Of a stretch of DNA of 64,000 nt, positions 1 through 64,000 are shown one piece after another. This stretch comes from Reclinomonas americana ATCC 50394 (Eukaryota). The notes beneath the pieces were generated by a model that saw only the letters and a program-made list of their open reading frames with translations, did no database searches and had not been told where the DNA came from. Both the position numbers and the translations under genes were made by a program. The stretch lies in assembly GCA_048213135.1 (NCBI GenBank), contig PS015010.1, positions 1,364,001 through 1,428,000 on the forward strand, read 5' to 3'. How positions within the stretch are numbered: position 1 is the first letter of the stretch; each line of letters opens with the position of its first letter.

Positions 1-3000
1 AACTATTGGTATTAATATCGTCAACGGTACCCGCAGAAATGTTGGTCTGCACAGCTTTAAGTGTTTGGGTCTTAACAAAATCATCACTTACAATCCGTTG
101 TTCATTACTTGTGCCGTATTTTCCAATCAATGTTCCGTTTGTGGTATAATACTCCTCAAGCCCATCAAGATCTACACACCATATGGGTTTATTACCCGCA
201 AACTGGTAAGGGGTGTACCAGGGATATGACTGAGTCAGCGGATCAACGCTCAGGAACTTGCCCAGGCGGGGATCGTACATCCGCATACCATAATCCTGAA
301 CATTTCCGTTCCCTTTCAGTTCATTGTCGTTTTCTTTACCATTAAATCCATACCTGTACTGATTTGAGGCTGCAAATTTCCTTTCCGGCATCATCATCCC
401 AAAGGGATAATAGTCATTTGCGTTAATAACATCTGCCGTATAATAGTCAGCTATGCCATCAGGAGTATTGCTCACTTTTACATAAATAGGATCGCATTGT
501 GGTGGCGGACCTCCCGGTGGCGGTGGCGCACATGGCGGATATACCCAGGTATATTCTCCATCATCTACCTGGAATTTCCTGTCAGATACGGTTACCAGTA
601 CATTGCTCAAATGATTAGTGAGCTCAAAGAACTTCTTCCCTCTTTCAAAAACAGTCAATCCTGAACCGGCTGGCGGATTCTGCACATCGCGGTTCACATT
701 GAACACGCCTATACGCGTACTGCCATATAGGTGTACCTCACTCTGGGTAAGGTGTCCGCTATTGAGGTTTGACCGCTTCTCATATACTGCCATTATATTC
801 CCGCTCGCATCTTTTACATACCAGGTAGTCAGTCCGTCTACTGTTTTACTTATACGGTTGCCGGCGGCATCATAGGTATAACTGATAACGTACCCTACAC
901 TTCCCGATCCTTTATTCAGGGACTTTATTTTACCATAAACGGTCCAGGTTATGCCGCTTATATCCTCCTTATCATCCTTGGTCATGTTGCCAATCGCGTC
1001 ATATCCATAGTTATCATCCGGCTGATTGTCGACGTCATCAGCACTGTAGGTACTGCTTACGGCATCCTTAACATGACGCAGGCGGTTGTTGACCAGTTTA
1101 CCCGATTGTATGTTATAGCCGTAAGTAAGGTTATCCATAAGATTACCATCAGCACCGTTACGTTTATAGGTTTTGATATTGCCGTTGGCATCGTAAGTGA
1201 TATCCTCCCTGTAAGCATTGGTAGCCGATACGTTCCAACTGTTTGTGGCAATATTTAAACCCTTATACGTACTCATCTTGGTCAGGCGGTTCAGCTGATC
1301 ATAACGATAAGTGTACAGCAAGGCCCCTTCCTGTGCACTGGTGGTGGTAAACTTGCCGATATTGACACTCATTGCCGAGATATTACCATTATAAAGTCCT
1401 ACGAAACCAAATCCCGCAGCGGCAGGGTTAGCAAAAGGCTTAACGGAATTATCAATTGGTTTATAGTCGAATTGCCCCTGGGTTTCATTCTGGAAATAGT
1501 GCAGCGCATAACCAAATGCGTCCCTGGCCACATAGCCATTGACACCGCCCGGTATACCATCTGCCCCCATGTCATGCAAACCATCGCCGATGGCAGAGGT
1601 ATTTACCCCTTTAATCCACCCCTGCAGGGTATAACTGTAATCCAGCCCCTGCACCTGCTGTTGTCCAAGTACAATACGCGACAAAGGACCGTGCCGGTAA
1701 TAGGCATAACTGGCATCCCGTTCCCAAACCAGGCTATCATGGCTGGTGTATACGTCTGTAAGCTTATTCTCCGCATCGTACGCATAGCGATGGTAGAACT
1801 GGTCGGCCGGACTTACCCAGGCCTGTGCGGAAGAACTGTAATAACCGGGCTGGTAAGTTACCATGTTCACTTTACCACTGATAAGATCATAGTTGTAAGC
1901 TATTTTCTTATACCTGTTATCGCTGGTGTTCATGATATTGCTGTAATACTGGCTGCTGCCATAGTCCTGCAACAATGTATCCACATTACCATGTATATCA
2001 TAACTATAATAAGTTGCAGCACGATGTGTTCCGACATAATTATTACCCGTTGGCTGCACGTCAAACACCTGGGTATAACTCACCCTGTTTCGCAGGTTAC
2101 GCTGCGACAGCTGTTCGGGTTGCAGCAGGTTGTCGCCATTAAAATAACTGACATCGTACACCGTACGGGTGATCTGCTCCCTGCTGCTTCCGCCCGTAAC
2201 CCAGTTATTCAATTGCGTTTCATCACGGCTTATCGCCTGTGTCATTGCGGTCGACTGCGGTTTCTGGCCAACTTCAGTTATCCTTCCCAGTACATCATAC
2301 CTGGTATAACTGTACTTCACTTCAGTTGCCTGCTGTGCATTCTGGCTAACGACCAGTCTGCCCAGCCTGTCATACCAGAATTTACTCAGCCCCCCATCCG
2401 GGGTCTTTTGCTGTACTACCTGGCCAAGTGTATTATACCGGTAGTCCGTAGGCAGTGTATGCGAGGGCCGCACTGGTGTTGCCGCACTGGTATTCCTGGC
2501 AGCTTTTACACTGCTGAGGAAAGGACCATCTGCCCTGCGGTCATCCACACCTTCCGGAGGTACTGTACGCACCAGCAGTCCGGTTTGATCATAGTAATAC
2601 AAGGTATAATGATGCTCTGCTTTTTCATAAGTAACCGTAAAGCTTTCGAGTGTTTTGGCATTGGTACATTTCTTATACCAGGCCAGGTCAAAATTTCGGC
2701 GAAGACTGTCGATATACAGGTCGTATTTTGTATTGGCATCGCTTACCGACAGTTGCCATGGATCTTTACAGGTACTTGTATCCACTGCCGGTGGGGGCAG
2801 CAATACCTCATTCAGGCCACAAAGAAGCAGCGGGTAATTCACCGGTATGGAAATAGCAGCCCCACCGGAAGGCAACACTCTTTTATTCAACACCGCCGGA
2901 TTACAGATATAGCCCGATCCTTCTCCCAGTACATAATTGTATAAGGCGATCATTTTATCATAGGTGTAACCCACCTGCATGATCCTGTTGAACCAGGACA

Positions 3001-6000
3001 TGAAATCAGCCTGGCAATCTTCGGCTACACCATCAGGATGCGTGAGATAATAAACATCTTTCAATCCTGACAACACTTCGGGATCTTCAAGCTGGTAGTC
3101 CGTATCCTCGTTTTCCAGCTTCCACGGCATTTCAAGTTCGCATTGCAGCACTATTTCTTTTATAGAAGCATAAGTCAGTGGTTCATTACCTATTCCCTGG
3201 TATTTCTTATAATATACACCACTGCCGGTAAAGCCGAATTTTTTATTGAAGAGTGCACGGAAAAGATCTCTTCTTGCTTCCAGCGGCACTTTAATACTGC
3301 CATATTGTTTTTCGTATATACTCATGAAGTCTTTGTACTCCCAGCATTTCTTATTGCACACATCCGGTGTAAAGCCGCATTGAACCAGGTATATATCACT
3401 GATCTGCAGGAATGTGTAGGAAGTTGTGTACATATTATTAAAGAACGCCGTGAACAGGTAAGTACACTTGATCTCATCCAGGTCCATACCTCCTCTCGGG
3501 TATCTTACAAAAAACTCTTTCAGTGTTTTCTGTAACTGATCACAGGTAAATTCAACTGGTTCTACCGGGCACATATTCAGTTTGAAACCACAGTGTTCCC
3601 AGTAAATTTTCTGTATCTCTTCATACGTATAAGCAGTGTGGTAGGTCAGATTGAAGTAATCCCTGAAGCACTGGCACCTGTCCACCGTACTTGTACAAAT
3701 GAACTTATTCACCATTGACAGCAGTTTCCGGCAATCCCAGTCGATCTCGCCATTACATCCGGGGAATGGCGTGCCGCACACGGATTCAAACAGGGCCTTT
3801 ATCTCTTCATAAGTATATTTTGTACCCAGGGCTTTATTGATGAAGTCTTCCATTTTACCGCGGCAATCCTCTATACCAAGCGTACCGGGGTATTTCTCAT
3901 AAAACTGCCTGATGAGTTCAGACAATTGCTTGCAGGAATACGGCAATGTGCAAAGCTGGTTAAGATCGGGCACGCACACTTCCTTACCCCTGTACATCTG
4001 GTACAGGGCTTTTATTTCATCCCATGAATAAGTTGTATTCATCTGGCTATTGAACCAGTTCACAAATCCATCGCGACATTCGGTATAAGGACCGTCGGAC
4101 ATCATCTGCGCCTTGTAATCATTGTACAGAATGGTCAGCAGGTGCGAATTGGGAAAACTGCACACATCAAGGCTGCACCATGGATTACAGAGATAAGTAT
4201 ACTTTTCCTGTATTTCCTCGTACGTATAATTTGTGCCCATACGGGAATTAAAATATTCTGCAAATCTTGTACGGCAATCACCCTCTTCCCAAACCCGGTA
4301 ACCATACGTATGATAATAGTCAGTGATCACACTCTGTATATTTTCACAATCCATTTTAGGACGGCATACTACCGGCATAGAGCCGCAAGCCTGTACAAAT
4401 TGCTGCATCCATCCTTCATACGTGAGACTCAGACCTGTCTGTCCGTTCATGAACAGGACAAAATTCTCCCTGCACTCGTTCCCTTCCAGCGGCGGATTGG
4501 TAGCGTAATAAGCTGCAAGCAATTCATTCAAATGAGCACAACTCAGGGTTTGATCATTGGCACAGGCAATACCAAACGCTACATATTCCGGCCACAGTTT
4601 ATTGAATCCCGTCTTATAGTTGGCATAATCCTGGAATGCCTGGTTGATGGCCACCTCCTGTGCTGTAGCGGGATTGTTTATTGGTGCCGAAACGCCTCTC
4701 TCCTGCTGGAATTGCTGGCGGATCTGGTTGTAATCGGCACAGGTGATACAGGTTTTTGAAGAGTCAATATTGGCAGTACCGCGGCACTGGAAGATGGCCG
4801 GCAGTTTTATCGGCGCTGTAAGGAAATTACAATTAGGATTGGTGCCCGTATAACCTGTAGTACACATTTCCACAAGCATATTCAGCGTATCCGCACTGAT
4901 GATCGTTCCCTGCATATAACGCAGGTAGTTACTGAAGGTCATGGAACCTCCGGATTGCTGCCATTTGGTTTTGAAGTAATTGATACGTTCACAGGCGCAG
5001 GGTTCCGGAACAGTTACCAGCGGTACAGAGACTGTTGGAGGTGCTACATTATATGCTTTAGGGAAATCAACGAGTTCAGGATAGCAGAATGCATCGATGG
5101 AGATTCCCCTGAAATTAAGATAGTAAGTGATGAGTGCAGGGAAATTCCGCACCGGGATACCGGCGATGGTTGTTCCGTTGGGATCATCCTGGATGAATAT
5201 AGCGGGTTGGTTATCGGGCAGGCTGGCGGCGCCAAAAGGATGCCCCATATAATCCACACCGGGTTTACAGATCCTCACCAGGTATTTGGAAAGCCATGCG
5301 GAATCCTGTGCCCATTGGAAAGGACTGTTAGATGCTATCGTTTCAACTCCCGGGCACCTGCGCAGGCGTGACATCCAGGTGGCACTATTGGAGCGGCAGA
5401 TACTGTCTGCTTCCGCAGCCGCGGCGGCTGTATAATCTCCGGGTTGGTTACTGTTCACCAAGCCACCCAGGTCGGAAGCATTACCGATAATATAGGGCGC
5501 AGTATTTTGCAACCGTACAAAACGTTCCTGGTAATTGTAACCATTGCTACTGCTGAATATGCTATAATTAATACTTGTGCAGTTGTTGCTCAGGTAACGA
5601 CTGATGAGTATGTTACGGTAAGAGAGGTAAAGAGCTTTAAAATTCTTCCATACCATATCCATATCCGCTGCGCAATGCCCCACTCCTGAAGGAGGAAGAT
5701 TGGTAAGGCTGTTATAGCAACTGAGGAACGCTGCTGTAGGTGTGAAACAGTTATTACCGTTCGGCGGTATGGTTGAACTGGCTTGCATTTCTTTATGGCA
5801 GAACACAGACAGTTGTGCCAGGCGCCACATGCCCATGGACACTGAATTGGGGCACGAAGGACTGGCCGCCGCGTAATTGGAAATGATCGCGTTGCGCATT
5901 TCTGTATAGTAAGGCGATCCTGTTCCCAGCATGATGAAGAAAGAATCCTTTTGCATAAAGTAATCCGCCGCCACAACAGGATTGGTTGTGGAAGGATGGA

Positions 6001-8761
6001 TGAACTGCCGGGTCACCGCCTGGCTCCAGGTTTCGGTATTCTGCACTCTTCCTGCAAAACGGTATGTGCCTTTAAGATTGGCTTCCGCGAAACGGAGTTT
6101 GCAGAACTCAGGATGATAATAGAGCAGGTTGGTTGCATAGCTGTCCTGGAAATCATCAGCAAAAGCTTCAACAGTCATCGCCGCCGCCTGTGCCTGGGGT
6201 AATACAACAATTCCATACTGGTTCGTATAGCCCGCGGCTGGCGCAGTGGTATTGTTAACGGCGTCATAAGTTACGGGTAAACGGTATGGAGCTATGGTAG
6301 GCGGTGTTGACGTAACCGTATTGGCCCGTGAAGGATTGAATATGTTGAACGGCTGCATCTGGTAGCCGGGATGATCAACATCATTGGTACGGGCATACTG
6401 GCCAAATGGCGGCATCATATCCTGCAGCATGATCTCTTTAATGCTGGTGAGTTCATCAATGGTTTCACCAGTATTGTCATCACATATTTCATCACAATTG
6501 GCTTTGGCTGCCTGGTAAGCCGCCTGTATCTGCGGCATCATTACCAGTATGACAGAATCAGGTAATCCTGATTCAAGCCGGAAACGGTTGATAAAATCCG
6601 TTTCGCTGCCCAGTTTCTGGGTACACTGGGTACAGGTTACATAGCAGTTCTGCTGACTGAGTGCCAGTTGATATTGCTGGAGAATAAACGACTGCCGTGT
6701 TTTACAGGTATCATTCCTCAGGTATACTTCTTCCCGGTACCAGTCCCTGGCAGCTGTACTCAGTTTCAGTTCCTTCACTACTGTATAGGCACCTTCATCA
6801 AGCCATACACTGAACGTTGTATCGAGCAGTGGCGATTGGGTTCCCGCACATGAAGTAAGGTATTGACCAAGGTTGAAGTTCTTTTTGATAACCGGGTTAC
6901 TGAACCCCGCGATCACTTTATCGGAACAATCAGGAATGATACTTACATTCAGTTCATACAGGCAATCGAAGCAGAACTCCGTTCCTGTACACAACATCAT
7001 CTTCAGTTTTTCCGGGGACAGGTAATAGTTGAACTGGAAGTTTCCAGGCTTGGCCACCATCAACGACTTGGATGATATAATAGAATTGCCCTGAACACTG
7101 TTGGTTTCGGGATCAATCAGTTGTCGTGTAATCGTTTTTAATGCATTGGTGTAGGATGGAATGGAATGCAGGTTTTGCGGAGTTGTTCCGGCGAGCGCGG
7201 TTGCTACTGTTTTGCCTCTCATATCTATATAGCTCACACTGTATTGTCCATTGGCATCCCTTACCCAGGTCTTGCTGTAATGAGAAGCATAGCCGGCATC
7301 CGTTCCAAACAAGGCATCAAGGTCATCCTGGTCAGCGCTTTCATAAAAATATTTGGTCTCTTTTCCGCTGTTCACCTGGAAAAGCGGCCCAATACCGCCC
7401 TGCGCATCAATACGTCCCGTACCATCGCTGGTATAGCGTGTTTCAGTATAAGGATATCCTTCCGCATCGGGTAAATATTTATTATGCCCATTGTTGATTT
7501 CCGGATTATTACCTGAATAATACTGGGATGCGCTTCCCGTGGCTGTTGCCAGGAGTTTTGCAGTCAGCTTATTACATGCACTCTGGGTACCATCCAGTTT
7601 GTCGTATACCGTTTTCGCATTTCTTGCGTCATCAAACTGGTTGAAGTTTTTGGTAAACGAGATAATGGTATTCAATGTGGGTGCCGGCAACACCGAAATC
7701 ACCGGCCGGCCCTGGTAGTCATAAAATGATTCCGCCACAACCGTTGCACGGCTGACGTTATCTTTAGCGACCGTCTGCCTTCCCCGAAGAGACCCATCGT
7801 AATATTGTATCACGGTTTTCCTTTTCCCATCTTCAGCGAATGTAGTGGTGGCCTGCCAGTTGAGATTTTCTTCATGCCCTGCAGTGCGGGGCAGGTAAGC
7901 GAGGCCATTATCGGACAGGTAGAACCAACTGCCTTCCACGCGCTGGCCATTCACTTTAATCTGCGCCATTCTCACCCTGGCATACAAGCGCCCGTTATCT
8001 TCGTACAATAATGGTATATAATAGAAATTATTGCTGGTAGTGATCCTGGTGGCGTTATTATCAAATATTTTAGCCATATCCGGCGAACCACCGGTCATAT
8101 ATTCACCAACTGCGCTTTCATCTATCCATGCCCATTCCACATCGTATTCGGTCTGGAAATTAGCCGGCACATTCCATCTTACTTTCCATTCATCGGCAAA
8201 AAGGCTGTCGGTAACAATACCGCTGAGTGTTGTACCGCAGTTAAAGCCCCAGTCGCGGAGCGAAATGATCTCGTTAACCAGTTTAAGGTTTTTCAGCACA
8301 TCCCAGGACACATCGGAATTAATAGCCATGATCTTTACATATACCTTTACCGCATCCCTGAATTCATAGGAAGAGATGGCACCCGACACTTGCGCTGCCC
8401 CATTCTTATATACCAGCGAAAGGGTTTTGGTAACTGTACTGCTGGCTCCTGAAGCGTCTTCCGCGTTAATCTCCAGGTCGAAACTAACCGTAAAGTCGGA
8501 ACTGATGAAGGCACTGCTTTCTTCATCTATCATCAGCCGTATGGCATTCTTTACATAGTAGGTACGTTCGATAGCTCCCGTTACATTCTTATAGGCCTCG
8601 AAATTAAGATCGCTTGTATACACCTGGTTGGCTACCACCAGGTCGCCATTTTTGCCAAAAAGTGTTTGCCGGTATTCGGGATCATTTCCCGCGAATAAAG
8701 GTTTGCTGATCAGCAGCAAAAAAATGGCGGCGAGTATAAGGCGTTTCCCTGCTAAAAACAT
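1..8761 (-). CDS. Giant RHS/YD-repeat protein (polymorphic toxin-like), >2920 aa, 3' end outside window
   Basis: Hand translation from ATG at 8761 gives signal-like MFLAGKRLILAAIFLLLISKPLFA. DUF6443-like TVIQYYDGSLRGRQTVAKD...YDYQGRP lies at ~7690-7830 and YD repeats (YRYNTLGQV, FWYDRLGRL, YDVLGRITE) at ~900-2600. The RHS core NDYYPFGMMMPERK...YRYGFNGKEND...DYGMRMYDPRLGKFLSVDP...PYQFAGNKPIWCVDLDGL is at 158-418. All sampled segments share one frame. Absence from the ORF track fits having no stop inside the window. Confidence 0.92.
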   Translation of the reverse strand, partial: MFLAGKRLILAAIFLLLISKPLFAGNDPEYRQTLFGKNGDLVVANQVYTSDLNFEAYKNVTGAIERTYYVKNAIRLMIDEESSAFISSDFTVSFDLEINAEDASGASSTVTKTLSLVYKNGAAQVSGAISSYEFRDAVKVYVKIMAINSDVSWDVLKNLKLVNEIISLRDWGFNCGTTLSGIVTDSLFADEWKVRWNVPANFQTEYDVEWAWIDESAVGEYMTGGSPDMAKIFDNNATRITTSNNFYYIPLLYEDNGRLYARVRMAQIKVNGQRVEGSWFYLSDNGLAYLPRTAGHEENLNWQATTTFAEDGKRKTVIQYYDGSLRGRQTVAKDNVSRATVVAESFYDYQGRPVISVLPAPTLNTIISFTKNFNQFDDARNAKTVYDKLDGTQSACNKLTAKLLATATGSASQYYSGNNPEINNGHNKYLPDAEGYPYTETRYTSDGTGRIDAQGGIGPLFQVNSGKETKYFYESADQDDLDALFGTDAGYASHYSKTWVRDANGQYSVSYIDMRGKTVATALAGTTPQNLHSIPSYTNALKTITRQLIDPETNSVQGNSIISSKSLMVAKPGNFQFNYYLSPEKLKMMLCTGTEFCFDCLYELNVSIIPDCSDKVIAGFSNPVIKKNFNLGQYLTSCAGTQSPLLDTTFSVWLDEGAYTVVKELKLSTAARDWYREEVYLRNDTCKTRQSFILQQYQLALSQQNCYVTCTQCTQKLGSETDFINRFRLESGLPDSVILVMMPQIQAAYQAAKANCDEICDDNTGETIDELTSIKEIMLQDMMPPFGQYARTNDVDHPGYQMQPFNIFNPSRANTVTSTPPTIAPYRLPVTYDAVNNTTAPAAGYTNQYGIVVLPQAQAAAMTVEAFADDFQDSYATNLLYYHPEFCKLRFAEANLKGTYRFAGRVQNTETWSQAVTRQFIHPSTTNPVVAADYFMQKDSFFIMLGTGSPYYTEMRNAIISNYAAASPSCPNSVSMGMWRLAQLSVFCHKEMQASSTIPPNGNNCFTPTAAFLSCYNSLTNLPPSGVGHCAADMDMVWKNFKALYLSYRNILISRYLSNNCTSINYSIFSSSNGYNYQERFVRLQNTAPYIIGNASDLGGLVNSNQPGDYTAAAAAEADSICRSNSATWMSRLRRCPGVETIASNSPFQWAQDSAWLSKYLVRICKPGVDYMGHPFGAASLPDNQPAIFIQDDPNGTTIAGIPVRNFPALITYYLNFRGISIDAFCYPELVDFPKAYNVAPPTVSVPLVTVPEPCACERINYFKTKWQQSGGSMTFSNYLRYMQGTIISADTLNMLVEMCTTGYTGTNPNCNFLTAPIKLPAIFQCRGTANIDSSKTCITCADYNQIRQQFQQERGVSAPINNPATAQEVAINQAFQDYANYKTGFNKLWPEYVAFGIACANDQTLSCAHLNELLAAYYATNPPLEGNECRENFVLFMNGQTGLSLTYEGWMQQFVQACGSMPVVCRPKMDCENIQSVITDYYHTYGYRVWEEGDCRTRFAEYFNSRMGTNYTYEEIQEKYTYLCNPWCSLDVCSFPNSHLLTILYNDYKAQMMSDGPYTECRDGFVNWFNSQMNTTYSWDEIKALYQMYRGKEVCVPDLNQLCTLPYSCKQLSELIRQFYEKYPGTLGIEDCRGKMEDFINKALGTKYTYEEIKALFESVCGTPFPGCNGEIDWDCRKLLSMVNKFICTSTVDRCQCFRDYFNLTYHTAYTYEEIQKIYWEHCGFKLNMCPVEPVEFTCDQLQKTLKEFFVRYPRGGMDLDEIKCTYLFTAFFNNMYTTSYTFLQISDIYLVQCGFTPDVCNKKCWEYKDFMSIYEKQYGSIKVPLEARRDLFRALFNKKFGFTGSGVYYKKYQGIGNEPLTYASIKEIVLQCELEMPWKLENEDTDYQLEDPEVLSGLKDVYYLTHPDGVAEDCQADFMSWFNRIMQVGYTYDKMIALYNYVLGEGSGYICNPAVLNKRVLPSGGAAISIPVNYPLLLCGLNEVLLPPPAVDTSTCKDPWQLSVSDANTKYDLYIDSLRRNFDLAWYKKCTNAKTLESFTVTYEKAEHHYTLYYYDQTGLLVRTVPPEGVDDRRADGPFLSSVKAARNTSAATPVRPSHTLPTDYRYNTLGQVVQQKTPDGGLSKFWYDRLGRLVVSQNAQQATEVKYSYTRYDVLGRITEVGQKPQSTAMTQAISRDETQLNNWVTGGSSREQITRTVYDVSYFNGDNLLQPEQLSQRNLRNRVSYTQVFDVQPTGNNYVGTHRAATYYSYDIHGNVDTLLQDYGSSQYYSNIMNTSDNRYKKIAYNYDLISGKVNMVTYQPGYYSSSAQAWVSPADQFYHRYAYDAENKLTDVYTSHDSLVWERDASYAYYRHGPLSRIVLGQQQVQGLDYSYTLQGWIKGVNTSAIGDGLHDMGADGIPGGVNGYVARDAFGYALHYFQNETQGQFDYKPIDNSVKPFANPAAAGFGFVGLYNGNISAMSVNIGKFTTTSAQEGALLYTYRYDQLNRLTKMSTYKGLNIATNSWNVSATNAYREDITYDANGNIKTYKRNGADGNLMDNLTYGYNIQSGKLVNNRLRHVKDAVSSTYSADDVDNQPDDNYGYDAIGNMTKDDKEDISGITWTVYGKIKSLNKGSGSVGYVISYTYDAAGNRISKTVDGLTTWYVKDASGNIMAVYEKRSNLNSGHLTQSEVHLYGSTRIGVFNVNRDVQNPPAGSGLTVFERGKKFFELTNHLSNVLVTVSDRKFQVDDGEYTWVYPPCAPPPPGGPPPQCDPIYVKVSNTPDGIADYYTADVINANDYYPFGMMMPERKFAASNQYRYGFNGKENDNELKGNGNVQDYGMRMYDPRLGKFLSVDPLTQSYPWYTPYQFAGNKPIWCVDLDGLEEYYTTNGTLIGKYGTSNEQRIVSDDFVKTQTLKAVQTNISAGTVDDINTNS
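2900..4745 (-). repeat. About nine degenerate ~55-70 aa Cys-rich helical protein repeats inside the RHS ORF
   Basis: Recurrent C..L...F/Y......C...F..(W/Y/F)FN....T.Y(T/S)YEEI...Y...CG...C, e.g. CRTRFAEYFNSRMGTNYTYEEIQEKY, CRDGFVNWFNSQMNTTYSWDEIKALY, CRGKMEDFINKALGTKYTYEEIKALFESVCG, CFRDYFNLTYHTAYTYEEIQKIYWEHCG. Confidence 0.85.
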
Positions 8762-8825
8762 AGCTTAAGAATTGTGTGATGAATAGTTAGATCTTTTTTA
8801 CCAGTCCGTACGTATAAGCGACCGG

Positions 8826-9626
8826 CTAATTCCTGGCATTATAAACTTTATATTCTTTAAATTTTTCCACCGGTTTGTATTCCCCATCTTCTTCCCAGAT
8901 AAATACATTCTCACTGTAGTCGGCTTCCGATAAATGATCAAAACGATAGTTGTACAACTCAATGCTGAGCGTTTTTCTCCTGGGCGTATTACGCAGCAGG
9001 CGAAGCGACACGTCCGGCTCATCCTGGTCGGTTAGTCCCAGCCCGGGTTGCTGGTATTCGTATTCGATCTTTGTGATCACCGATCTTTCCAGGTCGAACT
9101 CAATGATAAAATGATTGTACTGGGCGAGGTCGTTATTATCTTTCCTGACCAGTTTGATATAGCCCGTACCACCGGTATCTGTAGAGCCGCTGGCTTCCGT
9201 TTTTACCCACACATCGTAATACTCGCTGTATACCTCCAGCAGGCTGTCCAGTATCTCACGGGTAGGCATATACGATCCTGCATTATTTACCGGCGGGTCG
9301 GATATAACCATCATCTGGTCTTTGTGAAAAACCGTAACCAGGAAGGAGTCATTCTGCAGGTATTCTACATCGCCCAGCGTATACCGGGCTTTCTTCCCGT
9401 TAAGGGTGTATACCCCTTTCACCACTTCACTTGTAAAATCGCTGTATGCCGTATCGGTAAAGTACCGGTACTTGGCATCAAACGTAACATAGGGTAAACT
9501 ATCATACGTCTTATATAACTTCAGGGCGGCAGTCCGGGCTTCTTGTATTGTAGACTGCGCTATGGTTGTACCCCAGGAAAAAAGCAGCAGTACCAGGATG
9601 GTTGATATTTTTTGATTGGCTTTCAT
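8826..9626 (-). CDS. Secreted hypothetical protein, LolA-like fold suspected (266 aa)
   Basis: Signal peptide ending ..TIA-Q, then a helix followed by beta-strands (VTFDAKYRY..EVVKGVYTLNGKKARYTLGDVEYLQNDSFLVTVFHKDQMMVIS) resembling LolA-family proteins. The fold call is inference. Confidence 0.6.
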   Translation of the reverse strand: MKANQKISTILVLLLFSWGTTIAQSTIQEARTAALKLYKTYDSLPYVTFDAKYRYFTDTAYSDFTSEVVKGVYTLNGKKARYTLGDVEYLQNDSFLVTVFHKDQMMVISDPPVNNAGSYMPTREILDSLLEVYSEYYDVWVKTEASGSTDTGGTGYIKLVRKDNNDLAQYNHFIIEFDLERSVITKIEYEYQQPGLGLTDQDEPDVSLRLLRNTPRRKTLSIELYNYRFDHLSEADYSENVFIWEEDGEYKPVEKFKEYKVYNARN

Positions 9627-9661
9627 ACAATTATCTTCTTTTTTATCCTTTTATGTTTTGT

Positions 9662-12600
9662 TTATTGGTCAACCGCTTTTTGCAGATGACTCCTGGTTTC
9701 TTTGATCGTTTTCACTCCTTTAAGTGTTTCTTTTTTTACACGGGCCAGTGTACCGTCATCATCATATTCGTAGAATGTGCTGTAGTTATTTTCATCCAGC
9801 TCGCTCATCAGGCGCAGGTTTTGCGGATGATAAACAAAGCTCTTCATATTGGCATTGAATGGATGAATACGAACATCATCAAACCAGGCCTGGGCAGATC
9901 CGGTATTCATAAGGTCTACCGCTATACGGGTGGCCGTTGCAGGAATGTCAAACACCCCTTCATACCGCTGCCATCCTTCTATTATACTTCCGGCCGGGGT
10001 AAACTCACTGACCGTGGAGCCTCCGGTGTAGCTGATCCGTATTTTATTATTGGTATAAGTACTGCATTTGCAATCGTTACCACCTACACGCACCCAGGCA
10101 CTGACAACCATTTTACGCCCCTGTACCAGGGAAAATGTATCAGTAAGCGCATTCCCGCGAACATTAACGGAGTCGGTTTTGGTACACCAGCTGGTCGTGG
10201 TCACTACTGTACCACTGGCATCACCTGTCCTGTCTGGCATATACACCTGCGCATTAGGGACCGGCTGCCAGTTCGCAGGATCTGAAGGTGTTTTCCATGC
10301 CAGGCGGGCAAAGTGATCCCCTTTATTATCGAAGAATTCCATCCTCACTTTATATAGTTGTCCTGCAGTAAGTGTTACTGCTGCCGTGGTGGTATTGGCT
10401 CCCCAGTTACAATCCCAGCGATAGGCCAATTGCTGCGTGGAACCATTGACATCGATGTAAAGTTTATAGCCGTCATCGGCGCTGACAAGGAAACTGTAAC
10501 TGCCGGTAACAAGCGGTTGTACATAACCTTCCCAGCGTACTGCAAACCTGTCTCCGTTGACCCCGCCAGGCAAACCAAAATTGGTTCCGAAGTTGATCTG
10601 CTCATTCAGCCGTACAGCCGCCGGAGATCCATTGAGCGCGCTGTTGGCATTATTAGCCGCCGTATTGCAGGTACCGAAAAGACCTACTGAAAAATTGTAG
10701 TACTGACCCCTGAAGCCGGTACCTCTCGGTGTTACGGCAGTGGTTGAGTAACTGGATGAGTCTACCTTGATACGAACGCTGTATGGCTTATCCAATGTGG
10801 AGGCAGACACTACGGGAGCATTGAAACTGTATGTCTGCCCCCCGTTAAGTTTCAGACTTTTTTTACCGGTATGCTTTTGACTGCCATCAAGGTAGGCTTG
10901 TATATTATTCATATTGACATGCCGCCTGGGTGTACAGGTTTCGGAACAGGAATTGGTCTGGTAATCGTAATCTTCAAATCCGTCAAACATGGATTCCATG
11001 TAACGGGAGTTACCGGTAACCGCAACCGGCATTTGCTGGTTATAACCGTAAAGACCAGAGTTGTACCTGTCGAGCGGGTCTTTATTTTCTATCTCGTATC
11101 CCTTACGGTTATACTGAGTAATGGCACTGTTCCACACCCATACATCTGCTGCCGCATTATTTCTGCTGACATACTGCGCCACTGACGGTGCAAAGGACCA
11201 GAAACTCTTGTAGTTGATAATTGTACCTCCACTGCGCTGGTCAACCGGGCTGCCATCAATCACTGTATTCTCTTTTTTCTCTCCGTAATAAACGAACGTG
11301 GTATCAATTCTCCAATTGCCCCATATACCTTCCACGTAAGGATTTACAGATTTGCGCTGCGTAAACAGCGAGCGGCACTCCAGGATGCGCTGATCCACGA
11401 TATCACAAAGGATCAGTTTATTAAGCAGTGTATCATTTACGGGGATAGACGCGTTAGCCACAGGTCCGTCACCTCCCTTCAGTGCGCCAAAAGGCAGGGC
11501 GGCAAAATGACAACTGTAGCTGCGGTTCGTATCTCCGCATACATAATAGTATACGTCAAGCTGGGGCGCCCGGTAAGAAGTGGTGTTGGAGTAAAAACAC
11601 TGGAACGCCTGTATCCATTTCTTTTTATCAATACTGATATCCCCATCTGCTCCCGAAGAGCGTGTGATCATGGCCCTCAGACCAACAGACTGACCTATTG
11701 AAGCGGAGGTAAACATCTCTCTTACGGAGCTGGCTGTTATGGGTACCCGCCTGTCGGTACTCGATAAAGTATAGCTGACAGCGCTGCTGGGTGCCGTTTC
11801 CGCAATAACGCCCGACCAGTTGTTCCAGTCATGGAGTGTTTTTCCTGCATCGATAAAGATATTTCTCCATTGTGCCTGCTGTTGAGACAGGGTTCCTGTT
11901 GGCCAGTTGGTCTTCATTCTGAGCAGTGAAATATTGTTGATCATTACCGGGCTGCTGGTATTGCCATCGCGGCTGCGGTGCGAAATGGAGTTGTTATGCA
12001 GACCAGGATGGAAGTTGTTGTTGGCTGCATAATCGGTATGTGCCCACAGATTAAGCCTGCCCTGGTATACGACAGCACCGGAAGGCAGCGGGTTAGCATT
12101 GAGGTTAAACTGCATCCACTGATCGAAATTCTGTGTAGTGGAGTGGTCTCCGGGCCTGCGGGTAGCATAGCGTCTTACATTGAGTGAAGACTGGTTTTCC
12201 TGGAACCCGAAAGAACCATAATCGATTCCATGCGAGATGTTGGTTGTAGCCCATACAGCCTGTGATTTAACTGAAGGATAAGCCGCACACTTGATACGGG
12301 CATATACATTTCTTTTTATAATGGAATCAAACAGGAAGAAAGCATTGTCTACCCGCCAGTGATCTTTAAAGGTGGCGGCTGTTGTTTGCAGGATATTGGT
12401 AGCGTCTGTAAATTCCAGCTGGCCGGTCGCCGCATTAACGGGATTACTGAGGGATAAAACAGACCCCAGTGAAGTACCGCCCATATTACGTTTACCTGAA
12501 CGAACGATACGCATTTTTACATTGACTGCCGAGTAAGGATTGCCATTCGCATCAAGGAATACCCACTGAGGTGTTAGACTGGATGCTTTACCGGTGTATA

Positions 12601-15600
12601 CGGCCCATATTTTCTTGGCCGTGTTTTTGGGTATTGGTAAGGGGTCACAGGGGAGGTTGCTTCCCGGACCCGCGGACTGCTGAGATTCTACCATGATCTC
12701 ATCCCCGCTTTCCAGCAGGTTCATATCAACAGGGGAACCGGCATCCAGCTTTCCATTACGGAATGTAACGCTGTTGTAGGCTACATCAATATTTTTGTAG
12801 GCCATGCCCATACCGCTATAGGCCCAGTGTGCTGGGTAAGTGAAACTATAAACCGGTTTGTTATGCTCATTGTTGGTCCGGACAAGCAGTGGATCCCCGG
12901 TCTCCGCGTCGAATACCAGGTTCTTTGTACTTACCATGCTTCCTTTGTCCACAGCTACGATACTGTCGAGCATAGAATAGTGATTCACCACTTTCAGTAC
13001 GGCCGATGAACGGTAAATATTGGATTCCTTAACAACCGGTTTCCAGGTTGTGGGAATAGGAATAGGGATGAATACGCCGGAGATAACGTCGATATTGAAA
13101 TTGATATTGGTCGTGATGGTTTGCTGGTTATGCTCCCTGAAATCGGTCATCAGCTCTATTTCCCTGCCAATAATACTCTGCTGTACCTTTCCGTCGGCGC
13201 CTGCAATAACCGGGAACTGGTGATTCAGTTTGAAATCATTATCCCCGGTCTTAATCACACTGTAAAAATTCTCGGTATAGGCAATTGGGTCATTGAGGTT
13301 GTTGGGAGAATACGTAGCCTGTTTTCTCAATTTGCCATTCATATCATTCAGGTCTATTTTAAAACCCTGGCTCAGTGCCACTGCCGTTTTAAGGTTTGCT
13401 TTCAGCAGTTTATCCAGCGCGCCGGATTCGTACCTGTCCTCAGCATCGTATTCTGTCAGGGGGGTGTAAGCCGAAACGGTTGGAAATTCTCTTGTTGTAT
13501 AAAAATCAGAAACAGAAATACCCGGATTATTTTTTACGGTATCGCGATGTATACTGCGGGTCTCCACTCTGCTGTAACCTACCATGGCCGAAGGGTACAG
13601 CATTTCTGCCAGTGGTGTTTCCATTACCCGGTAATCATAATCGGCTTTAGGTGTTTTATTATAAAACTCCATTCCCTGGCGATGGGTATTTTCTTCCGCA
13701 CCAAGCGCGGGTTCCCAACTGGCAACGCCGCTGCTGATGGTTTCCAGCACACCATTCACGAGTTCTTTTTTGGTATAAAAATATTCCTGGCCATAGGTAG
13801 CGTTCAGCATACCGTCGCTGGCACCGGGATTACTGCGGGTCATTTTGTCCCAGTTGTCATTGATCACTACTTTCTTTACCCGGAGACCTCCTCCCAGTTT
13901 TTTACTGTCAGGATTGGTCAGGCGCACAAAGCTTTTTGCCGGTTCGGTATACTTGCACTTTCCTTCCTGTATCATCAGTTTCATCCCCCCGTTAAATACT
14001 TCTTTAAAGGAATGGAATAATCCGCCCAATGCTTTTACTACTGCTTTCAATCCGCTCTCTTCGCTTACATCATAACCCGGATAGGCTTTAGAAGGCAGGC
14101 TGGACTTCAGGAACTGCAGGGAGTAATGTACCATTGGGGAATAACCCGACAACAGCCTTTTTACCTTCAGGTATATTGTTTTCTTAGCAGGGTCGCTGGC
14201 AACGAGCCCCCATCCTTCTACCTGGGCATACACAGGTATCAACTCGTAACCACTGCCCATTTTATCCTGTGGCACCTGCACCGCCAGTTTCATATACACC
14301 TGGTTGCTTTTTGGCATATTGGCGAGGTACCAGTTCTTCACCTGGTCTGTAATCGCAGCGCCTGTTGCTGTTATAGCCCTGGGAACTTTAACATAGATAT
14401 AGTCATAATTGGAAGTAACTCCATCATATAATTTATTGGAAGTGTACTGAGAAGCCCCTGGAGCGTCTGTTGTCCCGAAACCGGCGATGGTCATCATATT
14501 GGCCGCTTTCCTGTCCTGTACATAAGCATAGTCATCAGATTCGTATTCCACATTAATAGCAGAGCCGGAAGGCAGTATTACCTGGTTCATAGTCCAGGCT
14601 TTTACATACTCATTTGTTTTTACCGGGTCCTGGTCAGTATACGGAAAATCGGAATTGGTAAGTGAACCGGATGGCGGATCAGCCTTATAGTTGCCCCACC
14701 TGTCGTTGGCCGTAAAACTGTAATCGGGGTTCTTTGCCGCATCGGTTGGATAATTGAAACGGTAATAGTTCCTTTTTACTTTATTATTGCCATTATACGT
14801 GAAATATATCCTGCGCAATGTGAGTTTACCGTAACCGCTTAATGATCCCGGGGCATTCTTACACAGCGAATAATCGTATTCGAAAACAACCGTCTTTACC
14901 GGTTTGGGGTTGACTGGATTTTTCAGCAACTCTCCTTTCGTGAACAGGGATATCTTAGATAACCGGTAAGCGCCAAAACCCGCATCAGGTGTACCATTTT
15001 CATCAATAACAGACCGGGCATCCTTCCTGTCGTTACGTACATAAAAACGGGCCACCATGTTTTTGGATTCAATGGAATAGAGATACCACATTTCCCTTTC
15101 GCCATATACATAATGGGCTTTATCATCATTTTTATCGGTCTTCAATCCTTCATTCAGTGAAGCGGTATTCGTGCCAGCAGGTGTACGCCAGCGGAGGTTA
15201 ACATCCGATTTTGAATAATTGAATTTTACCGCATCGCCCATGTCATCTTCGGTAATTCCATCTCCTTTTGTATCTACGTAATTCGGTGACAGTAAAGCGG
15301 TGAGCAGGTAAGAGTGGGCATATGGTGGCATTTCCTGTTTCTCCACGAAGCCCTCTTTTCCTTCATTATTGCTGCCCGCCATATTATCCACGCCCGGAGT
15401 GTAATTGACTGTCGGGTTATTGGTACCGTTACCTCCGGCACTGCCTTTTTTGTTGAATGTAACATCTACCTGTTTGGTATTGTATACAGGGATATCATAA
15501 ATATAGCGCCGTCCGTCCTGCATGGTTACATCGATCTCGGATACGTGGTGCGATTTACGTAACCCTGCAGGGCCGCCGTCGAGCCTTTTCATCTGTTGCC

Positions 15601-17485
15601 AGCGTCTGTCATTGCAACCAAATAATACCTGGCTGGAGTCTTCCGACAGCCTGGCAAAAGTGATCTGTTTGTTAAGCCCTACCCTGTCTGCTTCCGACGC
15701 ATCAAGAAAAGATATAACCTGCGTGCGTTTATCGCGTTTTTTAAGTGTTGCCAGGGTATTGATCTGAAGATCGGGTTTACGCTGCAGCATATCGGAATAA
15801 CGGATGAAGGAAGGCACCAGCGTTGGTGAACCATTGCCTGTATTGGTCATTTTCAGGCGCACCAGGTCTTCTCCTCCTATCGCGTCCTGGTAAGCGAGAT
15901 CCGGAATAGCTTTCTCGCCCGGATTTTTAAAATATACCGACTGGTAAGCACCGGCGGATTCTTTGTATTCCATCGCTTTTTTAGCGAGGTTTCCTTTTTC
16001 CCATCCACCGGAAGATGATGGCGTAAGCACCACATTGGCATTGATGGCGCCATGGCCGTAGCCACCGGCACCCAACTCAAAGCCCAGGTGGGCGGATGTA
16101 CCTTTATTTTCGAGATAAGAATCCTGCATAAAACCGAGATCTCCCCGGTACGCCCGGAAAGAACCGCCGGTACCTTCGCCGGTGATACTGTATACGTCGT
16201 ACGTGTATACCGGAACAGCAATAGCCGGCGTGCCCGGCGTATATACACCATCGTTGAGGCGGTTAAAATCCATCAGGGCATTTTTATCGTTTTGCCCTTT
16301 CTGGAGATACAGCATACCGTACGCGGGCTGGCTGATCTTAATATCTTCTTCTTTGATCCACCGGCGGGTATAATAGCCCCCCAGGCGAAGGTGACCAAAT
16401 ATGCCCCAGCCTGAAGCGCCAAAACCAAGATCGAGATCATAATTCTCGCTCGATGTCCTGCTGCGCATAGAGGGTGTAAAAGACGGGTAGGCAAAACTGA
16501 TGCTCGTACCCATTGTGGGGTTCACCTGCACATCCCCCTTGGCAATGGAGTACTGGCTTTTATCAGCGCTGTTCATATTCTTTACTTCCGCAGAAATGTG
16601 CAGGGCTTGTAACCCTTGCCGGGAGTGCGTTCCAATGCTTGCAGACAAAGAGCCGTTCAGTCCTTTCGTATTGTTATCACCAATTGAAATGTTGAATGTA
16701 GAGCTTCCGCCCGACTGTGAGTTAGCGCTCAGTTTCCAGCCGAAGCTTAATGGGGCTGTTTTAGCATCCCCCGACTTGCCGCCAATGCTGATCGCCGGAT
16801 TAACACCCGCTTCAAGGCCGATACCCCGCATGCTGTTATGAAATATACCCCCATCGATACCTATACCCAGCGCACCGCCGAATATTTCAATACGTCCGCC
16901 TACATTAACACCAAATGTTTTATCGGGTTTGGTGAACTGGCTTTTGGTAATAATATCGCTGCCATTAAAATCATCTGGCAAACCCCGCATATTGCGCATG
17001 ATGGTACCTGGGTTGATGTTCCATCCCAAGCCAACCCAGCTGGCTTCCTGGTCCATGGAAATACCACTGTTGTAAAAGATGTTAACCGGGTAACCGCCTA
17101 CATCGAGCAGGGGTATATTATAAGAGAAATCACCGGAAAAAGGATCGACCAGGTTATCCGCACCTACCGGCTTAAAAGCCGACATTTCGGGCTGGGAAGG
17201 GCCGCCGATGAATGTTTTTTTCGGTGTCTTTTTACCGGAAGCCTTCACCGGCATTCCTGCAGGCCGTGCAGGTCTTGTGCCATCGCCGGGGCCACCAGGC
17301 ATTAAAGCGTTTAATTTCTTTACAGGTGAATATGCCGGAGCATAAGCATTGCGTATCCTGTTTTCCCTGTTCACTGCAGGTGCATAATTATTTCCGTATA
17401 CCAGGGAACAAAACCCGGGCAGGAAGAAAATATACACAAGTGAAAATGCGATTTTCCTGGAATGTGCTGATAAAAACAATAACAT
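9662..17485 (-). CDS. 2607-aa YD-shell protein (TcB/SpvB-like N-terminus) with PA14 and other binding domains, no RHS core
   Basis: Signal peptide; LVDPFSGDFSYNIPLLDVGGYPVNIFYNSG..ASWVGLGWNINPG; WYLYSIES; INVEYESDDY; PA14 (FAVRWEGYVQPLVTGSYSFLVSADDGYKLYI..YKVRMEFFDNKG); ends DENNYSTFYEYDDDGTLARVKKET. Confidence 0.85.
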   Translation of the reverse strand: MLLFLSAHSRKIAFSLVYIFFLPGFCSLVYGNNYAPAVNRENRIRNAYAPAYSPVKKLNALMPGGPGDGTRPARPAGMPVKASGKKTPKKTFIGGPSQPEMSAFKPVGADNLVDPFSGDFSYNIPLLDVGGYPVNIFYNSGISMDQEASWVGLGWNINPGTIMRNMRGLPDDFNGSDIITKSQFTKPDKTFGVNVGGRIEIFGGALGIGIDGGIFHNSMRGIGLEAGVNPAISIGGKSGDAKTAPLSFGWKLSANSQSGGSSTFNISIGDNNTKGLNGSLSASIGTHSRQGLQALHISAEVKNMNSADKSQYSIAKGDVQVNPTMGTSISFAYPSFTPSMRSRTSSENYDLDLGFGASGWGIFGHLRLGGYYTRRWIKEEDIKISQPAYGMLYLQKGQNDKNALMDFNRLNDGVYTPGTPAIAVPVYTYDVYSITGEGTGGSFRAYRGDLGFMQDSYLENKGTSAHLGFELGAGGYGHGAINANVVLTPSSSGGWEKGNLAKKAMEYKESAGAYQSVYFKNPGEKAIPDLAYQDAIGGEDLVRLKMTNTGNGSPTLVPSFIRYSDMLQRKPDLQINTLATLKKRDKRTQVISFLDASEADRVGLNKQITFARLSEDSSQVLFGCNDRRWQQMKRLDGGPAGLRKSHHVSEIDVTMQDGRRYIYDIPVYNTKQVDVTFNKKGSAGGNGTNNPTVNYTPGVDNMAGSNNEGKEGFVEKQEMPPYAHSYLLTALLSPNYVDTKGDGITEDDMGDAVKFNYSKSDVNLRWRTPAGTNTASLNEGLKTDKNDDKAHYVYGEREMWYLYSIESKNMVARFYVRNDRKDARSVIDENGTPDAGFGAYRLSKISLFTKGELLKNPVNPKPVKTVVFEYDYSLCKNAPGSLSGYGKLTLRRIYFTYNGNNKVKRNYYRFNYPTDAAKNPDYSFTANDRWGNYKADPPSGSLTNSDFPYTDQDPVKTNEYVKAWTMNQVILPSGSAINVEYESDDYAYVQDRKAANMMTIAGFGTTDAPGASQYTSNKLYDGVTSNYDYIYVKVPRAITATGAAITDQVKNWYLANMPKSNQVYMKLAVQVPQDKMGSGYELIPVYAQVEGWGLVASDPAKKTIYLKVKRLLSGYSPMVHYSLQFLKSSLPSKAYPGYDVSEESGLKAVVKALGGLFHSFKEVFNGGMKLMIQEGKCKYTEPAKSFVRLTNPDSKKLGGGLRVKKVVINDNWDKMTRSNPGASDGMLNATYGQEYFYTKKELVNGVLETISSGVASWEPALGAEENTHRQGMEFYNKTPKADYDYRVMETPLAEMLYPSAMVGYSRVETRSIHRDTVKNNPGISVSDFYTTREFPTVSAYTPLTEYDAEDRYESGALDKLLKANLKTAVALSQGFKIDLNDMNGKLRKQATYSPNNLNDPIAYTENFYSVIKTGDNDFKLNHQFPVIAGADGKVQQSIIGREIELMTDFREHNQQTITTNINFNIDVISGVFIPIPIPTTWKPVVKESNIYRSSAVLKVVNHYSMLDSIVAVDKGSMVSTKNLVFDAETGDPLLVRTNNEHNKPVYSFTYPAHWAYSGMGMAYKNIDVAYNSVTFRNGKLDAGSPVDMNLLESGDEIMVESQQSAGPGSNLPCDPLPIPKNTAKKIWAVYTGKASSLTPQWVFLDANGNPYSAVNVKMRIVRSGKRNMGGTSLGSVLSLSNPVNAATGQLEFTDATNILQTTAATFKDHWRVDNAFFLFDSIIKRNVYARIKCAAYPSVKSQAVWATTNISHGIDYGSFGFQENQSSLNVRRYATRRPGDHSTTQNFDQWMQFNLNANPLPSGAVVYQGRLNLWAHTDYAANNNFHPGLHNNSISHRSRDGNTSSPVMINNISLLRMKTNWPTGTLSQQQAQWRNIFIDAGKTLHDWNNWSGVIAETAPSSAVSYTLSSTDRRVPITASSVREMFTSASIGQSVGLRAMITRSSGADGDISIDKKKWIQAFQCFYSNTTSYRAPQLDVYYYVCGDTNRSYSCHFAALPFGALKGGDGPVANASIPVNDTLLNKLILCDIVDQRILECRSLFTQRKSVNPYVEGIWGNWRIDTTFVYYGEKKENTVIDGSPVDQRSGGTIINYKSFWSFAPSVAQYVSRNNAAADVWVWNSAITQYNRKGYEIENKDPLDRYNSGLYGYNQQMPVAVTGNSRYMESMFDGFEDYDYQTNSCSETCTPRRHVNMNNIQAYLDGSQKHTGKKSLKLNGGQTYSFNAPVVSASTLDKPYSVRIKVDSSSYSTTAVTPRGTGFRGQYYNFSVGLFGTCNTAANNANSALNGSPAAVRLNEQINFGTNFGLPGGVNGDRFAVRWEGYVQPLVTGSYSFLVSADDGYKLYIDVNGSTQQLAYRWDCNWGANTTTAAVTLTAGQLYKVRMEFFDNKGDHFARLAWKTPSDPANWQPVPNAQVYMPDRTGDASGTVVTTTSWCTKTDSVNVRGNALTDTFSLVQGRKMVVSAWVRVGGNDCKCSTYTNNKIRISYTGGSTVSEFTPAGSIIEGWQRYEGVFDIPATATRIAVDLMNTGSAQAWFDDVRIHPFNANMKSFVYHPQNLRLMSELDENNYSTFYEYDDDGTLARVKKETLKGVKTIKETRSHLQKAVDQ

Positions 17486-17522
17486 ACGATACAGTTAATG
17501 ATGATAACTACTTATTCTATTC

Positions 17523-18620
17523 TTATTGATCGCCGAAATTTTTGATCCTGAACAACACACTGTTCCGCTCCCCTGCTGAATTGATGATCTCCGCTTTGTA
17601 TGTATTCTCTTCGGTTAATGGCAATATTTTTTTCAGGTTGAACTGCAACTGGTTCTCTCCCCTCACTATTTTCACTCCCCTGATCTGGCGGGTTTGGCGG
17701 CCGTCTGAAAGATCGGTAAGCACAATATTCACGGAAGAGTCGCGAGAACGGTTGAAATAAGAAAGTTTGAGAAAGCCGTTCGGGGCGATACCGAGTTCAG
17801 GTTCAGGTTTCATTTTCATGAAAGGTGCTCCCATGACAACCGGGCTGATAATGCTGTCTTTCTTTATTTTGAATACCCACACTTCACTTTTACCGGCATA
17901 ATTCCTGTCGTCTCTTGCTATGATCTGCCATGCATACCATTTTTCTTTTTCAAAAGAAGATGCCGAGGCGGGATAATTCATCATATTCGTATACAGCATA
18001 CCGTCATTATAGAAAGGCATATTTTCCTGTAAGGCTTCCGGAGCTTTTTGTCCTTCCTTTATTTCGGTCACCATCATTTCATAACGAAGGTTTCCAAACA
18101 TGCCGGCCGGCAATGGCGGCGTCCAGGAAAACTGGGTGGGCGCATTCTCAAGTACGGAACTGTCGGCAGGGAATATGAGCATAGGCGGCGTTAAAGGCTC
18201 CACATCAAACTGGATACACTCCTCCGCCAGCCGAATCTCCTTCAACCCGGTGGCATTTAAGGCATAACAGGCCGTATACATTCCTGCCGGAAGCAATCCC
18301 TGTAACCGGGAATCCATCCCGGATACCAGGTAATTGTACTGTACCGGTTCCAGCATGCCCACATTCAGTTGCCGGGCGCCCTGGGAAAGCATGAACTGTC
18401 CCGATGTGGCGGTCATCACTTCCTGGCCCGTCTGCCGGTCGCGTATCACCAGTTCAAGCCGGCAATCATAAGGCGCATTGCTGCTGTTCACAACGAGCAC
18501 ATTCCACAGCTGGTTTTTCTGTATCATTCCAACAGCGGCGATATTTGGCTGCAAGGTTACCTGCGCCTTCGCGGCAGCCAGGGAACAGCAACTGAAAAGC
18601 AAGAGCAATAATTTTTTCAT
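17523..18620 (-). CDS. Secreted FN3/Ig-like domain protein (~365 aa), weakly T9SS-CTD-like C-terminus
   Basis: Likely start MKKLLLLLFSCCSLAAAKAQ at 18620 (track start 18647). FN3-like PPMLIFPAD..TQFSWTPP..YEMMVTEI..YAWQIIA..SEVWVF; C-terminal beta-sandwich. Confidence 0.7.
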   Translation of the reverse strand: MKKLLLLLFSCCSLAAAKAQVTLQPNIAAVGMIQKNQLWNVLVVNSSNAPYDCRLELVIRDRQTGQEVMTATSGQFMLSQGARQLNVGMLEPVQYNYLVSGMDSRLQGLLPAGMYTACYALNATGLKEIRLAEECIQFDVEPLTPPMLIFPADSSVLENAPTQFSWTPPLPAGMFGNLRYEMMVTEIKEGQKAPEALQENMPFYNDGMLYTNMMNYPASASSFEKEKWYAWQIIARDDRNYAGKSEVWVFKIKKDSIISPVVMGAPFMKMKPEPELGIAPNGFLKLSYFNRSRDSSVNIVLTDLSDGRQTRQIRGVKIVRGENQLQFNLKKILPLTEENTYKAEIINSAGERNSVLFRIKNFGDQ

Positions 18621-18675
18621 TGATATATTTTTATTGTTCCGGATCATGCTTATTTTTTTCGGGCAGCCCTCTTAT

Positions 18676-28063: not shown

Positions 28064-28139
28064 CTGTTTTAACCGGGGAATAGATGTCCTGAATTGACTA
28101 CCCTTCTTATTCGTAAATTGCAGGCAGCAATCACACGTC

Positions 28140-28964
28140 ATGAAGAAAAGTATACTCTGCCTTTCTCTGGTTTTCAGCCTGTACAGCAGTTTCGCCGGTA
28201 AGATCGATACCCTCTGGGTAGAAAGTGCCGCTATGCATAAAACCGTACCCGCAGTTGTGATCGTACCCGATGACTATGCAACTACGCCAACCCGTTATCC
28301 CGTATTGTACCTGCTTCACGGCGCCGGTGGCGATTATAAGAACTGGCTGGCCATTGATACCGGTCTGGCCCGTTATGCCGATATGTACCATATCATTATC
28401 GTTTGTCCTGATGGCGGCAATACCAGTTGGTACTTCGACAGCCCGGTTGACAGTACCATGCGTTACGACACCTATGTGAGCAGCGAACTGGTAACCGCAG
28501 TAGACCGGCAGTACCGTACCCAGGCCGTACGAAAAAAAAGGGCCATCGCCGGGCTCAGCATGGGCGGACATGGCGCACTGTACCTGGCCATCCGTCACCC
28601 CGGAATATGGGCAGCCGCCGGCAGCATGAGCGGCGGTGTGGACATACGACCGTTTCCGAAAAACTGGGACATCGCTTTAAGGCTTGGGACTATTGACAGC
28701 AATCCATCCAACTGGGAAACGCATACCGTCATCAACATGATCTCCCGGTTGAAAGAACAACGCCTTGCCGTTATTTTTGATTGCGGCATCGATGATTTTT
28801 TCCTCCGGGTGAACCGCGACCTTCATGAAAAAATGCTGCGACTCGGCATCCCCCACGATTATATAGAAAGACCCGGTGCGCATAACCGTGCTTACTGGAA
28901 AAATGCACTCCCCTATCAGCTGGTATTTTTTGCTCGTGTTTTCGAACAGGCAGCCGGGCGGTAA
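28140..28964 (+). CDS. Secreted esterase (alpha/beta hydrolase, FrmB/XynC-like)
   Basis: Signal peptide, YPVLYLLHG, GLSMGG, DCGIDD, PGAH. Confidence 0.9.
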   Translation: MKKSILCLSLVFSLYSSFAGKIDTLWVESAAMHKTVPAVVIVPDDYATTPTRYPVLYLLHGAGGDYKNWLAIDTGLARYADMYHIIIVCPDGGNTSWYFDSPVDSTMRYDTYVSSELVTAVDRQYRTQAVRKKRAIAGLSMGGHGALYLAIRHPGIWAAAGSMSGGVDIRPFPKNWDIALRLGTIDSNPSNWETHTVINMISRLKEQRLAVIFDCGIDDFFLRVNRDLHEKMLRLGIPHDYIERPGAHNRAYWKNALPYQLVFFARVFEQAAGR

Positions 28965-29026
28965 ATGTTAAACGGTTGTTAGTTGCACGGAATTAATGGA
29001 CCGTAATCAGTAATTTAGCCCCGCCG

Positions 29027-30130
29027 ATGAAAAAAATAATATTCATTTTCTGTCTTCCTGTTTTCCTGCTGCACTCCGCCGCGATGGCGCAGTCTGCCAA
29101 CTCCGGTCTTAAAAAAGACATGGATGAGATCATGATGAAACAGGCCATGGTGTTTATTGATAATGGCAAGCCCGATGAGGCGATCGGTATGCTGAAGACA
29201 CTTCAGAAAAAGTATCCTGCCAATCCCGAATACCCTTACGAGATCGCTTATGCCCGGTATGTAAAAAAACAATACCCGCAGTCGGTAGCCATACTGGAGA
29301 AACTGGTACAGCAACCCGGCGCTTTTGGGAGGATGTACCATTTGCTGGGCAACTGCTACGATATCCTCGGCGACAGGAATAAAGCAGTGGATACCTATGA
29401 AAAAGGTATGGAACTTTTCCCCCATACCGGTCCTTTGTACCTGGAGATGGGCATCATCAGCCAGGCAAAAAAAGAACTGTACAATGCCCTGTGGTACTAC
29501 GAACGTGGAATAGAGGCTGACCCTATGTTTGCGTCCAACTATTACCGTGCTTCCAAACTGTATTTCACCTCCATTGAAAAAGTGTGGGGCATGATCTATG
29601 GTGAAATATTCCTGAACCTCGAACGCAATACACAACGCACCGCCGAGATCAGTAAATGGATGTATGAAACCTACAGAACACAAATACAACTGGTGAACGA
29701 TACCGGCATTGTGCTCAACTTCAGCCAGAATGCCTGGATCGATGGCCCCGGCCTGAAAAAAGACACCGGGGTAAAGAAGATCCCTTTTGGTACTGGTGTG
29801 TACCAGCCATTACTGAAGGCTGCTATCGCCGGTGAAAAGAAGATCGACCTGGAAGCGCTCTGCCGCATACGTACCCGTTTTCTCGACCAGTATTTCAAAA
29901 CAGAGACTTATCTCTCCTATCCTAATGTATTGTTTGATTACCAGTACAAAGTCTTCAAAGCCGGGCAACTGGATGCCTATAATCACTGGATATTGCTGGA
30001 TGAACAAAGCCCGGAGTTTAAAAAATGGATAGCCGCCAATGCCTCGCAATGGGACAAATTTATGAGCTGGTTCCGCGACAATACCATGTCCTTAGACGAT
30101 AAATACAAATTTTACAGGAAACAGTACTGA
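29027..30130 (+). CDS. Secreted TPR-repeat protein
   Basis: Signal peptide; TPR-like YHLLGNCYDILGDRNKAVDTYEKG, LYLEMG..ALWYYERGIEADP. Confidence 0.82.
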   Translation: MKKIIFIFCLPVFLLHSAAMAQSANSGLKKDMDEIMMKQAMVFIDNGKPDEAIGMLKTLQKKYPANPEYPYEIAYARYVKKQYPQSVAILEKLVQQPGAFGRMYHLLGNCYDILGDRNKAVDTYEKGMELFPHTGPLYLEMGIISQAKKELYNALWYYERGIEADPMFASNYYRASKLYFTSIEKVWGMIYGEIFLNLERNTQRTAEISKWMYETYRTQIQLVNDTGIVLNFSQNAWIDGPGLKKDTGVKKIPFGTGVYQPLLKAAIAGEKKIDLEALCRIRTRFLDQYFKTETYLSYPNVLFDYQYKVFKAGQLDAYNHWILLDEQSPEFKKWIAANASQWDKFMSWFRDNTMSLDDKYKFYRKQY

Positions 30131-30185
30131 CGGTTTGCCACCCCGCCGCATTTGTTGTATTTTACCGTTATAAAACAACTTGCTT

Positions 30186-31694
30186 ATGCGGATCCTCTTC
30201 TTCCTGCTGCTGCTTACTACCGTTAATGCCTATACGCAAAATGCGAAAACAGAAATACCTGTCCCAAAAAATGACCCTATCCCCGCGGGAATAACCGCCG
30301 TGATCACAAAGGGCAGCGTTACACTGCTGAACGGCCAGAAACTGGCGTATACCGCTCATACCGGGTACCTTGACCTGAAGAATGATACCGGCAAACTGAT
30401 CGCTAAAGTCTTTTTTACTTATTACAGAAAAGACGGTGAAGACCCTGCCAAAAGGCCCGTGTGCTTTACTTTCAATGGTGGTCCCGGCTCTTCTTCGGTA
30501 TGGCTGCATATGGGCGGACTGGGTCCCAAACGTGTAGCCCTGCTCAATGATGGCACCGCCCCCCCGCCGCCTTACCAGGTCATCAACAATGAATATACCT
30601 GGCTCGACAAAACTGATCTTGTTTTCATCGATCCCGTTGCCACCGGGTACAGTCGTGCCGCCAGCGGTGAAAGCCCCAAACAATTCCATGGTTATACAGA
30701 AGACATACAAAGTGTGGCTTCTTTCATCCGCAGTTTCCTGTCGAAGTATGAACGCTGGTCGTCGCCCAAATTCCTTGCAGGTGAAAGCTATGGTACCACA
30801 CGTGCCGCTGGGCTTTCCAAATTCCTTACCGACAATTACCGGCTTTACATCAACGGTATATTGCTGATATCTCCCGTGCTCAATTTCGGCACCAACGATT
30901 ATTATCCCGGTAATGACCTGCCCCGTGCCCTGTTCCTGCCCAGCTATACCGCCGCGGCCTGGTATCATAAAAAACTCGCCCCGACCCTGCAGGTCAACCT
31001 GCAGCAGGCTTTAAAGGAAAGCGAGAGCTTCGCTATGAATGAGTATGCACTGGCATTATTAAAGGGCGGCTGGCTGAGTGATACGGAAAAAGAAAAGATC
31101 GCGGAAAGGATGAGTTACCTCACCGGGCTGGATAAAGATTACATACTGCGGGCCAATTTAAGGGTGGATGAAAGCCGCTTTTATAAAGAATTGCGGAGAA
31201 AAGATGGCCTGGCCATAGGCAGGCTGGATGCCCGTTTTACCGGCCGCAATTATGACGATGCCGGGGAATCGGTAGACTTTGACCCTTCCTTTACCAATAT
31301 CGACGGACCCTTCACCAGCGCCATGAACGATTATTTTCAGCGTGACCTGAATTTCAAAGAAGAAAAGCCCTATAACATTTTCGGTAATGTATACCCCTGG
31401 AATTACAGCAATGTGCAGAACCAGTTCCTCAACGTGGCGGAAAGTCTCCGCGACGCCATGAATAAGAACACCCACCTGAAAGTATACGTGGGAAGCGGGT
31501 ATTATGATTTTGCCACGCCTTATTTTACGGCGGAATATGATTTGGAACATATGTTTCTCCGGCCTGAATTAAGAAAGAATGTTAAACATTATTTCTATGA
31601 ATCTGGACATATGTACTACATCCACAAGCCTTCCATGGTCCAGTTTAAAAAGGATGTAGACAGCTTCTTCGACTGGAGCAGTAATGTGAAGTAG
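30186..31694 (+). CDS. Serine carboxypeptidase, peptidase S10 family
   Basis: FNGGPGSSS, FIDPVATGYS, GESYG, GYYDFATP, ESGHM. Confidence 0.93.
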   Translation: MRILFFLLLLTTVNAYTQNAKTEIPVPKNDPIPAGITAVITKGSVTLLNGQKLAYTAHTGYLDLKNDTGKLIAKVFFTYYRKDGEDPAKRPVCFTFNGGPGSSSVWLHMGGLGPKRVALLNDGTAPPPPYQVINNEYTWLDKTDLVFIDPVATGYSRAASGESPKQFHGYTEDIQSVASFIRSFLSKYERWSSPKFLAGESYGTTRAAGLSKFLTDNYRLYINGILLISPVLNFGTNDYYPGNDLPRALFLPSYTAAAWYHKKLAPTLQVNLQQALKESESFAMNEYALALLKGGWLSDTEKEKIAERMSYLTGLDKDYILRANLRVDESRFYKELRRKDGLAIGRLDARFTGRNYDDAGESVDFDPSFTNIDGPFTSAMNDYFQRDLNFKEEKPYNIFGNVYPWNYSNVQNQFLNVAESLRDAMNKNTHLKVYVGSGYYDFATPYFTAEYDLEHMFLRPELRKNVKHYFYESGHMYYIHKPSMVQFKKDVDSFFDWSSNVK

Positions 31695-31858
31695 TGCAGC
31701 TTAAAAAGATAAACAAACGTGCAATCCCTGTGGCATTGCCGGTATAACTGTGGTCAATTTTACGCAACAATCCTCCCTAAAACATACCGCACCACCTTTT
31801 GGCATCATTTTTTCAGTAGGTATAGAAACGATTCTTAACACATTTAAAATACCTGACT

Positions 31859-32299
31859 ATGAAAAAATTATTTGCCACTGCCATCATTATGGCCCTGTTC
31901 TCCACCATCCTGGTATCGTGCAGTAAAAACGACGATGATAATAATACTACCAGCACCCCTGTAGCCACCATCATGGGCTCCGGAACCTGGACGGTAAGTT
32001 CTTTCAGTGACCATGGCACCAACAGGACCGCCGAGTTCGCCGGTTATACTTTTACGTATGAAGGGGCTGGATATACGGCCGCCATACTGGCAAGCGTAGT
32101 TACCAATGGTACATGGGGCACCACTACTACCGACGGCCAGGAAAGGGTTCAGCTGGATTATGGTACGACCGCCCCGCTGAGCGCCCTCAAAAACGACTGG
32201 AAGGTTGCCGGTAAAACGACTACGGATGTACAATTGGTAGATGTGGACGCATCGGGAACGCTCAACTACCAGCTGACGATCTCGAGGATCGTTCGCTAA
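31859..32299 (+). CDS. Lipoprotein, hypothetical (lipocalin-like)
   Basis: Lipobox LVSC followed by SKNDDD; GTW motifs. Confidence 0.75.
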   Translation: MKKLFATAIIMALFSTILVSCSKNDDDNNTTSTPVATIMGSGTWTVSSFSDHGTNRTAEFAGYTFTYEGAGYTAAILASVVTNGTWGTTTTDGQERVQLDYGTTAPLSALKNDWKVAGKTTTDVQLVDVDASGTLNYQLTISRIVR

Positions 32300-32327
32300 A
32301 GAGATTAAAGAAAATGTAAACCATGTC

Positions 32328-32356
32328 AGGCGTACCAAAACAGGTACGCCTTTTTT
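32328..32356 (+). terminator. Intrinsic terminator
   Basis: AGGCGTACC-aaaaca-GGTACGCCT-TTTTT. Confidence 0.8.
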
Positions 32357-32360
32357 ATGC

Positions 32361-33053
32361 TCAGGACATAGCGAAATCGACTGCCGCTTCCGCGTGTATA
32401 AAGGCCGTATCGAATACAGGGATCTCACAATCTTCCTGTTTAATAAGGATGGGTATTTCGGTGCAGCCGAGAATAACGCCCTGCGCTCCTTTAGCAGCAA
32501 GTATTTCTATAATGGAAAGGAATTCCCTCTTTCGTTCGGGCAGGAATATGCCTTTCCCGAATTCATTGTAAATGCAGGTATTGATGAATTCAATTTCTTT
32601 TTCACCGGGAATGATTACGTCTATTCCATGCCTGATGAGCCTGTCGCGGTAAAAATCCATCTGCATCGTGTATTTCGTGCCCAGCAATGCCACTTTATGC
32701 AGGGCTTTTGCTTTGATCTTGCGGGCAACCGCATCGGCAATATGTATCAGCGGTACATTAATCACGGCTTCCACCCTTTCGGCAATGTTGTGCATGGTAT
32801 TGGCACCAATCATAATACTATCGGCACCGGCTTTTTCCAGCGCCCGGGCCACATCACACATGATCGATGCAATACCATCCCAGTCATGCTTTTCCGTCAG
32901 TTCCTTTATCTCCGCGAAATTCACCGACCAGGTCAGCACTTTGGCGGAAGACACGCCACCCAGCCTGGCGTTCACCATTTCATTCATCAGTTTATAATAA
33001 TCCATGGTGGAATACCAGGTTATACCACCGATCAATCCGATTGTTTTCATCAA
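32361..33053 (-). CDS. Aspartate/glutamate racemase family
   Basis: IGLIGGITWYST, ANTMH, LLGTKYTM, ILGCTEI. Confidence 0.92.
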   Translation of the reverse strand: MMKTIGLIGGITWYSTMDYYKLMNEMVNARLGGVSSAKVLTWSVNFAEIKELTEKHDWDGIASIMCDVARALEKAGADSIMIGANTMHNIAERVEAVINVPLIHIADAVARKIKAKALHKVALLGTKYTMQMDFYRDRLIRHGIDVIIPGEKEIEFINTCIYNEFGKGIFLPERKREFLSIIEILAAKGAQGVILGCTEIPILIKQEDCEIPVFDTAFIHAEAAVDFAMS

Positions 33054-33601
33054 TGTGCTTTGTTTTTGCTGAAACGGGCCGATATGATGTCGAGTTCTTT
33101 CTTACCGAGCCGGGTCGTCTTTTTCAGGATATCGATAAACGCCGCCACTTCTTCTTCACTCGCCGGGCAACCGATATTCTGATGGGTCACTTTACCGTCG
33201 GGCCCTTTTGATTTCATCCGGGAATCGAACAGCAGTTCGCCTTTCGCATCCAGTACCGCCCAGAACGGCAGTCCCTGTTCTTTTCCTCCATACTTTGTTT
33301 TAATAGCATCCCCACCCGGGTTTTCAAGGTCTTTCTTATCCTTGCTCTCTTCTACCGTGAGGTGTTCGATCACAAAGTTATCGTCAAAATATTTCTTTAC
33401 CAGCGGATCATTCAGCGAGTTGTCCATTTTATGGCACCAGCCGCACCAGGAGGCGTGAAAGATCAGTATTATTTTCTTCTTCTCTTTTTGGGCTTTGGAA
33501 ACGGCCGTTTGTATTACTTTATCGGCAGGCAGCACTTTCGTTTGTGCGCCGGCGTTATACAACAGGAAGGATGCCAGCAGCAGTAAGGTGGTATGTTTCA
33601 T
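33050..33601 (-). CDS. Secreted thioredoxin-family protein
   Basis: Signal peptide, FHASWCGWC. Confidence 0.88.
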   Translation of the reverse strand: MKHTTLLLLASFLLYNAGAQTKVLPADKVIQTAVSKAQKEKKKIILIFHASWCGWCHKMDNSLNDPLVKKYFDDNFVIEHLTVEESKDKKDLENPGGDAIKTKYGGKEQGLPFWAVLDAKGELLFDSRMKSKGPDGKVTHQNIGCPASEEEVAAFIDILKKTTRLGKKELDIISARFSKNKAH

Positions 33602-33701
33602 GTCGGTTATTTTTTAAGCTAAAGTAGAACGCAGGAAGCGCTGTTGAATTGCCCGCGGTCTTTGTTTAACATTTCTTTACCACATCGGCGGTAATCATCA
33701 A

Positions 33702-34928
33702 CTACAGGTTTTCCTGTGGAATGGCTTCCACCCATTTCACCAGGTCTGCATTGCCTTTTACATTAGCCGCGGTCCAGCGCAGGTTGAAGAGACCGCCCAT
33801 GAGTACCTTTACATCTGTATATCCTTTTTCTGATAATTTTTTCGCGGCTGTAAATGCTTCTTTGCTGCTGCCAAAGGCGTATACGACCAGGGTTGACGAC
33901 AGGCCGGCGGCGGAAGGCAGCGGGGCTCCAGCTTCCAGTTGAGCCAAAGGAAAATGAATTGCACCTCTTATGCGGCCGATATTCCGCCAGGTCTCTTTGT
34001 GCCGGCCTTCATACTCTGTACTGTCGCGTACATCAACGAATATAAGTTCCTTGCTCGACTGCAGGAGACGGTTCAGTTCCGGCGAAGTAATAGTACTGAA
34101 AGAAGCCGGGGATATATAAGTTCCCGGATCGCATTTCAGCAGCGTTTTATCTGTAAGCAGGTAACGGTCTATACCTTCCAGCAGTACAGATACATTCGGA
34201 TAGCCTTGCTCCTTCAGCCAGGCAGCGGCTTTCGATGCTTCATCGCCATAGATATCCACCACTACAATATCTTTTTCTTTTGGCAACCGGCTGCGTGGTG
34301 ATATGGGAAGATCGTTCAGCGGAATGTGTACAGAACGGGCGAAACGGCCATAAGCATCCACTTTGGCGTCGCCGGTAATGTGGTTGTAGGAAGAGTCTGA
34401 CCGCACATCGAGAATAAGCAGGTTGCCGGTATTCTTTTTAATGCGATCGCAAAGCGCTGCCGGGGGAATGACCTTATAGCCTACCTGTGTAATGATCAGT
34501 TGCTGCAGGCAATCATCTTTATAAAATTGCCGGAGGCCGGTAACACCGCCATTTACATTGAACACTTTTTTAAACCCGCTGTCTGCCAGCATTTTGGACG
34601 CTCTTCGGCTGCGCTGGCTGTGCGAACAATACACAAATATGGGTTTATCCTTGTAAGCGTTGAGTTCTCCCAACCGGCTTCCCAGTTCCCTTACATTGAT
34701 GTTGGAAGCACCCCTCAACCGCCCCAGGTTATATCCCGCCGAAGAAGAAGTGTCTTCATATTCTCCCTTCGACCGCACGTCAAGCAGGAGGTAGCCCGGG
34801 TTGGCATTCAGTTGTTGGCAGAGTTCCTGCGGAAAAACGGTTTTGAAGAGTACATTATCATTTTTATACTGTGCCAGTCCCGACAGGCAAAGGCACAGCA
34901 AAAGAGGAAGGCAAGTTATTTTTTTCAT
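33702..34928 (-). CDS. Secreted protein with three rhodanese-like domains
   Basis: Three LLDVR/ILDVR/FVDVR units; YCSHSQRS in the first. Start reassigned to MKKITC at 34928. Confidence 0.85.
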   Translation of the reverse strand: MKKITCLPLLLCLCLSGLAQYKNDNVLFKTVFPQELCQQLNANPGYLLLDVRSKGEYEDTSSSAGYNLGRLRGASNINVRELGSRLGELNAYKDKPIFVYCSHSQRSRRASKMLADSGFKKVFNVNGGVTGLRQFYKDDCLQQLIITQVGYKVIPPAALCDRIKKNTGNLLILDVRSDSSYNHITGDAKVDAYGRFARSVHIPLNDLPISPRSRLPKEKDIVVVDIYGDEASKAAAWLKEQGYPNVSVLLEGIDRYLLTDKTLLKCDPGTYISPASFSTITSPELNRLLQSSKELIFVDVRDSTEYEGRHKETWRNIGRIRGAIHFPLAQLEAGAPLPSAAGLSSTLVVYAFGSSKEAFTAAKKLSEKGYTDVKVLMGGLFNLRWTAANVKGNADLVKWVEAIPQENL

Positions 34929-35101
34929 GGCGGCAGTTTGTATAATGAAGATAAACAATATAAGAGGAATGCGGGACGGGATGGGATAAGTGGTCAATAT
35001 GCAAATGCGAAGATTACTCAGTATGAAAATTTTACTGACTCACTTCTTCCTGTCATGATCACACAGTTTTTTAATTTTGATTTTTTATTTTTGACTTTAT
35101 C

Positions 35102-35890
35102 ATGATCACAGCCTATAACTTCATCGCTTCCTGGCAACTTTTTCCTGAAAAAGGTACGTATGAGTCGGGAGAGCGGCCCAAATCCGGCGTATATAAAATA
35201 GAGGGGGCCGACAACAGGAAGGAACTGAAGATCAGCAAAAACTGGGTAACCCTCAGCAACCAGGCTTTTGATGCTTCCTATGCACTGGTGGCCGATGGAG
35301 AAAAACATCATTTTGAAGACAGCGACCTCGCCGACAGGGTGCAGACCATCTTTACCGACGCCATCAACTTTACCGTTCATTTCTTTAAACAGGATGAAGT
35401 GGTGATGGAAGTGTCGCATTTATTGCTGCCCAATGGCTACCTCAGTGTTACGGAAAAAGGTACCACCGCCGATGGCAAGCCCTTCATCAATACCGAGATC
35501 TATCACAAACAAATGAGTGTCCTCCCCTATGCCGCTTCTGTATCGGGAGCCGTTATCAAACCTACGGAGGAAGGTGTGATCAGGCACAAGGCATTAACGG
35601 CCATGGAAGAGCAGACGAACATGCAACTGGAGCAGATCCGCAAGCAGATTGAATTGCTGGCCCTTCAGGCACAGGAGATACAGGCCCGCAAGGAACTCTC
35701 AATGATCATCTACAACGCCAAACTCAGTTTCGCACCGGTGATCGGCACCATCTACTATCTTTACGAAAAAACAGACAGTACCCATTTTGTATCAATGGTA
35801 AGCCCGAAAGAATGGGGAGGCAAAGGCCCCTACAGGCAGTTTGTGGCACAGGTAAAGCTGCTGGCCGATCATACCTGGGTGGAAGTATAA
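35102..35890 (+). CDS. DUF2452-like protein
   Basis: C-terminal LPYAASV..QLEQIRKQIELL..YNAKLSFAPVIGTIYYLY..VSPKEW..LLADHTW. Confidence 0.7.
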   Translation: MITAYNFIASWQLFPEKGTYESGERPKSGVYKIEGADNRKELKISKNWVTLSNQAFDASYALVADGEKHHFEDSDLADRVQTIFTDAINFTVHFFKQDEVVMEVSHLLLPNGYLSVTEKGTTADGKPFINTEIYHKQMSVLPYAASVSGAVIKPTEEGVIRHKALTAMEEQTNMQLEQIRKQIELLALQAQEIQARKELSMIIYNAKLSFAPVIGTIYYLYEKTDSTHFVSMVSPKEWGGKGPYRQFVAQVKLLADHTWVEV

Positions 35891-35947
35891 AAGCGCTTAT
35901 GTAATCGGGTTTATTTTGTCATCTTCAGCATAACCAAAACCAACAGC

Positions 35948-36427
35948 ATGTCTACCAATTCCAGGATCCGCCAAGAAAGAGAAGTGGTACTCAAAGCCTG
36001 GCTTATCGCCGGCACCATTGATATCTGCCTCGCCTTCCTCTACAGCTATATCAAAAACGATGTAACACCCGATAAAGTGCTGTCCTACATTTCGAAGATC
36101 GCGTTCAAAGGAAATATTACTTCCACCGCGTTGCTAGTCATAACAGGATTATTGGTGCATTATATCATTGCACTGGTATGGACGATGATTTACTACAAAG
36201 CCGCTCCCAAAGCCTATCTCCTGCGCAGCAACTTCTGGCTGGGCGCTGTTATTTATGGTCTTTTTGTATGGGGGATGATGAACCTGGTGATTGTGCCCAT
36301 CTGGACAGGCAAGCCTGTAAAACTTGATCCTGTTAATTCTCCTGCCAATGCCGTGATACTCATCATCGCCATCGGCATACCGCTGTCCTATTTTATTGGT
36401 GGCCTGTTCAGGAAGAAAGAAGTTTAG
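35948..36427 (+). CDS. Membrane protein (4 TM), hypothetical
   Basis: Four hydrophobic segments; GLLVHYII, MNLVIVP. Confidence 0.75.
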   Translation: MSTNSRIRQEREVVLKAWLIAGTIDICLAFLYSYIKNDVTPDKVLSYISKIAFKGNITSTALLVITGLLVHYIIALVWTMIYYKAAPKAYLLRSNFWLGAVIYGLFVWGMMNLVIVPIWTGKPVKLDPVNSPANAVILIIAIGIPLSYFIGGLFRKKEV

Positions 36428-37230
36428 GCAACAGTTTCGTTGGAGCCCTCACCCATAGCTGCTTTTTTCATTTCTGCCGCTTTGCTGTGGCCGAGGTATT
36501 TTTCTATCCAGGCATGAACCAGGTAGATGACGGGCGTTAAAACAATGGCCACCACAAATTTGTAAATATAGTTACCTGTACCGGTCACGAGCACCTGGTG
36601 CAGGCTCCAGGGTTCGCCCTGGTTGGTTTGTATGCGTTTACCCACATAAAAAGCGATGAACAGCACCACAAAACTGTCGATCAGCTGCGATACGAGTGTT
36701 GAACCAGTGGCCCTGAGCCAGATGTTCTTCTCCCCTGTTATTTTTTTGATGCGGTGAAACACCAGTACATCCAGCAACTGGCCAATGAGGAAGGCCACCA
36801 TGGAACCAATGATGATCCACATACCCTGGCCAAAAATGCCGCGGAAAGCACTGTCAGGCTTGTCGATGCCATTACCGATAGAAAAATATTCCGACGGCGA
36901 CAAAGCAATGGCGCCATTGAAAATGAGGAAGGCATAGGTAATGAGCCCGATGGTGAGGTAGGATAAAAACTTCACGCCCTTCGTTCCGTAGTATTCATTG
37001 ATGATGTCGGTCATAATGAACACCACCGGCCATAGCAGTACACCTGCTGTAAGGTGAAAACTGAACGGGCTTCCAAAGAGGTTGATATTGGCCCTTTTAA
37101 TGCCGAGTGTATCTTCCAGCGAAAATATTTTTACACCAATCACTTCAGCGATGAGCGCGCTGGCAATGAATATACCACCCAGTATGATGAACAACCGGGT
37201 GCCTTTGTCTTTGAGTATGGCGTGTATCAT
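36424..37230 (-). CDS. Queuosine precursor transporter (YhhQ/VUT family)
   Basis: TDIINEYYG, GSMVAFLIGQLLDV, WLRATGSTLVSQLIDS. Confidence 0.9.
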   Translation of the reverse strand: MIHAILKDKGTRLFIILGGIFIASALIAEVIGVKIFSLEDTLGIKRANINLFGSPFSFHLTAGVLLWPVVFIMTDIINEYYGTKGVKFLSYLTIGLITYAFLIFNGAIALSPSEYFSIGNGIDKPDSAFRGIFGQGMWIIIGSMVAFLIGQLLDVLVFHRIKKITGEKNIWLRATGSTLVSQLIDSFVVLFIAFYVGKRIQTNQGEPWSLHQVLVTGTGNYIYKFVVAIVLTPVIYLVHAWIEKYLGHSKAAEMKKAAMGEGSNETVA

Positions 37231-37523
37231 TATTTAGAAAAAAAGTAAAAGTAAACCTGGAACAGGAAAACGGCGATATTAAAAATAAGGATCACTTTGG
37301 ACATTTTCAATTCCATTTTCAAGGCGGCCCTGATAAACACAATCAGCAGGAACAGGATATTGACCAGTATGGCTACCTGCGCCAGCACAACAATCGACCC
37401 CCTTATCGCGTCCAGTGGCCTGGGCACTTCCCCATCCCCGATATAAAGTTTGGTATAATAGAAAAATGGCTGCAGGAGAAAACAGCAGTTGAGGAGGAGG
37501 ACAAATTTGGAGAAAGTACGCAT
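37230..37523 (-). CDS. Small membrane protein, hypothetical
   Basis: 97 aa with three hydrophobic segments; stop overlaps the start of the next gene. Confidence 0.6.
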   Translation of the reverse strand: MRTFSKFVLLLNCCFLLQPFFYYTKLYIGDGEVPRPLDAIRGSIVVLAQVAILVNILFLLIVFIRAALKMELKMSKVILIFNIAVFLFQVYFYFFSK

Positions 37524-37527
37524 AGAA

Positions 37528-37650
37528 CTGATGTGATGATTTGACGATTTGATGATTTGATAATTGTGCGCTTAATTACCCTGATCGTGTTCAGTAGCCC
37601 GGCTGATCTTATCATTATCAAATCTGCTAATTGCCTAATTTCCAAATCAG
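37528..37650. repeat. Inverted pair of degenerate octamer arrays
   Basis: GATGATTT GACGATTT GATGATTT GATAATT ... CAAATCTG CTAATTGC CTAATTTC CAAATCAG. Confidence 0.7.
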
Positions 37651-38303
37651 CCATTCTTCCCCGTCAGCATCGGCACAAAGGAAAAATGTTCAAACGCTTC
37701 TTCCGATACACCGCCATCGGGCAGTTTGGTAAGCCGCAGCATACGCTGGTGTTCGCCTTCATCTACCGGTATCACCATTTTACCCCCGGTCTTCATTTGT
37801 GCCACCAGTTTGGGCGGTATAAACGGCGCCGCGGCGGTAATGATCACTTTGTCAAAAGGCGCAAATGTAGGCAGGCCTTCATATCCGTCTCCGTAGAAAA
37901 ATTTCAGGTTGGGATATTGTGTCCTGAAAATATATTGCTTCGTTTTATCGAACAGGGCCTTCTGTCTTTCTATGGTAAATACCTTCGCTCCCATTTCCGC
38001 TAAAACCGTTGCCTGGTAAATACTGCCGGTGCCGATCTCCAGTACTTTGTCGTGCGGTTTTATTTCCAGCAGCTGGCTCTGGTAAGCAACGGTGTAAGGT
38101 TGCGATATGGTCTGTCCTTCAGCAATGGGAAAAGCCCGGTCTTCATAAGCGATCTCATCAAAAGCGCTGTCGAGGAAATAATGACGGGGTATATCGTTTA
38201 TGGCAGACAACACTTTTTCATCTGTGATGCCTTTGTTTCTCAGCAGGTCAACCAGTTTTTTCCGGAGTCCTTTGTGGCGGTATGTATCTTCGTACTTTCT
38301 CAT
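37647..38303 (-). CDS. pcm: Protein-L-isoaspartate O-methyltransferase
   Basis: GQTISQPY, VLEIGTGS, GDGYEG..APFDKVIITAA, FSFVPM. Start reassigned to MRKYEDTY. Confidence 0.94.
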   Translation of the reverse strand: MRKYEDTYRHKGLRKKLVDLLRNKGITDEKVLSAINDIPRHYFLDSAFDEIAYEDRAFPIAEGQTISQPYTVAYQSQLLEIKPHDKVLEIGTGSIYQATVLAEMGAKVFTIERQKALFDKTKQYIFRTQYPNLKFFYGDGYEGLPTFAPFDKVIITAAAPFIPPKLVAQMKTGGKMVIPVDEGEHQRMLRLTKLPDGGVSEEAFEHFSFVPMLTGKNG

Positions 38304-38452
38304 GGCAATTTCCAGCCACGAATTACCTTCTTTTTCACGATAAAACAAAATCATAGCCATTTACTGTTTACCATTGACCGTCATGGCGAGTAAAATGACA
38401 GACAATCATCGCTCATACAAACGCCCAATGGTAAATCGTAAATGCAAATGGG

Positions 38453-39493
38453 TTAATTCTTATACTTAGGCGTATGCTCTTTAAAATAATTCTCTACCGC
38501 TTCGTTCCAGTCTTTTAAAAGTCCGCTTACATTATCGTAGATGGCTTTGCTGTTGCTGTTGTACACATTACCCGCTGTATTGATGTCCTTCACGGCCTGG
38601 TTATAGTTGTCCACGTCCTGCTGTGTACGTTTGTCGCCTTTTTTATCCATTTCCTTTTTCAGCGATTCAAACTTGTCTTTTTTCATGAAATAATCCACCA
38701 TTGGCGGTATTTTTTCTTCCGCTTCTTTTTTATAAAAATTCAGCAGGTTCTTACAGCTTGTTACAAGTGAATTATCGCCCTGGAAAGCGCCCAATTGTGC
38801 CAGTTTGCCCAGGCCTTCATTTACTGTAGATACCAGGGCACTCTTATTCTGTTCAATGGCATTGAGATCGCCTTTCTTCAGCGCTTCCGATAAATACAAT
38901 TCCTGTTTGTAGCTTTTAAAGAAAATGAGGTAGGCCTTGTGGTGATACTCATTCGTGGCAGACACTTCTTTCATCATATGCGAGATGTCATCCTCGGCAT
39001 TATTCATACGCATGTTATTGCTGGCGGCAAATTTCAGTTGTACTTCCCGCATACGCTTGTTGGCGTCGCCCAGCTTTTCCGATACTTTTTCCTGGGCCAT
39101 CAGGTAGGCTTCCATCAGGTCGTAACTCTGTTCGGCGATCTCTTCCATATTCACGATCTTGCTGTAGTCCTCGTTCAGCACATTGTAATACAGTTTCAAA
39201 AAACTCACCGCGCTGTCGCGGAACGATTTGTCGCCTTTAAAAGACGGCATACCCGAAATATTCATCCTCGATTCGTTCACTTCATCCATCAGTTTGGCAC
39301 GTTGCTTTTCTACCTTGCGGGCGCTTTTGCCATGGGCTACGGCGCTGTTATAACTGAGGAATTTCTTTACCACGTTCTCCTGTTGCTGGTTGATGTACTC
39401 GTTGTATACAGCCGGGTTTTCAAAATCCTGGGCAGCACATACCAGGCTGCAACAGGTACATGCGATCAATAAAAATAGTTGGGTCAGTTTCAT
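38453..39493 (-). CDS. Secreted all-helical hypothetical protein
   Basis: Signal peptide; internal two-fold repeat (FKGDKSFRDSAVSFLKLY / FQGDNSLVTSCKNLLNFY). Confidence 0.75.
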   Translation of the reverse strand: MKLTQLFLLIACTCCSLVCAAQDFENPAVYNEYINQQQENVVKKFLSYNSAVAHGKSARKVEKQRAKLMDEVNESRMNISGMPSFKGDKSFRDSAVSFLKLYYNVLNEDYSKIVNMEEIAEQSYDLMEAYLMAQEKVSEKLGDANKRMREVQLKFAASNNMRMNNAEDDISHMMKEVSATNEYHHKAYLIFFKSYKQELYLSEALKKGDLNAIEQNKSALVSTVNEGLGKLAQLGAFQGDNSLVTSCKNLLNFYKKEAEEKIPPMVDYFMKKDKFESLKKEMDKKGDKRTQQDVDNYNQAVKDINTAGNVYNSNSKAIYDNVSGLLKDWNEAVENYFKEHTPKYKN

Positions 39494-39553
39494 TACTGGT
39501 TGGTTTGTTGGTTAAAATATATCAGGGTATGGAGTAAATATGGTATCCTTCAT

Positions 39554-41650
39554 TTAGTTCTTTGTGCCCGTCCAGTCCTGCATAATACGGCAGGCTTCTT
39601 CCAGGAAACGGTCTTTCTGCAATACGTCTATCCTCCTGCTGTTCATCTCCAGGCTTTGCGAAGAAAAGAAGCCTGCTCTTTCCTTATCAAAACTGTTATT
39701 GCTCACTTTATAGAAAACGGCTGCGCCTTCATCCGCCTTTTCAAGTTCTTTATATACGGTAATGCGTTTGCGGTAATATTCCTGGTATCCATCCCATTTC
39801 AGCGGCACATTCCTGGGGGTGTTCATATCCGCGGTAAAAGCGGTAAAACGGCTGATGGCGCCAAAATAAGGACTTGCCGCTACCCTCAGCCGGCTTTTCG
39901 CGGACAGCTCGTCTGCAGACAACGCCGCCAGGGCATTAAAGGAAGAACGTTTGCAGGTATCCTGCCGCAGTGCGGAGGCCTGGTAGCGTTCCTTCAGTCT
40001 TTCCTGCTGGTAAAGGTCGGGCAGCACCACATCGGGTACCACACCTGTCCATTGTACCGTTGTACCATCTACCCGGTAGAATTTCTGCATGGTCACTTTT
40101 TCAAAAGCAGCCGCCTGCGCATTGGGGTTCATGTCTTTCATATCGGCCGTATCCAGCGGCAGTACGACCTGCGCTGTGCCTTTACCATAGGTGTTGCCGC
40201 CTACTACCAGCGCACGATGATAATCCTGCAATACAGCAGATGTAAGTTCAGATGCCGAAGCACTGGCCCCGTTGGTGAGCAGCATCAGCGGACCATCATA
40301 CAAGGTACCCCGGTTAGGATCGCGGAGTGTGGTTACCTTACCCGATCTTTCCTTAATCAGGCAGAGCGGGCCTTCATTGATGAATATGCCCGCCAGTTCC
40401 AGCGCTTCCTGTATCGATCCGCCGCCATTATTACGGAGATCGAGCACCAGGGAGCCGATATTGTCTTTTTTAAGTTTGATGATCTCTTTAGCCACATCAT
40501 TGGCGCAGCCTTTGGCATTTTTATCCTGTTCAAAACGGGAATAAAAACCGGGCAGTTCAATATAACCGATACGGCTGCCCGAACCCGGGTCCAGCAGGAA
40601 ACTGCGCACAATATTCTCATCGCTGCTGATCCTTTCTTTTAAGAGGCTGATGGTCTTCTCCGAACCCGCGGCTGTTTTGATCACGATGGTCAGCTGCTCT
40701 GTAGCGGAACCTTCAAGCAATGCTTCCAGTTCCTCTTCCTCTTCTGCTTCGGTAGCATCGGTTTCGGTGCCTGCCGCGGTGCGTAGTTTGAGGATCACAT
40801 CGCCGGTGTGCAGCTCTCCGCTTCGCCATGCCGGTCCGCCGGGCACCAGGTAGCTGATCACAAATTCGCCGCGGTCGTTCTTTTTAATATGGATACCTGC
40901 TGTATATTCTGAGGCGCTGACAGCAGATTCGAAGGCCTGCTTTTCAGCCATATTCATGAATTCGGAATGAGGATCGTACACCCAGCTGATGCAGTTGAAA
41001 AAGAGATTCGACATTTCTTCGGCGTAATCACCGGAAGAAAGAAAACGTTTGGCACTGCGCTGTTCGCGTTTGCGCAAACGCTCCCGCAGGCCTTTCTCCA
41101 GTTCGGCAATACCCGCGGGAAGTTTATTTACACCCGCAGACGTACCATTGTCCAGCGAGTCGGTCATGTCATGCAACAACTGCCATTTATAGTATTGCGA
41201 TATGCGTGATTGCAGCGCAGGCTGGTCTGCTGCAAAATCAGCAAAGGGCCACTGCAGCGATTCCGGTTTAGAAAAGTCGAAAGGTTTGGCGAGCGCCATT
41301 GCCACCGCGCTGTCGTACTGGGCCAGTTTTTTCCTGTACAGCGGCACCAGCGCATCGAGGAACTTCCATTGCTTGCCGGTCACTTCTTCATCGAGCTGGT
41401 AGCGGAAAGTACCCAGCTGGGTCATATCATTTTTGGTAAAATACAGTTTGTACGGATCCAGTTCATTCAGCACTTTATTGAAAAGCCTGGCAGAACTGCT
41501 GTCGTCCCACACCACAGGCTGGTAGTGAAATTTTTCCATAAAACGGTACAGCAGGAAACCCTGTGTTTTAACAGGGGAAGGCGCCGGCTTCTGGGCATAC
41601 GAAACATAGCCCAGGCAGCAGCATAACATAAGCAGGTAGATCAGTTTCAT
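39554..41650 (-). CDS. Carboxy-terminal processing protease (S41, Prc/Tsp-like)
   Basis: DPHS, PDZ (LVPGGPAW), DLRNNGGGS, SASASE, TYGKGTAQ. Confidence 0.92.
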   Translation of the reverse strand: MKLIYLLMLCCCLGYVSYAQKPAPSPVKTQGFLLYRFMEKFHYQPVVWDDSSSARLFNKVLNELDPYKLYFTKNDMTQLGTFRYQLDEEVTGKQWKFLDALVPLYRKKLAQYDSAVAMALAKPFDFSKPESLQWPFADFAADQPALQSRISQYYKWQLLHDMTDSLDNGTSAGVNKLPAGIAELEKGLRERLRKREQRSAKRFLSSGDYAEEMSNLFFNCISWVYDPHSEFMNMAEKQAFESAVSASEYTAGIHIKKNDRGEFVISYLVPGGPAWRSGELHTGDVILKLRTAAGTETDATEAEEEEELEALLEGSATEQLTIVIKTAAGSEKTISLLKERISSDENIVRSFLLDPGSGSRIGYIELPGFYSRFEQDKNAKGCANDVAKEIIKLKKDNIGSLVLDLRNNGGGSIQEALELAGIFINEGPLCLIKERSGKVTTLRDPNRGTLYDGPLMLLTNGASASASELTSAVLQDYHRALVVGGNTYGKGTAQVVLPLDTADMKDMNPNAQAAAFEKVTMQKFYRVDGTTVQWTGVVPDVVLPDLYQQERLKERYQASALRQDTCKRSSFNALAALSADELSAKSRLRVAASPYFGAISRFTAFTADMNTPRNVPLKWDGYQEYYRKRITVYKELEKADEGAAVFYKVSNNSFDKERAGFFSSQSLEMNSRRIDVLQKDRFLEEACRIMQDWTGTKN

Positions 41651-41732
41651 TCGTATTCACGTATCATTTAAGCACATTGCGCTATCTCATACCAAAAAGG
41701 CAAGAACGTCGTCACATCATCCAATTATCAAA

Positions 41733-43457
41733 TTACTTCAATCCCATTCCGTCAATAATTCTCCCGATCTTATCATCCAGTTCTTTTTCGGCGGCTTCAA
41801 AACCGGCGGCATCGGCCAGTTGGGTATTCACGCTGAAATAGAATTTGATCTTGGGTTCGGTACCACTGGGGCGGGCGGATATGCGGGTGCCGTCACCCAG
41901 TTCAAACTGTAGCACATTGCTTTTAGGCAGGTCAATGGTCCAGCTTTCGCCGGTCGACAGGTTCCTGCCCACCTGCAGCTCATAATCAAGCAGTTTTTCT
42001 ACCGGAACACCGTCGATGGTTTTTGGCGGGTTGCTGCGGTAGCCTTCCATCATATCGGCGATCTCTTTGGCACCGTTCATTCCCTTTTTTGTAATGCTCA
42101 CCAGGTCTTCTTTATAAAAACCGTACTGCACATACAGGTCAACCAGTTTGTCGAACAGGCTGCGGCCTTTATTTTTTTCATAGGCCGCCATTTCGCAGAT
42201 GAGGGCTACAGCGCTTACCGCATCCTTATCGCGTATGGCATCGCCGATCATCAGCCCGAAACTTTCTTCGCCGCCGATGATGTATTTTTCTTTTCCTTCT
42301 TTTTCGCGTATCAGTTTCGATATCCATTTAAAACCGGTGAGTACATTGTAACAGGTAACACCGCTGGCTTTGGCGATCACATCAATCATATCGGTAGTCA
42401 CAATGGTCTTCACCACCATATCGTGGGGCTGCGCTATGCCTTTGGTCTTGCGGGCTTCGATCATATAGTTGAATGCCAGCAGGGCCGTTTGGTTACCATT
42501 CATCAGTATCCATTCGCCCTTGTGGTTCTTAACGCCGATACCTACACGGTCAGCATCGGGATCGGTACCCAGCAGTATGTCGGCATCCAGTTCCTGCGCT
42601 TTACGGAGACCGATGCTCATCGTTTCCTTTTCTTCCGGATTGGGATAGACAACAGTGGGGAAGTTGCCATCGGGCTGGCGTTGTTCTTCCACGATGTGTA
42701 CATTATCGAAACCAAATTTTTGCAGCACCTGCGGCACCAGCATGATGCCCGTTCCGTGTATGGGTGTGTATACGATCTTCAGGTCGTGCTGGGCGGCGCA
42801 TACTTCAGGATATACGCTCAGTCCTTTTACCATGTCCATGTAGGCCGCGTCCACATCGGCACCTATGATGGTGATGTTGGCTTCTCTCCCGCTCCATTTC
42901 ACGTCTTCCACTTTTTCAATTTTCTCCACTTCCACAATCACGTTTTTATCATGTGGAGGCACCAGTTGTGCGCCGTCATCCCAGTAGGCTTTATACCCGT
43001 TGTATTCTTTGGGGTTGTGCGAGGCGGTACACACCACACCACCTTTGCATCCAAAGTGGCGGATGGTGAAGCTCAGCTCCGGCGTGGGCCGCAGGGCTTC
43101 AAACAGGTAGACCTTAATGCCGTTGGCAGCGAATACATTCGCCGTGGTTTCGGCAAAGAAGCGGCTGTTGTTGCGGCTGTCGTGCGCTACAGCAACACTC
43201 ACCTCATCGCCAAAACTCTGTTTCAGGTAATTGGCATATCCCTGCGTGGCCATACCCACGGTGTATTTATTCATGCGGTTGGTACCCACCCCCATAATAC
43301 CTCTCAATCCGCCGGTACCGAATTCCAGGTTCTTATAAAAAGCTTCTTCCAGTTCCTGCGGATTCTCCGCCTCCATTTTTTTGATCGTGTCCTTTACTTC
43401 CTGGTCATAGTTTCCTTCCAGCCAGGCATTGATCTTTTGTTGTGTTTCCGTATTCAT
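41733..43457 (-). CDS. pgm: Phosphoglucomutase / phospho-sugar mutase
   Basis: FGTGGLRG, TASHNP, DPDADR, GGEESFG, RPSGTEPKIK. Start reassigned to MNTETQQK at 43457. Confidence 0.93.
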   Translation of the reverse strand: MNTETQQKINAWLEGNYDQEVKDTIKKMEAENPQELEEAFYKNLEFGTGGLRGIMGVGTNRMNKYTVGMATQGYANYLKQSFGDEVSVAVAHDSRNNSRFFAETTANVFAANGIKVYLFEALRPTPELSFTIRHFGCKGGVVCTASHNPKEYNGYKAYWDDGAQLVPPHDKNVIVEVEKIEKVEDVKWSGREANITIIGADVDAAYMDMVKGLSVYPEVCAAQHDLKIVYTPIHGTGIMLVPQVLQKFGFDNVHIVEEQRQPDGNFPTVVYPNPEEKETMSIGLRKAQELDADILLGTDPDADRVGIGVKNHKGEWILMNGNQTALLAFNYMIEARKTKGIAQPHDMVVKTIVTTDMIDVIAKASGVTCYNVLTGFKWISKLIREKEGKEKYIIGGEESFGLMIGDAIRDKDAVSAVALICEMAAYEKNKGRSLFDKLVDLYVQYGFYKEDLVSITKKGMNGAKEIADMMEGYRSNPPKTIDGVPVEKLLDYELQVGRNLSTGESWTIDLPKSNVLQFELGDGTRISARPSGTEPKIKFYFSVNTQLADAAGFEAAEKELDDKIGRIIDGMGLK

Positions 43458-43524
43458 ATCGTTTACATTTCCTTTCAAAAATAGAGATTTAGGTTTATCT
43501 TTACATGGTCTGAAGTATTTATTT

Positions 43525-43851
43525 ATGCGTCCACTTAAATACCTGTTACCGGTGCTTTTGTTCGCCTTCGCACTACCTGCCGCGGCACAGGAGAAGCTCA
43601 GCTTTTCGCTGAGGAGTGATAAATACGTACCTATGACTTCCGCCAATATCGCCCATATCATCCAACCACGGCCTGCCGACAATCTCCTGTACGGCTTCCC
43701 GCCCGTGGTCACCGAGGCCCAGCGCCGCAGCGAGGCCCGGGCTAAGTACCAGCGTTATCTTTTCAACAACAAGAACGGCAACGGTTTCATCGGCAACCTG
43801 CTCGGCATACAGCGGGTACGCCCGGCAAGAGGCGGTGTTCCGCGTTTTTAA
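43525..43851 (+). CDS. Small secreted hypothetical protein
   Basis: MRPLKYLLPVLLFAFALPAAAQ signal peptide; 108 aa. Confidence 0.6.
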   Translation: MRPLKYLLPVLLFAFALPAAAQEKLSFSLRSDKYVPMTSANIAHIIQPRPADNLLYGFPPVVTEAQRRSEARAKYQRYLFNNKNGNGFIGNLLGIQRVRPARGGVPRF

Positions 43852-43932
43852 TCATAATCAGCACAACCAAATCCGTTCATAATCCGTAATTGGTAATCAG
43901 TAATTAACAATTATCAGATACTTTTGCGCTTT

Positions 43933-45081
43933 ATGTTCCGGACATCAGTACATTCATCAGTTTCAGTGGCAGCCAGTCGTGTTTGGATAGCGGGGCCGCA
44001 CTCTTTTACCATAAAATTCCTGTTCAGCTTTTTTTCTTTGCTTTTGATGAGCAGTTCAGGCACTGCGCAGGATACGACTATCCGGGCAAAAATTGCTGAC
44101 AGTACAGAGCACCTTTTATTCGCAGCGGAACCCATAAGGCCATTATCTCATTTTTATTATCCTTTGCCCAAAGATTCTGCAGACATCAAAAGGGTAATGC
44201 TCTCCGATCCCAACCATTACCTGCTCACCAAAAAACAGATCCGCCGCAGGATCAATATCATCGCAGGTACCAATATCGTGGGTTACAGCGCCGCCATGGT
44301 CGGTTTGTATTCCGCCTGGTATAAGGATTACCCGCAAACCCATTTCCATAGTTTTAATGACGCGGCAGAATGGAAACAGATCGATAAAATCGGTCATGCC
44401 TATAGCGCCTATGCCGAAAGCAAGGCCAGTATGGAACTGTGGCGGTGGACAGGCATCAGCCGCAAAAAACGCATCTGGCTGGGTGGTATGAGCGGCGCCA
44501 TATACCAGACCGTCATCGAAACACTTGACGGCTTCAGCGCCGAATGGGGATGGAGCTGGAGCGACTTTGCCGCCAATATGGTAGGCAGCGGTATGCTGGT
44601 AGCGCAGGAACTGGCCTGGGATGAACAAAGGATACAGTTCAAATTCTCCTTTCACCGCAAACATTACCGCGACGCGGAACTCAATAAACAAAGCGATAAG
44701 ATCTTCGGCAATTCACTGGCCGAACGTTTTTTGAAGGATTACAACGGCCAGACCTACTGGCTCAGTGCCAATATCCGTTCGTTTTTCCCGAAATCAAAGT
44801 TTCCGGCATGGCTGAGCATCGCCATTGGCACCGGCGCAGAGGGATTATTCGGCGCTAATGAAAATATAGGTAAAGACAAGAATGATGTTATCGATTTTTA
44901 CCGGCCCGATATAAAACGTTACCGCCAGTGGTACCTGGCCCCCGATATCGATCTCACTAAAATAAAGACGAAGAAAAAAGCGATCCGGCTGGCTTTGCAG
45001 ATTCTCAATATTGTAAAATTCCCGATGCCGTCACTGGAGTATTCCAATGGGAAGTTTAAGGTGAATGCGATAACTTTTTAG
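43933..45081 (+). CDS. DUF2279/YfiM-like protein
   Basis: WKQIDKIGHAYSAY, ETLDGFS..WGWSWSDFAAN, KDYNGQTYW. Start uncertain. Confidence 0.8.
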   Translation: MFRTSVHSSVSVAASRVWIAGPHSFTIKFLFSFFSLLLMSSSGTAQDTTIRAKIADSTEHLLFAAEPIRPLSHFYYPLPKDSADIKRVMLSDPNHYLLTKKQIRRRINIIAGTNIVGYSAAMVGLYSAWYKDYPQTHFHSFNDAAEWKQIDKIGHAYSAYAESKASMELWRWTGISRKKRIWLGGMSGAIYQTVIETLDGFSAEWGWSWSDFAANMVGSGMLVAQELAWDEQRIQFKFSFHRKHYRDAELNKQSDKIFGNSLAERFLKDYNGQTYWLSANIRSFFPKSKFPAWLSIAIGTGAEGLFGANENIGKDKNDVIDFYRPDIKRYRQWYLAPDIDLTKIKTKKKAIRLALQILNIVKFPMPSLEYSNGKFKVNAITF

Positions 45082-45211
45082 ATGCGGGATATGAAATACA
45101 AGATACACGATGCCAGATAACCGATAAGTTCTCAGTATGGCGAAGTTGGAATTAACCGAAAAGTTTCCAGTCCTGCTGCTTGCTACTCAATACTTAATAC
45201 TCACTACTCCC

Positions 45212-45710
45212 TCACTCCATCCACGCCCCTTCCACTCTGCCGTCCTTCACTTCCACATAAATATGTTCGTCGAGTGTAGTGGACACCGAAAGTCCGACAT
45301 AATCCACATCTACAGGGAAAGTTTTGTGGGTACGTTCCACCAGGGCCAGGGTCTGTATTTTTTTGGGAAACTGTTCCAGCAGGGGTTTTAACGCGTAGAG
45401 CATGGTACGTCCGCTGTTGGCCACATCATCGGCCAGTATCACTACTTTATTGTTGAAGTCTGTGTTATCGCTTAAATGAATAGCACCCGGGCTTTTTTTA
45501 TCCATTGATAATTCGAGCACTTTTACCTTACCGGTGAAGCCGGCAGACAGGTAATCGCTGATGAGGCGGGCGATCACAATGCCGTTCTCTTTAATACCCA
45601 GCAGCAGCAGTTCGGGCTCACCGTCATTGCGTTCGGCTATTTCCAATGCCATGCGGCGTAATTTTTTTTTCAGCAACAGTTGCGTCGAGGATGTATTTTT
45701 TAGTACTCAT
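45212..45710 (-). pseudogene. PyrR-like phosphoribosyltransferase, frameshifted in an A9 tract
   Basis: ATG 45710 gives MSTKKYILDATVAEKK; the body LRRMALEIAERN..VILADDVANSGRT lies in another frame. Removing one A from the T9 at 45662-45670 joins them (499 nt = 498+1). Confidence 0.8.
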
Positions 45711-45986
45711 TGCGGTTACGAATGTAACGCAAAAAATCCGGGTAAACCCTGCGGTACTACGGTTTAAAATAAATAGCATCCCGCAAAACCGCGAAGACGG
45801 TTCAACTAATGTACAAATACCCAAATTATCAGTGCACTTTGTTACTTTGCGGGAGCCCCTGCTCCAACCGAAACTCTGTCCTGATTTTATGCTGATCATA
45901 ATTATACCTGCCGTATAAAAATACCTTCCGCTATATGACTGAATTCGGGAGCAATAATTACCTTAGCAGCTACAAACCCCGGCTAT

Positions 45987-47300
45987 ATGCAAATTATCCA
46001 ACAGGCGGCTTTTATCATACTCTCCGGCCTGGCCATCTGGCTTTTCGCGAAGAACATTATGCAGATCAGGCGCAACATCCTGCTGGGTAAGGACGAAGAC
46101 CTCAACGACAACAAACCGCAGCGCTGGCGTAACCTCCTGTTGCTGGCTTTCGGGCAGAAGAAAATGTTCCGTAACCCGCTGGTGGCTGTTCTGCATTTCG
46201 TAATCTATGCCGGTTTCATCATCATCAATATTGAAGTGCTGGAAATTGTGCTGGACGGCGCACTGGGTACCCACCGCCTGTTTGCACCCTATACCGGTGC
46301 CTTTTATCATTTCCTCATCAACTTTTTCGAGATACTGGCCATTGGCGTTATTGCCGTTTGCGCCATCTTCCTCATCCGCAGGAATATCATCAAACTCCGC
46401 CGTTTCATCAGCAAAGACCTGGATGGCTGGCCCCGCAGCGATGCCAACTACATCCTGCTGTCTGAGATCATCCTCATGACCCTGTTCCTCACTATGAACA
46501 GTGCCGACAGGGCTCTGCAACTCCAGGGAAGTGAACATTATCATATTACCGGCGACTTCGCCATCTCCGGTTTCATCGCCCCCCTGTTCAGCGGCATGAG
46601 TGAGAGCAGCCTCATCATTTTAGAGCGTTCCTGCTGGTGGCTGCACATCATCGGCATTTATGCTTTCCTTAATTACCTGCCTTACAGCAAACACCTGCAC
46701 ATTATGCTGGCCTTCCCCAATGCCTACTATGCCAGGCTGGAGCCCGCCGGTAAAATGGACAATATGAAAAGCATACAGAACGAAGTGCTGTATGCCATGC
46801 AACCCGAACTGGCCCCTACAGGAGAGGCCGCACCACAAAGCTTTGGTGCCAAAGATGTGTTTGAACTCAGCTGGAAAAGCCTGCTTGATGCGTACAGTTG
46901 TACCGAATGCGGAAGATGCAGCAGCGCCTGCCCGGCCAACCAGACCGGCAAACTGCTGAGCCCCCGTAAGATCATGATGGATACCCGCGACCGCCTGGAA
47001 GAAGTGGGCCGCAACATCAAGACCAATGGTGAATTTAAAGATGATGGAAAAAAACTGCTCAACGACTATATCTCCGTAGAAGAACTGAGGGCCTGCACCA
47101 CCTGCAATGCCTGTGTGCAGGAATGTCCTGTAAGCATTAACCCGCTCGATATTATCCTCGAACTGCGCCGCTCCCTCATTATGGAGGACAGCAACGCCCC
47201 GCAGGAATGGAACGTGATGTTCGGTAATATTGAGAACAACTTCGCCCCGTGGAAATTCAGTCCTGATGACAGAGATAAGTGGGTGGAGGAGATGAGTTAA
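45987..47300 (+). CDS. Membrane (Fe-S)-binding oxidoreductase subunit
   Basis: TM region with PYSKHLH; CTECGRCSSACP and CTTCNACVQECP 4Fe-4S motifs. Confidence 0.92.
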   Translation: MQIIQQAAFIILSGLAIWLFAKNIMQIRRNILLGKDEDLNDNKPQRWRNLLLLAFGQKKMFRNPLVAVLHFVIYAGFIIINIEVLEIVLDGALGTHRLFAPYTGAFYHFLINFFEILAIGVIAVCAIFLIRRNIIKLRRFISKDLDGWPRSDANYILLSEIILMTLFLTMNSADRALQLQGSEHYHITGDFAISGFIAPLFSGMSESSLIILERSCWWLHIIGIYAFLNYLPYSKHLHIMLAFPNAYYARLEPAGKMDNMKSIQNEVLYAMQPELAPTGEAAPQSFGAKDVFELSWKSLLDAYSCTECGRCSSACPANQTGKLLSPRKIMMDTRDRLEEVGRNIKTNGEFKDDGKKLLNDYISVEELRACTTCNACVQECPVSINPLDIILELRRSLIMEDSNAPQEWNVMFGNIENNFAPWKFSPDDRDKWVEEMS

Positions 47301-47373
47301 AAAGTAAAAATAAAAAAGGGAGCTTCTTAAACAGGTTCCCTTTTTGATTTTTGCCTTTTTACTTTTGACTTTA
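47299..47373. repeat. Inverted heptamer arrays flanking a hairpin (probable terminator)
   Basis: TAAAAAG TAAAAA TAAAAAAGGGAGC...GTTCCCTTTTTGA TTTTTGC CTTTTTA CTTTTGA CTTT. Confidence 0.65.
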
Positions 47374-47377
47374 CAAC

Positions 47378-47404
47378 AAAAAAGCCGGCGCTTTCGCAAC
47401 CGGC
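47378..47404 (-). terminator. Intrinsic terminator downstream of the T9SS cargo gene
   Basis: Minus strand GCCGGTTGCGAAAGCGCCGGC-TTTTTT. Confidence 0.75.
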
Positions 47405-47435
47405 CCTGTGTTTATCGTGTCAACTGCTGGTTTAA

Positions 47436-48443
47436 TTAATTCTTTACGAATTTCAGTACTTTCTCTTTTCCTGTTCCTTTGTTGATCAGCTTAACGAGGT
47501 AGAGGCCTGATGGTAATGTGGGAAGCTGAACAATATTAGAAGATAAAGAAGGCGTGTTGTATACAATCGCCGAGGCGCTGTTGATCACCGTCATAGACCA
47601 GTCCCTGCTGTTGCCCAGTTCAGACACATACAGCTGGTTGCCCGGGTTGGGGTTGGGACCGATGGTGATATCACGTGTGGCACTACCGGTAATGGTGGCA
47701 CCAATTACCTGGGAATAGGTCTTGTTGCCGTTAAGATCCGTCATTTCCAAACGGTAGTAGTACATGCCATTGGAGAGGTTCGCGTCGGTATAAGTATATT
47801 CTTTTGATGAGGATGAATTACCGGCACCATTGATGGTAGTGATGCTGCTCCAGTTGCGGGCATCGGTACTGCGCTGAACAGTGTAAGAGCGGTTGTTTGT
47901 TTCCGTGGCGCTCACCCATTTCAGGTAAACAGCGTTGGTGCCCTGCAGGCGGCCGTTGAAGCTGGCCAGGGTTACCGCAAGGGTTCCCCCGGAAGATACA
48001 TTGCAGGTAGAGCTCTGGTAAGAGAGGCCCGGTCCCTGTGCAATGATGGTTACCGTATTGCAGTTCAGGCTGCTGGTAGAAGCGGAAGCACAATCAGTAG
48101 TGCCGCGGTAAGGATTGGAAACACTGGTTACCGAGCCGGCACCGCCATTGAGCGGAAGGCTGAAAAAGTTACCGTCGCTGCCGCAGTTCAGTGAACCCTG
48201 GAGGGTATACATAGCCGAAGGAATGTTGCTGCCGCTGAACGACACTTTGTAGTTCATCTGCACATTGTAATTGTAACCATTCGGGCAGGATGACGGAACA
48301 ATCAGCGAAACAGGGGTGATCTGCACCGATACCGTATAGCCGTCAGACGAAGTAAAAGTGCACTGCGCTTCGGAATTTACGGAGATAAATAGTAGGGAAA
48401 TTACTGCTAAAGCACAGTAAAAGTGAGTAGAAATTTTCTTCAT
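47436..48443 (-). CDS. T9SS type-A sorting-domain secreted protein
   Basis: Signal peptide; LAVTLASFNG..LKWVSATETN..VQRSTD..YYYRLEMTDLNG Ig domain; CTD IGPNP..LPSGLYLVKL..KFVKN. Confidence 0.9.
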   Translation of the reverse strand: MKKISTHFYCALAVISLLFISVNSEAQCTFTSSDGYTVSVQITPVSLIVPSSCPNGYNYNVQMNYKVSFSGSNIPSAMYTLQGSLNCGSDGNFFSLPLNGGAGSVTSVSNPYRGTTDCASASTSSLNCNTVTIIAQGPGLSYQSSTCNVSSGGTLAVTLASFNGRLQGTNAVYLKWVSATETNNRSYTVQRSTDARNWSSITTINGAGNSSSSKEYTYTDANLSNGMYYYRLEMTDLNGNKTYSQVIGATITGSATRDITIGPNPNPGNQLYVSELGNSRDWSMTVINSASAIVYNTPSLSSNIVQLPTLPSGLYLVKLINKGTGKEKVLKFVKN

Positions 48444-48634
48444 GATTTGGAGGTATTTTTACGTTTCAGACCGTAAAATTACGCAAATGTTTAAACATTG
48501 GTTTTATGTATTATGTAAATTTTACGCATGTATCCTCATAAACAACTGAATATCAGTACAAAAAAAATTATCCACATTTGCAACCACCAGCTTCCGGGAA
48601 CGATGCCAGGGAAAAAACATCCGTAATTTTAGGT

Positions 48635-49057
48635 ATGCCAACCTGGGTACTATATGCCATTGCTTCCGCTCTTTTTGCAGCGCTTACCGCCGTTTTTGCC
48701 AAAGCCGGGCTGAAAAATATGGAGGCCGACCTGGCTACGGCGATCCGCACCGTCATTATCCTGCTGATCACCTGGGGTGTGGTCTTTTATAAAGGGCTGC
48801 AGTCCGACATTGCCGGGCTCACCCGCAGCAACTGGCTCTTTCTCTCGCTTTCCGCAGTAGCCACCGGTCTTTCCTGGTTGTTTTACTACCGGGCATTGCA
48901 GCTGGGCAAAGTATCAGACGTGAGTATTATTGATAAAGGCAGTGTAGTATTTACCCTCATCCTGGCTTTCATCTTCCTCAAAGAACCGCTCACCCCCCGC
49001 CTGCTGCTGGGCGGCGCCCTCGTGCTTTCGGGTATGCTGGTGATCGTATGGAAATAG
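48635..49057 (+). CDS. EamA/DMT-family small transporter
   Basis: FAALTAVFAKAG, SWLFYYRALQLG..IDKGS..FLKE. Start reassigned to ATG 48635. Confidence 0.88.
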   Translation: MPTWVLYAIASALFAALTAVFAKAGLKNMEADLATAIRTVIILLITWGVVFYKGLQSDIAGLTRSNWLFLSLSAVATGLSWLFYYRALQLGKVSDVSIIDKGSVVFTLILAFIFLKEPLTPRLLLGGALVLSGMLVIVWK

Positions 49058-49092
49058 CCCCTGCCGCCAATCCATTCCTCCCCTGCTTTTTG

Positions 49093-49100
49093 TACCTTTG
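49093..49100 (+). promoter_or_regulatory. -7 promoter element of valS
   Basis: TACCTTTG ~40 nt before the ATG. Confidence 0.7.
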
Positions 49101-49141
49101 CCGTCCTGAAAATCAACAGGCCCGATAAAGTATATTCAATA

Positions 49142-51751
49142 ATGGAACTGAGTAAAAATTTTGAACCGGCAGCGATTGACGCGAAATGGTACCAGCACTG
49201 GCTGGACAAAGGATATTTCAACAGTACTCCCGATGAAAGGGAGCCCTATACTATTGTCATACCCCCTCCCAATGTGACAGGTGTGCTGCACATGGGCCAT
49301 TGCCTCAACAACAGTATCCAGGATATACTCATCCGCCGGGCCCGTATGCAGGGCAAGAACGCCTGCTGGGTGCCGGGTACCGATCATGCTTCCATTGCCA
49401 CCGAAGCCAAAGTGGTAGGCATGCTCCGCGAAAGGGGTATTACCAAATCCTCTCTCAGCCGCGAGGAATTCCTTTCCTATGCCTGGGAATGGAAAGAGAA
49501 ATACGGCGGCATCATCCTGCAGCAGTTGAAAAAACTCGGCTGCAGCCTCGACTGGAACCGCACGTCCTTTACCATGGACAAGGATTACTATGAAAGCGTG
49601 ATCAAAGTGTTTGTAGCGCTGTATAAAAAAGGAGTGATCTACCGCGGAAAACGTATGATCAACTGGGACGTAAAAGCCAAAACGGCGCTGAGCGATGAAG
49701 AAGTGATCCGTAAAGAAACACAGCAGCAGCTCTATCACTTACGGTACCGCATAGACGGAGAAGACGACGCCGTAGTGATTGCTACCGTTCGCCCGGAAAC
49801 CATTATGGGCGATACCGCCATTTGTGTGCACCCCAACGATGAGAGGTATAAACACCTCCACGGTAAATACGCACTGGTGCCGCTGATCAACCGCCGCATC
49901 CCCATCATCACCGATGAATACGTGACCATGGACTTTGGTACCGGCGCCCTGAAAGTGACACCGGCACATGATATGAACGATTACCAGCTCGGACAGAAAC
50001 ACCAACTGGAGATCATCGATATTTTTAATGATGACGGCACGCTTAGTGAGGCCGCACAAATACACATCGGGCTCGACCGTTTCGATGCCCGCAAAGCCAT
50101 CGCCAGACAACTGGAAGAAGAAGGTTACCTGGTAAAGACAGAGCCTTACACCAGCGAAGTAGGTTACAGCGAACGTACCGACGCCGTGGTGGAACCCCGC
50201 CTGAGCCTGCAGTGGTGGGTAAGCATGAAAGACCTGTCTACACCGGCTTTGAAAGCCGTAATGGAAGAAGAGATCGCTTTCTACCCGCCCAAATTCAAGA
50301 ACCTCTACCGTCACTGGATGGAGAACATCAAGGACTGGTGCATCAGCCGCCAGTTGTGGTGGGGACATCGCATTCCCGCCTGGTACGATGCTGAAGGACG
50401 TTATGTGGTAGCAGAGAATGAGGCACAGGCACTCGATGCATTTTATGAACAATACGGTGTTGAGAACCCGGTGCTGAAACAGGATGATGATTGCCTGGAT
50501 ACCTGGTTCTCCTCCTGGTTGTGGCCGTTCGAAGTATTCAAAGGATTCAGCAATCCCGGTAACCCCGAAGTAAAATATTATTATCCTACCAATACCCTCG
50601 TTACCGCGCCGGAGATCATCTTCTTCTGGGTGGCAAGGATGATCATGGCGGGATTTGAATACATGGGAGAAAAACCCTTCCAGGCCGTGTACTTCACCGG
50701 TATTGTAAGGGATAACCAGGGCCGGAAGATGAGCAAGCAGCTGGGCAATTCACCCGACCTGCTGGGACTGATTGACCAGTATGGCGCCGACGCCGTTCGT
50801 TTCGGTATCATGATCGCCTCTCCTGCCGGCAACGATATTCTTTTTGACGAAAGCGCACTGGAGCAGGGCCGTAACTTCAACAACAAATTGTGGAACGCCC
50901 TGAAGCTGGTGAAAATGTGGGAAGGCAGGAAAGAAAAAGGGAACGGCGCTCCCAATTTCGCTGTACAATGGTTCCGCCAGCGGTTGAACCAGGCCCGTGC
51001 CGAAGTAGACAGCATGATGGACCAGTTCCGCCTCAATGAAGCGCTGAAAAGTGTATACTCGCTGATATGGGACGACTTCTGCAGCTGGTACCTCGAATGG
51101 GTAAAGCCCGGTTTTGAGCAACCTATTGATGCTGACGTATACGATCAAACGATTGCATTTTTCGAAGAACTGGTGCAGTTGCTGCATCCGTTCATGCCTT
51201 TCGTTACAGAAGAACTCTGGCACCTGCTGAAAAAGCAGGACAGCGACCTGGTGGTACAGCCCTACCCTGCTGTTCAGCCGGCCGATACCGCGTTGTTATC
51301 GCAGGGCGAATTGCTGAAACAGGTCATTACATCACTCCGCGAAGCCAGGAACAAGAATCAGCTGAAACCGAAAGAAACGATCACGCTTCATATTCAGCCC
51401 GTGGCGCAGGACAGCTACAGCAACATCGAAGGCATACTGATGCGGCAGGTGAACGCGGAAAAGATCAGCTATGCGAATGAACCCGTTGCCAACAGCATTG
51501 TGGTAGCCGTGGAGCAGGATAAATTCTATATCGAAACCGGGAAAGAACTTGACACCGAATCGCTGAAGGATGACCTGCTGAAAGATCTTGAGCACCAGAA
51601 AGGTTTCCTGCAATCGGTATTGAAAAAACTGGGCAACGAAAGATTTGTACAGAATGCGAAGCCGGAAGTAGTGGAACTGGAGCGCAAGAAACAGGCCGAT
51701 GCCGAAGCGAGGATCAGGACCATCGAGGAAAGCCTGGCAACAATTCGTTAA
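49142..51751 (+). CDS. valS: Valine--tRNA ligase
   Basis: PPPNVTGVLHMGH, DWCISRQLWWGH, KMSKQ, C-terminal coiled coil. Confidence 0.98.
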   Translation: MELSKNFEPAAIDAKWYQHWLDKGYFNSTPDEREPYTIVIPPPNVTGVLHMGHCLNNSIQDILIRRARMQGKNACWVPGTDHASIATEAKVVGMLRERGITKSSLSREEFLSYAWEWKEKYGGIILQQLKKLGCSLDWNRTSFTMDKDYYESVIKVFVALYKKGVIYRGKRMINWDVKAKTALSDEEVIRKETQQQLYHLRYRIDGEDDAVVIATVRPETIMGDTAICVHPNDERYKHLHGKYALVPLINRRIPIITDEYVTMDFGTGALKVTPAHDMNDYQLGQKHQLEIIDIFNDDGTLSEAAQIHIGLDRFDARKAIARQLEEEGYLVKTEPYTSEVGYSERTDAVVEPRLSLQWWVSMKDLSTPALKAVMEEEIAFYPPKFKNLYRHWMENIKDWCISRQLWWGHRIPAWYDAEGRYVVAENEAQALDAFYEQYGVENPVLKQDDDCLDTWFSSWLWPFEVFKGFSNPGNPEVKYYYPTNTLVTAPEIIFFWVARMIMAGFEYMGEKPFQAVYFTGIVRDNQGRKMSKQLGNSPDLLGLIDQYGADAVRFGIMIASPAGNDILFDESALEQGRNFNNKLWNALKLVKMWEGRKEKGNGAPNFAVQWFRQRLNQARAEVDSMMDQFRLNEALKSVYSLIWDDFCSWYLEWVKPGFEQPIDADVYDQTIAFFEELVQLLHPFMPFVTEELWHLLKKQDSDLVVQPYPAVQPADTALLSQGELLKQVITSLREARNKNQLKPKETITLHIQPVAQDSYSNIEGILMRQVNAEKISYANEPVANSIVVAVEQDKFYIETGKELDTESLKDDLLKDLEHQKGFLQSVLKKLGNERFVQNAKPEVVELERKKQADAEARIRTIEESLATIR

Positions 51752-51810
51752 ATCGTGGTACAGCACACTATTTGTACGCCTATTTCGTTGTATCTTCAAA
51801 AATAAAAGCT

Positions 51811-52296
51811 ATGCCAGCTGCACCCAAAGTAATGATGTTGATACTGATGGTTTCCGCGATGTGCGGAGCCATGGCCCAGAAACCGGGTGCTTCCGGGAAC
51901 AGGGGCGCAGCAGCCCAGCAAAAGGCAAAACCTAAATTCCGCACCCAGCTGGGCAACTACACCGACTCCGCCACTGTTACCGTTGATGAAGCGGAAAAAC
52001 TGGTGGTCCTCCCGTTGGTGATCACCGACGACAAAAACCAGGTGTACACCATTTCCACTTACCAGCTGGCTTATACCCGCCTGGCAGTTACGGAAGATGA
52101 GAAAACAGGTAAGGTAACCCCTACTACCAGTCTTGTTGCCAAGCAGTTCACCGCAACGCCGGTTCCCGCAGCATGGTCAAAATTCGTAGTTGAGCAGCTG
52201 AAGCCGGGCGAGCAGTTGTATTTCTTTGATATTGTTGCTAAAGATGCCAAAGGCAAACTTTACTTTGTGCCTGAGTTGCGCATCAAAACAAAGTAA
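51811..52296 (+). CDS. Secreted hypothetical protein, resembles GldM C-terminal domain
   Basis: Signal peptide; ends LKPGEQLYFFDIVAKDAKGK..ELRIK. Similarity judged by eye. Confidence 0.55.
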   Translation: MPAAPKVMMLILMVSAMCGAMAQKPGASGNRGAAAQQKAKPKFRTQLGNYTDSATVTVDEAEKLVVLPLVITDDKNQVYTISTYQLAYTRLAVTEDEKTGKVTPTTSLVAKQFTATPVPAAWSKFVVEQLKPGEQLYFFDIVAKDAKGKLYFVPELRIKTK

Positions 52297-52298
52297 TC

Positions 52299-52802
52299 AT
52301 GTTACATATTGAAAAAGCGGGTGAAGAAGCCATTCCCGCCATACAGGAGCTGGCACAAATTACCTGGCCGGTTACTTACGGTCCCATATTGCCTGCCCAT
52401 CAGCTGGAGTATATGCTGGAACTTATTTACAGCACCGCTGCCCTGCAGGAACAAATGCAAAAAGGGCACCGTTTCATCCTGGCCATTGATGACGGGCAGC
52501 CTGTCGCTTTTGCCTCCTATTCCGTAAAACAGGAAAGTGATCCTTCACTTTACAGGCTTCACAAACTGTACATCGATCCTTCGCAGCAGGGAAAAGGGCT
52601 GGGGCGGATACTGGTTGATCATATCGTTAACGATATTGTTCCGAAAGGCGCCACCGTACTGGAACTGAACGTAAACCGGTTCAACAAGGCCAAAACATTC
52701 TATGAGCGTTTAGGCTTTACCGTTACCAGTGAAGAAGATATCGATATCGGCAACGGGTATTTTATGAATGATTATGTGATGCAGTTAAAGATGATGGCTT
52801 AA
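52299..52802 (+). CDS. GNAT acetyltransferase
   Basis: KLYIDPSQQGKGLG, LNVNRFNKAKTFYERLGF. Confidence 0.9.
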   Translation: MLHIEKAGEEAIPAIQELAQITWPVTYGPILPAHQLEYMLELIYSTAALQEQMQKGHRFILAIDDGQPVAFASYSVKQESDPSLYRLHKLYIDPSQQGKGLGRILVDHIVNDIVPKGATVLELNVNRFNKAKTFYERLGFTVTSEEDIDIGNGYFMNDYVMQLKMMA

Positions 52803-52803
52803 T

Positions 52804-52860
52804 GAGATAATTTGAAGATTTGAAAATAGTATCATCCAATCTTCAAATCTCTTATCTCCT
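52804..52860. repeat. Octamer-based inverted repeat between convergent genes
   Basis: GAGATAATTTGAAGATTTGAAAAT ... CAATCTTCAAATCTCTTATCTC. Confidence 0.65.
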
Positions 52861-52862
52861 GT

Positions 52863-53360
52863 TCAAAGCACCTCATGCGTTTGTTTGATCACCCCCATCA
52901 CAAACACACTCTGCACATGTCCCATATTCTCGATCGGGCTGAGTTTGTTCACGTGAAAATCGTAATAAGCGTTCATATCCTCGCAGATCACCTTCAGCAT
53001 AAAATCAAATTCGCCTGAAATATTGAAACACTCGATCACTTCGGTAAGGCCGTTGATCGTTTTGATGAACTGGTTACCGGCATTCTTGCTGTGCTCCTTC
53101 AGGGAAACATAGCAGATCACCATCAGGCTTTTCTTCAGCCTGGCGGGGTCCAGCAGGGCCACATATTGCCTGATCACACCATCCTGCTCCATGCGCTTGA
53201 TACGCTCATGCACCGGAGTGGTACTCAGGTGTACCTGCTCAGAGATCTCCTTCACCGTGATCCTGGCATTCTGCTGCAGCAATTTCAGTATGGCCAGGTC
53301 TTTGGCATCTAACTGTACAGGTACAACAGGTGAATTTTCTTTTTTGACTGTTTTTGCCAT
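52863..53360 (-). CDS. Lrp/AsnC-family transcriptional regulator
   Basis: LDAKDLAILKLLQQNAR..LSTTPVHERIKRME..ECFNISGEFDFMLKV. Confidence 0.93.
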   Translation of the reverse strand: MAKTVKKENSPVVPVQLDAKDLAILKLLQQNARITVKEISEQVHLSTTPVHERIKRMEQDGVIRQYVALLDPARLKKSLMVICYVSLKEHSKNAGNQFIKTINGLTEVIECFNISGEFDFMLKVICEDMNAYYDFHVNKLSPIENMGHVQSVFVMGVIKQTHEVL

Positions 53361-53451
53361 GTAAAACAATTAAAATATGCTGCAAAGTAACAAAATAGTC
53401 AGTTTTTGTTCTAAATTTTATGATTCGTATAGAGATTTATCCTGCAAAAAC

Positions 53452-53459
53452 TAACTTTG
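53452..53459 (+). promoter_or_regulatory. -7 promoter element of ahcY
   Basis: TAACTTTG 18 nt before ATG 53478. Confidence 0.7.
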
Positions 53460-53477
53460 CAGCCTAAACAATACAAT

Positions 53478-54806
53478 ATGTCAGCAATTACTAATGCGAA
53501 CATCGATTTCAGCCTTCCTTACAAGGTGAAAGATATGAGCCTCGCCGAATGGGGCCGTAAAGAAATTAAACTGGCGGAAGCCGAAATGCCGGGCCTGATG
53601 GCGCTTCGTGAAGAGTACGGAGCCAGCCAGCCGCTGAAAGGCGCACGCATCGCCGGTTGTCTTCACATGACCATCCAGACGGCCGTTCTCATTGAGACCC
53701 TGGTTGCCCTGGGTGCGGAAGTAAAATGGAGTTCCTGCAATATCTTTTCTACACAGGACCAGGCTGCTGCTGCTATTGCCGCTGCCGGTATCGGTGTTTT
53801 TGCCTGGAAAGGACAAACCCAGGAAGAAGCCGACTGGTGTATTGAACAAACTTTATTCTTTGGCGGCGCCGACCGCCCGCTGAATATGATCCTCGACGAT
53901 GGCGGCGATCTGACCAATATGGTATTTGATAAATATCCTGAACTGATCCAGCACGTAAGGGGCCTGAGTGAAGAAACCACTACCGGTGTTCACCGCCTGT
54001 ACGAAAGGATGGAAAAAGGCACCCTGCCCGTTCCTTCCATCAATGTGAACGATTCTGTTACCAAATCCAAATTCGATAACAAATACGGTTGTAAAGAAAG
54101 CCTGGTGGATGCGATTCGCCGCGCTACCGACGTTATGATGGCCGGTAAAGTGGCTGTTGTAGGCAGTTATGGTGACGTGGGTAAAGGTTCCGCAGCTTCG
54201 CTGAAAGGCGCCGGTTGCCGTGTGATCGTTACCGAGATCGACCCCATCTGCGCCCTGCAGGCCGCTATGGACGGTTTTGAAGTAAAGCCGATGATCGAAG
54301 CGGTGAAAGAAGCCGACATCGTTGTTACCGCCAGTGGTTGCCGCGACCTCATCACAGAAAAACATTTCAGGCTGATGAAAGACAAGGCGATCGTTTGTAA
54401 CATCGGTCACTTTGATATTGAGATTGACATGGCCTGGCTGAACGCTAACTATGGCAATACCAAGAATACCATTAAACCACAGGTTGACCTGTATACCATC
54501 GATGGTAAAGACGTGATCATCCTGGCTGAAGGCCGCCTGGTGAACCTGGGTTGCGCCACTGGTCACCCCAGCTTTGTAATGAGCAACAGCTTTACCAACC
54601 AGACACTGGCCCAGATTGAACTGTGGACCAACCACAGTAATTATGAAAACAAAGTTTACGTGCTGCCTAAGCATCTTGATGAGAAAGTGGCCCGTTTGCA
54701 TTTGGCTAAAATTGGTGTAGTTTTGGATGTGCTCACCGATGAGCAGGCTGCTTACCTGGGCATCACAAAAGAAGGTCCTTTTAAAGCAGAACATTACCGT
54801 TACTAA
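53478..54806 (+). CDS. ahcY: Adenosylhomocysteinase
   Basis: [51 protein letters not shown]. Confidence 0.98.
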
Positions 54807-54892
54807 TCGTCTTTTTTTAAAGGTGAATAAATAGTCCTGGGCCATTCCTGGTCCGGGGCTTCTTTTTGATAGTCCCTTAATTGGAATATATT

Positions 54893-54968
54893 TCCCACGA
54901 AAACACAAAGAACACTAAGTATATATTCTATCTGGCAACCCTTTGCGGCCTTAGTGGCTTTGGAGGGA
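54893..54968. repeat. Nonamer-based imperfect inverted repeat (REP-like)
   Basis: TCCCACGAAAA CACAAAGAA CACTAAG ... CTTTGCGGC CTTAGTGGC TTTGGAGGGA. Confidence 0.6.
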
Positions 54969-55033
54969 GAGCACATTTCTTTTCAAACTGGGACACTACC
55001 TTCTTTTTAAGGTTACACCTTGTCAGCAACCAT

Positions 55034-55041
55034 TAACTTTG
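55034..55041 (+). promoter_or_regulatory. -7 promoter element of pdxJ
   Basis: TAACTTTG 18 nt before the ATG. Confidence 0.65.
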
Positions 55042-55059
55042 CAGTAAATCTTCCGGGCA

Positions 55060-55782
55060 ATGACACGTCTTTCCGTTAACATCAACAAACTGGCCACACT
55101 CCGCAACAGCCGCGGCGGCAATAATCCTGATCTCATCAAATCCGCGCTGGACATTGAACGTTTTGGTGCCGACGGCATTACGGTACACCCCCGCCCGGAT
55201 GAACGCCATATCCGCTATGCGGATGTATACGATCTTAAACGCATTATCCGCACCGAATTCAACATCGAAGGCAATTGCACCGAACAGAGTTTCGTGGACC
55301 TGGTACTGGCCAATCAACCCGGGCAGGTAACGCTGGTACCCGACGGACATAACCAGATCACCAGCAATCATGGCTGGAATACGATCGAACACAGGAACTA
55401 CCTTACCGGAATGATCCGGATCTTTAAAGAGGCAGGAATAAGGGTATCCATATTTGTTGACCCGGTAGTGGAAATGGTGGAAGGCGCCAAAGCCACAGGC
55501 ACTGACCGTATAGAGCTGTATACCGAAGGTTATGCCCGCCAGTATGCAGCAGGAGAAAAAGAAGCCGCCATTGCCCCATACATAGCCGCAGCGCAAAAGG
55601 CCAATGAACTGGGACTGGGTATTAATGCCGGGCATGATCTCGATTTGCACAACCTTCAATACTTCGCCAGTCATGTACCCGGCCTGCAGGAAGTATCCAT
55701 CGGGCACGCCCTTATCTGCGACGCCATTTACCTGGGACTGGAGAATACCGTACAGCTATACAAAAGATGTCTCAATTCGTAA
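55060..55782 (+). CDS. pdxJ: Pyridoxine 5'-phosphate synthase
   Basis: LSVNINKLATLRNSRG, GITVHPRPDERHI, INAGHDL, EVSIGHAL. Confidence 0.97.
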   Translation: MTRLSVNINKLATLRNSRGGNNPDLIKSALDIERFGADGITVHPRPDERHIRYADVYDLKRIIRTEFNIEGNCTEQSFVDLVLANQPGQVTLVPDGHNQITSNHGWNTIEHRNYLTGMIRIFKEAGIRVSIFVDPVVEMVEGAKATGTDRIELYTEGYARQYAAGEKEAAIAPYIAAAQKANELGLGINAGHDLDLHNLQYFASHVPGLQEVSIGHALICDAIYLGLENTVQLYKRCLNS

Positions 55783-55812
55783 TTCGTAATTCGTAATTCG
55801 TAATTCGTAATT
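55774..55812 (+). repeat. Perfect tandem heptamer (AATTCGT)x5.6
   Basis: Five exact copies plus AATT; overlaps the pdxJ stop codon. Confidence 0.95.
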
Positions 55813-56061
55813 AAAAGACGCCTTCCTTCCACTGCAGGTTGCCTTTACCCAAACGCATCCGCCACGTTTTATAACGGGTATTTTAAACGGTAGTCCTATT
55901 GAAAAACTGCGATTCTTCCCCGTAGTTTCACCCTGTCTTTACCATATTTAAATCACACCAGATTGGGTTTATTACCAGTTGCAGCCACTAACGGTTAAGC
56001 CTACTTTTATAACCGGTAATAACCATTCCATAAACCCAATTCATAACCAAAAAACTACCTT

Positions 56062-59000
56062 ATGAGTAACTTCAGACAGGTATGCAGGCAACTTCTGCTC
56101 GCCTTCATGCTGATCGGTTGTTGTGCCGCTGTCAGGGCACAATTCTCGCCGGTCGAATCCAAGAACGGGTTCTCTTTACAAAAGGGGACCAGTTTGTCAT
56201 CCGTAAAATCGGGTGATATTTTTACCTACACGATCAACTTTTCCATCCCCGCGGGTGCCCTGGGTGTGTACATCGTTGATAATGTACCTGCACCGCTGGT
56301 GATCGATGCCATCACAGTAGCCCCCAACTACAGTGGCTTTGTTCCCACTGTAACACAAACGACTTCAAGTGTGTCACTTTTCTTTAACTCTGTGACCACA
56401 AGCATCAGCGGCTCCTTCCAAGTGCATGTTCACTTTCCGGTGGACTCTGCGTGTAATGGCCGCCGCGTGACCAACGTTGCCGAGCTGAGGGCCGAACGTC
56501 CGCAGACCTACCTGGTTACAAAAGGTATCGATGTTACATCAATCGTCGACAACCCATGGCGTATCCAGAAATATCCGAACTCGCCCAATATTGTATATAT
56601 GGGTAACAACTGTTACGGAACGACTTCCGATACAGTGGATTTCACCATCCGTGTTGTAAAACAATGGTGGACGCTTTCCGGATCTGCCTCCTGGTACAAC
56701 GTGAGCCTGCAGGATATACTCCCGCCGGGCGCATTCGTAATTCCTTCTACTTATGTACCAAACGCCAATCTAACGGGAAGTTCCATCAGTACGACAGGCG
56801 TTATATCGTTACCGCCAGGGTTCAAACTCGACGCCAATGCGAATAATGTATACCTGGCTACATTTAAGATAAGGCACACCCCTATCCTGGATACCCTCAA
56901 CTGCGTAATCAATACAGCCGTACTGAAAGCTACAGACGCATGTAATGTGTCGCATGGCGATACGTCACGTGTAGGTGTAAGAAAAATACCACCTGCGCCG
57001 ATCGGCAGGCTGAGTAAATCGGTTAGTGTATCCGGTAATCTTCCGGGATGTACAGGAAGGTACACGATCAGGGTATGCAATACAGGATCCGCTGCACTTC
57101 CGGCCTATACATTAAATGATCCGTTCCCATCCTGTCTTACAGGCGTTACTTTATTCAGCGCCACACCCGGATGTACGGTAACACCGCTGGGTTCTAATAA
57201 TTTTGACTTTGCCGGTCCATCACTGCCGCCGGGTCAATGCCATACTTATGTATTTGACTTTGTTATTGGTACGGGTTGCACAGGTACGGTTACCAACACG
57301 GTAACTGCCACTTCCGGCTTCACAGGTTCGGCCAGCGCCAACATCTGGATGCTGCCGCTTGCAGCCACACCATGTCTCACCAAATCCATTTGCAGCCCCC
57401 TGCCTACCATTTACACGCCGGGCACGACTGTACGTTTCAGGCTGAGGGTACAAAACATCGGCGGTACGCCTATAACCGGCGGCACCATCACCGATCAGCT
57501 GGACAACAGCAACCTTGAATATGTAGGTAACGAAACGTATTACGGTTATATTAACCCGTTTGCACCATGTGGCGTTAATCCTTCCAACCCGAACTATGTT
57601 CCATTTACGGCAACTCCCGGACACAATCCCAGCACAGGACTTTTGAAATGGAGTCTGCCCAATATCGGTACAGATTGTGGCAATGTGCCTTATCCTGCCT
57701 GCGGATTCGCATACGGACTGAAAGCATACTACATCGAGTTCGACGTTAAGATCAAAGACACAGCAGGTTTGGGTAACCTCCTCAACTGTGCTACCATTAC
57801 CGGTACTAACGTTAGTCCGTCTGTTACCGCATGCGTAACCTTCGTTACCAAAGGCAACCTGAACTATAATATCACCAAACAGGTAAGCGGTGACAATGGT
57901 GCTACTTTCGGCGCTTCAACCACGGCCGGCGCGGGTGGTACTGTACAGTTCAAACTGGGATCGGTAAACAGCGGTATCGCTCTTATCAATCCTGTACTCG
58001 TTGACCTGCTGCCAAGAGATAACGGCACCAGTGATTACATGATCATGAGCTGTGCCAACAGGGGAAGTGCGTATGACATCCGCTACAATTCATTTGTCAG
58101 CAGTTCTCATACCTTCTCTTCACAACTCTTCAGTGGTGTTGCAGCTGCCAATACCAACCCTGAGCTGAGCGTAACCTGTGGTTCCACTGCCCCAGCCTGG
58201 GCGGTAGCTCCGTCAGTTGGCGCGGCCAACCTGAGGGTACAGCTGAACCAGGCCATTACTGCATCACCAGCACTGGGTTATATTTTCAGCGCCACTACCG
58301 ATCCTTCCGCAAAAGAAAACGATGTGGCCTGTAATAACTGGGCAATGAGGGGTGCGGCCAAATACGTTATCAATTACGTGACCTCCTACCCGCTCCAGGT
58401 TCCGTCAGAATCAGGCACCGCCTGCGTAACGATCAAGAAAGATTGTTGCAAACCGCTGGGCTTCGACATCCCGACTGAACTCTGCATCAACGCCAGTACC
58501 AAATTCTGTGTAAAAGACACCTGTCATCCGCAGAATATTTACTACTGGGATTTCGGTGACGGAACACCACAACAAACCGGTGTTTGCGTGAACCACACCT
58601 ACACCTCAACAGGCACTTTCGTGATCACCGTGAAATGGAAAGACGATTGCGGTGAGTATGTGAAAGAGTTCCAGGTTAAAGTGGATAAATGCTGCTGCAA
58701 ACCTATCGGCTTCGACATACCGAAAGAACTTTGCTACAAATACTTCTACAAATTCTGCGTGAAAGACACCTGCAACCCGCAGAATACGTACTACTGGGAT
58801 TTCGGTGACGGTACTCCTGTACAAACAGGTGTATGCGTAAGCCATGCGTACGGTTCTCCTGGCGCTTATACCATCGTGGTAAAATGGAAAGACGACTGCG
58901 GTGAATACTATGAGAAATTTGACGTAAAAGTGGAAGAATGTCATTGCGACGTGAAAACCAAATTTACCGTTCAAACCTCCGGTCATGATATCATTGCCGA

Positions 59001-59529
59001 CGGCTCTGCCACTACCAGCTCCTACCCGATCGCCATCTATGTATGGGACTTCGGTGATGGCGCTTACGGTACAGGTACTATCGTTAACCATACCTATGCC
59101 AACGATGGCTGGTATGTGATCAAACTGACCGTATACGTATTGGATGCCAATGGCAATATCTGCGAATGTAAAGACGAATGCAGGGTTGAAGTATATGTTG
59201 ACAAGGACAAGGAAAGCATCTTCTATTGCAATCTTGATCCTCAAAAACAAGTGAAAGCAGTTCAGAATGTAATTCTGAAAGCTTCGCCCAATCCGTTCCG
59301 CGACAACATTGTTGTAAGTTTCGACTTCGTGAACAAAGCCAAGGTTGACCAATCCGGCTACCAGCTGGACCTGGTGAGTGCACAAGGCATTGTTCTGCAA
59401 ACCAGAAAACTGAAAAACCTGGAACGTAATGTTTCACTCGATTCGAAGCTGTATGCTTCAGGTATCTATTTTATCGTTCTGAAAAACCTGAAAGGTGAAG
59501 TCCAGAACATGAGGGTGGTTAAGTTGTAA
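56062..59529 (+). CDS. Large Cys-rich T9SS-secreted adhesin-like protein (DUF11-like x5, PKD x3, CTD)
   Basis: Signal peptide; repeated K-S/V..YTIRV.N.G..D.LP domains; three WDFGDG PKD domains; CTD ASPNPFRD..YASGIYFIVL..RVVKL. Confidence 0.85.
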   Translation: MSNFRQVCRQLLLAFMLIGCCAAVRAQFSPVESKNGFSLQKGTSLSSVKSGDIFTYTINFSIPAGALGVYIVDNVPAPLVIDAITVAPNYSGFVPTVTQTTSSVSLFFNSVTTSISGSFQVHVHFPVDSACNGRRVTNVAELRAERPQTYLVTKGIDVTSIVDNPWRIQKYPNSPNIVYMGNNCYGTTSDTVDFTIRVVKQWWTLSGSASWYNVSLQDILPPGAFVIPSTYVPNANLTGSSISTTGVISLPPGFKLDANANNVYLATFKIRHTPILDTLNCVINTAVLKATDACNVSHGDTSRVGVRKIPPAPIGRLSKSVSVSGNLPGCTGRYTIRVCNTGSAALPAYTLNDPFPSCLTGVTLFSATPGCTVTPLGSNNFDFAGPSLPPGQCHTYVFDFVIGTGCTGTVTNTVTATSGFTGSASANIWMLPLAATPCLTKSICSPLPTIYTPGTTVRFRLRVQNIGGTPITGGTITDQLDNSNLEYVGNETYYGYINPFAPCGVNPSNPNYVPFTATPGHNPSTGLLKWSLPNIGTDCGNVPYPACGFAYGLKAYYIEFDVKIKDTAGLGNLLNCATITGTNVSPSVTACVTFVTKGNLNYNITKQVSGDNGATFGASTTAGAGGTVQFKLGSVNSGIALINPVLVDLLPRDNGTSDYMIMSCANRGSAYDIRYNSFVSSSHTFSSQLFSGVAAANTNPELSVTCGSTAPAWAVAPSVGAANLRVQLNQAITASPALGYIFSATTDPSAKENDVACNNWAMRGAAKYVINYVTSYPLQVPSESGTACVTIKKDCCKPLGFDIPTELCINASTKFCVKDTCHPQNIYYWDFGDGTPQQTGVCVNHTYTSTGTFVITVKWKDDCGEYVKEFQVKVDKCCCKPIGFDIPKELCYKYFYKFCVKDTCNPQNTYYWDFGDGTPVQTGVCVSHAYGSPGAYTIVVKWKDDCGEYYEKFDVKVEECHCDVKTKFTVQTSGHDIIADGSATTSSYPIAIYVWDFGDGAYGTGTIVNHTYANDGWYVIKLTVYVLDANGNICECKDECRVEVYVDKDKESIFYCNLDPQKQVKAVQNVILKASPNPFRDNIVVSFDFVNKAKVDQSGYQLDLVSAQGIVLQTRKLKNLERNVSLDSKLYASGIYFIVLKNLKGEVQNMRVVKL
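58444..58941 (+). repeat. Tandem 249-nt (83 aa) duplication of a Cys-rich PKD domain
   Basis: CCKPLGFDIPTELC..KFCVKDTCHPQN.YYWDFGDG..VKWKDDCGEY versus CCKPIGFDIPKELC..KFCVKDTCNPQN.YYWDFGDG..VKWKDDCGEY. Confidence 0.9.
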
Positions 59530-59554
59530 CCCCCTGATCCGTACCCCCAGAAAC

Positions 59555-59589
59555 AAAAGGTTGTCACTTAATTGTGACAACCTTTTTTT
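59555..59589. terminator. Bidirectional intrinsic terminator
   Basis: AAAAGGTTGTCAC-ttaatt-GTGACAACCTTTTTTT between convergent genes. Confidence 0.88.

Positions 59590-64000: not shown

Follow-up and report, generated by a model that had tools for sequence, protein, structure and literature searches.

A 2607-aa protein encoded on the minus strand at positions 9662-17485 of the window (the whole stretch of 64,000 nucleotides analysed here), hereafter protein A, is by its predicted structure a core-less RHS/YD half-shell, and it is a giant member of a gene pair that is common in Bacteroidota. We propose that A and the downstream RHS toxin, protein B, are halves of one RHS cocoon which would be Sec-exported, antibacterial and independent of TcA, with a built-in barrel substituting for TcA, and we hold this reading as a whole with somewhat better than even confidence. 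On this reading, a soil-and-water bacterium appears to make one toxin capsule from two separately exported giant proteins. The initial annotation had recognized the split cocoon but missed that A contains a beta-barrel-like insert and is itself often split, that three accessory genes are present and that the pair is the giant form of a widespread arrangement.

Protein A is a core-less half-shell with an SpvB/TcB-like start

Protein A had been described as opening with an SpvB/TcB-like motif and stopping directly after a YD hairpin. The motif is indeed present (VDPFSGDFSYNIPL at aa 113-126, IFYNSG at aa 136-141 and WVGLGW at aa 150-155), but it is not the literal start of the mature protein: an N-terminus resembling a signal peptide comes first, and then about 60 residues of poor conservation. 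The described ending stands: STFYEYDDDGTLARVK lies at aa 2569-2584 and is followed by 23 residues to the stop. This arrangement is beyond chance, since all but one of the 110 representatives with a pattern match (109; 144 examined) have the terminal motif at most 80 aa from the end. Equally, A does lack an RHS core. Searches for a core motif were negative for A, for its 120 best homologues and for 144 further representatives of 50% clusters, and NCBIfam Rhs_assc_core matches B (aa 2784-2868, E 5e-12), not A.

The claimed likeness to SpvB holds by predicted structure but not by family assignment. Pfam SpvB does not match A, so it is the predicted structure that carries the likeness to SpvB and TcB; the Pfam family matches one small homologue of A, below cut-off, and PA14 (aa 2308-2401) is the only Pfam family above cut-off on A. 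A model of aa 90-1289 aligned with SpvB-N (6p0x; Z 9.7, rmsd 4.2, 240 residues aligned), with TcdB1 14-782 (Z 9.2, rmsd 5.2, 352 aligned) and with the shells of T6SS Rhs proteins (Z 10-12, highest for the shell strands). The alignments to 6p0x and TcdB1 place the first SpvB/TcB-like shell strands at aa 113-165 (16991-17149, minus strand, as for all features below). Foldseek returned five matches at E < 1e-3, all of them SGS1 or TcB-TcC entries, with mosquito SGS1 at the top (E 8e-7). The stretch collinear with the six-bladed propeller gate by which TcB docks on TcA (about aa 995-1195) was modelled as long strands and helices, and no beta-propeller family was prominent in the searches with this model, although a propeller may be present nonetheless. 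When the PDB was searched by sequence with A, and with profiles of A, of the N-terminal part of B and of the 814-aa protein described below, no shell or barrel relative came up.

The remainder of the conserved module I (aa 488-1712, 12350-16024), delimited by the conservation profile, the model to aa 1289 and hydrophobicity, contains, besides shell strands, an alpha/beta domain around aa 995-1195 and a hydrophobic hairpin around aa 1457-1485. It is followed by a variable insert (aa 1713-2035, 11381-12349), the point at which the gene is split in other genomes, and by module II (aa 2036-2230, 10796-11380), which comprises YD-type strands and the first half of a CBM-like domain; CBM_4_9 gave a weak match in a stand-alone module III protein. 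The PA14 domain (10283-10564; Pfam E 1.9e-14; PDB 6qdi and 6qe7) is a movable insert which is found near aa 620 in other homologues. Module III (aa 2440-2607, 9662-10168) carries the invariant terminal hairpins and is collinear with aa 1185-1423 of the fused protein P0267 (hhalign probability 97.7). We propose that module III forms the docking edge for B.

A barrel-like insert in the SpvB-like domain

Within the SpvB-like domain, aa 188-487 (16025-16924) form about 12 long, glycine-rich, amphipathic strands, and the isolated fold (pLDDT 78) suggests a domain like a transmembrane beta-barrel. The modelled strands form an even antiparallel set with alternating apolar and polar faces. This alternation is strict over about ten strands and is kept at 23-46% identity in most rows of the alignment; the apolar face reaches at least +1.0 in nine of the 11 long strands, compared with three of ten strands elsewhere. 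Glycine makes up 15.5% of the insert versus 5% of the shell strands, and charged residues 12% versus 24%. The best matches of the isolated model were CymA (Z 9.9, rmsd 3.3, 168 aligned), KdgM (9.4), OmpG (9.4), AIDA-I (9.1) and NalP (8.9), and membrane beta-barrels took the first 44 of the 50 structure matches listed, with Z 8-10, 135-168 residues aligned, rmsd 3.3-5 and 4-12% identity. Monomeric outer-membrane barrels of 12-14 strands (CymA, KdgM, OmpG and autotransporter domains) are the best fold matches of aa 165-500. Like them, the insert has turns that are short and conserved at one side and loops that vary at the other; it differs in being internal to a 2600-aa protein rather than C-terminal, in being glycine-richer and in being discontinuous, as a 96-residue excursion precedes its last hairpin.

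The strongest competing explanation keeps the two-chain cocoon and takes the insert for a soluble curved sheet, serving as a lid or as a receptor- or lipid-binding module, while the tip enters through the target's own receptors. The Z values are moderate, curved sheets of soluble proteins also reach about 6.5, and Foldseek gave the isolated insert no match at E < 1e-3. Moreover, the insert is absent from nine of 92 ORFs with an A-type N-terminus, mainly small, intermediate and fused forms, and was found in none of the 21 proteins of our search for fused forms; the wider family therefore works without it, and on this reading the tips of the insert-less small forms must enter via target receptors. 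Against a soluble module stand the strict alternation and the fact that nearly all of the best matches are transmembrane barrels, and we consider this explanation possible but clearly the less probable one. Given a two-chain shell, the 12-strand insert would probably form a membrane beta-barrel at the N-terminal end of the shell, providing the tip exit and doing TcA's job.

Which membrane such a barrel would enter is a separate matter. The turns on the shell side are invariant (sd 0.2-1.0), and the four distal loops are highly variable (sd 2-8.6, up to about 40 residues). This pattern is typical of ordinary outer-membrane proteins with the shell on the periplasmic side and counts against insertion into a target membrane, through which long polar distal loops would be hard to push. 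[quoted passage not shown] We slightly favour insertion into the outer membrane of the target, itself a tentative assignment, and anchoring in the producer's own outer membrane seems a little less likely still.

Protein B supplies the RHS core and a variable toxin tip

The first 2920 of the 3137 aa of B are encoded in the window (2-8761), and the gene continues beyond it to position 1363348 of contig C2 of this assembly. B consists of a signal peptide, DUF6443, a large Cys-rich insert, a YD shell, the RHS core and a toxin tip. DUF6443 (aa 305-473, 7343-7849; Pfam 32.3 bits, cut-off 27.8) provides the first shell strands of B. The 1340-aa insert, without known family, includes seven Cys-bearing repeats of about 65 aa (about aa 1407-1960, 2882-4543), and 56 Cys fall in aa 701-2030. 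The RHS-associated core (aa 2784-2868, 158-412; TIGR03696, 46 bits, cut-off 32.5) contains PIWCVDLDG, ending at aa 2867, which is the expected self-cleavage site; by sequence, B combines YD repeats with a core bearing a PxxxxDxxG site. A PDB sequence search with B alone returned two Rhs entries.

The core is followed by a C39-peptidase-like tip of about 270 aa, mostly outside the window, whose identity we regard as a lead (Atlas features 0.91-0.94 to C39-like clusters). The C-terminal toxin domains of the family are hypervariable, as in RHS polymorphic toxin systems: 30 tips fall in 27 groups, and Pfam families above cut-off, including a nuclease, a deaminase and cell-wall enzymes, were found in seven of 29. 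A gene 23 bp downstream of B encodes a 238-aa signal-peptide protein, a likely periplasmic immunity factor assigned by position only. Orphan core/tip ORFs lie nearby and also after a paralogous operon, and hence a candidate for the adjacent immunity gene and the orphan tip cassettes of RHS polymorphic toxin systems are both present, by position only.

A and B are coupled by gene order, natural fusions and movable splits

That the downstream RHS gene supplies the core missing from A is correct insofar as the core is in B and not in A, but the two genes are not adjacent, as a gene for a 266-aa LolA3-family protein intervenes. Their co-occurrence was confirmed without exception, B lying within about 3 kb of the end of A in all 77 loci with at least 2.5 kb of flank. 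In this assembly, all seven DUF6443 genes are preceded by a core-less YD gene, and a profile of A matches all five small core-less YD proteins collinearly (28-81 bits). These five belong to the common Bacteroidota pair, a core-less YD protein of 1.1-1.4k aa, some with DUF5977, and a DUF6443-RHS protein, which is homologous to and collinear with A and B but half their size, without barrel insert or LolA3, and with a different upstream gene for a 500-aa barrel-like protein.

Natural single-chain proteins carry A's invariant C-terminal hairpin about 50 residues ahead of DUF6443. Of the 21 proteins recovered in the search for fused forms, 17 have module III in the same chain as an RHS core, and in eight the DUF6443 motif follows module III after 48-57 aa. 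These proteins are distant relatives, and the link to B runs via Pfam DUF6443, direct alignment of the N-terminal part of B to P0267 giving no match (probability 0.6). No full-length fusion of A and B was seen among 142 candidates of 4564-5000 aa, a range that the expected size of about 5700 aa exceeds. The split point itself shifts between lineages, with new pieces acquiring their own signal peptides: A is divided at the aa 1712/2036 boundary in 26 loci, and 25 of the 26 second parts have a hydrophobic N-terminus, compared with 4% of random internal windows. Other lineages encode module III separately, in one case upstream of A. A complex prediction with aa 2036-2607 of A and aa 290-700 of B, in which the supplied alignments were unused, scored 0.22 against a mark of 0.34 and is given no weight for or against association.

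We infer that A and B associate physically, and the initial reading of a two-gene shell gains support from gene order, natural fusions, movable split points and the structural alignment to TcdB1 and Rhs shells. A second alternative regards A as a secreted adhesin or scaffold in its own right that merely adjoins a toxin gene, with B completed otherwise or working as an open shell. The PA14 and CBM-like domains of A, the PKD and galactose-binding-like domains of its homologues and the LolA3 gene between A and B would fit such a role. Given the natural module III-DUF6443-core fusions, the invariant coupling, the invariant terminal hairpin and the new signal peptides at splits, we think it improbable.

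The operon encodes three accessory proteins

The gene order conserved in Bacteroidota is outer-membrane barrel, Ig-like protein, A, LolA3, DUF6443-RHS toxin B and immunity-like gene. The first is represented here by an 814-aa signal-peptide protein (18676-21120), a putative large outer-membrane beta-barrel without named family, which by its sequence has a coiled-coil insert and a long C-terminal region of amphipathic strands with Phe as the last residue. Of the 42 loci with sufficient flank, 41 have its gene 5' of A. No Pfam family was above cut-off in the 32 members searched, and its neighbours in the Atlas are Bacteroidota proteins without names. Counting its strands by a crude method proved unreliable and was left aside, and no clear homology was seen with the 500-aa barrel-like protein upstream of the small pairs.

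The 374-aa signal-peptide protein (17523-18647), encoded 5' of A in 57 of 62 loci, probably consists of Ig-like beta-sandwich domains, with weak matches to DUF928 (nine of 32 family members) and Ig_Rha78A_N (five of 32). Its C-terminus was suspected by eye to be a T9SS sorting domain, but no such NCBIfam or Pfam model matched it, nor A, B or any of the 32 family members. SprA is encoded on the same contig as the operon. The LolA3-family periplasmic protein (8826-9626; NCBIfam NF053579, 97 bits, cut-off 83) has its gene placed between those of A and B at 69 of 78 loci and is absent there in eight. All five operon proteins (the 814-aa and 374-aa proteins, A, LolA3 and B) have hydrophobic N-termini, signal peptides being called by a crude hydrophobicity test only.

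No link of the system to TcA or a type VI secretion system is seen

The initial annotation had noted that no TcA is encoded in the window, and this absence extends to the whole assembly: PF18276 had no match in it (G000) or in G002 and G003, while G001 matched and served as the positive control. Across 401 genomes, barrel-type A occurs in 26, a TcA domain in 16 and both in three, in which TcA is on other contigs than A. This overlap, which drops to two when the centre genome is left out, comes close to the one or so expected by chance, and 23 of the 26 genomes with barrel-type A have no TcA match, although assemblies may be incomplete. These distributions suggest that the A/B system does not need TcA. 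That A and B are a true Tc BC pair borrowing a TcA encoded elsewhere, for which one could cite the TcA-domain genes in the phylum and the three shared genomes, is therefore very improbable in view of the missing matches and the chance-level overlap.

No Pfam or NCBIfam match to PAAR or VgrG was found on the operon proteins, and TssC was matched only on C7398, a different small contig. With no PAAR/VgrG coupling and with hydrophobic N-termini on all five proteins, the system does not fit the T6SS Rhs effectors.

Discussion

We propose the following mechanism. All five proteins would cross the inner membrane on their signal peptides. Very probably, A would start the beta-spiral with its SpvB/TcB-like domain and end in an open invariant hairpin, from which DUF6443 of B would continue the sheet until the RHS core closes it. 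By analogy with TcC and Rhs proteins, the core would self-cleave at DLDG and the tip of about 270 aa would be held inside. PA14, the CBM-like domain and other inserted domains would bind surfaces, and the 814-aa barrel, the 374-aa protein and LolA3 might, speculatively, serve export or assembly. In its boldest form, which we put forward with considerable doubt, this would be a new Bacteroidota delivery machine: an RHS cocoon of two to three separately exported chains, in which a single-chain barrel built in at the gate would pierce the outer membrane of the rival and so replace a TcA pentamer or T6SS, while a dedicated large outer-membrane barrel and a LolA-like chaperone would see to export.

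The closest parallel is TcB-TcC, in which, according to two studies, two genes form one RHS shell, the first half having an SpvB-like start and no core and the second contributing the core together with a roughly 30-kDa variable tip (PMC11067744; PMC6868009). As in TcdB2-TccC3 and YenB-YenC, A is core-less with an SpvB-like start by predicted structure, and a partner gene supplies the core. In contrast to these, A and B have signal-peptide-like N-termini and no TcA dependence, together span about 5700 aa, compared with about 250 kDa for the Tc cocoon, and carry a barrel-like insert and PA14 (A) and the 1340-aa insert (B), and their loci have a downstream immunity-like gene, orphan tips and variable split points. 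T6SS Rhs effectors (Tse15, RhsA, RhsP and Salmonella bongori Rhs) share shell strands, RHS core and variable tip but are single chains delivered by the T6SS. Mosquito SGS1 is reported to have a Tc-like shell with receptor domains and its own membrane-active part (PMC9935623); it is a eukaryotic single chain, and its membrane part consists of C-terminal helices inside the shell, compared with the N-terminal beta-barrel-like insert in A.

Toxins of Bacteroidetes with a signal peptide, SpvB domain, RHS repeats and a variable toxin have been grouped as a 'TcdB/TcaC-like export pathway' (Zhang et al., 2012, PMC3482391). The portion of that paper available to us defines the pathway by the coupling of SpvB to an integrin-like propeller and makes no mention of a separately encoded core-less half, of a barrel insert or of accessory genes. 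Our literature search, covering mostly the main texts of papers outside subscription, returned no description of the A/B system and no paper on DUF6443.

To our knowledge, how the cargo of signal-peptide RHS toxins leaves the shell and crosses the target membrane when neither T6SS nor TcA takes part has yet to be explained, and the A family offers a candidate answer in a barrel-like domain fused into the shell. DUF6443 would gain a role as the junction at which a second chain enters the spiral. Moreover, the fused, two-chain and three-chain forms show how a split of the TcB/TcC type can originate and shift.

Finally, our metagenome scan yielded one locus only, and a DNA match at C1:2039570 lay in surroundings without a long RHS ORF. 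The A family comprises 3452 near-full-length homologues and 4765 representatives at 50% identity, and it is present in cultured strains of Chitinophaga, Niastella and Flavihumibacter.

Protein A and its operon

The minus-strand ORF at 9662-17485 encodes a protein of 2607 aa (A), in which the motifs quoted in the initial annotation lie at aa 113-155 and 2569-2584. That annotation had also held that A has no RHS core, and the core pattern is indeed absent from A, its 120 best homologs and 144 further representatives. The family comprises 3452 matches of near length, and a search up to E 0.001 gave 4765 representatives; an ELDENNY..YEYD motif lies at most 80 aa from the C-terminus in 109 of the 110 representatives with a pattern match (144 examined, the other 34 being fragments, earlier-stopping forms or pattern misses). 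PA14 (aa 2308-2401) is the sole Pfam match over cut-off, and an NCBIfam scan of A gave no match.

Modeling of aa 90-1289 with AlphaFold2 from 60 sequences reached pLDDT 75 and pTM 0.73. The resulting model aligned structurally to Rhs shells (Z 10-12), SpvB-N (Z 9.7) and residues 14-782 of TcdB1 (Z 9.2, 352 residues), and its five Foldseek matches under E 1e-3 were SGS1 and TcB-TcC entries with low TM-scores. We therefore predict that A is a half-shell, as modeled for aa 90-1289, with aa 1290-2035 lying outside the models. Since the alignments cover no more than 220-350 of the 1200 residues, the bulk of this region would consist of domains inserted on a thin shell scaffold. A conserved hydrophobic hairpin (aa ~1450-1485; 13031-13138) and an amphipathic helical stretch (aa ~1117-1175; 13961-14137) could be additional membrane-contacting parts.

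A belongs to an operon of five genes spaced 28-64 bp apart, which encode, in order, an 814-aa putative outer-membrane barrel, a 374-aa Ig-like protein, A, a LolA3-family protein (a match to NCBIfam NF053579) and B; by a crude test, the N-terminus of each of these five window proteins is hydrophobic. B (3137 aa), which runs off the left edge of the window, contains DUF6443 (aa 305-473), a 1340-aa Cys-rich insert, YD strands and an RHS core (aa 2784-2868) followed by a 270-aa tip, whose resemblance to C39 peptidases is a lead only. We infer self-cleavage and encapsulation of the tip, as well as roles for the accessory genes. In F. johnsoniae, deletion of lolA3 left gliding and T9SS amylase secretion unaffected, according to the excerpt available (PMC11885536), so the role of LolA3 is free to be specialized. 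A LytTR response regulator (21700-22446), transcribed divergently from the operon start, is a possible regulator of the operon.

A probable barrel insert

Given the shell, we consider it likely, judging from predicted folds, that aa 188-487 of A form a membrane barrel. In the first structure search, residues 93-401 of the aa 90-1289 model matched outer-membrane barrels, and aa 165-500 folded alone (72 sequences, pLDDT 78, pTM 0.66) gave twelve long hairpin strands, with CymA as the best structural match (Z 9.9, rmsd 3.3, 168 aligned), followed by KdgM, OmpG and autotransporter barrels; membrane barrels made up the first 44 of 50 structure matches. Foldseek with this model returned nothing under E 1e-3, and a two-chain cocoon whose insert stays out of the membrane is a reading to which we give a minority chance. 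We lean slightly toward a cocoon of two chains that brings a membrane barrel of its own. In alignment averages, an apolar face of at least +1.0, a threshold set post hoc, occurs in 9 of 11 long insert strands versus 3 of 10 elsewhere, and insert strands contain 15.5% Gly, 12% charged and 9% aromatic residues, compared with 5%, 24% and 19% for the strands of the shell. Its position is within the SpvB-like domain, where the spiral starts. Of 92 ORFs with an A-type N-terminus, 83 have the insert; small, intermediate and fused forms lack it.

The shell-side turns of the insert are invariant in length and four of its six distal loops are variable, an asymmetry consistent with an ordinary outer-membrane protein whose shell would lie in the periplasm of the producer. 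Points against a barrel on the producer side are the operon's own barrel gene, the internal position of the insert, the surface-binding domains on A, and strands that are rich in Gly, Ser, Thr and Asn and poor in aromatics, reminiscent of pore-forming toxin stems.

Coupling of A and B

B very probably completes the shell of A in an A-B heterodimer, as suggested by coupling, generality, movable splits and fusions. The notion that A and B are merely unrelated neighbors, to which we give little credence, has to be set against the 80 best loci among 286 stretches confirmed in GTDB, where B starts within ~3 kb of the end of A in all 77 loci with enough flank, LolA3 lies between them in 69 of 78, and the 374-aa and 814-aa genes lie 5' of A in 57 of 62 and 41 of 42 loci, respectively. 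Moreover, all seven DUF6443 genes of this assembly come after a core-less YD gene, and the A profile matches the five small ones among these YD proteins (1061-1397 aa) collinearly, which makes A the giant form of a common pair. Each of the five small split pairs (L099, L101, L103, L105, L107) stands behind a single gene of ~500 aa that combines coiled-coil and barrel-like parts. In three pairs a short gene separates the halves or directly precedes them, and one of these short genes is a glutathione-peroxidase-family match.

Two A-like ORFs occur in 30 loci, four of which were excluded for frameshift-like breaks off a module boundary (two heavily fragmented loci are uncounted). In the 26 loci kept, the second part starts before module II (aa 2036-2230), and 25 second parts have their own hydrophobic N-terminus, versus 4% of 300 random internal windows. 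Module III (aa 2440-2607) is on a separate gene in other lineages, in one locus upstream of A. In some lineages (L142, L144, L148, L150) it ends proteins of 1300-1900 aa, one of which, scanned fully, has PKD, fn3, VWA and galactose-binding-like domains. There, A is separated from the module III gene by additional large genes with signal peptides, and a ~200-aa lipoprotein-like gene lies upstream of A.

In addition, the natural fusion P0267, a single chain of 2556 aa, begins SpvB-like, continues with modules II and III (hhalign probability 97.7) and then has DUF6443 (aa 1463-1559, E 9e-12) and an RHS core. Among the 21 proteins of the fused-form search, one of them named Ignavibacteriaceae, 17 join module III and core in one chain and eight have the DUF6443 motif 48-57 aa past module III. 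Two more single-chain forms combine weak module II matches with DUF6443 and a core, and one of the two also has Ntox23. The N-terminal alignment of B gave no direct match to P0267, and the fusions are distant relatives.

Relation to Tc toxins

A genome search for tcA, proposed in the initial annotation, gave no match in this assembly and was positive in another (G001), a control that the search works; incomplete assemblies limit the negatives. That a TcA is borrowed from elsewhere is highly improbable: among 401 sampled genomes of the phylum, 26 have barrel-type A and 16 have the TcA domain PF18276 (over cut-off in 15), and the three genomes with both, about one being expected by chance, always have them on different contigs. 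The TcA feature was thus sought and not found, which places A-B, an RHS polymorphic toxin system, outside the Tc toxins. In Tc toxins, cargo exits through the propeller of TcB into the TcA channel, as described in the part of the source consulted (PMC6868009), so A-B would need another exit. From genes and predicted folds, A-B would otherwise work like the TcB-TcC cocoon, as far as the accessible portion of its description goes (PMC11067744). The broad class is already known, as Zhang et al., 2012, in the section at hand, list a Bacteroidetes route 'TcdB/TcaC' with signal peptide and SpvB; the literature searched, supplements excluded, held no account of a DUF6443 shell built from two or three chains, of the barrel insert or of the accessory genes.

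Tips and genomic context

Thirty tips, 28 from loci (one mis-parsed) and two from this assembly, fell into 27 groups; six complete B proteins missed by the cleavage pattern were omitted. Nearly all are 184-309 aa long, in line with the cargo of about 30 kDa in Tc cocoons. Seven of 29 tips scanned had a Pfam match over cut-off, the families being Tox-PL1 amidase, REase-5, BURPS668-type deaminase, M15 D-Ala-D-Ala peptidase, glucosaminidase, MPTase3 and LysM. Cell-wall enzyme tips and immunity-like neighbors point to bacterial targets. Seven Cys-bearing repeats of ~65 aa each, of no Pfam family, occupy aa ~1407-1960 of B (2882-4543); such repeats also occur in 40 B homologs (1-7 copies) and at the tail end of a split A (L027), so there is shuffling of modules between the two halves.

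The assembly (108 Mb, 16441 contigs) was treated as having introns. Its large contigs C1 and C2, the latter carrying the window and encoding SprA, read as Chitinophagaceae-like bacterial DNA, on a basis that includes named homologs, and the bacterial largest contigs probably represent a co-assembled bacterium. A second complete five-gene operon lies ~210 kb away on C2 (1558000-1596000; L007, L008, L015-L017), with a different tip that bears LysM and, downstream, several orphan RHS cassettes. A 238-aa signal-peptide gene comes after B, and there are orphan tip ORFs in the vicinity. Past the left edge of the window (L005:5213-7938), an orphan RHS core/tip ORF has a 191-aa neighbor on the opposite strand, and we read the adjoining gene as integrase-like.
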